Source: Octopus vulgaris (Eukaryota). Taken from it: a DNA stretch of 64,000 nt. The stretch covers positions 744,001-808,000 of the forward strand of contig OX597828.1 in assembly GCA_951406725.2 (NCBI GenBank). The letters are read 5' to 3'. Shown piece by piece: positions 1 to 64,000 of this stretch (its first letter is position 1; every line of letters begins with the position of its first letter). The notes below the pieces were generated by a model. The model was given only the letters and a program-made list of their open reading frames with translations, searched no databases and had not been told where the DNA came from. A program made the position numbers and the translations under genes.

Positions 1-502
1 CTGCAAAGTTACTGTTTTTAAGGGTGTCGCGAAGGGCCTTGTTGGAGATCCAGCCTTCCGAGTTCTTGTACAGGGATTAGAAAAAGTGAATGACCGCTGC
101 AATAAGTGCGTGAATCTGAGAGGGAAATATCTATATATATAAAACTCAACTTGTGTGTCTGTGTGTGTATCTGTGTGTGTGTGTGTGTGTGTTTAACTTC
201 CCGGCACATCTCCTCCTAGCCAACAAATCGTAGAACCATAAAAAATGGGTCACTTAAAGTTTAGGCGAATGAAAATTGAACTGCGCTATTTCTGTTCCGA
301 AATTCATCTCGCAAGTGCAAAGATCGATAATGTGTTTGTTTAGGCCTTATTCCATGCATTGAATAGTGAACTTTACTCAGTCAGCTGTTTGACGTGAACT
401 GTGTTCACCACGCGTGCAAGCATGCGTAAATTGCATGAAAAATAAAAAATCAAGATATAAAAACGAATCGCCGTAAACATTGTAGAAATTCGGCAAAGAA
501 AT

Positions 503-2179
503 TTTGAGGACGTCGGTTGTTATTATTTGAACGCGCGTGAAATTGTAAGTTGAAAAAATTGTTGTTGTTGAATTTGTTGTACGTTTGTTGATACGGTTTC
601 TTGTTATACTGTTTCTGTCCGGGCGGCCGTTGTCTGTCTGTGTTGAGACAGACAAAAGGATATGGACCACCCCTCCCTAATGGAGGAGTCGGAGGAGGAA
701 TGGTTATTCGAGACCTTGTCAGAAGCATCGATCTCTGAGGACGAGCTGATCGGCGCTGTGAATAATATGGACATTAAAACCGGGAAAACGTACGCTGGAG
801 CAGCAAAAAAGAAGACGACAGAGGAAAAGGAGATAAGTCTAGAAAAGTTGCCAGGTTTTCAAGCATACATAACTAAAGAAGGTGGTGAGGTAGAACTACT
901 TCCACCAGAGAAACGAGAAGAATGGTTTATGAAGAGAATTATAAAATACCAGACACATGGAAAAGATAACAAGAAAGTAGAAATAATAAAAATGGAAGTT
1001 ATTGAGGAGGCGCTAAGGAGAGAGGAGGAAGAAATCATATACATGGCAAGAGGAAACGAGTTCGGAACTATAATAGTGCAATTTGAAAACAAAAATATAG
1101 CAAGGAAAATAGCAACGAAGACAATAAAAACTGAAAAAGTAACATTATTACCCTCATACATGAACCAAAGAATAAAGAGAATAAGAGTTGAAGGGATACC
1201 CCCCCCCCACATAGAGGGTGAATGGGTCGTCGCGGCGATTATAAAAGATGCGGAAGAAGAGACGGACATTTTGCAAGCGACCGTAAAAAATGATGGTTGG
1301 CGTGGCAAAATGCTAGAGATGAGCGTTCAAGCAGAGGAGGGTGCACTAGAAAAGATGGCGGACAACATAATCTTGGGGAATATAGTAATGAGAGTGTGGG
1401 TGGAGGGCAGAGCACCAAGATGTTATAAGTGTGGACTGAGGGGCCACATAAGAGCCTACTGCCCTCCCCCACAAGAAGAAACTGTAAACCAGGAAAAAGA
1501 GGAGGTGGAGCAGGAAAAAGTTGAGGAGGAAGAAACGGAGGAGGAGAAGGAAGCCCAGACGAAATGGGAGAATGTAAGGAAAAAAAGAAAAAGAAAGAAA
1601 TCGAACTATGTCGAACCCCAACCCACCCCAACACCACCCGCACCCTCTGAGCCCCATCCTTCCCCTGCAAACAAAGATCCCACCCACTCCCCGCCTACAA
1701 GAAAACCAAAAAACGCAGACACACAAAGTAAACAAGATCCCAAGTCCCATTTTTTATGTTTTGTAAAAAAGGAAGACAATGAGAACTCGGAAAGAATCTT
1801 TTGTAAAGATGCATGGTATGAGGGAGACGATGGGAGTTACATGGTGATGGCAGATGAAGTAATGGACACAATGATGATGTTGTGTGTAAATGAGGGTGAA
1901 AAAGTGATTAAGGTGGAATTTTCGGATGAGAAGATAAAAGAGTATGAAAGGATATTTGAGAAAATGATAAGAAAAGAGGGGCTTTTGATTGAAGATGATA
2001 AATGACGATGGGTTATGAAGGACAGGTAAGTGGTGCTGGCAGATGGGGCCGTCAGCATCGCTTTCATATTATCATTCTCAAAATTTTTTTCATCCTACAT
2101 ACTTTTAATTTGTAATGTTCTGTGTCCCCAATGTCTTGTGGTATCCCCTCTGTGTCGCCCCTAGTGGGTAATAAAGAAA
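503..2179 (+). mobile_element. ORF1-only (half-LINE/HAL1-like) non-LTR retroelement, solo copy A
   Basis: Flanked by an exact 20-bp direct repeat TAGAAATTCGGCAAAGAAAT (483-502 and 2180-2199). Contains a single ORF and ends at GGGTAATAAAGAAA. No ORF2. Confidence 0.85.
662..2005 (+). CDS. Tx1/L1-clade ORF1 (gag-like) protein with CCHC zinc knuckle, 447 aa, intact
   Basis: RIRVEGIPP...RVWVEGRAPR followed by the CX2CX4HX4C knuckle CYKCGLRGHIRAYC. Then an acidic stretch, a basic KKRKRKK patch and a Pro-rich linker. Clearly homologous to the ORFs at 56.5-64 kb. Confidence 0.85.
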   Translation: MDHPSLMEESEEEWLFETLSEASISEDELIGAVNNMDIKTGKTYAGAAKKKTTEEKEISLEKLPGFQAYITKEGGEVELLPPEKREEWFMKRIIKYQTHGKDNKKVEIIKMEVIEEALRREEEEIIYMARGNEFGTIIVQFENKNIARKIATKTIKTEKVTLLPSYMNQRIKRIRVEGIPPPHIEGEWVVAAIIKDAEEETDILQATVKNDGWRGKMLEMSVQAEEGALEKMADNIILGNIVMRVWVEGRAPRCYKCGLRGHIRAYCPPPQEETVNQEKEEVEQEKVEEEETEEEKEAQTKWENVRKKRKRKKSNYVEPQPTPTPPAPSEPHPSPANKDPTHSPPTRKPKNADTQSKQDPKSHFLCFVKKEDNENSERIFCKDAWYEGDDGSYMVMADEVMDTMMMLCVNEGEKVIKVEFSDEKIKEYERIFEKMIRKEGLLIEDDK

Positions 2180-3047
2180 TAGAAATTCGGCAAAGAAATG
2201 AATTTTCGGGATGTAGCCTGGAGGGTTTTTTCGTATTAATCGTTTGGACTTTGTGAACACATACCAATTGTTTTCATAACATTTTTAACGCTTTGAATTA
2301 AATGTGACCATTTTGCGTTGATTCTGCAGTTTGTATCACTTTAACCAAATTTTAGCAGGCCGGATTTTTGATCATCACTGCTAGCCCGAAAAGAATAACA
2401 AGCTACATAATGCAAAATTTTTACTTTTAAGTGAACATTTTTCTGGTTGAAATATACCGAAAAATGTTGACTTTGCCTTTTATCCTTTTGGTGTCGATAA
2501 ATTAAGTATAAGCTTGCGTACTGGGGTCGCCATTTTTCGGTGTATTTCAACCAGAAAAATGTACACTTAAAGAGCTACATAATGCAAAATTTTTAATTTT
2601 CAAAAATTCCAATTCTAAACGGTCGAAACAAACCCGAACAACGCCGGGCGATACTGCTAGTGTGGAATAAAATCATAATCAACTGATCCTACTGTATTTT
2701 CTTTTGCCCAAAGCCAGGAACTTTTCAGCCCCACCCACCCCTGTACACACACACACACACACACACACACGTAATCAGCCATAACTTTATATAGCAAATA
2801 TGTAAACAAACCGACGGAGGAATTTAGCTGTTGCATCGAAGCAATGGAGTGACACTGCTGACGAGTCCCAGTTATAGGATGGGGCAATTTATTAGTATAT
2901 ATAAATCTGTTTCTCACACGTCTGTAAGAGTTTTAACTCTTATTTCTAGCAATAACTGTGATTTTAGTACTCACAGTTACAATTAGTGATGACTATATTT
3001 TTCCTATATGGCTTTGAATTGTGGCTAGCTGCTCACATTAATTTTTA

Positions 3048-3084
<37 letters not shown>

Positions 3085-3141
3085 TTCATTTTCTGCATTA
3101 CGATACCAAATATTGATACGCTTCACCATTCTCTTTCCAAG

Positions 3142-3210
3142 GTTCGATCAAAGATTAATCATTTATGATTTATCATACACAAATGATATGAAAATACGTC
3201 CTCTGGTGGT
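3142..3210 (+). CDS. Host WD40-repeat gene, internal exon a (FDQRLIIYDLSYTNDMKIRPLVV)
   Basis: ctctttccaag| ... |gtaagt; phase 2 to phase 2, joining exon b in frame. Confidence 0.75.
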
Positions 3211-3372
3211 GTAAGTAATAAAATCTCTTATCTTTCTTAGTAAGTCTTCTTAAACCTGATTCCAGTCTTCTTACTGTTGCTATTGTTGTTGTTTATCATC
3301 TTCGTCCTCAATCGTCACCATTCACTAAGTCCATCGATTCCACAACTGCTACAAATACCTCCCTCGTCACAG

Positions 3373-3403
<31 letters not shown>

Positions 3404-3548
3404 CAATACCATCACCATCAATATTACCACTTTTATCATCACCCCATTTCTTCCTCTTATCGCTATCACCCACCATCTTTCTTTCTGTAGATCAATCTCT
3501 TCCAAGAAGCACTTGACCCATAAGATATTTCTGTTTATCTTTTTCAAG

Positions 3549-3617
3549 TAAATACAGAGCACATGAAGCTGGACTTACTTGTGTGGTTCCTGCAAGAGAT
3601 TGTGACAACAACTTCTG
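3549..3617 (+). CDS. Host WD40-repeat gene, exon b (KYRAHEAGLTCVVPARDCDNNFW)
   Basis: ctttttcaag| ... |gtaaat; AH..G.T start of a WD repeat; TG|G completes Trp with exon c. Confidence 0.8.
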
Positions 3618-4229
3618 GTAAATATACGCATATACACATACAACGTCATAAGTCTTGAAGCCAATGACATTCCAGATATATCGACGACACCGATGTATAT
3701 TTAGTTCTACGCACACTGTACATTGCACTTAAAAATCACAAGACCAATTTTTCTAAAAAATATAAATGCAGGTTAAAGCAAACATATTCTAGATTCTCAA
3801 AAAAGTACAATTTCGCTCCCAATATAGTTCCATAGTAAATCAGTAAAGACACGGATTAGTGTTATTAAAGACAAACATTTTAAATTTATGCTGTTTAACA
3901 GTGTAGAATTTTAACTAAATCTTTTCTGCTCAGAGTTTTATTTTAAGTTTCACCAAGACCATTGTACCAGTTACTGAATATGGAATCTGAAATTATCACA
4001 GTGCAAAGAAAGAAATATCAGAGTTTTTTACGAACCATATGCCAACTGTTTAATTTTTCTATAGGAATCAACGCGAAATTTTCGAAATATATATTTTGAA
4101 CATATTAAATAAAAAATCTCCTACAATGCAAAAAGATTTTTATGGCGACAATGGTTTTATAGTTTATGTAGTCTCAAGCAATATGAACGGTCACGAGCTA
4201 TACATGACTTCAAAAAGTTGTTTAATGAA

Positions 4230-4570
4230 ATAAGTTTAAGAATTACTGAGCCTCGTCCTAATTTATTCACTAGATAATACCTTTAACTTGAAAACTAATA
4301 ATTTCTTTATTTACCAAAACTTTTATGAAACCTTATTTTAAATCATTCAGAATTCTCTCCCATATTCTAAGAAATTCTGTCACTAATGATGTAAAATATA
4401 TATCCTACTTATCTTCAGATGCAACAATATTCTTTAGAGCTTCTCGCTGCTATAATGAGAATTATCTTCATAATAGTGGTTTTACAAATAAAGTACTACA
4501 CAAATGTGATCAAAGTGGATCAAGAAATATGTTATGATATAACCCAGCCTTTAGCTTAAACGTTCAGAGA
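4230..4570 (+). pseudogene. Degenerate Penelope-like element fragment (region C-terminal to RT)
   Basis: Broken frames resemble the 26.3-kb fragment (LHNSGF...YNPAFSLNV). Boundaries approximate. Confidence 0.35.
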
Positions 4571-5028
4571 TTTAAAATTTAATTTCTTTGAATTTCCCGA
4601 GGAAACAGACAAGATTTTAAAAAGGAATTCGAATCAGGTATCTTGTCTTGTTGAAAAATTTTACAAACTCCATTAATCATTTCAGTTCCGGAAACCTTTT
4701 CAACAACTAGAACGTAGTTTCTTTTAGGTTTTGTAACTGTTTTATCCTCTGATATTTGCATCTCACTTCTCTAGGTTTTTCTAAAGTACTAAGATATTGT
4801 GCTAGAATACAAGAAATTTTGTTTTGATCTAAAATTGCTGTCATCAATATATTCATCATTACAAAAGCAGACAAAATGCCTTGCGGTATTTCAGCTGGCT
4901 TTTTGCCTTCTGAATTCGAATCCCATCGATTTCAACCTTAACTTTCATCCTTTCAGGATCGATAAAGTAAACTACCTATGTAGCCTAATCTTCTCCCCTA
5001 AAATTGCCGACCGTGAAGAAAAGACTAC

Positions 5029-5079
<51 letters not shown>

Positions 5080-5103
5080 TTCTTTTTCTTATAATTATTA
5101 TTA

Positions 5104-5275
5104 AGGCGAGCTGGCAGAATTGCTAGAGCGTCGGGAAAACGCATTTCTGAATTTCTTCCCGACACATTAGGTTCTGGGTTAAAATTTTACAGAGTTCTAC
5201 CTTGTCTTTCGGGATCAATAAAATTACTAGAATGGATGGTATCTAGTAACCCCTCCCCTCAAAATTGCTGCCCTC
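5104..5275 (+). mobile_element. Degenerate tRNA-derived SINE remnant
   Basis: GGCGAGCTGGCAGAATTGCTAG A-box-like head and degenerate GGGTTAAAAT B-box; follows a (TAC)n run. Confidence 0.35.
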
Positions 5276-5329
5276 GTACCATAATTTGAAACCATTATTA
5301 TTTGTTTGTTTCTTTGTTGCATTTCATAG

Positions 5330-5513
5330 GATTGTTACTGGTTCATTCGACAAAACAGTGAAAATCTGGTCCATTGATGGTAACCAAGTGCATAAAATAG
5401 ACAACTTCTTGGCCCCAATATCCAGCATTTGCTACTGCCCACGAGACAGGACAATATGGGTTACTGCTGGCTTACCATCTGCATGTTTGTTTGAACCAAA
5501 GTCAGGGGATAAC
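5330..5513 (+). CDS. Host WD40-repeat gene, exon c (IVTGSFDKTVKIWSIDG...EPKSGDN)
   Basis: tttcatag| ... |gtaagc; canonical WD40 motif TGSFDKTVKIW. Confidence 0.9.
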
Positions 5514-5584
5514 GTAAGCGTTTCGTGCTTTACCTAACTGATCTTCAACAATACTTGTCGCTTCTTTTGACCTCGTATTTGAAC

Positions 5585-5684
5585 TCGTGTTGTTATTGTA
5601 GCTGCTGTTGTTGTTGTTGTTGTTGCTGTTGTTCATTATCGATGTCTCAATCATTACTACTATTGTTGTTGATGCTGTTGCAGT

Positions 5685-5745
<61 letters not shown>

Positions 5746-5960
5746 GTTGCTACTGCTGCTGCTGCTGCCCCTGTTCTTGTTGCTGTTCTTATTGTTGTTA
5801 TTGTCATTGTTGTTGTTTCTGTTATTCTAACTGTTGTTGTTCTCGCTATCATTGGAAACATCTCTGTTGTTATTGTTGTTATTGTTGTTGATGTTGTTGC
5901 TACTGCTGTTGCAGTTGTTTTTATAGATGTTGTCGGAGTCATTACTATTGTTCTTTTCAT
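5585..5960. repeat. Compound trinucleotide low-complexity tract (GTT/TAC/GCT)n
   Basis: Directly visible. Confidence 0.9.
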
Positions 5961-6980
5961 GGTTTCCCTTTCTGCGTTGGATTTCTTCTGGTTACCATTG
6001 CTGTTTAATCTCATGTCAGTTTTTATTGAGAAAACTAATATCCAAAGGCGTCGCAGGAATGATTATGACGCTATTTATAAGTATATAAAACGTTTTTATC
6101 TAATGAGTCTTTTTTCTTTTCAAAAAGATTTGGCTGCTATTTCTAGTAAGTCAAGCGACTAAGTACAGGCCTCTCGCTGACTCTCCTCCCTTACCTTGGC
6201 TCTGTACACCAGGGGCTCTGTACACAATCAAAGAGCCCTCAACTTTACTAAGATACAGCTTATAGAAGTGTATTATATGAATGTTTGTTATTCACTCGTC
6301 CCTTGATGGACAAGTCTTTTGACTCACTTAGTCATAGGCACAATACAAGCACTGTGCTACCTACTTAGAACCAGATAGACTGTACTGTTGTATTTAATTA
6401 CGGGTAGGTGTCGTGCAGATGCTGCCCATTGAGACTGAAACATCTGTAGACGACTGGCCTCTTTCTTATCTCCAGACAAGAAGTCCTTAATCGCATCTCA
6501 GATGTGGAGAATTCTCGATTCTTCAGATTATCACCCTTTCTTATGTGGAGCTGATCTTAATTGCTATTTTATAATTATGACATATCGTCTAGAGGCGGAA
6601 ATAATTGTAAACAAATAAAGGATTTATGTTGCATAGTATGTGATATAACTGTATTTGTCTATCTAATTCAAACGCACATCGTTGGCCACTTTGAGTTATT
6701 TCGCTTAGCTAATTTTTTGTTTCTATCCAATAATTATTTATCGCTCTCTGGATTAATGTTAAGTCTGGAAAGTTAACCAAGCTTATACATGCGGTGTCTT
6801 CAATATGAACATCGAACGCCTTAAATAAATTAATTAAATCTTTCCTATAACTATCGAATGAATGGCTGTTTGTGTGGTGGAAGACTGCAAGACCAACATA
6901 TCTGTTGAATCAAAGTACATCTAAATTGTATAATCCAACCAGCTAATATACTTCAACTCTATCGTATTTACCCACTACAC

Positions 6981-7033
<53 letters not shown>

Positions 7034-7038
7034 TGTGA

Positions 7039-7103
<65 letters not shown>

Positions 7104-7123
7104 CATGCATATATATATTACAG

Positions 7124-7217
7124 GTGACTGAATGCGTGGCGACGTTTCAACAAGAGGATGATGAGAGATATCATCTTCAACTTTTGAAATTTCTACCAGA
7201 GCTGAACCAAGTTGTAG
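7124..7217 (+). CDS. Host WD40-repeat gene, exon d (VTECVATFQQEDDERYHLQLLKFLPELNQVVG)
   Basis: attacag| ... |gtaaga; phase 0 to phase 1. Confidence 0.8.
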
Positions 7218-7779
7218 GTAAGAATGAAATTAATTTCTTATACCGTAACAACATGACCAGAAATATATTATGTTTAAGATTCTGTATCAATAGAATAGAA
7301 CCCTAGGCCTTCTTGTATTTTCCCTATCGTAGGCAAAAGACATACACGTTTCTTGCCAAAATCTTACTATGATTAAACCATCTATGCACAAAATCAACTA
7401 TATTCATAATTTTACAGTGCTGTATGCTAGTGGAGGGTGATAATGAAGTATTTTTCAAAGTTTGATCCACTGCTCCAGAGTCGAACTTGGATATAAAATC
7501 AAGGAAAACTACATTTTTTGTGAAAAACCAAGGCAGTGTGTATACAAAATTTTTAACGTGATTGGCGAAAACGGATAGCATATTAGGATTCAGCTAAAAA
7601 TAGTGCTTCAGAAATACTTGTTTACTTAACAGAAACATTTCTGTCCCAAAATTCTGTATACCTATGTTATTTACCTATCTCAACCGCAAGTGAAACTGAC
7701 GTAACTGGATGATAGATGCGATAGCAAGGTCTTAAATTCTTTTAATCCTTATATATATATTCTGTTTTCTGCGAAGCGA

Positions 7780-9260
7780 TCAAACAACATTTAAGAAATG
7801 ACTTGGAAAATTATAGACTGAAGAAATTGATGCAAGTTACAGAGGAAAGAAAAAGCTTAACAAGATGGAGGGGAGGGCTAACACTCTATAGATCAGCGGT
7901 TACAGCGCTTAAGAACAAGGTAACAAAATGGAAGTGTATGCAAAACCTTCTACACCAACCTTCTTAAATCATCAGCGAAGCTCGATCCCACACCACCATA
8001 AAAGTTGGAAGAGGTGCCTCCTACTCTGATCAATGAAATTGAAAATGCCTTCAAACTGATGAAAACAGACAAAGCTCCTGGGAAAGATAGCATCAGAACA
8101 GAGATGTTACGATGCGGAGTTGAAGAAATGTGGGAAATCCTCGTTCTATGCTTTAATCGCTATCTGAAGGAGAGTATAATACCCTCATACTAGAAAGAGT
8201 CAAATACCATCCTGTTTCATAAGAAATGTGATGAAGAAGATTTTCAAAAAGTATTGCTCAATATACCTCTTGTTTCGTCTCTATAAGCTATTTACAAAAA
8301 GTTAGTCACCAGACTATCAAAACAACTGAACGAACCACAGCCGTGAGAGCAAAGCAGGTTTCCCTAAGAACTATAGTACGATAATCACATATTCACTCTA
8401 ACACTGCTCATACAATGAGTGAACGAATACAATTATCCTCTGTAGATCGCTTTTGTTGATTACGAAAATGCCTTCAATACCGTTGAGAGAAGCGCAGTGT
8501 TCTGGAAATGCAAGTGTCGAGGCGCAATATATCAAACTGCGCAGAGACGAGAACTTTGGATGCACAAAAGACGTTGCTCAATTATAACCACCAGTAAAGT
8601 TGATTAAAGTGTCAAGAAAGGAGATAGTATCTCTCCAAAACACTTTACAGCATGTCTAGAAATGGTCATTAAGGGCATCGACTAGACATGTGACATGAAA
8701 ATCAATGGTGAGCAACTAAGACACCTCCGATTTGCAAATGACATTGTAGTCATCATTGAAACCACAGACTAGCTGCATACCATACTGACTGAGTTGTACA
8801 CTCAGAACTTAGCAGTAGGTCTTAAAATAAACCGCATGGAAAAAATATATGTGGTCGGAAGACGTAGCACAAGGCTGTATAAAGGTAGGAAGCGATGAAA
8901 TATAGGAGTTACAGGAGCACGTCTGCTTAAGGCACACAGTAAATATGCACCGAGATATGAATGCTGAAATCTCAAAGAAAATAAGGGTAGGATGGAAGGT
9001 ATTTAACTCAATAAAGGATGTACTCACAACAAACCTGGATCAAGCATGTCACAAGGTTCACAGACAAGAGGTAGACTCATGCAGTTGCTGAGTCATATTC
9101 AAGAGATAGGAAGAGGCTGCTTGGAAGGCGCCCAAGACAATGGGAAGACGATTTAATCAACCAATTTGGATCAAGATAGAAAAGAATGGCGTAACAAAGA
9201 CAAAATTAGAAGCGCATTGTAATCAGAGGTGTGTAACAGAATTTGATGGTCTAATCAATA
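7780..9260 (+). pseudogene. Degenerate RTE-clade LINE (RT region and 3' part)
   Basis: MKTDKAPGKDSIRTEMLR, AFVDYENAFNTV and LRHLRFANDIV motifs with many stops and frameshifts; boundaries approximate. Confidence 0.8.
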
Positions 9261-9499
9261 CTATGATATATATATATATAAAGAGAGAGAGAGAGATTTT
9301 CTCCGTGGTAACTGTAGTGAATTTGCCTTTAACATTTGAAATATGTCACAAACATATTTTAATTAACCTAAAGTTCGCTTATGCCTAAAGACTGCCTGTC
9401 GCTGATACTGCATAATATATATATACATGTATGTATGTATGTATGTATGTATGTATGTATGTATGTATGTCTCTGCTATTTTTTAATCATTATAAATCT

Positions 9500-10200
9500 T
9501 CCATTGAGGAGGGAATCAGTTTCCAACAAAGATACAAGGCTCCATCTTTGGGTTGTAATTAACACAGACAAATTCACATTTGGAACTTGAGAAAAGTCTT
9601 GCATATTTTTACTGTGCTACTCAAAGATTGCACTTGTAATGTCCCGGTCGATTTCTCTTTCTGAAAATCTCAGTTTATCTAGATTCTCCTTTAAGCATTA
9701 ACTAACAAAACCGAGTGCTTCTATTATTATGTATGCATATCATTCACGTTTTCCTTTTTATTCATAGAGGAGGGGAAAAGGTTAATTTTCGATTCTTTAA
9801 TAAAGTTACAGTTACTAACCTTCTATGTTCTACAAATGTTGCTTGTTGGCGTAGTAGCTTCGCAGTAGAATGGTTTAATTCTGGATGCAGATCGTCCCAA
9901 TATGATTTCAATCGATTGATGTAGCCAACAGCGGAGTTTTGTTTCGCTTTTTCGTAGCAGTTAAATAGATCGTTATTCAATTCATAACTCCAAGGGAAAT
10001 GAATTTTGTAGTTACTATTTCTTCTATAACTACAGCTAAAAAGAATTTGTTAATCTGTTGAGCTGTTGTTTTCGTTCTGTTCTTCGATTTTGTTGTCGTT
10101 GACGTTTTGTCGAGCCATGTTTGTAGTAACTCTCTGCATGCCACATTCAAGATTCAATCGAAAATCACCACGATCGTGAATAAAAGGCTCCCTCAGTTAA
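9500..10200 (-). pseudogene. 5' fragment of an R4/Dong-like (RLE) LINE
   Basis: LFNCYEKAKQNSAVGYINRLKSYWDDLHPELNHSTAKLLRQQA resembles, from memory, the N-terminal region of R4/Dong-type ORFs; flanked by (TATG)n. Confidence 0.4.
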
Positions 10201-10489
10201 TTCATCAGAAGATTAATCAGTAATTTAACAAATCTGATAGTTGTGGCTCCGAAGTTGGAGATAGTATTTTCGATAAATAGTCTCCTACGCCAAATACGCG
10301 ACTTGTCGCTTCGAGTATGTATGTATGTATGTATGTATGTATGTATGTATGTATGTATGTATGTATGTATGTATGTATGTATGTATGTATGTATGCATGC
10401 ATGCATGCATACATGCATGTATGTATGTATGTATGTATGTATGTATGTATGTATGTATGTATGTATGCATGTATGGATGTATATTTTGA

Positions 10490-10650
10490 TTGTATCAGTC
10501 TTTAGACTGCAGCCATGCTGGGGAACCGCCTTGAAGAATTTTTAGTTGAACGAATCGACCTCAGGACTTATCTTTAAAGCCTGGTACTTATTATATCTGT
10601 CTCTTTTGCCGAACCACTAAGTTTTGGGGACGTAAACACACCAAGACAGA
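10490..10650 (-). mobile_element. SINE 3' fragment (same family as 46.3-47.2 kb)
   Basis: GACTGCAGCCATGCTGGGGAACCGCC...GGGGACGTAAACACACCA matches the full copies. Confidence 0.7.
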
Positions 10651-10749
10651 CATAAAGACACACACACAACACAGAGGTACACATACACACTCACACACAC
10701 ACATACACGCGTGCCACTTAACGTTATCGTACGTCTATTTCTATACCAG

Positions 10750-10848
10750 GCTCAACGAGCAGGAAACATCTGATTGTATGGAAATACAATTCTTCCGGTT
10801 GTCTCACGGCGCTGAAGGCCAGGAACTCCCTAGAAAGTTTATGTTACA
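10750..10848 (+). CDS. Host WD40-repeat gene, exon e (GSTSRKHLIVWKYNSSGCLTALKARNSLESLCY)
   Basis: ttctataccag| ... |gtaagt; phase 1 to phase 1. Confidence 0.85.
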
Positions 10849-10880
10849 GTAAGTTTGTCTACTAATCTGTCTGTATGTCA

Positions 10881-10913
<33 letters not shown>

Positions 10914-10948
10914 ATCATAAAATAAATATTTGGGTACCTTTTTCACAG

Positions 10949-11039
10949 CTTCTCAGGAACCCGTTCTATATTTCTCAGCAGACAGCAAAGGAATTTTCAC
11001 ACGATGGGAAAGAACTCAGTCGAATTTCTTCGTGTACAG
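10949..11039 (+). CDS. Host WD40-repeat gene, exon f (TSQEPVLYFSADSKGIFTRWERTQSNFFVYS)
   Basis: ctttttcacag| ... |gtatgg; phase 1 to phase 2. Confidence 0.85.
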
Positions 11040-11157
11040 GTATGGTTTCTTGCATAGAGTGAGTGTCACTGGATGAATTAGATGTAATTAATTGGTTAAC
11101 TAGTTATATTTGATATTATACATTAATATTCTCCTAAATTAATTTTTTGTTTATTTA

Positions 11158-12427
11158 CGAGGGGCGTTCAATAAGTAATGCTCCTGACTCACTTGCAGTT
11201 GTTTGATCTAGCTGAAATTTTGCGTGTGCACTCATTTATACCTCTATAGATTAAGTGGCGAATTACAGCTCTGAACTAATTGTGGTTTCTGATTTACAGG
11301 TGTTTGAACTGAGTCAAGTGTGAAATGGAGCCTGTTGAGTGTCGAGCAGTGATCTGGTTTTTGTATTTGAAAGGACGCACACCACGGGAGACTTTTGATG
11401 AAATGAAAGTAACTTATGGTGATGATGCCCCGTCATATGACCTTGTAAAACGCTGGCATTGTGAATTCAAACATAGTCGGAACTCTGTGGAAACAGCTCC
11501 CAGATCTGGTCGCCCCCTTCTGCCGTTGATGAGACGTCTGTCCGTCAAGTTGAGGCTGCCATTTTGGAAGGTCAACGCATAACTATTCGCCAAATAGCCC
11601 ATAAGCTCAAGATTAGTACCGGGTCTGTGGAAACTATCATTCATGACCATTTGCATATGCAAAAGGTGTCTGCCAGATGGATTTCCAGGTTGCTCACACC
11701 TTTCCAGAAGCAAGAACGCGTTGAGTGCTCGAGGATGAATTTGGAGATGTGCCAAGAAGATGAGTCAAAATTTTTCAAAAGACTGATCACACAGGATAAA
11801 ACCTGGGTCCATCACTATGATCCATAGACCAAAGCCCAGTCAATGCAGTGAAAGCACCGTGACTCACCTCCTCCAAAGAAGGCAAGGGTGCAGCCCTCCG
11901 CTGACAAGGTTATGCTCACAGTCTTCTGGGACCAGGACGGAGTAGTGATGACAGATTTCCTGGCAAAGGGTACCACAATTACAGGAGCCTATTATGCTTC
12001 AATTTTGAGGAAATTAAGAGAAACTATCAAAATCAAGAGGCGGGGCAAGATCAGCAAAGGCATCCTCCTCCTGCATGACAACGCTCCGGTCCACAACTCG
12101 CGTGTCGCCAGATCAGAAGCACAGGCGTGCAGCTATGAACTCCTCCCCTTGCACCCTCTGATTTTCACCTCTTCCCAGCCATGAAATTGATTTTGAAAGG
12201 AAAGCGTTTCCCAGATGATGCAGCCTTGATTTCTGAAGTCAGGTCGTGGTTGGAGGACCAAGCTGGGGTCTTCTACAAAAACGGTCTCCAGAGCTGTATC
12301 AAACGATGGGAGAAATGCATAACTCTGGGTAGTTCCTATGTAGGAAAAGACTAATAACTGTGCCAAGTGTCGTTGCTCTACTGCTATGGGAAGTGGATCA
12401 GGGGCATTACTTATTGAACGCCCCTCG
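11158..12427 (+). mobile_element. Full-length mariner (Tc1/mariner DD34D, Hsmar2/irritans-like TIR), transposase disrupted
   Basis: TA|CGAGGGGCGTTCAATAAGTAATGC ... GCATTACTTATTGAACGCCCCTCG|TA; motifs QDKTWVHHYDP and LLHDNAPVH; contains a frameshift, stops and a deletion near YSPDLAP. Confidence 0.95.
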
Positions 12428-13184
12428 TATCTATTAATTACTCATCGTTATCCTCCATGTTACCCGTCATATGACGGGTAACTTTGGAAGTATACGTTTG
12501 CCACCATGAATAATATCAGGAAGAATGGCATTCATCCAATAATTATTATTTTACTTTTATTAAATTTCTTGATGTCTATACAAAATGATGAAGACTTCGT
12601 GGATTCATTTGTACTCTCTTTCCTGGAAAATACAAAGCGAATTCTGTAACAGTAGCGTTGCAGAAACATCACTGAATACTGAGTCATTGTATTCGATTGT
12701 ACCTAAAATTATATAACTTATGTGGTTAGTGAGTTGTTGGGTATCCACTGCTGCTTTAGATTTTGTTTTAACCTCAATTCCTTGTAGAGAAGTGCTGGGC
12801 AACACAGCCATTAGCAGCATCTTCCTTTCAAAATTCCAAGATATTCAAACACTACTTAAATTGTAGAGTATCTTCCCTCTTCTTAATCTATAAATCTCTT
12901 GCAGATTGAGGGTTTATATTTTCAGGGGGTTTTTTTTGTTTTCGTTAGAATACATTAAAAAAAAATAAGGTAAAAGTAAAACGAAATCTAATTATAGACG
13001 AAGGAATTACATTTTTATTTTGTTTGCTCGAGGAAGAAGAAAGGCAACTCCTTTTACTATTTTGTCCTGTTTTTCTTTTTTCCTGGCCACAAAATGACTA
13101 AACAAGAAAATGATTTCTTCTGATGTAGTGATGTGTTGTGATGTTGTGATATGATGTATTTTACACGATGTATTTATTTTGTAG

Positions 13185-13241
13185 TAAACAGGAATACAAT
13201 TTAGATGATATTAAATATAAACAAGAAGGATTTGGTGACAG

Positions 13242-13284
<43 letters not shown>

Positions 13285-13560
13285 AGAGGAGGTGGCGGTG
13301 GTGGTGGTGTTGGTCGTGCTTTTGTAGGTGCTGGTGGAGACGGTGGTGCTGGTGGAGCCGGTGGTACTGGTGCTGGAGGTGACGGTGATCGTGATGGAAA
13401 CTCAGAGGCCTATGGTGGATGTGAGGCTAAAGAAATGAAACGTCACCACAGAAAGTTGGAGTCAAGTTACTGTTCCGTTGATAGAAGAAGTTCTGAAGTC
13501 AAACTCCCAAAGACGCATCGAAGCACTCTGCAGAAGACTATTCACAGCTCATCAACTTCT
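13185..13560 (+). CDS. Host WD40-repeat gene, exon g (poly-Asp/Gly-rich low-complexity linker)
   Basis: tattttgtag| ... |gtgagt; phase 2 to phase 0 exactly bridges exons f and h; open frame. Confidence 0.7.
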
Positions 13561-13974
13561 GTGAGTAATTCCCTTATGCCGAATCATCTTTAGAGCAGCT
13601 GCGGTCCTTTTCAATACAATTCTGCCGTCAATATATGACTTGTGGTGGAATCATGAAAGACGAGATCTTTGTTTTCTTTTGTATTTCTGGTAAATAGGCA
13701 ACGAATAATATAGGCACCACCGAAGACCGAACTGTAACAATGTATTTTCCTTAACGGACCATATCTCATTTATTATATTTTACTGTTTTATTGAATACTC
13801 TACTCTAGTTTTGATCGTCACTCTCGCCTTATGAATATCACGATAACTGTTACTTAACATCACAGTCTACATTTTCACAGCGAATCTCTCTCTCTCGCTC
13901 GCTCTCTTTATATATACATGTGTGTGTATATATATGTATATATATACATGTATATGTATGTGTGTATATATATA

Positions 13975-14154
13975 GGGAGAGTTCACAAAAAAAAAACAAA
14001 AGACGAAGACAGGTGGTGTACAAAACAAACAGATGTATTAGTATAACGCTCATGAATTGAAAAAGTCTTTTACGTTTAGAGCCTACGCTCTTCTACAGAA
14101 AGGGACGCAGAAAAAACAAGGAGAGAAAAAATGTGTGTAGTGGCTAACGATCTC

Positions 14155-14199
<45 letters not shown>

Positions 14200-14202
14200 G
14201 TC

Positions 14203-14255
<53 letters not shown>

Positions 14256-14282
14256 CGTGTATGTATATATATAAATAATAAC

Positions 14283-14331
<49 letters not shown>

Positions 14332-14783
14332 TGATAACAAAAGGACGAATGAGACCTCGATATTATGTAAATAAAGGAATTTGTCCATAAGTATAAAATA
14401 TAGGACAAACAGTAAGTTGTCATAATAATACTCAGAGTTTCAAATACCGATGATAAAAGCTTCTAGGCATTTATCATCAGTTGTTAAGACAACAACGCTA
14501 TGAAAACAAAAACCGTTGAATAAAGGGAAGTTATTCTAATAGGCGTGGTAAATAAAAGTAAAAGATATAAAATATTATAAAAATATAACCACATACACAT
14601 AAAGATACAATATATATATTTTTTTTCTCTCCTTGTTTCTTTTCTGTGTATCTTTCTGTCGAAGAGCGTAGGCTCGAAACGTAAATGACTTGTTTTATTT
14701 CTATTCCTGAGCGCCATACTAATACAATTGTTTGTTTGTACTCCACCTGCCTTCGTCTTTTGTTTATTTTCCTAAACCTTCCC

Positions 14784-14790
<7 letters not shown>
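13975..14790. mobile_element. Two oppositely oriented copies of a short Penelope pLTR-like repeat (third copy 47762-47950)
   Basis: 13980-14135 is a diverged reverse complement of 14620-14785; each carries a hammerhead-like core (CTGTCGAAGAGCGTAGGCTCGAAAC at 14.66 kb). Confidence 0.55.
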
Positions 14791-14850
<60 letters not shown>

Positions 14851-14876
14851 TATATCATATGTATTATATATATATA

Positions 14877-15720
14877 CTAGCAGAATTGCCCGGCGTTGCT
14901 CGGGGCTGAATTGCTTGAAAGTACTGTTAATGATTGCACTGAATTATGATGATTATTCAGGCAAATATTGATATAAGTTTACGGTGGGAGATAAGGACTT
15001 AACGATCAAACGTGTGCCACTGCATTGTTTTGGGGGAACCAAATTTCTGATGAGCATTATAGGGGCACCAACTTTAAGTTTGAGAAAGTGTGGTGGTAGT
15101 CCGGGGTGCTCAAAGGAATTGAGTACCTCTATTGGATAGTTGATGACGTCCTCTGGGTCAGGAGTTGTATCGATAGACTGATATACATAGACTTCCCCAG
15201 GAATGAGTTTTAGCATTTCATCATTAATATGGTGAACAGTTTTATTCCTCGGGGCCAGTATAGCCTTTTTGCCAATCCAATCCATATTCTGATAATTAGC
15301 TTGTAGATCTGGGAACACTGCATCTCTGAGATCAGAAGGCGTCTTAACAATGGTACAAATGGAATCGATGGCAATATTACCATTTTCATCCCCTGGTATT
15401 TTGCCTTCGCCAAGTGCAAGGAGGGTGTGAGAAATGCTGCTGATGTGATATTACGTCGCATATGAGAACGCATATTGGTGTGAAGTTTGAGAGTTACTTC
15501 CCTTTATTTAAAAAAATATGCATTAAAATGGAAAAAAATGATGGTAAATTATTTGTAAAATCATAGACTCATCGTAGACGCGCTCTAATACGCAGAAGGG
15601 CTCGATATGAATCACGACTATAAGATACCCGGTTTTGGTTAAACTGCATCGCAAAATGTGGGACTAGTTAGGAATCTAAATCGGAGTAGACAGACACACA
15701 ACCTTTCTTTTATATATAAA
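14877..15720 (-). mobile_element. Internally deleted Helitron retaining a PIF1-type helicase fragment
   Basis: 3' CTAG plus hairpin at 14877-14910. ORF 14953-15318 contains AILAPRN...PGLPPHFLKLKVGAPIMLIRNL...CSGTRLIV, the Helitron RepHel helicase C-terminus. The 5' part is shared with 17003-17305. Confidence 0.9.
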
Positions 15721-16843
15721 TATTTTCGTCCTAAAAAACTTTGTATGGATTGAATGGTTACCTCTATGGAAATATATACACGCACATTATACATACATGT
15801 GTGTATAGATGAATATATAAATGCATTTAAATATCTATATACACTTTTGGGCGATCTTTCTGTTTCTTAGAGATAACTTTAAATCTTATTTTCGTCCTAA
15901 AAAACTTTGTATGGAGTGAATGGTTACCTCTATGGAAATATATACACACACGTTATACATACATGGGTGCATAGATGAATATATAAATACATTTATATAT
16001 CTATATACACTTTTGGGCGATCTTTGTGCTACTTAGAGATAACTTTAGATCTTATTTTCGTCCTAAAAAACTTTGTATGGAGTGAATGGTTACGTCTATA
16101 GAAATATATACACACACGTTATACATACATCTGTGTATAGATGAATATATAAATACATTTAAATATCTATATACACTTTTGGGCGATCTTTCTGCTACTT
16201 GGATATACTTTAGATCTTATATTCGTCCTAAAAAACTTTGTATGGAGTGAAAGGTTACCTCTATGGAAATATATACACACATATTATACATACATCTGTG
16301 TATAGATGAATATATAAATACATTTAAATATCTATATACACTTTTGGGCGATCTTTCTGCTACTTGGATATAGGTCTTATATTCGTCCTAAAAAACTTTT
16401 CTGTCACACACCCACGCACACGCACACACACACACACACAGACCCTCACACACACACACACGCACACACACACGCACGTTAGCTTACAATTTTATTTATA
16501 TATTTGCGTGTCTATGTGTGTAAAGAGGAAGTGGGAGTCAGAGTGAAAGAGTCACTCACTACAAAAAGTGAATTACTTTCACTTTATTCGTTGCACACTG
16601 TGTGTGTGCGTTTGCGTGTGCTGTAGCCCGCACTAAGAAAAGCATTTGACTTATACACCACAATGTGAGTTTTCTCTAAATTTTGCTTAATTGGGGTTGA
16701 AATTTTAAAAACTGGACCTGGCACGACCCGATGCATTCTACTCTTAAAAATGCTAGGTAAATTGTAATTGAAGAAATCCTATATTGTAGATTTCTATAAG
16801 ATACAAAGGGAGGCAGATAAAATCTGCCTTTTATAATAAGAGA
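15721..16843 (-). mobile_element. Non-autonomous Helitron-like element with internal ~166-bp minisatellite
   Basis: Four ~166-bp units starting at 15721, 15887, 16053 and 16218. 5' end reads TCTCTTATTATAAAAGG on the - strand. Second copy at 52790-54477. Confidence 0.65.
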
Positions 16844-16845
16844 TA

Positions 16846-17305
<460 letters not shown>

Positions 17306-17338
17306 TATACATATATACTCTTTTACTCTTTTATATTT

Positions 17339-17557
<219 letters not shown>

Positions 17558-17627
17558 GATATATATACATATATATAAATATAAAAGAGTAAAAGAGCAT
17601 ATATGTATATCTATATATATAAAATGC

Positions 17628-18743
17628 GTTGAGTGTCGAGCAATGATCTGGTTTTTGTATTTGAAAGGACGCACACCACGGGAGACTTTTGATGAAATGA
17701 AAGTAACTTATGGTAATGATGCACCATCATATGACCTTGTAAAACGCTGGCATCGTGAATTCAAACATGGTCGGAACTCGGTGGAAACAGCTCCCAGATC
17801 TGGTCGCCCCCCTTCTGCAGTTGATGAGGCATCTGTCCGTCAAGTTGAGGCTGCCATTTTGGAAGATCGACGCATAACTATTCGCCAAATAGCCCACGGG
17901 GTCAAGATTAGTACCGGGTCTGTGGAAACTATCATTCATGACCATTTGCATATGCAAAAGGTGTCTGCCAGATGGATTTCCAGGTTGCTCACACCTTTCA
18001 GAAGCAAGAACGCGTCGAGTGCTCGAGGATGAATTTGGAGATGTGCCATGAAGATGAGTCAAAATTTTTCAAAAGACTGATTACACAGGATGAAACCTGG
18101 GTCCATCACTATGATCCAGAGACCAAAGCCCAGTCAATGCAGTGGAAGCACCGTGACTCACCTCCTCCAAAGAAGGCAAGGGTGCAGCCCTCCGCTGACA
18201 AGGTTATGCTCACAGTCTTCTGGGACCAGGACGGAGTATTGATAACAGATTTCCTGGCAAAGGGTACCACAATTACAGGAGCCTATTATGCTTCACTTTT
18301 GAGGAAATTAAGAGAAACTATCAAAATCAAGAGGCGGGGCAAGATCAGTAAAGGCATCCTCCTCCTGCAGGACAACGCTCCGGTCCACAACTCGCTTGTC
18401 GCTAGATCAGAAGCACAGGCGTGCGGCTATGAAATCCTCCCCCATCACCCCTACTCTCCTGACCTTGCACCCTCTGATTTTCACCTCTTTCCAGCCATGA
18501 AGTTGTTTTTGAAAGGAAAGCGTTTCTCAGATGATGCAGCTTTGATTTCTGAAGTCAGGTCGTGGTTGGAGGACCAAGCTGGGTCTTCTAAAAAATACGG
18601 TCTCCAGAGCTGCATTAAACGATAGGAGAAATGCGTAACTCTGGGTGGTTCCTATGTAGAGAAAGACTAATAACTGTGCAAAGTTTCGTTGCTCTACTGC
18701 TATGGGAAGTGGGTCAGGGGCATTACTTATTGAATGCTCCTCG
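17628..18743 (+). mobile_element. 5'-truncated mariner copy
   Basis: Same family as 11158; QDETW, QDNA and HHPYSPDLAPSDFHLF motifs; right TIR plus TA present, left TIR missing. Confidence 0.95.
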
Positions 18744-18878
18744 TAAGCCAGTAAACATTCAATTATATTTATTTATTAATTGATTACAAACATATGTGTA
18801 AGTGATCCAAGTAAACGAATTAAATAAGCCAATAAATTTATTGATTGTTTTAACGGACCTGAACAACGCCATTGTTTT

Positions 18879-18964
<86 letters not shown>

Positions 18965-19044
18965 CATATACATACGTATATCATATATATATATATACAT
19001 GTAATATATATATATCATATATATATATATACGTGTAATATATA

Positions 19045-22712
<3,668 letters not shown>

Positions 22713-22768
22713 TAGTTTATTCTTATCGACAGGAAACCTGACTTTTGTGTTTATCAATTCTTATTTAG

Positions 22769-22868
22769 AAAGATTTCAGGAAGGCACAGCGCGATGTAGG
22801 GATTCTGAAAGTTACCTTTGTCGAATCTCTCGACTTTCTAGTGATGGGATGTGAAGACGGTAAGATAT
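22769..22868 (+). CDS. Host WD40-repeat gene, exon h ([34 protein letters not shown])
   Basis: ttcttatttag| ... |gtaagt; joins exon i to give the WD motif GCEDGKIYVWGFD. Confidence 0.88.
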
Positions 22869-23858
22869 GTAAGTTAATGACTTGTTTCTTAATTAATTTT
22901 ATGTGTATGTATAAAGAACCAATGAAGGAGTCTTCCAGTGCGATCAATCAGAAATAGCAGCAAAAACACATACACTCGCACAGCACACACACACACACAC
23001 ACATGCATACACACGCATACATCCACACACATTATTAGGTAAATTACAGTCAGGAAGTCATACCAGTACTTTGGATTTCTTGCAAGATGAGCAGATCTGA
23101 CAAAATGTTTTCCGAAGGCAAAAAATATGATTTAGCGAAAATATGGCTATACAATTGTATATTAACTCAAAGTTAGATCTTTCAACTAAAGGAAAGGCGA
23201 CAAAAGTGCCCTATTATGAAGAAATCCATGGTATCATCCTGAGATCCTGGTTAAAATTTATAGAAGCAATAATAATGATTTTTATAATTAATACATGTTT
23301 TAAGAACAATCTACTTTTCGGTATTGAGTACTCTTTTTCCTTTTCTATTCGTTTTCCCCAGCGTATGTATAATTATATGTATAATGGTTTCAGTATTAAA
23401 TCCGTATCAGTACACGAAGTTTAAAGTGCAGACCTGAAATTTTATTCCTATTTTCAATCATTTTCTTTTTTGTTTTTCACTCATTTTCATTTTTCAGCTA
23501 TATGATACAATTCTATTAGCAACCATATGATATGTACATATATTGATCCTATACACACCTAAAAACCTCATGAATAAAAGCAGATCTCACTAGAGAGACA
23601 TATGTCTGCCATAAATACATATTTGTTTTATATATGTTATAATATATAACAAGTAAAATTGACTACTTTTCCATTAGTTTAAGTGTTTTGCTGGAAAGGC
23701 AGTCTTGAGTGGTATTTCACTCATTTTATCAAAGGCACTTGAAATACATACATATAACCATATATGTATATATATATGAAAGTATGTATGCACACACACG
23801 CATACACACGCACGCACGCACACACACACACACACACACACAGACATATATATATATG

Positions 23859-23911
<53 letters not shown>

Positions 23912-24779
23912 CCGTAATATCAGCGGTAAGCAGTGTTTAGGCATAAGATAAGTTTATGTTAGTTGAAATATGTGTGACATGTTACAACTACTAAAAAGCA
24001 AATTCACTGCAGTTACCGTGAGAGAAAAATTCTCTCGTATAGGGAAAAGGTATAAAAACATCATATCTGTCCGGCGTCGCCTCCTGTCAGGATTCGCAGA
24101 CATCGATGTTTCTAGTTCTGTAGCCGTTATCAATGGGAAATACCTAAGAGAGACAACTCTGAACAGACCTTATTGAAGCTATAGCTTTAATATACATTTT
24201 CCAAATCGAACTGTATTCCACAGAATATATATCTCACGTTGATTCTATTACAACCATTTCATTAGAATACCACTTTTAATATAAAGATAAACACCATAAC
24301 ACCATTAAATCGTGAACCACAAGTACAGTTCAGCTAGACATGAAAATGGATGAATTAAGAAAATAATTCTAAAAGTAACATGAGAACAAACTAGAAACAT
24401 AAGTAAAGACATTAGAAAATATCCTTTAAACTTATCTTTGTGCCTAGTCAGTTCCTATTCCCTAACAAAAATTGTTGCCATGGATCAGTAGGCTGTCTGA
24501 ATACCTCATCTAGTTTCCTCTTCATCGAGAACTATGTACAGCAATGAATTGATTAAAAACTTACCTGCTGTTTCATTTCCAATGATTGAGCAGCTGTCTC
24601 ACAAACTTTCGCCTCCTCTCTGTTGAATTATTCTACACCAGCTAGATTAATAAGCATTTCGACGGACAAAGGAAACGCAACACTTGCCTTTCTTTCATTG
24701 CTTGCTTTCTCCTCTTTATTCACCCTTATCCTTCTCGTTCCACTAGTAATTTGTCGAGTTTTTTCATAGACTACGGTCC

Positions 24780-24970
24780 TGGTTTTCAAATAGGACTAAC
24801 TATGTACATTGAGCCTGAAGGATTGCTTGACCTCATAAAACAATTTGTAAAGACACCAGCCACGAACATCTCAGAAGGTTTCGAATATGTAAAAGCTACA
24901 CTTCCAAAAATTACCGAGGTAAAACTGAAAAAAGTCGAATTCGTAGATCCGCAGATAGAAGAACTCTTAT
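24780..24970 (+). pseudogene. DNA transposase relic (Chapaev3/CMC-like)
   Basis: LDLIKQFVK...EGFEYVKATLPKITEVKLKKVEFVDPQIEEL resembles the LGLMKQFVKAL...FPKLSEAKIKEGIFVGPQI block recalled from such transposases; family assignment tentative. Confidence 0.45.
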
Positions 24971-25285
24971 TGACAACCACTTCTTCACGACACCGGATAA
25001 GAGTGAGTTTAAAGCCTGGAAACCCTTTAGGTGGCTCTGCTATTATATCTCTCTCGTTTATACTTTGATATGCACCCTACGAATATTCATGGATTTCCGG
25101 GTGTATCTTCAGTAATACGACCTGTTTTTGTTGTGAAAATATACCTGGTTGCCGATACCCGCAGACGGGCTTTAAAAAGCAAACTACAAGTTTCATATCA
25201 AAATTTGATTAATAGTTGTGTGCGCATATGCGAATGTGTGTGCGCGCGAGCGTGTTAGTGCGCATATGTGAGTGTATGTGAATGC

Positions 25286-25316
<31 letters not shown>

Positions 25317-25383
25317 TGCTTGTGTGTATGTATATGCACACGCACATACCATCGTATACAAATAACTATGAATGTATTCGTAG

Positions 25384-25514
25384 ATGTTTGGGGATTTGAT
25401 GTCAGAGCAGCGGAGAAACTACAAAAGATTATCCCCAAGGAAGATAACATAGCAGAAACTAAATATTCGGTTCTCTTAGACAAACAGTCTGAGCTACTGA
25501 AAATCAAGAATGCA
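25384..25514 (+). CDS. Host WD40-repeat gene, exon i (VWGFDVRAAEKLQKIIPKEDNIAETKYSVLLDKQSELLKIKNA)
   Basis: tattcgtag| ... |gtaagt; phase 1 to phase 0. Confidence 0.85.
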
Positions 25515-26122
25515 GTAAGTTGTGATCTATCTTCTTCATCCCCTTTTTATTTTTCTAATGTGTTTTTTGGGCTGCGCGATCGCCAAACGCATGTACGTGT
25601 ACATATACATGTATCTACGACTATAAACATACATACATACATACATACATACATACATACATACATACATACATACATACATACATACATACATACACAC
25701 GCGCACGCACACAAACATACAGATACAGACACACACGTTAGATTTACTCATGCCTTTATATAGTCCCATTGCGTAAAAATCTTTGGGTGTGTAGGTTTCA
25801 GTAGAATGGAAATTGGGTTTTTATGGTTGGTTGTTATAGAGAGGTGTTTTGAAGATATTTTTTCTTTGATTAGAATTTGGGGTCATGCATTGCTGATAAT
25901 CTATTCATGTATGTAGAACTTTGTAAAGAAGAGTTTGTTTCTTTTATGTTAGGTATGCACATGGTGTGGCAATATTTTTGTTGCTTTTGATATTATTGTG
26001 TTTTTATGCAAGATGGAGACGAATACCAACGTCCCATGTGGTAGACTTGAACAATTATTGTGAGATGCCTCTCTTAACATGAAACATGAAACCAATCATA
26101 CTTTGGATATCCCATGAATAAA

Positions 26123-26166
<44 letters not shown>

Positions 26167-26279
26167 TTACATACATTCAAAGGTCGATGTATATATTCAT
26201 TCAATCCATATTAACGAAATTCTCCATGGTATACAAAACACATACATAGATGCATTCAGCTATATGAAATATATAGCCG

Positions 26280-26762
26280 AATAAGCCTAAAAAAAACTGT
26301 TAAGTATATCCACACCTTATCAAACCATCCCCAAACTGTCATTAAGGAGGTGTGTCGATAAGAATATCTAATTTATCCGCCAATGAAAAAATACTTAACG
26401 AGTTTGCACCCCTTTATAATGCAGCACTAAAAGACAGCGGTTTTAACAGTGAAATATACTATATTAAAAACACAATATTTAAAAACAAATTAGGCAACCA
26501 GTTTCCAAATATTACAAATTATAGCGATAACACATATCCTATAAACAACCTCACCGAATATAGAAACCAACAACACATTAGAAGTCACTGTATAATTTTC
26601 AAGTATAGCAAAAACGATACGGGGCAGAATAGGAACTATTCTGGGAGGAAACGAGAAATTGTATGGTTTACACCCCACTTCTCCCTCCAGATAAGAAACC
26701 CACCTCAGTTATTTTTTAGCATTATCGATAGGAACTTCCCACTTGGTCATAAAAAACAACTA
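26280..26762 (+). pseudogene. Penelope-like element fragment (post-RT domain)
   Basis: YIHTLSNHP...RISNLSANEKILNEFAPLYNAALKDSGF...REIVWFTPHFSLQI...IIDRNFP. Confidence 0.75.
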
Positions 26763-29215
26763 GGACGTATAACATTCTGGATCTCTGCTTCACGAACAAT
26801 ATGGACATCATTCATGATGTGAAAGTGACACCGACATTAGTTTCGGATCACAACATAATAGAGCTGTCTATGCTTGGGCCGAAAGTAACCAGAAACATAC
26901 AGCCTAAAGGAAGCACCCGAAATCTTTCCAATCTGAACTTCCACAAAGCAGATTGGAAATCGATCCAAAAAGAGATCCTCAGAGAGGACTGGCCGAAATG
27001 TCTCTCCTCACCAGACATTGACATAAAACTAGAATGTTTCATGTCTTCTGTGCAAGCCATATGCCAGAAAAATGTCTCGGAGCACAAGGCCAAAGCAAAT
27101 AGGAGCAAGATTCCAAGAGATAGGAAGATCCTCGTGAGACGAGGGACGAAGGTTGCAAATCGACTCAACCAACATCCCAAAAGCAGCGAAACGTCCCGCC
27201 TAAAAACAACACTGATAGAGATTGAAAAAAGGCTGCAACAATCCTATGTGAGGGAGAAAGCAGACAAAGAAGCCTGGGTTATAAAAAACATTAAGTCAAA
27301 CCCAAAGGCCTTCTTTCATTACGCGAAAGAAACAGCCTCAGTACACTACAAGATAGGACCCCTCCTCCAAAAGGATGGCTCCCTCACAGACAGTCCAACT
27401 AAGATCAGTGAGACGCTGAATGACCAGTTCAAAAGTGTCTTTACCACCCCGTTGGAAGACAGACAAGTGAACGAACCAGTGGACTTCTTTGCCGCCTCAC
27501 CTATAACCAGCGAGGCAGTTACAATAGAATACAGTGACATTAGCGAAAAAGATATACTACTAGCCATAGATGAAGCGGACACAAACTCAACTGCTGGTTC
27601 TGATGGTTTCCCAGCAATCCTCCTCAAATCGTGTAAACATTCCCAGGCAAAACCCCTCAAGATTCTCTTCCAGAGCTTTCTTACAAATGGCAAACTGCCA
27701 AGCAAGCTGAAGGAGGGAATAATATGCCCAATACATAAAGGGGGAAGTAGAGCAGATGCCAAAAACTATAGGCCTATCTCTCTGACTTCACACATCAGCA
27801 AAGTCATGGAACGGATAGTCAGAGGGAAACTAATTGCATTCCCTGAAAGAAATAACTTGCTAAGTGACACCCAACATGGTTTTCGACCATGTAGGAGCTG
27901 CCTGACCCAGCTCTTACAACATTATGACTGGGTGTTGAGGCAGTTACTCAACAAATCAAATGTGGATGTAATATACCTTGATTTTGCAAAAGCTTTTGAC
28001 AAGGTGGATCATGGCATGATATGCCACAAACTACGTGACCTCGGCATAGCTGGAAAACTTGGCGTGTGGTTACATGACTTCCTGAATGATCAGAGTCAGG
28101 CAGTAGTGGCTAATGGAGCCACCTCTATGAACACACAAATAGTGAGCGGTGTTCCACAGGGCACTGTCTTAGGACCACTGCTTTTTATAGTGGCCTTCTC
28201 AGATATGCCCTCAAATGCCCAGATAGTCACTCTGGCAAGCTATGCAGATGATACAAAAGTCTCAAAAAAAACAGAACCCCAGCGATGTTGCACACCTGCA
28301 GCATGAGTTGGACTCAATTTACAGATGGGCTGAGGATAATAATATGCAGTTTAATGCTGAAAAATTCCAAGCCTTGCGCTACCAGCATCCAAAACTGAAT
28401 ATTAAACCTACACGGTACACTGGTCCACAGGGAATTTTAATCCCAGAGCCTAAGTCAGTGAGGGACCTGGGTATGGACATGAGTGATGATACCTCTTTCC
28501 AAGTGCACATTACCAGGATGGCGACAAAGTGCAGACGACTAGCTGGATGGATCCTAAGAACATTCAGAACCAGAGATAAGGAAATCATGATGGTCCTCTA
28601 GAGGACATTCGTCCTCAGCCGCCTGGATTACTGCTCACAGCTATGGTCACCCACCAGTGTGAAATTAACAGCGGACCTTGAAGCAATCCAGAGAAGATTC
28701 ACAAAGAAGATCGTCTCTTTGCAACAGCTCAGCTACTGGGAAAGGTTGAAGCAGATAAGACTCTACTTCCTGGAGAGAAGGCGGGAGAGGTATGCAGTAA
28801 TATATATCTGGAAGATCCTGGAAGGAATTGTGCCAAATTTTGGCATTGAAAGCTACACCAATGCCAGAACGGGACGACACTGCACAGTGCCAAAGATCCC
28901 AGCAATACCATCACGCTTCAGGACCAATTACTGCAACAGCCTGGGTTTCAAGGGTCCACAGCTTTTTAATATTCTCCCAAAGAGTCTGAGGAACTTGCAT
29001 AAAGTAGATGTAGGGGCTTTTAAATCAAAGCTGGACCTCTTTTTGTCGAGTGTCCCAGATGAGCCTACCTCACGGCAAGAGGTGCAAATGAGGGTAGCTA
29101 TATCAAATTCCATTCTTCATCAAGTGCCACATATTAGAGGAGGCTCCTAGTAATAACAGTGTAGCGCAAAACAGCGGTGCATCAGCATGGCCGCAGGTCT
29201 GAGCAGAAACTTTTT
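26763..29215 (+). mobile_element. 5'-truncated CR1-group LINE (end of APE, RT, 3' UTR)
   Basis: ORFs 26801-28306, 28242-28601 and 28659-29150 carry the full RT motif set; related to the 19-22.6 kb copy. Confidence 0.92.
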
Positions 29216-29393
29216 TTTAAAATATTATATATATATATATATATAAATAGATGAGTGTATTTTACCTTGTTAACAATTAACACGGATAAATGAATGAATA
29301 GTTACCAGGGCAGCAAAAATCTCACAAGTAAAGATGTTGTAACTCCTTGTTTATAAAGGTTGAAACTTCGTGTTTACGTTGAATATTTGAATA

Positions 29394-30754
29394 ATATGAA
29401 TAAAAAATGGAGTTAACGCAGGTTTAAACAAGTATTTTTACTTTCTACATATGTTTCAAAAATTCCACTGATACTTATTCAAAAGAATAAAAGGTATAAA
29501 CAATGCAATCTTCTCTTCGGGAAAGTGAAAAAACGAAACTTGTCAATACGACATTTTAGCAAAAAATGATGGATTCTTATAGCGATAGACAGAACGCTAT
29601 TAATATTGTTTAAAAACGTTATATGATATAACGTCATAAGTAGCTAACAGAAAGAGTAGGGATATTAATAGTGAATGTTAAATATAAAGGAAATTAAAGT
29701 CTAAACTATATATAATGATAGAGACTACTTATATGCACTAAAAGTATGCTTCTGCCAATGCTTACATCTGTATGCTCGTTCTATAACCGTGTTTACTAGA
29801 GTATTTTTAGAAAAAATAATGAAAAATAGCTCAGAATTGCAGAGAAGACAGAATTTCTTGCCTTTGTCATATGGTATCGAAATTGAGAGGATCAACCATT
29901 CTAAATGAAATTGTTCATTGTGGTCTTTTAAATCCCAAATCAGTTTGCAGAGACCGGTACTATTCCGTTTATTTCTATCCCTAAATGTTGAGTAATGGAT
30001 AGAAATTCTCTTAGATAACTCTAACGATGTGCTTAAATTTATGTCAAGTAACTCTAAGATTAAAAATTCTATATACCAGTGTATAATCAGTACTCGTAAT
30101 AAAGTACGATTTTACATTGGAAGCACATCGTTAGAGTTATCTAAGAGAATTTCTATCCATTACTCAACATTTAGGGATAGAAATAAACGGAATAGTACCG
30201 GTCTCTGCAAACTGATTTGGGATTTAAAAGACCACAATGAACAATTTCATTTAGAATGGTTGATCCTCTCAATTTCGATACCATATGACAAAGGCAAGAA
30301 ATTCTGTCTTCTCTGCAATTCTGAGCTATTTTTCATTATTTTTTCTAAAAATACTCTAGTAAACACGGTTATAGAACGAGCATACAGATGTAAGCATTGG
30401 CAGAAGCATACTTTTAGTGCATATAAGTAGTCTCTATCATTATATATAGTTTAGACTTTAATTTCCTTTATATTTAACATTCACTATTAATATCCCTACT
30501 CTTTCCGTTAGCTACTTATGACGTTATATCATATAACGTTTTTTAAACAATATTAATAGCGTTCTGTCTATCGCTATAAGAATCCATCATTTTTTGCTAA
30601 AATGTCGTATTGACAAGTTTCGTTTTTTCACTTTCCCGAAGAGAAGATTGCATTGTTTATACCTTTTATTCTTTTGAATAAGTATCAGTGGAATTTTTGA
30701 AACATATGTAGAAAGTAAAAATACTTGTTTAAACCTGCGTTAACTCCATTTTTA

Positions 30755-30761
<7 letters not shown>
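29394..30761 (+). mobile_element. Penelope-like 3' end (GIY-YIG endonuclease fragment plus pLTR) with ~640-bp inverted duplication
   Basis: ORF 30029-30430 reads IYQCII...FYIGST...RISIHYSTF...STGLCKLIWDLK...CLLCNSE. 29394-30034 is the near-perfect reverse complement of 30121-30761. Confidence 0.88.
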
Positions 30762-30804
<43 letters not shown>

Positions 30805-31390
30805 GTTATAAATATTGGTAAAAACGGTAAGATAACAAAAGAAAGGAAGAGACCTCAATATTATGTAAATAGAGGAAATTTATCTGTAAAATAATATGTG
30901 ACAATTATCCAATAGCCAAGATAAAACTCTGAGTTTCGGATACCGAGGTGGAAATCCACAACACTATCTCTTCGGTTATCTGGCCATATTATTTTGGATA
31001 TATATATATATATATATAATTAATTAATAAGGGTGAGAGAATTAGATACTAATTTAATAGTATATTTATTCAACACCAAGTGGCCTAGTGCTACGAGAAA
31101 CCTGGATTATTATAATATTTTATAACATATTATAATATTTTTATAAAATAAATATAAGAGAGTGGTCACTATATTGCTCACTTAACAGTTATATAACCAC
31201 GAAAATATGTTCCATGAAATAGTATGTTAGCTCACACGGACAGGCAAATAAAAAATAACAAATAAAAATACATTTAATTAATTCATTAATAGCGAAACAA
31301 TTGTCCCAAAATAATCTGTATTTTTGTTATTTTTATTTGCCTGTCTTGATATATATTATGTATATATATATATATAGTGTATATTTATTT

Positions 31391-31446
<56 letters not shown>

Positions 31447-31517
31447 ATATTATGTATATATATATATATGTATATATTACATATATATTATATATATATA
31501 TACATGTATATATTACA

Positions 31518-31574
<57 letters not shown>

Positions 31575-31739
31575 CAACAATTGAGGGTAAAATTAATTAG
31601 TTATTAATCAATTTCACCAAGTAGTGTTCAGTATGTAAAAGGACCATTTAAGGCGAATTAAGAAAGTTCAGTATGTGGCAAAGTAATTTATTTTACTAAG
31701 CCCTAATTATATAATATATATATATATATTATTATTATA

Positions 31740-31935
31740 TTTCGGAATGGTCATATTGCCAGTTTAGCCAATAAAAACACAGGCACTATATATTTGGTGT
31801 TATTTTGCTTCAGTGATATTTATTTTTTACATTAATCTTAAGATTAATAAATATCACTGAAGCAAAATAATACCAAATATATAGTGCGTGTGTTTTTATT
31901 GGCTAAACTGGCAATATGACCATTCCGAAATATAA
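31740..31935. repeat. Fold-back (palindromic) repeat
   Basis: TTCGGAATGGTCATATTGCCAG...CTGGCAATATGACCATTCCGAA arms of about 85 bp. Confidence 0.8.
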
Positions 31936-31992
31936 CAATATCTGTTTCAACACACGACTTTACATAAAAAATCTTGCACAACAAATATTTAA

Positions 31993-32023
<31 letters not shown>

Positions 32024-32102
32024 TTATATATATATTATATATGTATATATATTATATATATTATATATATTTTATATATATATATATATTATATATATTA
32101 TA

Positions 32103-32164
<62 letters not shown>

Positions 32165-32165
<1 letters not shown>

Positions 32166-32608
32166 GATATGTTACAATTATTCAATAGTCAAGATAAAAC
32201 TCTGAGTTTCGGATGCCGAAGTGGAAAAACATCTCTTCGGTTATCTGGCCATCTGAAAAACGCTATGAAAAAATACCGTTATATAAAGGGAAATTATGTT
32301 ATAATTCCGCTACTTATATGAATTAAGAGTAAAAGTTCATAGTAAACACGTAAACATGGCTACTCATACGCTCACATGTATAACACAGTAATTTCCCTTT
32401 ATATAACGGTATTTTTTCATACCGTTTTTTCAGATGGCCAGATAACCGAAGAGATGGTGTTGTGGATTTCCACTTCGGCATCCGAAACTCAGAGTTTTAT
32501 CTTGACTATTGAATAATTGTAACATATTATTTTATAGATAAATTTCCTCTATTTACATAATATTGAGGTCTCTTTCTTTCTTTTGTTATCTTACCGTTTT
32601 TGCCAATA

Positions 32609-32615
<7 letters not shown>
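32165..32615. mobile_element. Penelope pLTR-like fold-back element (family also at 30810-30990 and 40268-40540)
   Basis: 32170-32303 is inverted relative to 32380-32525; contains hammerhead-like GATAA-CCGAAGA...GAAACTCAGAGTT-TTATC. Confidence 0.65.
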
Positions 32616-32689
<74 letters not shown>

Positions 32690-32691
<2 letters not shown>

Positions 32692-32900
32692 CTTAGATAA
32701 AACTTAGATATGTTTCGACCACAGACTGGTCCAGGTCATGTCTAACTTAATAGCACCACATGATAGGATTATCTAAATCCTGTTTAAGTCAAGTTTTGTT
32801 TATGGTCCATTCAAGTAGTGAGTTTTTTTTAACGATGTCGCCTGATCGAGAAGTGGAGGTACGTGGCATTTGATAAATCTATTTTAGTGGAAGTTTACGC
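32690..32900 (-). mobile_element. LINE 3' tail fragment (family related to 33.6-35.7 kb)
   Basis: Shares ACTTAGA tail repeats and CATGTCTAACTTAATAGCACCA with 33625-33690. Confidence 0.55.
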
Positions 32901-32936
32901 TGACGAAGGACATGGAATTGATATTTTATTATATTC

Positions 32937-33011
<75 letters not shown>

Positions 33012-33015
<4 letters not shown>

Positions 33016-33341
33016 CCTTAAATCCTTAAAAATGTTTCAGCCCGAAGGCTGCGGCCATGGTGGGGCACCACCGTTGAATGAGCTACACTAGTATGTGAAT
33101 GCACCTCTGATACGTGGCACTTGGTCGAGAAGGGAGTTCGATGACGCTGCCCGCATCTGTGTCTCCTGCTGAGAGGTAGGTTCATCTGGGACCCCGACAA
33201 GAAGAGATCCAGTTTAGTTTTAAAGAAACCCTCATCCACACCATGCAAGTCTCTCAGGCATTTAGGGAGGATGTTGAAGAGCTGTGGTCCTCTGAAACCC
33301 AAGCTGTTGCGGTATCTGGTCCTGTATTTTGATGGTGATAT
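33012..33341 (-). mobile_element. CR1-group LINE 3' fragment
   Basis: SPSKYRTRYRNSLGFRGPQLFNILPK plus 3' UTR, nearly the same as 19060-19375. Confidence 0.9.
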
Positions 33342-33342
33342 A

Positions 33343-33415
<73 letters not shown>

Positions 33416-33624
33416 AGCCAAACAAGAAAACACAGAAAAAAACACAGCAACGCAGGACGTGGAACAATTAAAGTATTATTGACGCTCAGGAAAGAAGGGA
33501 AGAAGGGTTTAACGTTTCGAGCGGAGCTCTTCGTCGGAAACAAGGAGAAGGAAAGATCCCAAGGAGGAAAGACAGAGGAGAAAATATTTGAGCTGGTGGT
33601 GCTCAAGAGATCACATATATATAT

Positions 33625-35888
<2,264 letters not shown>

Positions 35889-35901
35889 AATATATATATC
35901 A

Positions 35902-36015
<114 letters not shown>

Positions 36016-36138
36016 AGATAGGGGTTGAAAAATTCAACCCACCATGGGATAACATATATCCAATATACTGCTAGATAGGTACCCAACAAGACTAATACAT
36101 AGATGTTAAAAATTGCCAAGTACCGTAAATTAATACTA

Positions 36139-36805
36139 CAAAATTAGAAAATGGAGAAACATACTTAAATCAATAAAACATCAACTAACAGATGATACCC
36201 AATCAATACTTTATTACACCATTACATATCAGTAAAGGCATTATACAAAATATATAGTAAATATAAATAGACAAGGAAATAGAAATATAAAATATAAAAT
36301 AAAATATGTGATTATATCATATCTGACAGCTGTTTCGGCAGTAAGGGCAGTCATACCTCATTTAACCTATAAGCCATAAAGGCAGGTATAAATGAGGCAT
36401 TAACAAGGATGCCCCACGGCCTCTTCAGAGAATTTAATTTGTTATAATTGTGAAAAAAATTATTTTTCCATATACATATAAATATAAAAATATAAAAATG
36501 TAAAATATAAAAACTTGTGCATAAACTCCATAATGCTACACATATATATAATACTCATTGATACAATAATGCAAGGTAAACAAAACAAAATAAAACAAAA
36601 TATATATCAGTGTATATATTAATATTAATAAGCACAGATATTTTACATATTTAGCTAATAGTTCTAAAAACTAACACATAGGGAGATGTATGCGCACTAC
36701 TATTTAAATTAAAATCATCCCTATACCTGAAAATAATAATAAAAAAACCATAGTTCAGTTCATAAAATTATAAACCTATAAAAGTCAATATAAATTACTA
36801 TTAAT

Positions 36806-36857
<52 letters not shown>

Positions 36858-39800
36858 GATACAGTTAAGTTAGCACCAAGTACATCCATTCAAAATCGAA
36901 ATAACTATGAGTTTAGTTATCCTGTCCGCTTGATATTGATTATTCTAGATTAATTCGATTGGCTTGTAGTTTGAAATTTGAATCACAAAAGAAATTTTAC
37001 GGTTGGTTAGTCAAGAAACGTAAATACGCACACGCACATCCACAGATCAATCGCCCATACATACATAATTATATGTATACACACACACATACACTTATAC
37101 AGATACGCATCCACAAGCAACCTCTAGCATAAAGATAAATAAATAGGAGAGCAACTAAACTGTCATCTAGTCTATCAAAATTATAACTATGCCTCAAATA
37201 ACAAAAAAGATCCACTCATATATTTCCATAAAATATTTATCTCAATGATATATATATTTATATTATTTCAATGATATATATATTTATATATCAATATAAC
37301 GATGTCGGAAGTTATTTCACTATGTACCTTGCGTATTTAACACCGGTTTTTATCATAGTCAACCTAGCGGTTACTAGATTTACCGTAAATTTGTTGTGAT
37401 TCCATGTATGCTAAGTTATAAAGTATAGAATAATTTTTATATTATAAATATATATCTCTTTTTTACTTATTAAATCCTATGCCATTATAAACAAGATTAG
37501 GCGTTAAATAAACAACAGGGGGACTCACTAATGCAATCGTATATAAGAAAATCACAGAAGTTAAAAGATTGTAAATACTTAAGTTAAAATGTGATAAAAT
37601 AAACAAGAAGAAATAATTACGATTACACACATAATATAAGTACAAACCAGTATATATGTATTCATATATTATTAAGAAATAAATGATTGATATGTATGTA
37701 TAAATCTACACTTAAATAAGTAAATAAATAAATAAATAAATAATTAGATGACTTGATATGTATGTATAAATCTACACTTAAATAAGTAAATAAATAAATA
37801 AATAATTAGATGACTAAATGCAAAGATAGATACCATAGAGAACCAATTCAGATAAATGCATAGGTACAGGTACACCTAATATATAGTAATGCTAATATGC
37901 ATATATCCACATATACATAAAAGAGTATAAATGTAAATCAATAACATAAAATAAAGTTAAGGTATATATTGAAGAAAGTACCAATATAAACTAAGTATAC
38001 AGGCTAATACTATGAAAGTTTATACCTGTAAATAGTGAGTAAAAAATTGGATAGATGGATAATTTAATGTACAGATCCAGAAGACTATAAATATAGACTA
38101 AATATATAAGGCTGGTAATATTTATAAAGTCTGATGTTTGTAAATGAAAAGGTTTATTAGTAAATAGCATAAGATACAAATTAAGGTGAGTACAAAGGAA
38201 GACCAAATATACAATATAAACCTGCCAAATAAACACATACAAAAAACCTGGATTCTCAACCTAAACAAAACAAACTCACAAAAAGGCTCTCATATATTGC
38301 ACAAAAGTATTACATTAACTAGAGCTAGGTAACTAACCATGATATTCATATACACTATGCAATATTAGAAAACTTCGAGAATCACATATTACAAGGCAAA
38401 TACCAAAATGAATGTGTTAAAATGTCATAGTGTATTTCCCTTAAAAACAAGACAAAAACCCACATACAAAAACCAAAAAACAATTAATACTGGACACATC
38501 TATTATTATACATGTGTAGCTACAAAATTATATAAAATTATAAATTTATAAGTTGCATGCTTAAGAATTATAGAAGACCACTAGTATAGTTAGTTACAGA
38601 AGGGAGTTAAAAAATTATTAGTAGAAAAGCTAAGTTCTATCTGAATCTAGAGAAGGTGAATGGTAGTTTATGAATGCAAAAAAAGTTTTTTTCTTTTATG
38701 TTGTTAATAATATGCCTACCCGCTTTAATAATGAAAAAAATTTCATTAATACATAGAGAGCAATTTTTTATTTTTTCCATTATACACAGGTGCTGAAGTT
38801 AGTATTTTCCAATTTAATCTAAAATCTAAGTTCTTACTTTTGAGTTCCCAAATGTATGCACTTAACCCTGTAGAGTACATTCTATTTTTATTTCTAAAAG
38901 TATATCTGTGATAATTCAGTCTCTGTTTCATGCTATTCATAGTTGCTCCGATATACACCCTACTACTAATTTGCGTATCCACAGTGCATTGGTAAACTAC
39001 CTCCTTCCTGAGGCATTGATTACCAAACACACATTTATTTCTGTTTCTGAAATTACAATTATTAACAGGTTGAGGTAATCTAAGATTAGTCCCCAATCCT
39101 GTACCACCATTCACATTAGAAGTGTTACAATTGTTAACATCATCCAAACCCAAAATCAACGAATGAGTTAATTTAACATTATTGGCGATATTCCTATCAC
39201 TAGTACTAGTATTGGTAGTAGTAGTATCATCTATTACATTTATATTAACCCTAGCAGGTACGGTACGCCCATAATTTGTAAGAGGGTTGTTCCCGTTAGT
39301 TCCAGAAGAGTTTCTGTTCCTATTATTAAAGAGGGGCAAATTTCCATTATCTAAATTCAACTTTCTATCTTTGTAGAAGTAATCCAGTTTCTAGAAGTAA
39401 TCCAGTTTGTAGAAGTAATCCAGAGGAGATAATGGTGGCTAGATTATGAGTAATGCTATATCCTACTCTAACAGTACCATTATTAATTAAATGACTAAAT
39501 TTATTCCTATCCTTACCAAAATGCCTAAATATTACATTATGCAAAGCTCTAACTATGTCTGTTTTAATCTGCATAGCATATGGGATAATCAGCCAGAGTG
39601 TATCCTTATCAGAATTAGGATTGCCTATCGAATTATTGTTTTTTGTAAAAATCCTATTCCTAGACCAACCCATTTGTTTACTATCCTTACCATTGTCATT
39701 GTTATATCTATCTATATCAATATTCCCAAGATTATTACGCAAGTAAACCTTGCCATTATCATATCTACCATAATTTTTTATATGTATATTATTAATATTA

Positions 39801-39989
39801 CTACTATTACCCGTTTGTTCAGATCTATTTGAGCTACCGTTCACTGTTCCGAGGTTAACATCACCTCTATAATATATTTTGTATAATGCCTTTACTGATA
39901 TGTAATGGTGTAATAAAGTATTGATTGGGTATCATCTGTTAGTTGATGTTTTATTGATTTAAGTATGTTTCTCCATTTTCTAATTTTAT
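36139..39989 (-). mobile_element. Penelope-like element (5'-truncated; GIY-YIG end, long AT-rich 3' region, inverted terminal segment)
   Basis: ORFs 39365-39844 and 38746-39360 read CNFRNRNKCVFGNQCLRKEVVYQC...VYIGAT...STGLSAYIWELK. 36139-36257 is the reverse complement of 39872-39989. Confidence 0.82.
36321..36432 (-). ncRNA. Type I hammerhead ribozyme motif in Penelope-like pLTR
   Basis: - strand: UCU-CUGAAGA-GGC...long stem II...GCC-GAAAC-AGCU-GUC^AGA; canonical core, palindromic stem III, short stem I. Confidence 0.6.
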
Positions 39990-40208
39990 ATATATATATA
40001 TACATTAATAGAATGAGATAAAAATCTCATTCTGTTTTTATATGTACGCATGCTGATATATGACCAACGTTGGACTCCTCATTCGCATAATCACCGAATC
40101 TGAAGCTTAACTATAGTCTGTCCATACCACTTACTCAGCATTACCTGACATCTTTGGGTGTTCTTGATACCATTACCTCTCATAACCTCAATACACACAC
40201 ACACACAC

Positions 40209-40274
<66 letters not shown>

Positions 40275-40535
40275 TAAAAACGGTAAAATAACAAAAGAAA
40301 GAAAGAGACCTCAATATTATGTAAATAGAGGAAATTTATCTATAAAATAATATGTTACGATTACTCAATAGTCAAGATAAAACTCTGAGTTTCAGATGCC
40401 GAAGTGGAAATCCACAACAGCATCTCTTCTTTTTTCAGATGGCCAGATAACCGAAGAGATGGTGTTGTGGATTTCCACTTCGGCATCTGAAACTCAGATC
40501 TTTATCTTGACTATTGAGTAATCGTAACATATTAT

Positions 40536-40608
<73 letters not shown>

Positions 40609-41252
40609 GAAAGTACCACATGAGCACCTACATCACTATAAATAGAAGTCAAAAATACTTGTGTACCACAGAATAGTCATCAATCAAATATAAGCATGGT
40701 AGGAAATACTTCCAGTGTACATTAAAAACGTATTACCTCTGCAAGGTCAGTACAGGCGATACTGGTCAACTTAGAATCGGTTTCAAACTTAGCGCCAAAT
40801 AGGTGTTGTTTCTCATCGGTCAAAGACTGTCAGCTTATTACTACTAAAATCTTCCCCCACCATGCTCGCAAAAGTTCGTTTGAAGTGACCAGACACTATT
40901 TAAATAAACGAAATGCGTGAAATTATTTATAAATGAATATAAGAAGGAATGGTACTATTTAAATACCATCACGCGTGGCAAGTGTGTTGTCAGCCGTACA
41001 TAAAATATATATATATATACTATATAAGATATATACTCATATATATATATATTAGAAGAAATGAGGTACTCAGAAATTCGGATGGTTTTATATTTACAGA
41101 TATTTATTTGCATATTACATGTTTTTATACATCATATAACTTAGATCATGTATTAGCGCTTTCTCCCATTCTAGTGGGGTTTTCAAATCGAACTAAGTTC
41201 CTGTGAAAAACGTTTTGACCATTTTATAGTGTTATTGAATGTGTACGTATCG

Positions 41253-41330
<78 letters not shown>

Positions 41331-41573
41331 CGTGTGTGTGCGCGCGCGTGTGTGTGCGCGCGCGTGTGTGTGCGCGCGCGTGTGTGTGCGCGCGCGTGTG
41401 TGTGCTCGCGCGCGTGTGTGTGTGTATACACGAAGGCACCACATGAACACCTACACCGCTAAAAATAGAAGTCAGAAATACTTCTGTACCACAGAGTGGT
41501 CACAAATTTAATACAGGCATGGTAGGAAAGAATTCCAATGAACATTAAAAACGTCTTCCCTCTGCCAAGTCAA

Positions 41574-41630
41574 CTTGGAACCGGTTTCGAAATTAGCGCC
41601 AAATAGGTGCCTGTTTCTCATCAGCTAAAG
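41574..41630 (-). ncRNA. Hammerhead ribozyme motif in a dispersed repeat (copies 40607-40830 and 41430-41630)
   Basis: - strand: UUUAG-CUGAUGA-GAAA...UUUC-GAAAC-CG-GUU^CCAAG. Confidence 0.55.
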
Positions 41631-41744
41631 TACGGCACATATATATATGCACCCCCCCCCACACACACACACAGAGAAAGACGCCTTTCTAGTTATCCAT
41701 CCAGTATATCTAAAACATGTGTATATGTTATATCTTAACTACAG

Positions 41745-41870
41745 GACACACAAACAAACACGAAAAGAGTCGCGGACTTCATTTGTATATATATTTTAAA
41801 GAAACACAGAATATCAGTCTCAAGTTTCATTGTATTGGACAGGAGCCATGGTTATGGTGGTACTTTCTTG
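41745..41870 (+). CDS. Host WD40-repeat gene, exon j (DTQTNTKRVADFICIYILKKHRISVSSFIVLDRSHGYGGTFL)
   Basis: cttaactacag| ... |gtgagt; phase 0 to phase 0; supplies the His and first strands of the WD repeat completed by exon k. Confidence 0.8.
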
Positions 41871-42210
41871 GTGAGTGTCTTGTGATTGTTATTAGTACTG
41901 ATGTATATTGATGTTTATAGCATTTAAAGTCGTTGTCATTTGTAGAGTTATGAGCGCTATGGTGATAGTGACATGGCTAAATGATTAAGATTTTTCTCAT
42001 CGTGACAACGAGGTCTCAGGTTCGATCTTACTTTGTGGAATCTACAATGATTTTATTGTATTTCTGGATCGACCGAAGTTTTGTGAGTGAAACTGGAAAT
42101 TGTTTAGAAGCGGGTGTTGTTTATGTTTATAATTGAAAACTCCAGCCTACAGGGTGACGGCCTAGCCAGGCCCCAATCTTATGACAAACCAAATAAAGCT
42201 ATGTATTTTA

Positions 42211-42263
<53 letters not shown>

Positions 42264-42287
42264 GGTTTTATTTTTTTAATTTTGTAG

Positions 42288-42340
42288 GTAAGTGGTGGAT
42301 GGGACCAACAACTTTGTCTGTGGAACTTAGAAACTGGACA
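42288..42340 (+). CDS. Host WD40-repeat gene, exon k (VSGGWDQQLCLWNLETGQ)
   Basis: ttttgtag| ... |gtaagt; classic WD motif SGGWD..L.LWN. Confidence 0.9.
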
Positions 42341-42550
42341 GTAAGTACATTACATTATTATTCACGCACACACACACATACATATATATAAAGAAGCATT
42401 GGTTATAGAACTAACATCAAATTTGGGTCAACGACTTTACATACAACACCACCCCTTCAAACATTTAATCATATATAAAAAACACCATGGTCTACAAACA
42501 CATAAAATAATAATACATATACATAAAATCACAGAATGTAAATATATATA

Positions 42551-43648
42551 CGAGGGGCGTTCAATAAGTAATGCCCCTGACCCACTTCCCATAGCAGTAG
42601 AGCAACGAAACTTGGCACAGTTATTAGTCTTTTTTACATAGGAACCACACAGAGTTACGCATTTCTCCCATCGTTTGATGCAGCTCTGGAGACCGTTTTT
42701 GTAGAAGACCCCAGCTTGGTCCATCCAACCACGACGTGACTTCAGAAATAAAGGCTGCATCATCTGGGAAACGCTTTCCTTTCAAAAACAAATTCATGGC
42801 TGGGAAGAGGTGAAAATCAGAGGGTGCAAGGTCAGGAGAGTAGGGGGATGGGGGAAGAGTTCATAGTCGCACACCTGTGCTTCTGATCTGGCGGCACGCG
42901 AGTTGTGGACCGGAGCGTTGTCCTACAGGAGGAGGATGCCTTTGCCCCGCCTCTTGATTTTGATAGCTTCTCTTAATTTCCTCAAAAGTGAAGCATAATA
43001 GGCTCCTGTAATTGTGGTACCCTTTGCCAGGAAATCTGTCATCACTACTCCGTCCTGGTCCCAGAAGACTGTGAACATGACTTTACCAGCGGAGGGCTGC
43101 ACCTTTGCCTTCTTTGGAGGAGGTGAGTCACGGTGCTTCCACTGCATTGACTGGGCTTTGGTCTCTGGATCATAGTGATGGACCCAGGTTTCATCCTGTG
43201 TAATCAGTCTTTTGAAAATTTTGAATCATCTTCTTGGCACATCTCCAAATTAACCCTCGAGCACTCGACGCGTTCTTGCTTCTGGAAAGGTGTGAGCAAC
43301 CTGGGAATCCATCTGGCAGACACCTTTTGCATATGCAAATGGTCATGAATGATAGTTTCCACAGACCCGGTACTAATCTTGACCTCCTGGGGTATTTGGC
43401 GAATAGTTATGCGTCGATCTTCCAAAATGGCAGCCTCAACTTGACGGACAGATGCCTCATCAATGGCAGAAGGGGGCGACCAGATCTGAGAGCTGTTTCC
43501 ACAGAGTTCCGACCATGTTTGAATTCACGATGCCAGCGTTTTACAAGGTCATATGATGGGGCATCATCACCATAAGTTACATGCAAAATTTCAGCTAGAT
43601 CAAACAACTGCAAGTGAGTCAGGGGCATTACTTATTGAACGTACCTCG
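42551..43648 (-). mobile_element. Mariner copy with internal deletion removing the transposase start
   Basis: Both TIRs with TA flanks; 5' UTR fused directly to the VTYGDDAPSY coding region. Confidence 0.95.
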
Positions 43649-43710
<62 letters not shown>

Positions 43711-44458
43711 GCAATGAAATACAAATAGAATGGCTTATCAAAAGTTAAATATAACGACTAAAAATTCAAAACTATTAAAAAGCCTAATGGACAATATAAA
43801 ATGATAAAAATAAAGATAAAATTGTTGTCCACCGACTAAAAATATTTTAGCAGACGATTAAAATATTTTTTTTTTAAATATTTGCAAAAGCCTTTTACTT
43901 CCCTCACACAGGTACGTCCAAAGATCATAAGAAAGCATACTTCCACAGGTCAAATTCACATACATCTTGAAAAAAGTCTTTTACTCCCCTCCCACAAGTA
44001 CGTTCAAAGTTCACAATAAACAGATATCACCAGTCAAATTCAACATTCGGATCTTTACCTTTTGACCGGCAGATTTAGAAAATAATTTTTTATAACTAAA
44101 CACTTTCAAACTTCGTATACTGGTAGAATGTGTCATATAAAATATATTTTACTCTTAGCGTTTTTGAGAAAAGTTTCTATTTACGAAGTTATTTCGTTTT
44201 AAAGTTGTCGTATTTCGGTAATTTCAACCAATCAATGATGTGTATTCAGCTGAATAAAATTACTGCTGTTGTTTATCAACAACAACTATTAGCAGTGTAT
44301 ATACCGTTTGTCACTGTTATATTGTTAGAGTTACGGAAAAAAATGAAAAAATGAAGCACAAACGATTATGGTGGTGCCATGATGTAAACATGCTTCAGAT
44401 ACACTCGTTTATTCATACAAACGTAACTGAGATGAAATATGTTATAAATAACAAATAT

Positions 44459-44521
<63 letters not shown>

Positions 44522-44525
<4 letters not shown>

Positions 44526-45107
44526 CATTATATAAAAGGGCTTAGTAAAATAAATTACTTTGCCGCATACTGAACTTATTAGAAATAGCAGCTAAAAAAC
44601 TTTTTTAAAACTATTTCTAATACTTAAAGAAAATCTCTCTCATATAGTGTTTGCTTAACTCAACTCACGAAAGTTTGGGGGTAAAGACATCAAAAAATCA
44701 AATGCAAAGGTTATTTGAGAACGTACGTTTCAAGATTAGTCAACACGACACTTCTATCATCAGCTCAGAAACTCCTTGGTTTGGATTTGAAAACACTGAA
44801 AGTGAGAGCATACCCTTTCGGCTTCTCATCGCTTTCGAAGATCTGCTCGTAACTAACAGTGCCAACAAACTCAAATATGCAAGCGAAGAATTTCTGTTCT
44901 CCCCTTTCCACCAGCGTGGGTTAAAATCAGCAAACACTATGCTTATTTCGGTAAAATCCGAAGCATTAATTAGAGGGAGATTAATTAAGTATTAAGAAAT
45001 TTAAGTATTAGAAATAGTTTTAAAAAAGTTTTTTAGCTGCTATTTCTAATAAGTTCAGTATGCGGCAAAGTAATTTATTTTACTAAGCCCTTTTATATAA
45101 TGTAATA
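44522..45107. repeat. Segment bounded by ~105-bp inverted repeats (probable Penelope-type inverted pLTR)
   Basis: 44522-44628 is the reverse complement of 44999-45107; related sequence at 31575-31710 and 47645-47675. Confidence 0.65.
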
Positions 45108-45194
45108 ATTTGAATTCGCCTTAAATGGTCCCTTTGCATACTGAACACTTGGTGAAATTGATTAATAATTAATTAATTTTACCCTCAATTGTTG

Positions 45195-45236
<42 letters not shown>

Positions 45237-45980
45237 TTACATATATATTTTTTTAAAAACACACACACAGACACATCTATTTGCACCACAATAAACCCTG
45301 GGACCAATCAAAAACGGCCTACACACACAAACACAAACACATGTATATATATATATATATATACACACACAAAGACACACACACTCACACCATTCTGACC
45401 AATCCCCAAAATTCTTGATACTTGAAAGAGAAGCAAAAACTTCTTTTCAATTCCACATTACTCTTCCTTCCCCCCACCCAAACACACCTACACTGTCCCT
45501 TGAAAAAAAAAGTAGTCTTTTACGATAATATTGTGAATCAGGTCAGTTAAAACTACCCTACTACTAAAATGTAACCTTTTTGAACTTATAATTTTCAGTG
45601 TATATATATACAGATACAATACCAATATTTCTCTGAACTTTTTAATAATTCTTTCTGGAAACTGTTCTTAACATTTTCTTAAGAATGTATATATATATTG
45701 TAATTATTTGTGCCCAATATTTTAATGAACTTGTTAAACTTTTTTATATTTTCACAAGATTTTCCCTTGTAAACTGTTCTTAATATGTTATTATTATCAA
45801 AGAATGTATATATATTGTAATATTTTGTGACAACCACTACCTAACACAGCCAAGCTTTTACATGTTACTTTTGACAATCTTTTTCTAAAAAAGTGAAACC
45901 GGTCATCTTTTAAAATTGCATTTTCAAACCTTCTTTCATATATAATTCCACTCGTGCGGTGCCTTACAACTCCACTTAAT

Positions 45981-46062
<82 letters not shown>

Positions 46063-46074
46063 CATATATATATA

Positions 46075-46209
<135 letters not shown>

Positions 46210-46244
46210 TATATGCATATACATATATGTATATATATATATGC

Positions 46245-46301
<57 letters not shown>

Positions 46302-46310
46302 ATATATATG

Positions 46311-46341
<31 letters not shown>

Positions 46342-46342
46342 A

Positions 46343-46730
46343 CTCTTTTACTCTTTTACTTGTTTCAGTCATTTGACTGCGGCCATGCTGGAGCACCGTC
46401 TTTAGTTGAGCAAATCGACCCCGGGACTTATTCTTTGTAAGCCCAGTACTTATTCTATCGGTCTCTTTTGTCGAACCGCTAAGTGACGGGGACGTAAACA
46501 CACCAGCATCGGTTGTCAAGCAATGCTAGGGGGACAAACACACACACATACACATATATATATATATACATATATACGACAGGCTTCTTTCAATTTCCGT
46601 CTACCAAATCCACTCACAAGGCATTGGTCGGCCCGGGGCTATAGCAGAAGACACTTGCCCAAGATGCCACGCAGTGGGACTGAACCCGGAACCATGTGGT
46701 TGGTTAGCAAGCTACTTACCACACAGCCAC
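46343..46730 (-). mobile_element. tRNA-derived SINE, copy 1
   Basis: - strand A box TGGCTGTGTGG, B box GGTTCAGTCCC, internal (TA)/(TG) tract, tail (GAGTAAAA)n. Confidence 0.85.
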
Positions 46731-46739
46731 TTTTGTATG

Positions 46740-46782
<43 letters not shown>

Positions 46783-46786
46783 TCAT

Positions 46787-47204
46787 TTCTCTCATTTACT
46801 CATTTACTTGTTTCAGTCATTTGACTGCGGCCATGCTGGAGCACCGCCATTCGTCGAGCAACTCGACCCCGGGACTTATTCTTTTTGTAAGCCCAGTACT
46901 TATTCTATCGGTCTCTTTTTACCGAACCGCTAAGTGACGGGGACGTAAACACACCAGCCTCGGTTGTCAAGCAATGCTAGGGGAACAAACACAGAGACAC
47001 AAACACACACACATACATACATATATATATATACATATATACGACAGGCTTCTTTCAGTTTCCGTCTACCAAATCCACCCACAAGGCATTGGTCGGCCCG
47101 GGGTCATAGCAGAAGACACTTGCCCAAGATGCCACGCAGTGGGACTGAACCCGGAACCATGTGGTTGGTTAGCAAGCTACTTACCACACAGCCACTCCTG
47201 CGCC
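46787..47204 (-). mobile_element. tRNA-derived SINE, copy 2 (complete head GGCGCAGGAGTGGCTGTGTGG)
   Basis: Near-identical to copy 1; A and B boxes intact. Confidence 0.88.
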
Positions 47205-47281
47205 ATATATATATATCTTTATATATATATACATATATATATATAACTTTATATATATATGTATGTATATATGACTTTATA

Positions 47282-47314
<33 letters not shown>

Positions 47315-47466
47315 TGTGAAATAGAAAGATGAATAATCTTGTTGCAGATAAATCAAAAGTTTAACCGATACCTTGGTAGCAAAAATCACAGCAGAAGACA
47401 GCACGGTTGGAGGTACAACCATATGGTGTTGCAACCGTACGTTGGTGCGGATAATTGAATTTTAAT

Positions 47467-47595
47467 ATTATTAGTGAATTGAAGAAATGGAGTTGAACGA
47501 AGATTGAACAGAAATCGTTTCGAAACACGTGTAGAATGCAATAAAACGATTTCTGTTCAATCTTCGTTCAACTCCATTTCTTATAATTCATATAA

Positions 47596-47600
<5 letters not shown>
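47467..47600. repeat. Fold-back repeat
   Basis: AAGAAATGGAGTTGAACGAAGATTGAACAGAAATCGTTT and its perfect reverse complement about 24 nt downstream. Confidence 0.8.
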
Positions 47601-47645
<45 letters not shown>

Positions 47646-47671
47646 GGGCCTAGTAAAATAAATTACTTTGC

Positions 47672-47714
<43 letters not shown>

Positions 47715-47720
47715 ATAAGT

Positions 47721-47764
<44 letters not shown>

Positions 47765-48075
47765 CGGGAAGCTTTATGAAAATAGACAAAAGACGAAGGC
47801 AGGTGGAAAACAAACAAACAATTGTATTAGTATGGCGCTCAGGAAATATAAATAAAACAAGTCTTTAACGTTTCGAGCCTACGCTCTTCAACAGAAAGAT
47901 ACACAGAGAGAAAAAAAACACAGAAAGAAGGAGAGAAAAAAAATGCGTGCAATAACTAACGAATCAACATGGCGATCTGATTTCGGCCAGAGGTCAAAGA
48001 TCAAACATGAGACGCGAGAGCGAAATAAGGGGAGATAATAGGGTTGATAATAGGGTTGAATGACCAGCTCAAACA

Positions 48076-48450
48076 TAAGGGTGTGTGTGTGTGTGTGTGT
48101 ATGAGAGAGTATTAGTGCGTATGAGAGGTCTGGACGTGTGTATGTATAAGGTTGGTGTATGTATTAGTATGTATTAGTATGTATAAGGGTGTGTGTGTGT
48201 GTGTATGAGAGAGTATTAGTGCGTATGAGAGGTCTGGACGTGTGTATGTATAGGGTTGGTGTATGTATTAGTATGTATTAGTATGTATTAGTACGTATTA
48301 GTATGTATAAGGGTGTGTGTGTGTGTGTGTGTATGAGAGAGTATAAGTGCGTATGAGAGGTCTGGACGTGTGTATGTATAGGGTTGGTGTATGTATTAGT
48401 ATGTATTAGTATGTATTAGTACATATTAGTATGTATTAGTTGGTGTATGT
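48076..48450. repeat. Three-unit minisatellite (~110-125 bp) with nested (GT)n and (TATTAGTATG)n
   Basis: ATGAGAGAGTATTAGTGCGTATGAGAGGTCTGGACGTG occurs three times, with one substitution in the third. Confidence 0.85.
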
Positions 48451-48858
48451 ATTAGTATGGCACATCATATATGATGTGATGTGTAAAGTCGTGTGGTGTA
48501 GTGTGGAGAGAGGGGAGGAGGGGGAGCGGAGGGGGAGAGGAAGGGGCGGGCGGGGAGGAGGGGAGGAGGAAAGAGGGAGAGGGGAAGAGGGAAGGAGGGA
48601 GGGAGAAAGAGGGAAGAAGGGAAGGGGAGTAGGGGTGAAAGGATGAAGGACTGAAGAAGTAGGGGTCGGGGGAAGGTAGGTGAGGAGGGGGGAGAGGGGG
48701 TTAGATGAGGAGGGGGATATAAAATAGAAATATTAAAATTACTAAGTCTCTCTAAAGGAGATTACGGCAGCGTTACTGGATATTCATAGTTATCGCCATA
48801 CTAATATGGCAGTCTATAAATATAAGACTAAAGCTTATATATGTCTGCACATATGTCT

Positions 48859-48942
<84 letters not shown>

Positions 48943-49019
48943 GTGTGTGTGTGTGTGTAAATATATCTTTATATATATATATCTTTATATATACATATCT
49001 TTATATATAAACATATATG

Positions 49020-49631
49020 TCCGAAACTGAATATGAAACTTACAGTGTACACTGGTCCTCTGGGAATTTCAATCCCAGAGCCTAAGTCAGTGAGGAACCT
49101 GGGTATCGACATGAGTGATGATACCTCTTTCCAAGGGCACATTACCAGGATGGCGACAAAGTGCAGACGACTGGCTGGCTGGATCCTAAGGACATTCAGA
49201 ACCAGAAATAAGGAAACCATGAAGGTCCTCTGGAGGACATTCGTCCTCAGCCACCTGGATTACTGCACACAGCTATGGTCACCCACCAGTGTGAAATTAA
49301 CAGCGGACCTTGAAGCAATCCAGAGAAGATTCACAAAGAAGATCGTCTCTTTGCAACAGCTCAGCTATTGGGAAAGGTTGAAACTGCTAAGACTCTACTT
49401 CCTGGAGAGAAGGCGGGAGAGGTATGCAGTAATATATATCTGGAAGATCCTGGAAGGAATTGTGCCAAATGTTGGCATTGAAAGCTACACCAATGCCAGA
49501 ACGGGACGACACTGCACAGTGCCAAAGATCCCCGCAACGCCATCGTGCTTCAGGACCAGTTACTGCAACAGCCTGGGTTTCAAGGGTCCACAGCTTTTTA
49601 ATATTCTCCCAAAGAGTCTGAGGAACCTGCA
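49020..49631 (+). mobile_element. CR1-group LINE fragment (post-RT), cut at a Gypsy LTR
   Basis: Nearly identical to 28390-29000; homology stops at ...AACCTGCA|TGTTGTG. Confidence 0.9.
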
Positions 49632-52310
49632 TGTTGTGTGGACGCCCCCAGACGATGAAGTAGGCTAGCCCAATACGTAGATATAGAGGGAGAAGTCTAG
49701 ACGTCAAGGAATTGAGTAGAAGATTTTGTAGTTGACAGGTGTTATTTTGAGTTGCTGAAGTTGAGTTATATTTGTGAGTAGAAGTGAATTTATTGTTGAT
49801 ATTGCTTTTATTAATACCGTTGTTATTACTGTTAATTTTTTGTGTTGTTGAATCTTCCGATTGAGAAGGTGCCAGCGGGCGGCCACAGCTATGCAGTCGC
49901 AACTGGAGGACAAGCAGAGAAGGAAGCATTGAAGACGTATGAAATAAAAGTCGAGCCCAGAAAGATGAAGCCTAGCAAGAATCTGCTGAGAAAGGAAGGC
50001 GAGAAGATAATGTTGATGCCATCCGAGGAACTGACGAACAGTGTTATGAAGAGGACGGTGACGTACAAGACCGTGAAGGCCGCTACTAGAAAAATTGAGA
50101 TAGCATCGGTGGAGGAGATCGAGAAGGTGCTGGAAAGCATGAAGAAGGTGATAATATTCAGAGCATGAGGCAGGAAATATGCCACTGTGGACGTGCGTTT
50201 TACGTCAGAGGAGGAAGCGGTGAGGCATGTGACGGAGGCAATCCGCTCAGGAGAATGGATTCTTCAGCCATCCTATTGCGGCAAACGTGTAGCGAGAGTT
50301 CGGGTGGGTCAGGTACCCACTGAGCTGGAGGAAGCATGGCTGATGATGGCTATCATGTATAGCATGGAGGAGGAGGCCAAAATTCTGAAGGCAACCAGAA
50401 CAAACAAGGTGGACTACTGGGCTATGGGTTGGAGTTAACAATCCAGGCAACAGTGGAAGACCTCAACAGAATACCAGAGGAGATAGTGTTACCTGACGGG
50501 TTTTCACTAAGAATGAAGGATGAGGGCAAACCGCCTGTGTGTTATGAATGTGGCGAAAAGGGTCACATGAAGGCGAGATGCCCACGAAAAGAACAGATAG
50601 AGACTAACGAAAACGTTGAACAGGCAGTGACAGTTGAGAATAAGGAGAAAGCTGACGAAGAAGAATTCACACTGTTGGAAAGAAAAAGGAGTAGTGGTAG
50701 GGTAACCCTGCCGCCGACTAACCAAAAAAAGAAGAAAGAAGAGGTGGAAAAGAAAGAAACGACGAGAAAGAAAGAGGATACGGAAAAGGAAAGTGATCGA
50801 ATAATTAAGGTGTGTGACAACGAGTCAGAGAAGGAGGAAGCGTGTACAGGTGATTTGACGGAGGTCTTAGGAACGCAACTACAGGAGGATGAGATGGAGA
50901 AGCTGTTTACGGTAGAGACGGAGAAAGAGAAGGTACCAGACTCAGAGAAGAGTATAGAGGAGCTGTTGTTAGAAAAGGTAGTAAAGGAAGAAAGGAGAAG
51001 ACTGAGAGGAGGTAAGAACTAATGGAATTTTGTAACCTATTCGAAGAATAAGGAGGTGGAGAAGAAAATAGTTAAATTTAAGCACATCATTAGGGTAAAG
51101 CTACCAACTGACGTGTACCCAGAGAGTGTAGAGGCCATTGTGGTCGATAGAGGAACATAAGGAAGCTTAAGGATATATGTGGAAATAGGATTGACCCAGT
51201 TGGTGGAGTTTAATGAGCTGCCACCGGTAATCGATCTGGTGGAGTTAGAGCTGTATATGAGGCATTAAAATGAGGGGGAAAAAAGGAAAAAAAGAAAGGA
51301 AAAAGTTTGAAGAAATAGGAAAAAAACGATAATTAAATGAAAAAAAAGAAAAAATTATCAACAGACAGTGTGTGTACAAACGTTCAAATGGTACTGTATG
51401 AGGAGTGGGGCCCATGTAGCCATTCATCTTACATTTTTATATAATTCATATTCATTCGTTATATGTTTATTGTCCCCACTGTGGTGTTGTGTCTGTCTTT
51501 GTAATGTCCCCTCTGTGTTAAGTGGCCTGAGTGCCAAAATAAAAAATCAGTTGAGTAGAGGTCATCCGAACGTGTGATATAACAGTGGTGACGAGGATTT
51601 CGTAGCTCACACAGCCACTGTGTAGTATTGCGATATAACAGTGGCGACGAGGTTTCGAATAGTACCGAAATGGAAGAGTTACTGAAAGCAGTTGTAAAAC
51701 AACATGAGCAACAGCAGCAACAACTACAGAAGTTGTTACTGCAGTCGAGAAATATGACAGAATCATTTTCAGCAGATGGTGTTGCAAATTCCATCGAAGA
51801 ATTTCACTGCAATCCGGATGAAGGAACTACTTTTGCTGCATATTACAGACAATACGAAGACGTATTCCAAGAGGAATGCAAGAGATGGTCTAATGAAAGG
51901 AAGGTAAGGCTCTTTTTGCGAAAGCTTGCTACTCCGAAACACGAAAGATTTTCTAATTTTATTTTACCGAGAAAGCTCGCGCAATTGTGTTTTGATGAAA
52001 CGATAAATATTTTGACTAATATTTTTAGCGAGAAAAGTTCACAGTTTAACATTCGGTGGGAATGCTTAAATTTAAAGAAAAATGAGCCGACGATTTTGTA
52101 ATATATGCTGGTATGATTAATAAGGCTTGCAAAAGGTTTAAGCTGAAAGAATTAATGCCAGATATGTTCAAGTGCCTAATATTTGTTAAAGGGCTGGTGG
52201 CAACGGAAGACGCGGAAATTAGAAAAAGAATATTATCAAAGTTGAATCAAAATGTGAAACTCACTTTGCAGAATATGGCTGAGGAATGCCAACAAATAAT
52301 AAACATTTGT
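49632..52310 (+). mobile_element. Ty3/Gypsy remnant: short split 5' LTR (49632-49720 plus 51560-51584), PBS, gag fragment
   Basis: TGTTGT...ATAACA termini. PBS TGGTGACGAGGAT, complementary to a tRNA-Ser(GCU)-type 3' end, duplicated at ~51642. Gag-like ORF 51670-52310 (SIEEFHCNPDEGTTFAAYYRQYEDVF...KVRLFLRKL). Confidence 0.75.
49721..51550 (+). mobile_element. ORF1-only retroelement, diverged solo copy B (ORF disrupted)
   Basis: 9-bp TSD TTGAGTAGA (49712-49720, 51551-51559). ORF pieces 49842-51268 contain RVRVGQVP...EGKPPVCYECGEKGHMKARC. 3' UTR shares TGGGGCC, TGTCCCC and TAATGTCCCCTCTGTGT, and ends AATAAAAAATCAG. Confidence 0.8.
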
Positions 52311-52749
52311 ACATTATTATTCTGTCTTGTTTTGTTCTTATTGTCCTGTTCTTGTTACCACTTTTACCCTCCGCAAAAAATCACAAATTTTTATTTAATT
52401 TGCTTTGCGGGAAGGACTGTTTCAACAAAGTCGCGTCTTATCCCTACCTTCAAACGCAGAGTAGATGAAACAGGGACAACTGAAGAAGGGGAATATTCCT
52501 TGTGTTGTATGTCTTATACTCTGTTTTTTTTTCGTTGTTTGAAAAAACGATCGTTTCTATGTTTTTGTTTTTATGTTTTCGTTTCTCATTGTGATCAACG
52601 TGTTTTTATGTCCTATACCCTTATATGCATGTATATATACATATATATATGTGTAGGTATGTACATATATGTATGTATATATGCATATATTTATATATTA
52701 TTTATATTATTATATTATCGAACACCACGCATCCTTTTCCAAGTAAGTT

Positions 52750-52787
<38 letters not shown>

Positions 52788-52789
52788 CT

Positions 52790-53720
52790 CTGTATGGAGT
52801 GAATGGTTACCTCTATGGAAATATATACACACACGTTATACATACATGTGTGCATAGATGAATATATAAATACATTTATATATCTATATACACTTTTGGG
52901 TGATCTTTCTTTTTCTTAGAGATAACTTTAAATCTTATTTTCGTCCTAAAAAACTTTGTATGGAGTGAATGGTTACCTCTATGGAAATATATACACACAC
53001 GTTATACATACATGTGTGCATAGATGAATATATAAATACATTTATATATCTATATACACTTTTGGGCGATCTTTCTGCTACTTAGAGATAACTTTAGATC
53101 TTATTTTCGTCCTAAAAAACTTTGTGCGGAGTGAATGGTTACGTCTATGGAAATATATACACACACATTATACATACATCTGTGTATAGATGAATATATA
53201 AATACATTTAAATATCTATATACACTTTTGGGCGATCTTTCTGCTACTTGGATATACTTTAGATCTTATATTCGTCCTAAATAACTTTGTATGGAGTGAA
53301 TGGTTACCTCTATGGAAATATATACACACACATTATACATACATCTGTGTATAATTGAATATATAAATACATTTAAATATCTATATACACTTTTGGGCGA
53401 TCTTTCTGCTACTTGGATATACTTTAGATCTTATATTCGTCCTAAAAAACTTTGTATGAATTGAAAAATAAAATGAATTTAAATTTTTAAGAAAGGAATT
53501 TGTTTACATACATGTGTAAAATGGCAAATGTTTGTGCAGTTGTCCGAAATGGAACCAGGGTAAATGTGTGGAACTGATGTATAATAATGAATAGGCCTTC
53601 TTGTTGTGAATATTAATTTGATGAATATGAACTGAAAACCAGTGGTGTAGCAAAAAGGATGACCAGTCTGACTGGCTCATCCCTGTCACACACGCACACA
53701 CACGCACCCTCACACACACG

Positions 53721-53751
<31 letters not shown>

Positions 53752-54196
53752 ACACACACACACACACGTTAGCTTACAATTTTATTTATATATTTGCGTG
53801 TCTATGTGTGTAAAGAGGAAGTGGGAGTAATATGCAGAGTAAAGGCTTTGAAGTGAAATGGTAGTTTTCTCGAATTTTTTCTGAAATGGGGGTGAAATTG
53901 AAAGAAATTTTGTATGTCATGACCGAATGGAAGTACTTTGAAAAATCATAGGTAAACTCTAATTGAAGAAATTGTGTGAGGAGTAAATCGTTATGTATTT
54001 ATTTGTTTCTGTTTGCTGTGTTTTCTTTTTTTTGAGTAGTGGTTTAAGGTACACTTGCAAAGAGAAAGTATGAGGAATTATGGTGATAGCATGAGTGATC
54101 CGTTTTATATAAATACTTTCACTTTAATCGTTGCACACGTGCAAAGAGAAAGGAGGAGAAATTAGGGTGATAGCGTGAGTGAAGCAGATCGCTCCG

Positions 54197-54258
<62 letters not shown>

Positions 54259-54477
54259 AGCCCACACTAAGAAAAGCACTTCACTTACACACCACAATGT
54301 GAGTTTTCTCTAAATTTTGCTTAATTGGGGTTGAAATTTGAAAAACTGGACCTGGCACGACCCGATGTATTCTACTCTTAAAAATGCTAGGTAAATTGTA
54401 ATTGAAGAAATCCTATATTGTAGATTTCTATAAGAGACAAAGGGAGGCAGATAAAATCTGCCTTTTATAATAAGAGA
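52790..54477 (-). mobile_element. Helitron-like element with ~166-bp minisatellite, copy 2
   Basis: Same four-unit array and same terminus as 15721-16843, with extra internal segments. Confidence 0.65.
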
Positions 54478-54917
54478 TAGACGCGTGCGCGTGTGTGTTT
54501 ATGCGTAGAAACATAGTTTCACAGGCGCACACGCATATGCTGAGTGAGTTAACGAAGAAAGTAGCACTCAGCACGTTTCGGTAGAGTTATATGTATTCAA
54601 TAATGGTCTGATTCAGTTCCATGTCACTTCAAGTTTCGTAGCCATAGGACACGTTCTGCGAAATTCACTCACGTTCAATTAATTTAACTAAGATCTCCTG
54701 GAATACGATATGATGGTTCGAAAGAGAAGCGAACAATGTTGCATGAAGATAACCAAACCATAAAATAACAGCAATGTTAATCAATGGTAGAGAATTCAGT
54801 GCAAAGACAAGGGACCGCAACAGATGCAAGAAATAGGTTTGCCACGTTTCCTACTCTACTGTCGTATGAAATTAACGACAATTGCCTGGCATGAGAATAT
54901 ATTTGTTTTATTTACAG

Positions 54918-55022
54918 ACTGCATGATGTTTACCAAGGTTCTGAAAAGAGAAGGAAGTCTAGGAAAAATTTCTTACCAGCATGTGACGGTGCCATCCTCG
55001 ACATGGACTATTCTCCAACTCA
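54918..55022 (+). CDS. Host WD40-repeat gene, exon l (LHDVYQGSEKRRKSRKNFLPACDGAILDMDYSPT)
   Basis: tttatttacag| ... |gtgagt; phase 2 to phase 2; GAILDMDYSP is a WD first strand; gene continues beyond the window. Confidence 0.85.
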
Positions 55023-55169
55023 GTGAGTAGGTTACACGATCTTCTGATTCCTTTAGGATTTCTTATGAAAGCGTAGAAAGGGCACATAGTAATACAAGGT
55101 ACAAGGTTTTCGGGCGAATGGAAGAAGACATTAAACTCTCTCTGACACATGTCACTTAACTATAAAGAG

Positions 55170-55430
55170 CTATTATTATTTCTCATTATCACACGTTTTG
55201 TTAGAACTCCTGGAGTCTTGCATGCGGAGCAGGCTTCCTACTTGCAATCTACTGTACCATGCTATCCGTTCTTTTCAGCTGTCTAATACATTCCTGATTA
55301 ATCTGGCCATACCGAGGCAAACCTCTACTCCAATTTCCTTTATAGTCTCCTTGATGTCTTCTGATACTGTTACAAAGGACTTAAGAATAATTGGCACTAT
55401 CTTCACCTTCTTCATTTTCCATTTTGGGGC
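55170..55430 (-). pseudogene. 3' end of an R4/Dong/HERO-like (RLE) LINE
   Basis: - strand WKMKKVKIVPIILKSFVTVSEDIKETIKEIGVEVCLGMARLIRNVLDS* followed by a (TAA)n tail. Confidence 0.55.
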
Positions 55431-55434
55431 TATC

Positions 55435-55940
55435 TATCTTTTCGCCTTCCTTCATAATCGCACCAAGACACTTTTCAATGGTGCTTTCCTCCAGGTGTTC
55501 AAATCTTTTTTTCTCTACATTGTATACTTTATAGACAATAATCTTTTCTTTCATTTTATTTTTTATTTCGTTTGGTGGTGTTATCCTAGATTCACCGTCT
55601 TTGTCGGTGATCAATCCGAAATAGGTTTGTATTTCTTCCATTTTAATTTTAATGAGTTCGCGCCCGCCGACGACTGCAGCGAAATTCATTTTTGGACTTC
55701 CTTTTATCGAAAACATTTTAACAAAAATGCTTCCGTATAAACGGTGAAAATATTGTCAATTTCCCCAAACAGGGACAGAATTCAATTTTTAAACAATAAC
55801 CAAAGCTCCTTCTCCCAAAGGGGGAGGGTTACGGTTTACAATTATTTAACAAATGCAACACAACAACGTTTCTCTTACGAGGAACCAACAAACCTGATAA
55901 CAATAGTTAAACAGTAATAATAATAACAACAAACCTTACA
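55435..55940 (-). pseudogene. 5' fragment of a distant relative of the ORF1-only family
   Basis: NFAAVVGGRELIKIKMEEIQTYFGLITDKDGESRITPP...EKIIVYKVYNVEKKRFEHLEESTIEKCL aligns by eye with TYAGVTKK...DMAKLPSYQKYMKKESGEVELSPT...KRTIVYRVFANERKRVEVVTMEWIEEAL; (GTT)-rich leader. Confidence 0.65.
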
Positions 55941-56277
55941 ATGAATCAAAAACCAGTACTCAGTTGAAGCTATAGTCCTTTATGTATAAGAAATAAACCA
56001 ACAGCAGTACTCAGTAGAAACGGCTGTTCGAGAAAACAGACATTACATACAGCCAAACTTCATATAGATACTTAATTCTAGCTAATTAGCAGATAATCTA
56101 ATGTAAAAGCCGTGGTAAACTAAAGTATAATATAATTATTAAATCGTAACATAACAATTAAAAGTAAAAATAGCAATTGGTATAAAATTGCATCAATGAT
56201 TTGAACTTGAATAAGTGGTTTCACATGAATGGGAATAAATTAAAAATAAAATTAGCGTGCAGAAATGGAATAGTCCA

Positions 56278-58015
56278 GATGGATAATAAAAAATTAAATT
56301 AAAGAAAAGACTATTGTCTATAAAGTATGTAGAGAAAAAAGGTCGTGTTTTTTTCGGCTCCTGAAATTCGGTAAAAAAGAACAAAAAGCGTTGTTGTTGT
56401 TGTGGAAATTCTGAACGGCGTTGATGCGGTTTCGCGTCTCACTGGTTCTGCGCGTTACACTTTTTCGGTTCGGGAGGCCGTTTTTCGGTCTGAGGCGACT
56501 ATGAGCCGCCTACATCAAGCGGAGGAGATGGAAGGGAGAAATTACTCTGAAATTTCGACGGAAGTATCGACATCTGAGGAGGAGTTGGCGGTGAAAAAGA
56601 TGGAAGGCACCTACGCAGGTGTAACGAAGAAGTCAACGGAAAGAGAGATAGACCTGGCTAAGTTGGCGGGCCTCCAGGAGTTTGTGAAGGAGGACGAGAA
56701 CGGTGAAGTCGAGCTGCTGAATCCAGTAGGGCGCGGAGACTGGTTCCATCGTAGAACCATTAAATATAAAGTATTTATGAATGGAGGTAGAAAGATGGAA
56801 GTAATTAACATGGAAGCAATTGAAGAGGCTCTCAAGCAGACAGGAGAGGAAATTGTGTACATGACAAAAGGATTACAATACGGAACCATAACGGTGCAAT
56901 TTAAAAGTGAAAAAGCAGCCAGGAATGTAGCAGCCAAGGTGGTGAGTACAGAAAAGATTTACTTGTTACCCTCGTATCTGAATAGGCGGACAACCAGAAT
57001 TAGGGTGGAGGGAATACCTCCACACCTAGAGGGCGAATTAATAACGGCTGCGGTTATAAAAGGAAATGAAGATAAAGTGGACATCCTCCACGCCATTATG
57101 AAGTATGAAGGCGTGAGAGGTGCCACACTAGTTATGAACATTCAAACGGAGGCGGATGTTATAGAGAGGATTACGGACAGCATAAAAACTGGAAATATTA
57201 TTATGAGAGTGTGGGTGGAGGGTAGGGCGCCCAGGTGCTACAAGTGTGGCCAGAGGGGTCACATAAGAGCCTACTGCCCTCCCCCACCAAAGGAAAAAGA
57301 AAAGGAAAGCGTTGAGGAAGCCTCAAGAGAGGAAGAAAATAAACAGAAACAAACAGAGAAGGAAACGACAGAAGAAGAGGAGATGCAACAAGAGTGGAAA
57401 GAAGGGGGAACAAAGAGAAAAAGAAGGAAAAAGAAAAACTGTGCGAAGCCCCAACCCACCCCGACACCACCCATACCCTTGGAGTCCCATCCTTCCCCTG
57501 CAAACAGTGATTCCACCCACTCCCCTCCAACAAGAAAACAAAAAAAAATTAACACAGACAGACAAGAGACTGAAAGCGAACCCAGGCCGAACATTTGTAT
57601 TATGACAGAACAGGAAGAGGTTAAAAGGGTAATGGAAGGGTATACATGGTGCGATTCAGGTGTGACCAGGTGTGCAGTGATTGAAAAGGAGCGAATAGAT
57701 GAGTTTATGAGAAGGTGCGAAAGGGAGAATTGGGAGGTGGAAGAGATGAGTCTGAGTGATGAATCCGTGAAAAATATGGAGAATCGTTTTGAAGTGAGAA
57801 TGGAGAATATCGGTTTTATTATTGGAAATTGGAGTGACGGCGAAAACCAAAGGACAGGTAAGTGATGCTAACGGATGGGGCCTTTAGCATCGCTTTCATA
57901 TTATCATTTTTTCATGTAACAATTCATCCTTCATAAATTTAATTATAATGTTCTATGTCCCCATGTCTTGTAATGTCCCCCTCTTCGTTGGCCCCTTGTG
58001 GGTAATAAAGAATCA
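56278..58015 (+). mobile_element. ORF1-only element, array unit 1 (distinct subfamily)
   Basis: Leader, ORF, then 3' UTR ending GGGTAATAAAGAATCA; 5' boundary uncertain. Confidence 0.85.
56501..57865 (+). CDS. Tx1/L1-type ORF1 CCHC protein, intact, 454 aa from first ATG
   Basis: RVWVEGRAPRCYKCGQRGHIRAYC; ends QRTGK*. Confidence 0.85.
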   Translation: MSRLHQAEEMEGRNYSEISTEVSTSEEELAVKKMEGTYAGVTKKSTEREIDLAKLAGLQEFVKEDENGEVELLNPVGRGDWFHRRTIKYKVFMNGGRKMEVINMEAIEEALKQTGEEIVYMTKGLQYGTITVQFKSEKAARNVAAKVVSTEKIYLLPSYLNRRTTRIRVEGIPPHLEGELITAAVIKGNEDKVDILHAIMKYEGVRGATLVMNIQTEADVIERITDSIKTGNIIMRVWVEGRAPRCYKCGQRGHIRAYCPPPPKEKEKESVEEASREEENKQKQTEKETTEEEEMQQEWKEGGTKRKRRKKKNCAKPQPTPTPPIPLESHPSPANSDSTHSPPTRKQKKINTDRQETESEPRPNICIMTEQEEVKRVMEGYTWCDSGVTRCAVIEKERIDEFMRRCERENWEVEEMSLSDESVKNMENRFEVRMENIGFIIGNWSDGENQRTGK

Positions 58016-59777
58016 ATTGTCTATAAAGTATACAATGTAGAGAAAGGTCGCGTTTTTTTCGGCTCCTGAAAATTCGGTAAAAAAGAACAAAAAGCGTTGT
58101 TGTTGTTGTGGAAATTCTGAACGGCGTTGACGCGGTTTCGCGTTTCGCTCGTTCAGCGCGTTACACTTTTTCTGTTTTGGCGGCCGTTTTCGGTCTGTCA
58201 GACAGAAGGAAATGGACTATGAGTCTTTAACAGACTTGTCCACGACAGATGAGGAACTGGAACAGGCAATTGCAATGAAGCTGATGGAAGAAAAGGCTGG
58301 AGTTTTCGAGTCTTTATCAGACTTGCCTACGTCTGAGAAGGAGCTAGAAACGGCAGCAAGGGAATTGGAAGAGAAGCTGGGTTATACCTATGCCGGTGTA
58401 ACCAAGAAGGCGGAAGAAAAGGGGTCGACATGGCCAAGTTGCCAAGTTACCAGAAATACATGAAAAAGGAAAGCGGTGAGGTGGAACTATCACCGACACC
58501 CAGGAGAAAAGAATGGTATGATAAGAGGACCATTGTTTACAGGGTGTTCGCAAACGAAAGGAAGAGGGTAGAAGTTGTAACCATGGAATGGATAGAGGAA
58601 GCCCTGCGAAGAACTGAGGAGGAAATAAATTTTCTGACTCGAGGATCCAAGTACGGGACCGTAGTTGTGCACTTTGAAGGTGAATCTGCAGCGAGGAGGA
58701 TGGCAGCGAGGGCGGTGAGGTCGGAAAGGGTAACACTGTTACCTACGTATTTAAACAGGAGGATTGCACGAATGAGGGTGGAGGGAGTGCCACCAAGCGT
58801 GGAGGCAGAATGGATTGTGGCGGCTGTGATCAGCGGCCACGAGGACGAAGTGGATATTCTCCATGCCTCGGTTAAGTCCGAGGGCTGGAGAGGCGTAACA
58901 GTGGAGCTGAACGTACAGGCAGAGACCGAGGTACTGGTGGACCTGACGGAAGGCATCAGACTGGGAGAAGTGATCATGAGAGTGTGGGTGGAGGGCAGGG
59001 CTCCACGTTGTTACAAGTGTGGCCTGAGGGGTCACATAAGAGCCTTCTGCCCTCCCCCAGGGAAAGAAATGGATCCCGAACCAGAGAGAGAGAAGCAGAA
59101 ACCAGAGGAGAAGGAAACAGAGGAGGAGAATACACAGAAATGGAAGGAAGCTGGAAGTAAGAGGAAGAGAAGAATACGTGGAAAAGAAAATAATATGGAA
59201 CTCCAATCCGCCCCAAAGCCACCCACGCCCTCTGAGTCCCACCCTATCCATGCAGACATTGAACCCACCCGCTCCCCCCAACAAGAAAACAAAAGAAGAA
59301 AAAGAATACACACACACAAGAGATTGAAATCGATATCAGGCCGTACATTTGTACTATGACTGAACAGAAAGAAGTTAGAAGTCTAATGGAAGAGTATAAA
59401 TGGTATGATGTTGGTGAGACTAGGTATGCTGTGATTGAAAGGAAGAACATAGGTGACTTTATGGTGATGTGTGAATGCGAGAATTGGGAGGTGAAAGATA
59501 TAAGAATGAGCGATGAATTCGTGGAAAGTATGGATGAGTATTTCGGAGTAAGAATGGATATGGAATTTATTCGTATTGGCAAGGAACATTCAAGTGACTA
59601 TGAAAAGCAAAGGACAGGTAAGTGATGCTGACGGACGGGGCCGTTGGTATCGCTTTCATTTAATCATTTTTTCGTTTAACAGTTCATTTTCATAAAGTTT
59701 AATTATAGTGTTCTATGTCCCCATGTTTTGTTATGTCCGCCATTCTTCGTAGCCCCTTAGTGGGTAATAAAAAAAAG
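58016..59777 (+). mobile_element. ORF1-only element, array unit 2 (ORF 58212-59625 with frameshifts)
   Basis: Starts ATTGTCTATAAAG directly after unit 1; ORF split across 58212-58463, 58430-59359 and 59356-59625. Confidence 0.88.
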
Positions 59778-61577
59778 AGATGGATAATAAAAAATTAAAT
59801 TAAAGAAAAGACTATTGTCTATAAAGTATACAATGTAGAGAAAGGTCGCGTTTTTTCGGCTCCTGAAAATTCGGTAAAAAAGAACAAAAAGCGTTGTTGT
59901 TGTTGTGGAAATTCTGAACGGCGTTGACGCGGTTTCGCGTTTCGCTCGTTCAGCGCGTTACACTTTTTCTGTTTTGGCGGCCGTTTTCGGTCTGTCAGAC
60001 AGAAGGAAATGGACTATGAGTCTTTAACAGACTTGTCCACGACAGATGAGGAACTGGAACAGGCAATTGCAGTAAAGCTGATGGAGGAAAAGGCTGGAGT
60101 TTTCGAGTCTTTATCAGACTTGTATATCTGAGGAGGAGCTAGAAATAGCAGTGAGGAAAATGGATCAGAAGCTGGGTTATACCTATGCCGGTGTAACCAA
60201 GAAGGCGGAAGAGAAAGGGGTCGACATGGCCAAGTTGCCAAGTTACCAGAAATACATGAAAAAGGAAAGCGGTGAGGTGGAACTATCACCGACACCCAGG
60301 AGAAAAGAATGGTATGATAAGAGGACCATTGTTTACAGGGTGTTCGCAAACGAAAGGAAGAGGGTAGAAGTTGTAACCATGGAATGGATAGAGGAAGCCC
60401 TGCGAAGAACTGAGGAGGAAATAAATTTTCTGACTCGAGGATCCAAGTACGGGACCGTAGTTGTGCACTTTAAAAGTGAATCTGTAGCGAGGAAGATGGC
60501 AGCGAAGGCGGTGAAGTCGGAAAAGGTAACACTGTTACCTACGTATTTAAACAGGAGGATTACACGAATAAGGGTGGAGGGAGTGCCACCAAACGTGGAG
60601 GCAGAATGGATTGTGGCGGCTGTGATCAGCGGCCACGAGGACGAAGTGGATATTCTCCATGCCTCGGTTAAGTCCGAGGGCTGGAGAGGCGTAACAGTGG
60701 AGCTGAACGTACAGGCAGAGACCGAGGTACTGGTGGACCTGACGGAAAGCATCAGACTGGGAGAAGTGATCATGAGAGTGTGGGTGGAGGGCAGGGCTCC
60801 ACGTTGTTACAAGTGTGGCCTGAGGGGTCACATAAGAGCCTTCTGCCCTCCCCCAGGGAAAGAAATGGATCCCGAACCAGAGAGAGAGAAGCAGAAACCA
60901 GAGGAGAAGGAAACAGAGGAAGAGAATACACAGAAATGGAAGGAAGCTGGAAGTAAGAGGAAGAGAAGAATATGTGGAAAAAAAGAAAATAATATGGAAC
61001 TCCAATCTACCCCAAAACCTCCCACACCCTCTGAGTCCCACCCTATCCATGCAGACATTGAACCCACCCGCTCCCCCCCAACAAGAAAACAAAAGGAAAA
61101 AAAGAATACACACACACAAGAGATTGAAATCGAACCCAGGCCGTACATTTGTACTATGACTGAACAGAGGGAAGTTAAAAGTCTAATGGAAGAGTATAAA
61201 CGGTATGATGTTGGAGAGACTAGGTATGCTGTGATTGAAAAGAAGAACATAGGTGAGTTTATGGGGAGGTGTGAAAGGGAGAATTGGGAGGTGAAAGATA
61301 TAAGAATGAGCGATGAATTCGTGGAAAATATGAATGAGTATTTCGGAGTAAGAATGGATATGGAATTTATTCGTATTGGCAAAGAACATTCAAGTGACTA
61401 TGAAAAACAAAGGACAGGTAAGTGATGCTGACGGACGGGGCCGTTGGTATCGCTTTCATTTTATCATTTTTTTTCGTTTAACAATACATGTTCATAAAGT
61501 TTAATTATAATGTTCTATGTCCCCATGTCTTTTGTTGTCCCCCTCTGTGTCGCCCCTTAGTGGGTAATAAAAAATCA
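59778..61577 (+). mobile_element. ORF1-only element, array unit 3 (ATG 60009, small deletion ~60122; long frame 60151-61425)
   Basis: Starts AGATGGATAATAAAAAATT; ends GGGTAATAAAAAATCA. Confidence 0.88.
60151..61425 (+). CDS. ORF1 CCHC protein of unit 3, N-terminally disrupted
   Basis: 424-aa open frame containing CYKCGLRGHIRAFC. Confidence 0.7.
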   Translation: MRKMDQKLGYTYAGVTKKAEEKGVDMAKLPSYQKYMKKESGEVELSPTPRRKEWYDKRTIVYRVFANERKRVEVVTMEWIEEALRRTEEEINFLTRGSKYGTVVVHFKSESVARKMAAKAVKSEKVTLLPTYLNRRITRIRVEGVPPNVEAEWIVAAVISGHEDEVDILHASVKSEGWRGVTVELNVQAETEVLVDLTESIRLGEVIMRVWVEGRAPRCYKCGLRGHIRAFCPPPGKEMDPEPEREKQKPEEKETEEENTQKWKEAGSKRKRRICGKKENNMELQSTPKPPTPSESHPIHADIEPTRSPPTRKQKEKKNTHTQEIEIEPRPYICTMTEQREVKSLMEEYKRYDVGETRYAVIEKKNIGEFMGRCERENWEVKDIRMSDEFVENMNEYFGVRMDMEFIRIGKEHSSDYEKQRTGK

Positions 61578-63295
61578 GCTCCTGAAAATTCGGTAAAAAA
61601 GAACAAAAAGCGTTGTTGTTGTGGAAATTCTGAACGGCGTTGACGCGGTTTCGCGTTTCGCTCGTTCAGCGCGTTACACTTTTTCTGTTTTGGCGGCCGT
61701 TTTCGGTCTGTCAGACAGAAGGAAATGGACTATGAGTCTCTAACAGACTTGTCCACGACGGATGAGGAACTGGAACAGGCAATTGCAGTGAAGCTGATGG
61801 AGGAAAAGGCTGGAGTTTTCGAGTCTTTATCAGACTTGCCTACGTCTGAGAAGGAGCTAGAAATGGCAGCAAGGAAATTGGAAGACAAGCTGAGTTATAC
61901 CTATGCCGGTGTAACCAAGAAGGCGGAAGAGAAAGGGGTCGACATGGCCAAGTTGCCAAGTTACCAGAAATACATGAAAAAGGAAAGCGGTGAGGTGGAA
62001 CTATCACCGACACCCAGGAGAAAAGAATGGTATGATAAGAGGACCATTGTTTACAGGGTGTGCGCAAACGAAAGGAAGAGGGTAGAAGTTGTATCCATGG
62101 AATGGATAGAGGAAGCCCTGCGAAGAACTGAGGAGGAAATAAATTTTCTGACTCGAGGATCCAAGTACGGGACCGTAGTTGTGCACTTTAAAAGTGAATC
62201 TGCAGCGAGGAAGATGGCAGCGAAGGCGGTGAAGTCGGAAAAGGTAACACTGTTACCTACGTATTTAAACAGGAGGATTACACGAATAAGGGTGGAGGGA
62301 GTGCCACCAAACGTGGAGGCAGAATGGATTGTGGCGGCTGTGATCAGCGGCCACGAGGACGAAGTGGATATTCTCCATGCCTCGGTTAAGTCCGAGGGCT
62401 GGAGAGGCGTAACAGTGGAGCTGAACGTACAGGCAGAGACCGAGGTACTGGTGGACCTGACGGAAAGCATCAGACTGGGAGAAGTGATCATGAGAGTGTG
62501 GGTGGAGGGCAGGGCTCCACGTTGTTACAAGTGTGGCCTGAGGGGTCACATAAGAGCCTTCTGCCCTCCCCCAGGGAAAGAAATGGATCCCGAACCAGAG
62601 AGAGAGAAGCAGAAACCAGAGGAGAAGGAAACAGAGGAAGAGAATACACAGAAATGGAAGGAAGCTGGAAGTAAGAGGAAGAGAAGAATATGTGGAAAAA
62701 AAGAAAATAATATGGAACTCCAATCTACCCCAAAACCTCCCACACCCTCTGAGTCCCACCCTATCCATGCAGACATTGAACCCACCCGCTCCCCCCCAAC
62801 AAGAAAACAAAAGAAAAAAAAGAATACACACACACAAGAGATTGAAATCGAACCCAGGCCGTACATTTGTACTATGACTGAACAGAGGAAGTTAAAAGTC
62901 TAATGGAAGAGTATAAACGGTATGATGTTGGAGAGACTAGGTATGCTGTGATTGAAAAGAAGAACATAGGTGAGTTTATGGGGAGGTGTGAAAGGGAGAA
63001 TTGGGAGGTGAAAGATATAAGAATGAGCGATGAATTCGTGGAAAATATGAATGAGTATTTCGGAGTAAGAATGGATATGGAATTTATTCGTATTGGCAAA
63101 GAACATTCAAGTGACTATGAAAAACAAAGGACAGGTAAGTGATGCTGACGGACGGGGCCGTTGGTATCGCTTTCATTTTATCATTTTTTTCGTTTAACAC
63201 TTCATGTTCATATAGTTTAATTATAATGTTCTATGTCCCCATGTTTTGTGATGTCCGGCACTCTTCGTAGCCCCTTAGTGGGTAATAAAGAAATA
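61578..63295 (+). mobile_element. ORF1-only element, array unit 4 (ORF 61725-63142, one frameshift ~62888)
   Basis: Starts GCTCCTGAAAATTCGG; ends GGGTAATAAAGAAATA. Confidence 0.88.
61725..63142 (+). CDS. ORF1 CCHC protein of unit 4 (single 1-nt deletion, possibly a sequencing error)
   Basis: Frames 61725-62903 and 62903-63142 together are colinear with unit 3. Confidence 0.7.
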
Positions 63296-64000
63296 CGTTT
63301 TTTTTCGGCTCCTGAAATTCGGTAAAAAAGAACAAAAAGCGTTGTTGTTGTTGTGGAAATTCTGAACGGCGTTGACGCGGTTTCGCGTTTCGCTCGTTCA
63401 GCGCGTTACACTTTTTCTGTTTTGGCGGCCGTTCTCGGTCTGTCAGACAGAAGGAAATGGACTATGAGTCTCTAACAGACTTGTCCACGACAGATGAGGA
63501 ACTGGAACAGGCAATTGCAATGAAGCTGATGGAAGAAAAGGCTGGAATTTTCGAGTCTTTATCAGACCTGCCTACGTCTGAGAAAGAGCTAGAAATGGCA
63601 GCAAGGAATTTGGAAGAGAAGCTGGGTTATACCTATGCCGGTGTAACCAAGAAGGCGGAAGAGAAAGGGGTAGACATGGCCAAGTTGCCAAGTTACCAGA
63701 AATACATGAAAAAGGAAAGCGGTGAGGTGGAACTATCACCGACACCCAGGAGAAAGGAATGGTATGATAAGAGGACCATTATTTACAGGGTGTTCGCAAA
63801 CGAAAGGAAGAGGGTAGAAGTTGTAACCATGGAATGGATAGAGGAGGCCCTGCGAAGAACTGAGGAGGAAATAAATTTTCTGACTCGAGGATCCAAGTAC
63901 GGTACCGTAGTTGTGCATTTCAAAACTGAGTCTGCAGCGAGGAAGATGGCGGCGAAGGCGGTGAAGTCAGAAAAGGTAACCCTATTACCTACGTATTTAA
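63296..64000 (+). mobile_element. ORF1-only element, array unit 5 (ATG 63457, runs off the window)
   Basis: Starts CGTTTTTTTTCGGCTCC; MDYESLTDLS... frame open to the window end. Confidence 0.88.

What the first reader, a model, noticed from the sequence alone, without database searches (positions are those of the whole stretch)
503..2179. A mobile family that encodes only a Tx1/L1-type ORF1 (no RT) yet inserts with clean target-site duplications
Seen: a 1.68-kb unit made of a short leader, one intact 447-aa CCHC-knuckle ORF and a ~170-nt 3' UTR, bounded by an exact 20-bp TSD inside a Helitron. A much more diverged relative (49721-51550) has the same layout and size, with a 9-bp TSD inside a Gypsy LTR. 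At least five more units form the array at 56-64 kb. Both ends are defined by TSDs and no ORF2 remnant exists, so these are not truncated LINEs; ordinary 5' truncation loses ORF1, not ORF2. Known: HAL1 (half-L1) elements and Drosophila HeT-A are precedents for ORF1/gag-only non-LTR elements. Inference: an old, diversified lineage (at least 4 subfamilies in 64 kb) that keeps its own RNA-binding protein and borrows RT/endonuclease in trans. I am not aware of a description in cephalopods but cannot search.
Basis: partly seen in the sequence, partly recalled or inferred. Interest (0 to 1): 0.85.

Follow-up and report, generated by a model that had tools for sequence, protein, structure and literature searches.

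The report
Octopus ORF1-only hitchhiking retrotransposon family
This is a real 1.7-kb jumping element of octopuses that makes only its own RNA-packaging protein and most likely borrows the copying enzyme from another element; that way of life is known from mammals, flies and mosquitoes, but this lineage is old and diverse, lacks a poly(A) tail, and one copy carries what look like RNA-editing scars written back into DNA.

Summary
Unit A (503-2179) has one intact 447-aa ORF and an exact 20-bp duplication. Contigs of 3 of 4 public runs show the empty Helitron site with a single 20-mer, so it is a true target-site duplication. The protein folds as two RRMs plus one CCHC knuckle, a LINE type-I ORF1, under purifying selection between subfamilies (dN/dS 0.15-0.20). 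All 15 species-named relatives among 30 looked up are octopods. All 6 complete units share a 3' tail and end 6 nt after AATAAA, with no poly(A) and no room for ORF2. Best reading (0.72): an old non-autonomous non-LTR lineage, mobilised in trans; it works like HAL1, HeT-A and Ag-Sponge. Not shown: the Tx1/L1 label, the partner, and that no copy elsewhere runs on into ORF2 (no genome was held). The scan's own notes held no earlier report of it. New variant of a known kind.

The parts
130..2660 (+). Host non-autonomous Helitron (834 bp without the insert), very high copy
   Evidence: TC...CTAG ends, A|T target; joints 129->2661 and depth
483..502 (+). Left copy of the 20-bp target-site duplication of unit A
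   Evidence: empty site in 3 of 4 runs
503..661 (+). Unit A leader, GT-rich, homologous to the U leader; presumed internal promoter (inferred)
   Evidence: local alignment score 72-85 vs shuffle maximum 33
662..2005 (+). ORF1 of unit A, 447 aa, intact
905..1414 (+). Two tandem RRM-fold domains (aa 82-169 and about 168-251)
   Evidence: AlphaFold2 pLDDT 89-97 in this part; Foldseek best IMP3 RRM12 E 2.4e-5; VIA Z 9.3, rmsd 2.5, 80 aligned to La RRM
1418..1465 (+). Single CCHC zinc knuckle (aa 253-268)
   Evidence: PF00098 E 0.087 here, below cut-off; 7.8e-5 in unit B
1742..1996 (+). Extra C-terminal alpha/beta domain of unknown kind after a disordered linker
   Evidence: block pLDDT 68-91 in the full model but mean 54 when folded alone; no Atlas hit
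2023..2061 (+). Splice-donor-like motif (2023-2031) running into a conserved stem-loop with a GGGGCC motif, about 135-143 nt from the 3' end
   Evidence: (z -3.2 to -4.2 in A and U1-U4; +0.8 in B); covariation not significant (34 of 500)
2170..2181 (+). AATAAA plus 6 nt = 3' end, no poly(A); the last 2 nt coincide with the start of the right TSD
2180..2199 (+). Right copy of the 20-bp TSD
49721..51550 (+). Unit B, diverged (22-40% aa identity to A/U over pieces), ORF broken, same tail, 9-bp TSD at 49712-49720 / 51551-51559
49632..51584 (+). LTR-like host of unit B, followed by a gag-like frame at 51592-52101
   Evidence: sequence; PF23309
55447..55695 (-). Lineage C: N-terminal piece of a fifth, very diverged ORF1, head-to-head with the array
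   Evidence: tblastn E 4e-5; family HMM E 2.3e-19
56285..56340 (+). C-like ORF1 coding fragment in front of U1; the same DNA recurs as 30-nt and 66-nt spacers before U2 (58016-58045) and U3 (59778-59843)
   Evidence: score 91 vs shuffle maximum 56; junctions
56341..58015 (+). Array unit U1, intact 454-aa ORF (56501-57865), about 72% nucleotide identity to U2-U4
58046..59777 (+). Array unit U2, frameshifted, with 23 private sense-strand A>G changes, 9 of them in 58676-58797
59844..61577 (+). Array unit U3; last 40 nt resemble unit A rather than U2/U4
61578..63295 (+). Array unit U4, about 16 nt short at the 5' end
63296..64000 (+). Array unit U5, about 5 nt short at the 5' end, cut by the window end

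Best explanation
An old, octopod, non-autonomous non-LTR retrotransposon lineage that kept ORF1 and a 3' recognition tail and lost ORF2. Shown: one-ORF anatomy, RRM-RRM-CCHC fold (predicted), true TSD, selection on ORF1, a fixed 3' end, staggered 5' ends. Inferred: the GT-rich leader drives a 1.7-kb RNA; ORF1p binds and chaperones that RNA in cis; the stem-loop about 140 nt from the end recruits the endonuclease-RT of an autonomous LINE in trans; target-primed reverse transcription at staggered nicks gives 9-20 bp duplications, starting 6 nt past AATAAA without a poly(A) tail; early stops give 5'-short copies, and template jumps or repeated insertion at a neighbour's A-rich end give the head-to-tail array. 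The likeliest partner is an L1-Tx1-type LINE (my estimate about 0.55 given this model; untested). The RNA is a target of host ADAR editing, and edits can be fixed in new copies (about 0.75 for U2).
For: Empty Helitron site with one 20-mer in 3 of 4 runs. A contig of run X2 (record 13, 1232 nt, 2 differences over 1440-1642, then about 1 kb unlike the window on the upstream side) reads as a 5'-truncated copy at another locus (my reading of the record's coordinates). 6 of 6 complete units end 6 nt after AATAAA and 135-143 nt after the hairpin motif in the 4 measured. Array junctions join a complete 3' end to 5' starts at -66, -30, +16 and +5 nt. No terminal direct or inverted repeats in A, B, U3, no APE/RT remnant. 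Fold: tandem RRMs; type-I ORF1 is defined as RRM(s) directly before a CCHC knuckle (PMC4120745). dN/dS 0.15-0.20 in 7 between-subfamily pairs, upper 95% bounds 0.25-0.30, dS near saturation; 11 of 15 changed codons between U5 and U4 are synonymous. The ORF-to-tail junction is homologous in A, U1 and U2-U4, so the loss of ORF2 predates their split. 925 relatives at E<=1e-3, deeply branched. U2: A>G 23 vs T>C 3 (p 0.0015), vs G>A 3 (p 1.6e-4), 5' G in 2 of 23 vs 33% background (p 0.008), clustered (p 0.004); U1 has A at 16 of the 23 sites and G at 3. Candidate partners exist: 13 recently active L1-Tx1 families in O. vulgaris (PMC13282606 Table 1).
Against: No genome was held, so TSD-bounded ORF1-only copies could not be counted against copies that continue into ORF2; the loose-end table was filled by Helitron rows. 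No autonomous element sharing the tail was found: the tail profile hits only the 6 units it was built from, not the window's LINEs. Covariation in the hairpin is not significant and B's hairpin is weak (-8.9 kcal/mol, z +0.8). A perfect splice-donor-like motif sits at the start of the tail in A and U1-U4, which this model does not need. There is no poly(A), unlike what I recall of L1-driven copies. B's 9-bp TSD has no empty-site proof. The empty-site joint is absent from run X2 and flagged 'between: not known'. U2's A>G changes were not checked against reads and the array's frameshifts could be assembly errors.
Confidence: 0.72

Rival explanations
1. The units are retrocopies of RNAs that end early, at a signal between ORF1 and ORF2 of a longer autonomous LINE; the 'tail' is really the inter-ORF spacer, and the donor-like motif splices or protects read-through into ORF2.
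For: CAG|GTAAGT is intact at the start of the tail in 5 of 6 complete units, with AATAAA about 140 nt later. A homologous ORF-to-tail junction is expected here too. No genome-wide test was possible.
Against: 0 of 6 complete units run on beyond AATAAA+6, across lineages that are 22-60% identical in protein. Early polyadenylation should leave poly(A), and none is seen. B lacks the donor yet has the same end. The donor also lies at the foot of the stem, which can explain its conservation.
Confidence: 0.13
2. Each subfamily is a separate, recent internal-deletion derivative of its own autonomous LINE; the selection seen on ORF1 was accumulated in the autonomous parents, so there is no old free-standing lineage.
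For: HAL1 arose several times independently (PMC5753468 passage); recently derived ORF2-defective elements share UTRs with their progenitors in Drosophilids (PMC13534243 passage). A sister clade of longer, slower-evolving ORF1s exists and may belong to autonomous elements.
Against: A, U1 and U2-U4 share the same ORF-to-tail junction although synonymous sites are nearly saturated; U5 vs U4 differences are mostly synonymous. The sister clade is about 20% identical in the profile comparison (its five rows were also inside the larger alignment, so that comparison is not independent), too distant to be a recent parent.
Confidence: 0.08
3. A domesticated host gene family (ZCCHC3- or L1TD1-like RNA-binding restriction factors) whose intronless mRNAs are retrocopied as processed pseudogenes.
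For: A ZCCHC3-domain cluster is among the nearest Atlas look-alikes (0.89, a lead only). Octopus annotations call many relatives genes. Purifying selection fits.
Against: No poly(A); five lineages in 64 kb, all inside or among other repeats; near-identical multi-copy family with a truncated dispersed copy; most copies broken; conserved tail geometry across lineages.
Confidence: 0.05
4. A gag-only LTR or DIRS-type element, or a DNA-level duplication, rather than a non-LTR retrotransposon.
For: The knuckle resembles retroviral nucleocapsid knuckles.
Against: No terminal repeats; TSD lengths differ (20 and 9); the fold is RRM, not capsid; staggered 5' and fixed 3' ends.
Confidence: 0.02

Closest known systems
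HAL1 (half-L1), mammals
   Same: Non-autonomous, encodes only ORF1p (PMC5753468 passage); dispersed copies.
   Different: ORF1p here is type I (two RRMs + one CCHC), not the Transposase_22 type of mammalian L1 (no such Pfam match). No poly(A) tail (HAL1's tail is recalled, not read; the 2010 paper was not held). Different phylum, independent origin.
HeT-A and other ORF1-only telomeric Jockey-clade elements of Drosophilids
   Same: ORF1-only with RRM + CCHC ORF1; head-to-tail arrays with uneven 5' ends; about 40% of telomeric families are ORF1-only (PMC13534243 passage).
   Different: These insert at internal sites with TSDs, are 1.7-1.8 kb with a 170-nt tail, and have one knuckle, not three (Jockey ORF1s have three, PMC4120745).
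Ag-Sponge (CR1-derived, mosquito)
   Same: Listed as an ORF1-present bipartite non-autonomous LINE (PMC5786205 section).
   Different: Different clade and host; sequence not available for comparison.
Tx1-group ORF1p / ZCCHC3-like proteins
   Same: RRM/zf-CCHC ORF1 variants are described as consistent with the Tx1 clade (PMC5203782 passage); Atlas look-alike with ZCCHC3 domains at 0.89.
   Different: No ZCCHC3 RBD Pfam match seen (25 of 47 families shown) or 74; no RT to classify; extra C-terminal domain of unknown kind.

Membership tests
ORF1-present non-autonomous LINEs (category of HAL1, HeT-A, Ag-Sponge) | Encodes a LINE ORF1p-type protein | tested here: met
   Two RRM folds directly before a CCHC knuckle = type I of PMC4120745
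ORF1-present non-autonomous LINEs (category of HAL1, HeT-A, Ag-Sponge) | No ORF2 within the mobile unit | tested here: met
   6 of 6 complete units go from ORF1 to the 3' end within about 150-280 nt; no APE/RT match
ORF1-present non-autonomous LINEs (category of HAL1, HeT-A, Ag-Sponge) | Inserts as a unit by TPRT (variable TSD, fixed 3' end, variable 5' end) | tested here: met
   Empty site for A, 9-bp repeat for B, junctions
ORF1-present non-autonomous LINEs (category of HAL1, HeT-A, Ag-Sponge) | 5' and 3' parts shared with an autonomous counterpart | not testable with these tools
   No genome; no relatives in viral, metagenome or prokaryote contigs; window LINEs do not share the tail
ORF1-present non-autonomous LINEs (category of HAL1, HeT-A, Ag-Sponge) | ORF1-only structure holds for the family genome-wide | tested here: inconclusive
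   True for 6 of 6 complete units in the window; contigs are too short to follow other copies past the tail
HAL1 in the strict sense | Derived from L1-clade elements with Transposase_22-type ORF1p | tested here: not met
   No Transposase_22 match for window ORFs or among the families shown for 143 members; predicted fold is RRM-RRM-CCHC
HAL1 in the strict sense | Poly(A) 3' tail (recalled feature) | tested here: not met
   0 of 6 complete ends have more than AATAAA + 6 nt
Tx1 clade | RT domain groups with Tx1 RTs | not testable with these tools
   The element has no RT and no partner was found
Tx1 clade | ORF1p homologous to Tx1 ORF1p | tested here: inconclusive
   Architecture fits (passage); Atlas 0.89 to ZCCHC3-type cluster; no named Tx1 protein among the hits looked up
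HeT-A-like telomeric elements | Telomere-restricted arrays without TSD | tested here: not met
   Internal insertions with TSDs in a Helitron and an LTR
ADAR-edited retrocopy (unit U2) | Strand-specific, clustered A>G with depletion of 5' G | tested here: met
   upstream-G depletion is the shared ADAR preference (PMC5625713 passage)
ADAR-edited retrocopy (unit U2) | Same sites edited in RNA, and changes present in DNA reads | not tested

The most novel reading that the evidence does not exclude
Octopods harbour a whole radiation of ORF1-only elements: dozens of lineages at 20-35% protein identity, older than the Octopus-Argonauta split, that have persisted without an RT of their own by presenting a structured, poly(A)-less tail to a partner LINE, swap tails and leaders by template switching, and take ADAR edits back into the genome as a directed source of mutation. 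That would be the longest-lived and most diverse protein-coding parasite of LINEs described, and a genomic record for testing whether cephalopod editing restrains transposons.
Probability: 0.3. Interest if true: 0.75.

Novelty: new variant of a known kind. Interest (0 to 1): 0.52.

Why it matters
ORF1-only LINE derivatives are known from three origins (L1, Jockey, CR1). This adds a fourth, in molluscs, with a type-I ORF1, no poly(A) and signs of long independent survival, which bears on why a non-autonomous element keeps paying for ORF1p. Such elements have no RT for classifiers to see, so they probably sit among 'unknown' repeats (15% of the O. vulgaris genome, 1102 families; PMC13282606 supplement) and among false gene models: relatives appear fused to WD40, LDL-receptor and C2H2 zinc-finger genes in protein databases. 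The A>G-scarred copy offers a DNA-only way to measure how often edited RNA is reinserted; editing as transposon defence in cephalopods is proposed but called unexplored (PMC9068888 passage).

Tried and rejected
No genome was held. Word-index protein searches with unit A and with the alignment at longer lengths found nothing, although one search shows true relatives in those length ranges; they are too insensitive to count as evidence on fusion to RT. No relatives in viral contigs, metagenome contigs or prokaryote genomes. No RNA holder with a sizeable share was listed; this says nothing on expression. Rfam: no match near a gathering score for the tail. PDB sequence search found only zinc knuckles; viral fold search only generic RRM proteins. 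I first suspected that the 20-mer was part of the element, because it resembles the U leader; rejected after the empty site and the leader alignment, which puts A's homologous start at about 511. I first read the joint 1783->1882 as a 98-nt deletion; a contig of the same depth suggests a diverged stretch instead. The C-terminal domain could not be identified: folded alone it has pLDDT 54 and was not searched; profile links between the A/U tail, the B-type tail and the sister-clade tail are not significant. No TSD was found around lineage C (only 8-bp chance matches). The C-terminal dN/dS rows that include U3 were out of frame and were dropped; A vs U1 gave 0.45 with a wide interval. Depth figures (interior 235-3,410 in most bins, 22,527 in the tail bin, 160 in one flank bin for X1) were read only as 'multi-copy', not as copy numbers. 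No partner for double-stranded RNA was found for the edited stretch beyond a 17-nt palindrome. The ZCCHC3 paper passages say nothing on Tx1 ancestry.

Full report
1. What is in the sequence. Unit A spans 503-2179 between two exact copies of a 20-mer (483-502, 2180-2199), which none of 500 shuffles matched. It holds a 159-nt leader, a 447-aa ORF (662-2005) and a 174-nt tail. The host has Helitron ends at 130 and 2660. Contigs of four public runs were laid on window 1-3000: a joint 482->2180 with 20 letters fitting either side stands in X1, X5 and X7 (3, 2 and 3 contigs) and not in X2 (the tool marks it 'between: not known'). That is the empty Helitron with one 20-mer, so the repeat is a target-site duplication. 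The same call shows diverged contigs along the whole ORF in all four runs, and one X2 contig that matches 1440-1642 with 2 differences and then leaves the window on the upstream side for about 1 kb, which I read as a 5'-truncated copy elsewhere. Unit B (49721-51550) has a 9-bp flanking repeat (13 of 2000 constrained shuffles reach it) inside an LTR-like stretch; its ORF is broken. The array has five units; only U1 is open over its full length from the first ATG. A fifth lineage, C, lies on the minus strand at 55447-55695.

2. The protein. Pfam sees only a weak zinc knuckle. A profile of the window's copies found 925 proteins at E<=0.001 and 299 at 1e-10 among 1.84 billion (the two top rows are knuckle-repeat proteins and were dropped). 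Of 30 hits looked up, 15 carry a species name: 13 Octopus and 2 Argonauta. AlphaFold2 on a 143-row alignment gives a confident two-domain core, a knuckle, a disordered linker and a further C-terminal domain. Foldseek's best matches are tandem-RRM proteins (IMP3 RRM12, E 2.4e-5) and VIA-align's best is the La RRM (Z 9.3, rmsd 2.5, 80 residues). RRM(s) directly before a CCHC knuckle define type-I ORF1, found in I, Jockey, R1, Tad1, plant L1, L2 and some CR1 elements (PMC4120745, passages) and described as consistent with Tx1 in non-mammalian animals (PMC5203782, passages). So 'LINE ORF1' is well supported and 'Tx1' is plausible but not shown. A tree of 32 rows (29 of 151 proteins that cover at least 165 of 228 profile positions, plus three window copies) splits 100/100 into a 24-row, long-branched clade holding the window's copies and an 8-row, slower clade. 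The slower clade is a large family of ORF1s, mostly 520-860 aa where the C-terminal part is complete, on long unnamed contigs; whether it belongs to autonomous elements could not be seen. None of 24 hits picked for score and length has an RT or endonuclease domain; three are fused to WD40, LDL-receptor or C2H2 host domains. This does not test for a separate ORF2 next door.

3. Selection and age. Over the RRM-RRM-CCHC core, A, U1 and U2-U4 are 55-60% identical, B 22-40%, C 19-27%. dN/dS is 0.15-0.20 in the 7 between-subfamily pairs, with dS near saturation and upper bounds 0.25-0.30. Between U5 and U4, 11 of 15 changed codons are synonymous. The junction from ORF to tail is homologous in A, U1 and U2-U4. 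If the tail is the true 3' end, ORF2 was lost before these split and ORF1 has been kept under selection since.

4. The tail. All 6 complete units end 6 nt after AATAAA, with no poly(A) and no repeat tail. About 135-143 nt upstream is a stem-loop with a GGGGCC motif: z -3.2 to -4.2 in A and U1-U4, but +0.8 in B. 93% of cells pair, yet covariation is not significant with six rows (34 of 500). A perfect splice-donor-like motif sits at its foot in A and U1-U4, not B. The tail profile hits nothing else in the window, so the RT-bearing LINEs nearby are not shown to be partners. No Rfam family fits.

5. The array. Each junction joins a complete 3' end to a different 5' start: 66 and 30 nt upstream of the point homologous to A's start for U3 and U2, about 16 and 5 nt downstream for U4 and U5. 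Unequal crossing-over would repeat one junction; fixed 3' and staggered 5' ends are what reverse transcription gives. The upstream spacer is a piece of C-type ORF1 coding DNA, so the U family either carries a captured 5' flank or targets its own relatives. U1's leader is 89-91% identical to the U2/U3 leaders while its ORF is nearly saturated, and U3's last 40 nt resemble A: signs of exchange between subfamilies. Template jumping and repeated insertion at a neighbour's end could not be told apart.

6. An editing scar. U2 differs from U3 and U4 at 44 private sites; 23 are sense-strand A>G against 3 T>C (p 0.0015) and 3 G>A (p 1.6e-4). U3 and U4 together have 5 of 29 (Fisher p 0.003). G precedes 2 of the 23 sites against 33% in background (p 0.008); 3' G is not enriched (p 0.19). 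Nine lie in 122 nt (p 0.004). U1 has A at 16, G at 3 and something else at 4 of the sites. In the core these changes are all non-synonymous. Upstream-G depletion is the shared ADAR preference, and octopus has one of the two strongest hyper-editing signals of the species compared (PMC5625713, passages). The simplest reading is an edited RNA copied back into DNA, which is independent evidence for an RNA intermediate. It was not checked against reads; RT error bias or assembly error remain possible.

7. Mechanism and rivals. Best reading, 0.72: a non-autonomous non-LTR lineage whose ORF1p packages its own RNA and whose tail recruits a partner's endonuclease-RT. Promoter, cis-binding, tail function and partner are inferred. 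O. vulgaris has 80 L1-Tx1 families, 13 recently active (PMC13282606: first third of the text, passages and supplement search). Main rival, 0.13: copies of RNAs that stop between ORF1 and ORF2 of a longer LINE. Others: separate recent deletions (0.08), retrocopied host genes (0.05), LTR/DIRS or DNA duplication (0.02).

8. What is known. ORF1-present non-autonomous LINEs are a named category: HeT-A (Jockey), HAL1 (L1), Ag-Sponge (CR1) (PMC5786205, Discussion section and passages); HAL1 arose several times (PMC5753468, passages); about 40% of Drosophilid telomeric families are ORF1-only (PMC13534243, passages). The element works like these. It is not a HAL1 in the strict sense (ORF1 type, tail) nor telomeric. 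I found no description in cephalopods: searches, and term look-ups in PMC13282606 (ORF1, HAL1, non-autonomous: 0), PMC8967140 (passages) and PMC9115989 (passages). Searches for fixed ADAR edits in retrocopies gave no direct report. The HAL1 paper of 2010 was not held, most subscription journals, Repbase and Dfam could not be searched, and the O. vulgaris repeat library was not among the supplements seen, so the family may already be catalogued. PMC9068888 and PMC10351740 were seen as passages only.

9. Verdict. Observation confirmed; interpretation partly supported; new variant of a known kind; interest 0.52.

Noticed in passing
window 58676-58797 and the rest of U2 (58046-59777): Clustered sense-strand A>G changes with ADAR-like context; probably an edited RNA fixed by reverse transcription.
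   Followed up: yes
window 55447-55695 (-) and 56285-56340, 58016-58045, 59778-59843 (+): A fifth ORF1 lineage (C) head-to-head with the array; a piece of C-type coding DNA precedes U1, U2 and U3, and U1's copy lacks 5 nt that C, U2 and U3 keep.
   Followed up: partly
window 2023-2031 and equivalents in U1-U4: Perfect splice-donor-like motif at the start of the tail, about 140 nt before AATAAA; could suppress polyadenylation or join ORF1 to downstream exons. Unexplained.
   Followed up: partly
window 60125-60166 and 61529-61551 (U3): Two tight clusters of private changes; the 3' one makes U3's end resemble unit A, suggesting template switching or gene conversion between subfamilies.
   Followed up: partly
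window 1742-1996; proteins P0008, P0014, P0052, P0157: A C-terminal domain after the disordered linker, conserved within subgroups and much longer in the sister clade; no family or fold identified.
   Followed up: partly
proteins P0046, P0047, P0107: Octopus gene models in which this ORF1 is fused to WD40, LDL-receptor class A or C2H2 zinc-finger domains: annotation artefacts or exonisation.
   Followed up: no
proteins P0005, P0010, P0017, P0025, P0027, P0029: Longest contigs encoding several relatives are 1.7-2.4 kb, near the unit length; a weak hint that they are units of the same size.
   Followed up: no
window 52788-53465: Tandem repeat of about 166-bp units, 90-95% identical, downstream of the gag-like frame.
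   Followed up: no
window 19173-22716 (-), 26753-29150 (+), 33711-35700 (-), 48961-49630 (+): Several broken APE-RT LINE copies; their 3' ends do not share the element's tail.
   Followed up: partly
window 17559-18625 (+), 14953-15450 (-), 38746-39390 (-): A mariner-type transposase frame (PF01359), a Pif1 helicase fragment (PF21530) and a frame with a GIY-YIG-like motif (label recalled; no Pfam match).
   Followed up: no

What the first reader, a model, noticed from the sequence alone, without database searches (positions are those of the whole stretch)
57855..58015. Covarying RNA structure in the 3' UTR: ~15-bp hairpin with a GGGG loop that can pseudoknot to a downstream CCCC
Seen: a hairpin just after or overlapping the stop codon in each copy. 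Unit 1: AAGTGATGCTAACGG-ATGGGG-CCTTTAGCATCGCTT (57860-57895). Units 2-4: AAGTGATGCTGACGG-ACGGGG-CCGTTGGTATCGCTT (59620, 61420, 63137). Solo A: AAGTGGTGCTGGCAG-ATGGGG-CCGTCAGCATCGCTT (2028-2063). Most substitutions keep pairing (A-U, G-U, G-C swaps), and the G-U pairs indicate + strand RNA. Diverged copy B has a different stem (AATGG..CTGTATG / CATGTAG-CCATT, 51387-51424) but the same TGGGGCC apex. About 70-80 nt downstream, unit 1 has CCCCAT, complementary to its loop ATGGGG. Copy B has CCCCACT (51474-51480), complementary to its loop AGTGGGG, which is an apparent compensatory change. In units 2-4 this pairing has one mismatch. Inference: a conserved cis-acting RNA element for RT recruitment, ORF1p loading or 3' end protection.
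Basis: partly seen in the sequence, partly recalled or inferred. Interest (0 to 1): 0.75.

Follow-up and report, generated by a model that had tools for sequence, protein, structure and literature searches.

The report
Folded RNA tail of octopus half-LINEs
Several old families of an octopus jumping gene that encodes only an RNA-binding protein share a conserved tail predicted to fold into a long hairpin, likely knotted to a downstream run of C, which most likely serves as the handle that a borrowed copying enzyme grips, a known kind of signal in a shape I did not find described.

Summary
The hairpin is real. It sits in the ~165-nt tail of a ~1.7-kb ORF1-only retroelement (two RRMs plus a zinc knuckle) whose named relatives are octopod. 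In the four copies folded it beats shuffles in three (z -3.6 to -4.7), but not in diverged copy B. The tail is selected: the first 57 nt differ at 6 of 57 sites between families that differ at 23 of 37 four-fold ORF sites, and the tail starts sharply behind unrelated upstream sequence in three organisms' runs. 'Covarying' is overstated: 6 of 8 stem changes keep pairing, nearly all one-sided G-U, and the shuffle control is not beaten (386 of 500). The loop-CCCC pseudoknot has classical geometry. Copy B extends it (7-bp complement, 0 of 2000 shuffles), and public contigs hold both a five-G loop and a five-C partner, though not shown on one molecule: odds about 0.6. Best reading: a stringent LINE-type recognition tail for a trans-acting reverse transcriptase (0.55). 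No ribozyme core was found. New member of a known kind; interest 0.4.

The parts
56501..57865 (+). ORF1 of unit 1, 454 aa, open; two RRM folds and one CCHC knuckle; no reverse transcriptase
   Evidence: octopod relatives
57849..58015 (+). Conserved 3' tail module of unit 1, ending in AATAAA and a few A-rich bases, with no long poly(A)
   Evidence: depth doubles at 57849-57851 with unrelated loose ends upstream; junctions
57852..57856 (+). 5' strand (GGACA) of a predicted closing helix; invariant in 5 of 5 alignable copies
57855..57863 (+). Perfect 5' splice-site consensus CAG|GTAAGT; present in U1-4 and A, absent from B; 8 of 9 nt paired in the consensus fold
57860..57895 (+). 15-bp hairpin (57860-57874 with 57881-57895), predicted to extend by two pairs below a bulged U
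57875..57880 (+). Loop A-N-GGGG; G4 invariant; position 2 is U, C or G
57916..57935 (+). Variable AU-rich linker between two conserved blocks
57936..57965 (+). Second conserved block, ending in the candidate pseudoknot partner CCCCA (57959-57963)
57974..57978 (+). 3' strand (TGTCC) of the predicted closing helix; broken at one pair in solo A
57991..58009 (+). Small terminal hairpin followed by AATAAA (58004-58009); copy B has the C-G pairs flipped to G-C
59609..59772 (+). Tail of unit 2 (hairpin at 59620)
61409..61572 (+). Tail of unit 3 (hairpin at 61420)
63126..63290 (+). Tail of unit 4 (hairpin at 63137)
483..2199 (+). Solo copy A: 20-bp target-site duplication (483-502 and 2180-2199), open 447-aa ORF1 from 662, tail 2017-2176
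49712..51559 (+). Diverged, broken copy B: 9-bp duplication (49712 and 51551), hairpin 51387-51424, CCCCACT 51474-51480, terminal hairpin 51523-51536

Best explanation
This is the conserved 3' tail of a family of ORF1-only octopus retroelements, predicted to fold into a long hairpin whose G-rich loop likely pairs with a downstream C run, and it most likely works as the recognition signal by which a reverse transcriptase borrowed from a complete LINE selects and positions this RNA for copying. Shown: the elements encode only an RNA-binding protein, are flanked by target-site duplications, end a few bases after AATAAA, and keep the tail far better than the silent sites of their ORF. Predicted: the fold (closing helix, 15-17-bp stem, H-type knot with a one-A first loop and 4-6 pairs, terminal hairpin). 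Inferred from other LINE clades: the partner's ORF2 protein binds the knot and nearby single-stranded bases and starts copying just past the terminal hairpin. In units 1 and 3 the stop codon lies inside the stem, so the fold would form only when no ribosome is terminating there.
For: Retroposed and RT-less: duplications of 20 and 9 bp; only a zinc knuckle in Pfam and a tandem-RRM fold. Selection on the tail: U1 against A differs at 6 of 57 sites in the first block and at 23 of 37 four-fold ORF sites (p 1.7e-7); the first block is more invariant than the linker (p 2.6e-6), which simple recent tail exchange does not explain. Module border at about 57849 with different upstream sequences in 3 of 3 runs that held it. 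All 3 stem variants above 6% in 228, 129 and 117 contigs keep or restore pairing; G4 and C4 show no substitution row. 6 of 8 stem changes keep pairing (p 0.027 against random changes). Knot: B's 7-nt complement (0 of 2000); a five-G loop at 13%, 33% and 30% of summed depth, and a five-C partner among kept loose ends in the two runs with 30-33%. Precedent: stem-loop tails bound by ORF2 in zebrafish L2 (PMC4176376, passages), a pseudoknot-hinge-stem bound by avian and turtle R2 proteins with rescue by compensatory mutation (PMC11601368, passages), a hairpin tail in one plant L1 lineage (PMC3472496, passages).
Against: No autonomous partner sharing this tail was found: the tail profile hit only the six known copies in the window, not the RT-bearing LINE remnants there. 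Covariation does not beat its shuffle control (386 of 500); given the same substitution types, 6 of 8 is unremarkable (p 0.23). B's stem is weak. U2-4 break the fifth knot pair (3 of 5 copies). The five-G loop and five-C partner were not seen on one contig. The whole 30-nt second block is conserved, so C4 is not singled out. Known recognition hairpins usually lie close to the 3' end (recalled); here the small terminal hairpin could do that job alone, which would leave the long hairpin about 115 nt upstream to another role. The perfect splice site is not explained by this reading.
Confidence: 0.55

Rival explanations
1. The fold is a 3'-end switch: it hides a perfect U1 snRNP site about 140 nt upstream of AAUAAA. 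Folded, the RNA would be cut and polyadenylated for translation; open, U1 would block that and give read-through RNA, which could be the template that is copied. It could act together with RT recognition.
For: CAG|GTAAGT occurs 6 times in the 64-kb window on both strands, 5 of them in these tails. It is kept in solo A, where it lies outside the ORF, and has no variant row in public contigs. The consensus fold pairs 8 of its 9 nt; opening it costs 4.5-8.6 kcal/mol. Genomic copies lack long poly(A). Foamy viruses use structure to block U1 and allow polyadenylation (PMC3694450, abstract and section 11).
Against: Copy B has no such site. The five copies are one inherited event, not five. The same bases are explained by the stem and closing helix. 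No joint at this donor was listed in 4 runs, though these are contigs and the one RNA label is a guess.
Confidence: 0.15
2. The tail serves the RNA's life before copying: a loading site for the element's own ORF1 protein, or a stability or localisation element, with the RT using only the terminal hairpin.
For: ORF1 has two RRM folds and a knuckle and is under purifying selection (pN about 0.25 against pS about 0.7). A separate small hairpin with flipped pairs in B sits directly before AAUAAA.
Against: ORF1 families only about 57-60% identical over the core share nearly the same tail, which fits a shared outside binder better than each family's own protein. LINE ORF1 proteins are mostly non-specific binders (recalled). 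No Rfam stability element matched.
Confidence: 0.15
3. The sequence is conserved for a primary-sequence reason or was spread by recent tail exchange; the hairpin is inherited, its G-U pairs come from A-to-I editing and ordinary transitions, and the knot is chance.
For: No significant covariation; 4 of 8 stem changes are A>G; unit 2 has 23 A>G among 44 private changes against 3 G>A; B's stem is not exceptional; several C4 runs are on offer; unit 1 looks like a 5' chimera, so exchange between families occurs.
Against: Conservation is blockwise, with a freely changing linker. U1's mismatch is private: 79-96% of depth has the pairing base. B keeps the same order of parts with other letters, a 7-nt loop complement and a flipped terminal stem.
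Confidence: 0.11
4. The element is a self-cleaving ribozyme of a new class.
For: A loop-to-strand pairing next to a closing helix loosely recalls small ribozymes, and other retroelements carry ribozymes (recalled).
Against: No Rfam hit at gathering score in the window, and only 2 chance hits (E 8-9) around the finding. No hammerhead or pistol core in any of 6 tails; my rough HDV descriptor hit only B (2 hits; 0 in the other 11 strand scans). Genomic copies run through the structure to AATAAA, so a cut inside it would separate the ORF from the end that is copied.
Confidence: 0.04

Closest known systems
Stringent-type LINE 3' tails: zebrafish ZfL2-1/ZfL2-2 and eel UnaL2 (PMC4176376, passages); maize/sorghum L1 hairpin tail (PMC3472496, PMC3747384, passages)
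   Same: Conserved stem with a more conserved loop in the 3' tail of a non-LTR element; tail shared between families that need one RT.
   Different: Longer module (about 165 nt) with a 15-bp stem about 115 nt from the end, a candidate knot and a second terminal hairpin; host element is ORF1-only; RT binding untested.
A-clade R2 3' UTR pseudoknot-hinge-stem (PMC11601368, passages)
   Same: A pseudoknot upstream of a 3' stem, with conserved single-stranded bases nearby.
   Different: R2 is a single-ORF element with another endonuclease type; its visible fold is within 65 nt; no sequence likeness was tested; the knot here has a 63-nt third loop and is unproven.
HAL1, HeT-A and Ag-Sponge, ORF1-present non-autonomous LINEs (PMC5786205, PMC5753468, passages)
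   Same: Only ORF1 is encoded; an RT must come in trans; head-to-tail stacking recalls HeT-A.
   Different: Those derive from L1, Jockey and CR1; this protein has two RRMs and a knuckle (nearest named Atlas cluster ZCCHC3-like, score 0.90) and is probably Tx1-type, a label that is inferred, not tested by an RT tree.
Foamy virus 3' LTR splice-donor masking (PMC3694450, abstract and section 11)
   Same: A splice donor upstream of a poly(A) signal, largely buried in structure.
   Different: A retroviral LTR with two alternative folds shown by SHAPE; here only a prediction, and the site is missing in copy B.

Membership tests
Stringent-type LINE 3' recognition tail | Lies in the 3' tail of a non-LTR retroelement | tested here: met
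   Target-site duplications, AATAAA end and ORF1 upstream
Stringent-type LINE 3' recognition tail | Tail more conserved than neighbouring neutral sites and shared between families | tested here: met
   6 of 57 against 23 of 37, p 1.7e-7; sharp border
Stringent-type LINE 3' recognition tail | Stem kept by compensatory changes | tested here: inconclusive
   6 of 8 changes keep pairs, but the shuffle control gives 386 of 500
Stringent-type LINE 3' recognition tail | Same tail on an autonomous RT-encoding LINE | tested here: inconclusive
   None in this window; no genome held; earlier AI notes report tail-sharing trains elsewhere in the genome, not checked for this tail
Stringent-type LINE 3' recognition tail | Needed for retrotransposition and bound by ORF2p | not testable with these tools
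   Needs a cell assay and a binding assay
H-type RNA pseudoknot | Pairing bases at the 3' side of the loop, a short first loop, and a third loop long enough to span the stem | tested here: met
   G4 abuts the 3' stem strand; 1-2 nt first loop; 63 nt to the partner; the geometry rule is recalled
H-type RNA pseudoknot | Covariation between loop and partner | tested here: inconclusive
   B extension 0 of 2000, but only 2 of its 7 pairs are new; five-G and five-C variants co-occur in two runs without shown linkage; fifth pair broken in U2-4
ORF1-present non-autonomous LINE (HAL1-like) | ORF1 only, no RT, between the duplicated target sites | tested here: met
   Solo A: one 447-aa ORF between 20-bp repeats
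Tx1 clade | Placement by the partner's RT phylogeny | not testable with these tools
   No partner RT in hand; ORF1 architecture only
Known self-cleaving ribozymes (hammerhead, HDV-like, twister, pistol) | Catalytic core and family covariance-model match | tested here: not met
   Rfam (all four families); motif scan for hammerhead, HDV-like and pistol

The most novel reading that the evidence does not exclude
The tail is a two-state RNA switch: a pseudoknotted RT-recognition fold that also buries a perfect U1 site and overlaps the ORF1 stop codon, so that translation, U1-controlled 3'-end formation and capture by the partner RT are coupled in one 165-nt element, the first such pseudoknot switch in an L1/Tx1-type retroelement.
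Probability: 0.12. Interest if true: 0.75.

Novelty: new member of a known kind. Interest (0 to 1): 0.4.

Why it matters
How L1/Tx1-type reverse transcriptases choose their template when there is no long poly(A) is little studied; my searches found worked examples for L2, R2 and one plant L1 lineage, and none for this group. A defined 165-nt tail with natural variants gives a direct test, and a portable tail would be a handle for trans-mobilisation experiments. If the buried splice site is functional it would link U1-controlled 3'-end formation to LINE template choice. If the best reading alone holds, it is one more example of a known signal.

Tried and rejected
The word-index protein search found nothing (0 of 5985 candidates); the profile search did (465 proteins at E<=0.001), but gave no DNA. 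Viral contigs: 0 relatives among 256 pattern matches; 2 motif matches with no ORF1. Metagenome contigs: 0 among 279; 73 matches to a generalised tail pattern, 0 of 73 with AATAAA downstream and 0 of 75 loci with an ORF1 profile hit, so chance. Run X20 (organism D, RNA) laid 0 contigs, which proves nothing. Stop-codon readthrough: rejected, since a second stop follows two codons later in U1 and U3. SECIS: a loose pattern hit both strands and no SECIS helix is present; rejected. Splicing or back-splicing at the donor: no joint listed, weak because these are contigs. A closing helix made with the bases right after CCCCA was set aside: by my estimate it cannot coexist with the knot across a 15-bp stem, and RNAalifold chose the later TGTCC. 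MAFFT misaligned B, so B was left out of the pair counts and compared by hand. I first read as showing no partner change for the loop's second base, then corrected this from the loose-end table. I first took the repeat upstream of unit 1 for a DNA-transposon end; it is a piece of another ORF1 family.

Full report
Context. The finding lies in a repeated ~1.7-kb element. The window holds solo copy A, a broken diverged copy B, four complete tandem units U1-U4 and a fifth cut by the window end. A is bounded by a 20-bp duplication and B by a 9-bp one. The only long ORF has a zinc knuckle in Pfam, folds with mean pLDDT 91 and matches tandem-RRM structures; the nearest named Atlas cluster is ZCCHC3-like (0.90). 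A profile search found 465 relatives at E<=0.001. I looked up 10 of them: 8 carry names, all octopod (Octopus sinensis, O. vulgaris, O. bimaculoides, Argonauta hians). The element is therefore an ORF1-only non-LTR retroelement of an octopod. 'Tx1-type' is my inference from the domain order and is recalled, not tested by a tree. Only U1 and A have an open ORF of full length.

The observation. U2-4 form 15 of 15 pairs, U1 and A 14 of 15. U1, U2 and A beat dinucleotide shuffles (1, 0 and 2 of 500); B does not (387 of 500). The whole tail is not unusually stable, and 1 of 70 windows in the ORF has a lower z than the hairpin, so energy alone proves little. The stop codon lies inside the stem in U1 and U3, about 22 nt upstream in A and about 118 nt upstream in B.

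Selection. Over the ORF core the three alignable lineages (U1, U2-4, A) differ at 67-71% of synonymous sites and about 25% of non-synonymous sites, while their tails differ by 15-25%. The first 57 nt of the tail differ at 6 of 57 sites between U1 and A, against 23 of 37 four-fold sites (p 1.7e-7), and are more invariant than the AU-rich linker (p 2.6e-6). In public contigs of three organisms (228, 129 and 117 contigs laid; a fourth run laid 0) depth doubles at 57849-57851 with unrelated sequence upstream, falls in the linker and rises again over 57936-57965. The tail is thus a module of two conserved blocks that different ORF1 families share. Summed contig depth is not copy number, and variants near contig ends are not counted.

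Covariation. In five alignable copies, 8 of 15 stem pairs never vary, 5 vary on one side, 2 are broken in one copy, and none has a two-sided change against the commonest pair; 386 of 500 shuffles reach the score. One pair runs A-U, G-U, G-C across lineages. In the contigs only 3 stem positions vary above 6%, and all keep or restore pairing; U1's mismatch is private (79-96% of depth has the pairing base). Pooling the window copies and the contigs, 6 of 8 distinct changes keep pairing: p 0.027 against random changes, p 0.23 given the same change types. Four of the eight are A>G. Unit 2 carries 23 A>G among 44 private changes, 11 of them in a row, against 3 G>A, which looks like A-to-I editing fixed by reverse transcription. 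Some G-U pairs may therefore be editing scars. The stem is supported by conservation; covariation is not shown.

The pseudoknot. The G4 run lies at the 3' side of the loop, directly before the 3' stem strand, as in an H-type knot, with 63 nt to the partner. G4 and C4 have no substitution row. A 4-bp partner alone is common by chance (665-767 of 2000), and 2-3 C4 runs follow each hairpin, but U1's 6-nt complement (44 of 2000) and B's 7-nt complement (0 of 2000) both use the first run. Only 2 of B's 7 pairs are new, so its added weight is about 1 in 16. Loop position 2 is G in 13%, 33% and 30% of depth in runs X3, X8 and X13. The loose-end tables show a five-C partner in X8 (2 contigs, kept) and X13 (1 contig), but not among the 6 ends kept for X3; 39 further ends were not shown. 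It equals A's length class with the fifth base changed from A to C. In X13 the G loop has the same depth as two U2-type stem changes (2346, 2209, 2260), and the five-C end continues with U2's downstream letters. A U-A to G-C double change is thus plausible, but no contig was shown to hold both. Against: U2-4 have a C-A mismatch at this pair, and the whole 30-nt block is conserved, not C4 alone. I put the knot at about 0.6.

RNAalifold closes the domain with GGACA (57852-57856) and TGTCC (57974-57978) and extends the stem by two pairs; the closing helix has no covariation and one broken pair in A. A small hairpin stands directly before AATAAA, with its C-G pairs flipped in B. CAG|GTAAGT at 57855-57863 is a perfect 5' splice site; 5 of its 6 occurrences in the window are in these tails. 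The consensus fold pairs 8 of its 9 bases, and opening it costs 4.5-8.6 kcal/mol. B lacks it, and no joint at it was listed.

Mechanism. An RT-less element must be picked up by another element's enzyme. Its copies end a few bases after AATAAA with no long poly(A), and families with saturated silent sites keep one tail. The simplest account is stringent recognition of a folded tail by the partner's ORF2 protein (0.55). Precedents: loop-specific binding of 3' stem-loops by zebrafish L2 ORF2 (PMC4176376, passages); a pseudoknot-hinge-stem bound by A-clade R2 proteins, with rescue by compensatory mutation (PMC11601368, passages); a hairpin tail in a plant L1 lineage (PMC3472496 and PMC3747384, passages). 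The partner was not found: a tail profile hit only the six copies. Rivals are a U1-masking 3'-end switch as in foamy viruses (PMC3694450, abstract and section 11; 0.15), ORF1p loading or stability (0.15), an unselected fold (0.11) and a ribozyme (0.04).

Novelty. ORF1-only LINEs are a described class (PMC5786205 and PMC5753468, passages), and Tx1 elements with target preference and tandem SINE insertions are known (PMC4494074, passages). L1-Tx1 is annotated widely in molluscs (PMC10294476, passages). PMC9580041 was searched for four terms with no hits; other papers were seen only as search listings. Eight searches showed no description of this tail or of a pseudoknot in an L1/Tx1-type 3' UTR. 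The library lacks most subscription papers and Repbase was not available; no supplements were read, and those of the Ohshima papers hold the hairpin figures. Earlier AI notes of this scan already describe these stacked ORF1-only elements in the same genome and similar structured tails in two other genomes, one with its pseudoknot unsupported; I treat them as leads. Verdict: a real, selected RNA tail; new member of a known kind; interest 0.4.

Noticed in passing
window 58362-59125: Unit 2 has 11 consecutive private A>G changes (23 of 44 private changes overall, against 3 G>A; G rare on the 5' side), like ADAR editing fixed by reverse transcription.
   Followed up: partly
window 56278-63350: Each tandem junction restarts at a different point of the same 5' region (equivalents of 56311, 56278, 56357, 56348), and unit 1 has a 5' end 89% like units 2-5 although its ORF is another family. 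This fits successive insertions into the 5' end of the resident copy better than unequal crossing-over.
   Followed up: partly
window 55450-55704 (-) and 56230-56340 (+): 5' part of another ORF1 family on the minus strand with no tail in the window, and a short plus-strand piece of the same family directly upstream of the array; very deep in public runs.
   Followed up: partly
window 58165-58203 (also 56456-56495 and 604-647): A pyrimidine tract ending in AG lies just upstream of the ORF1 start in each copy, so ORF1 is flanked by an acceptor-like and a donor-like site; by eye a unit-to-unit splice would not be in frame, and none was listed.
   Followed up: partly
window 49632-51660: Copy B appears to sit inside the LTR of a Ty3/gypsy-type element (primer-site-like motif at 51642; gag-like DUF7083 ORF from 51592).
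   Followed up: no
window 127-2662: Solo A appears to sit inside a Helitron-like non-autonomous repeat (ends judged by eye), and its duplicated target shares a GAAATTCGG motif with the 5' region of the tandem units.
   Followed up: no
window 57545-57850: Public contigs join 57545-57564 to 57845-57850, pointing to shorter family members that lack or replace the ORF1 C-terminal domain but keep the tail.
   Followed up: no
window 56998-57043: A 46-nt window inside the unit 1 ORF folds with z -5.3, lower than the tail hairpin; conservation not checked.
   Followed up: no
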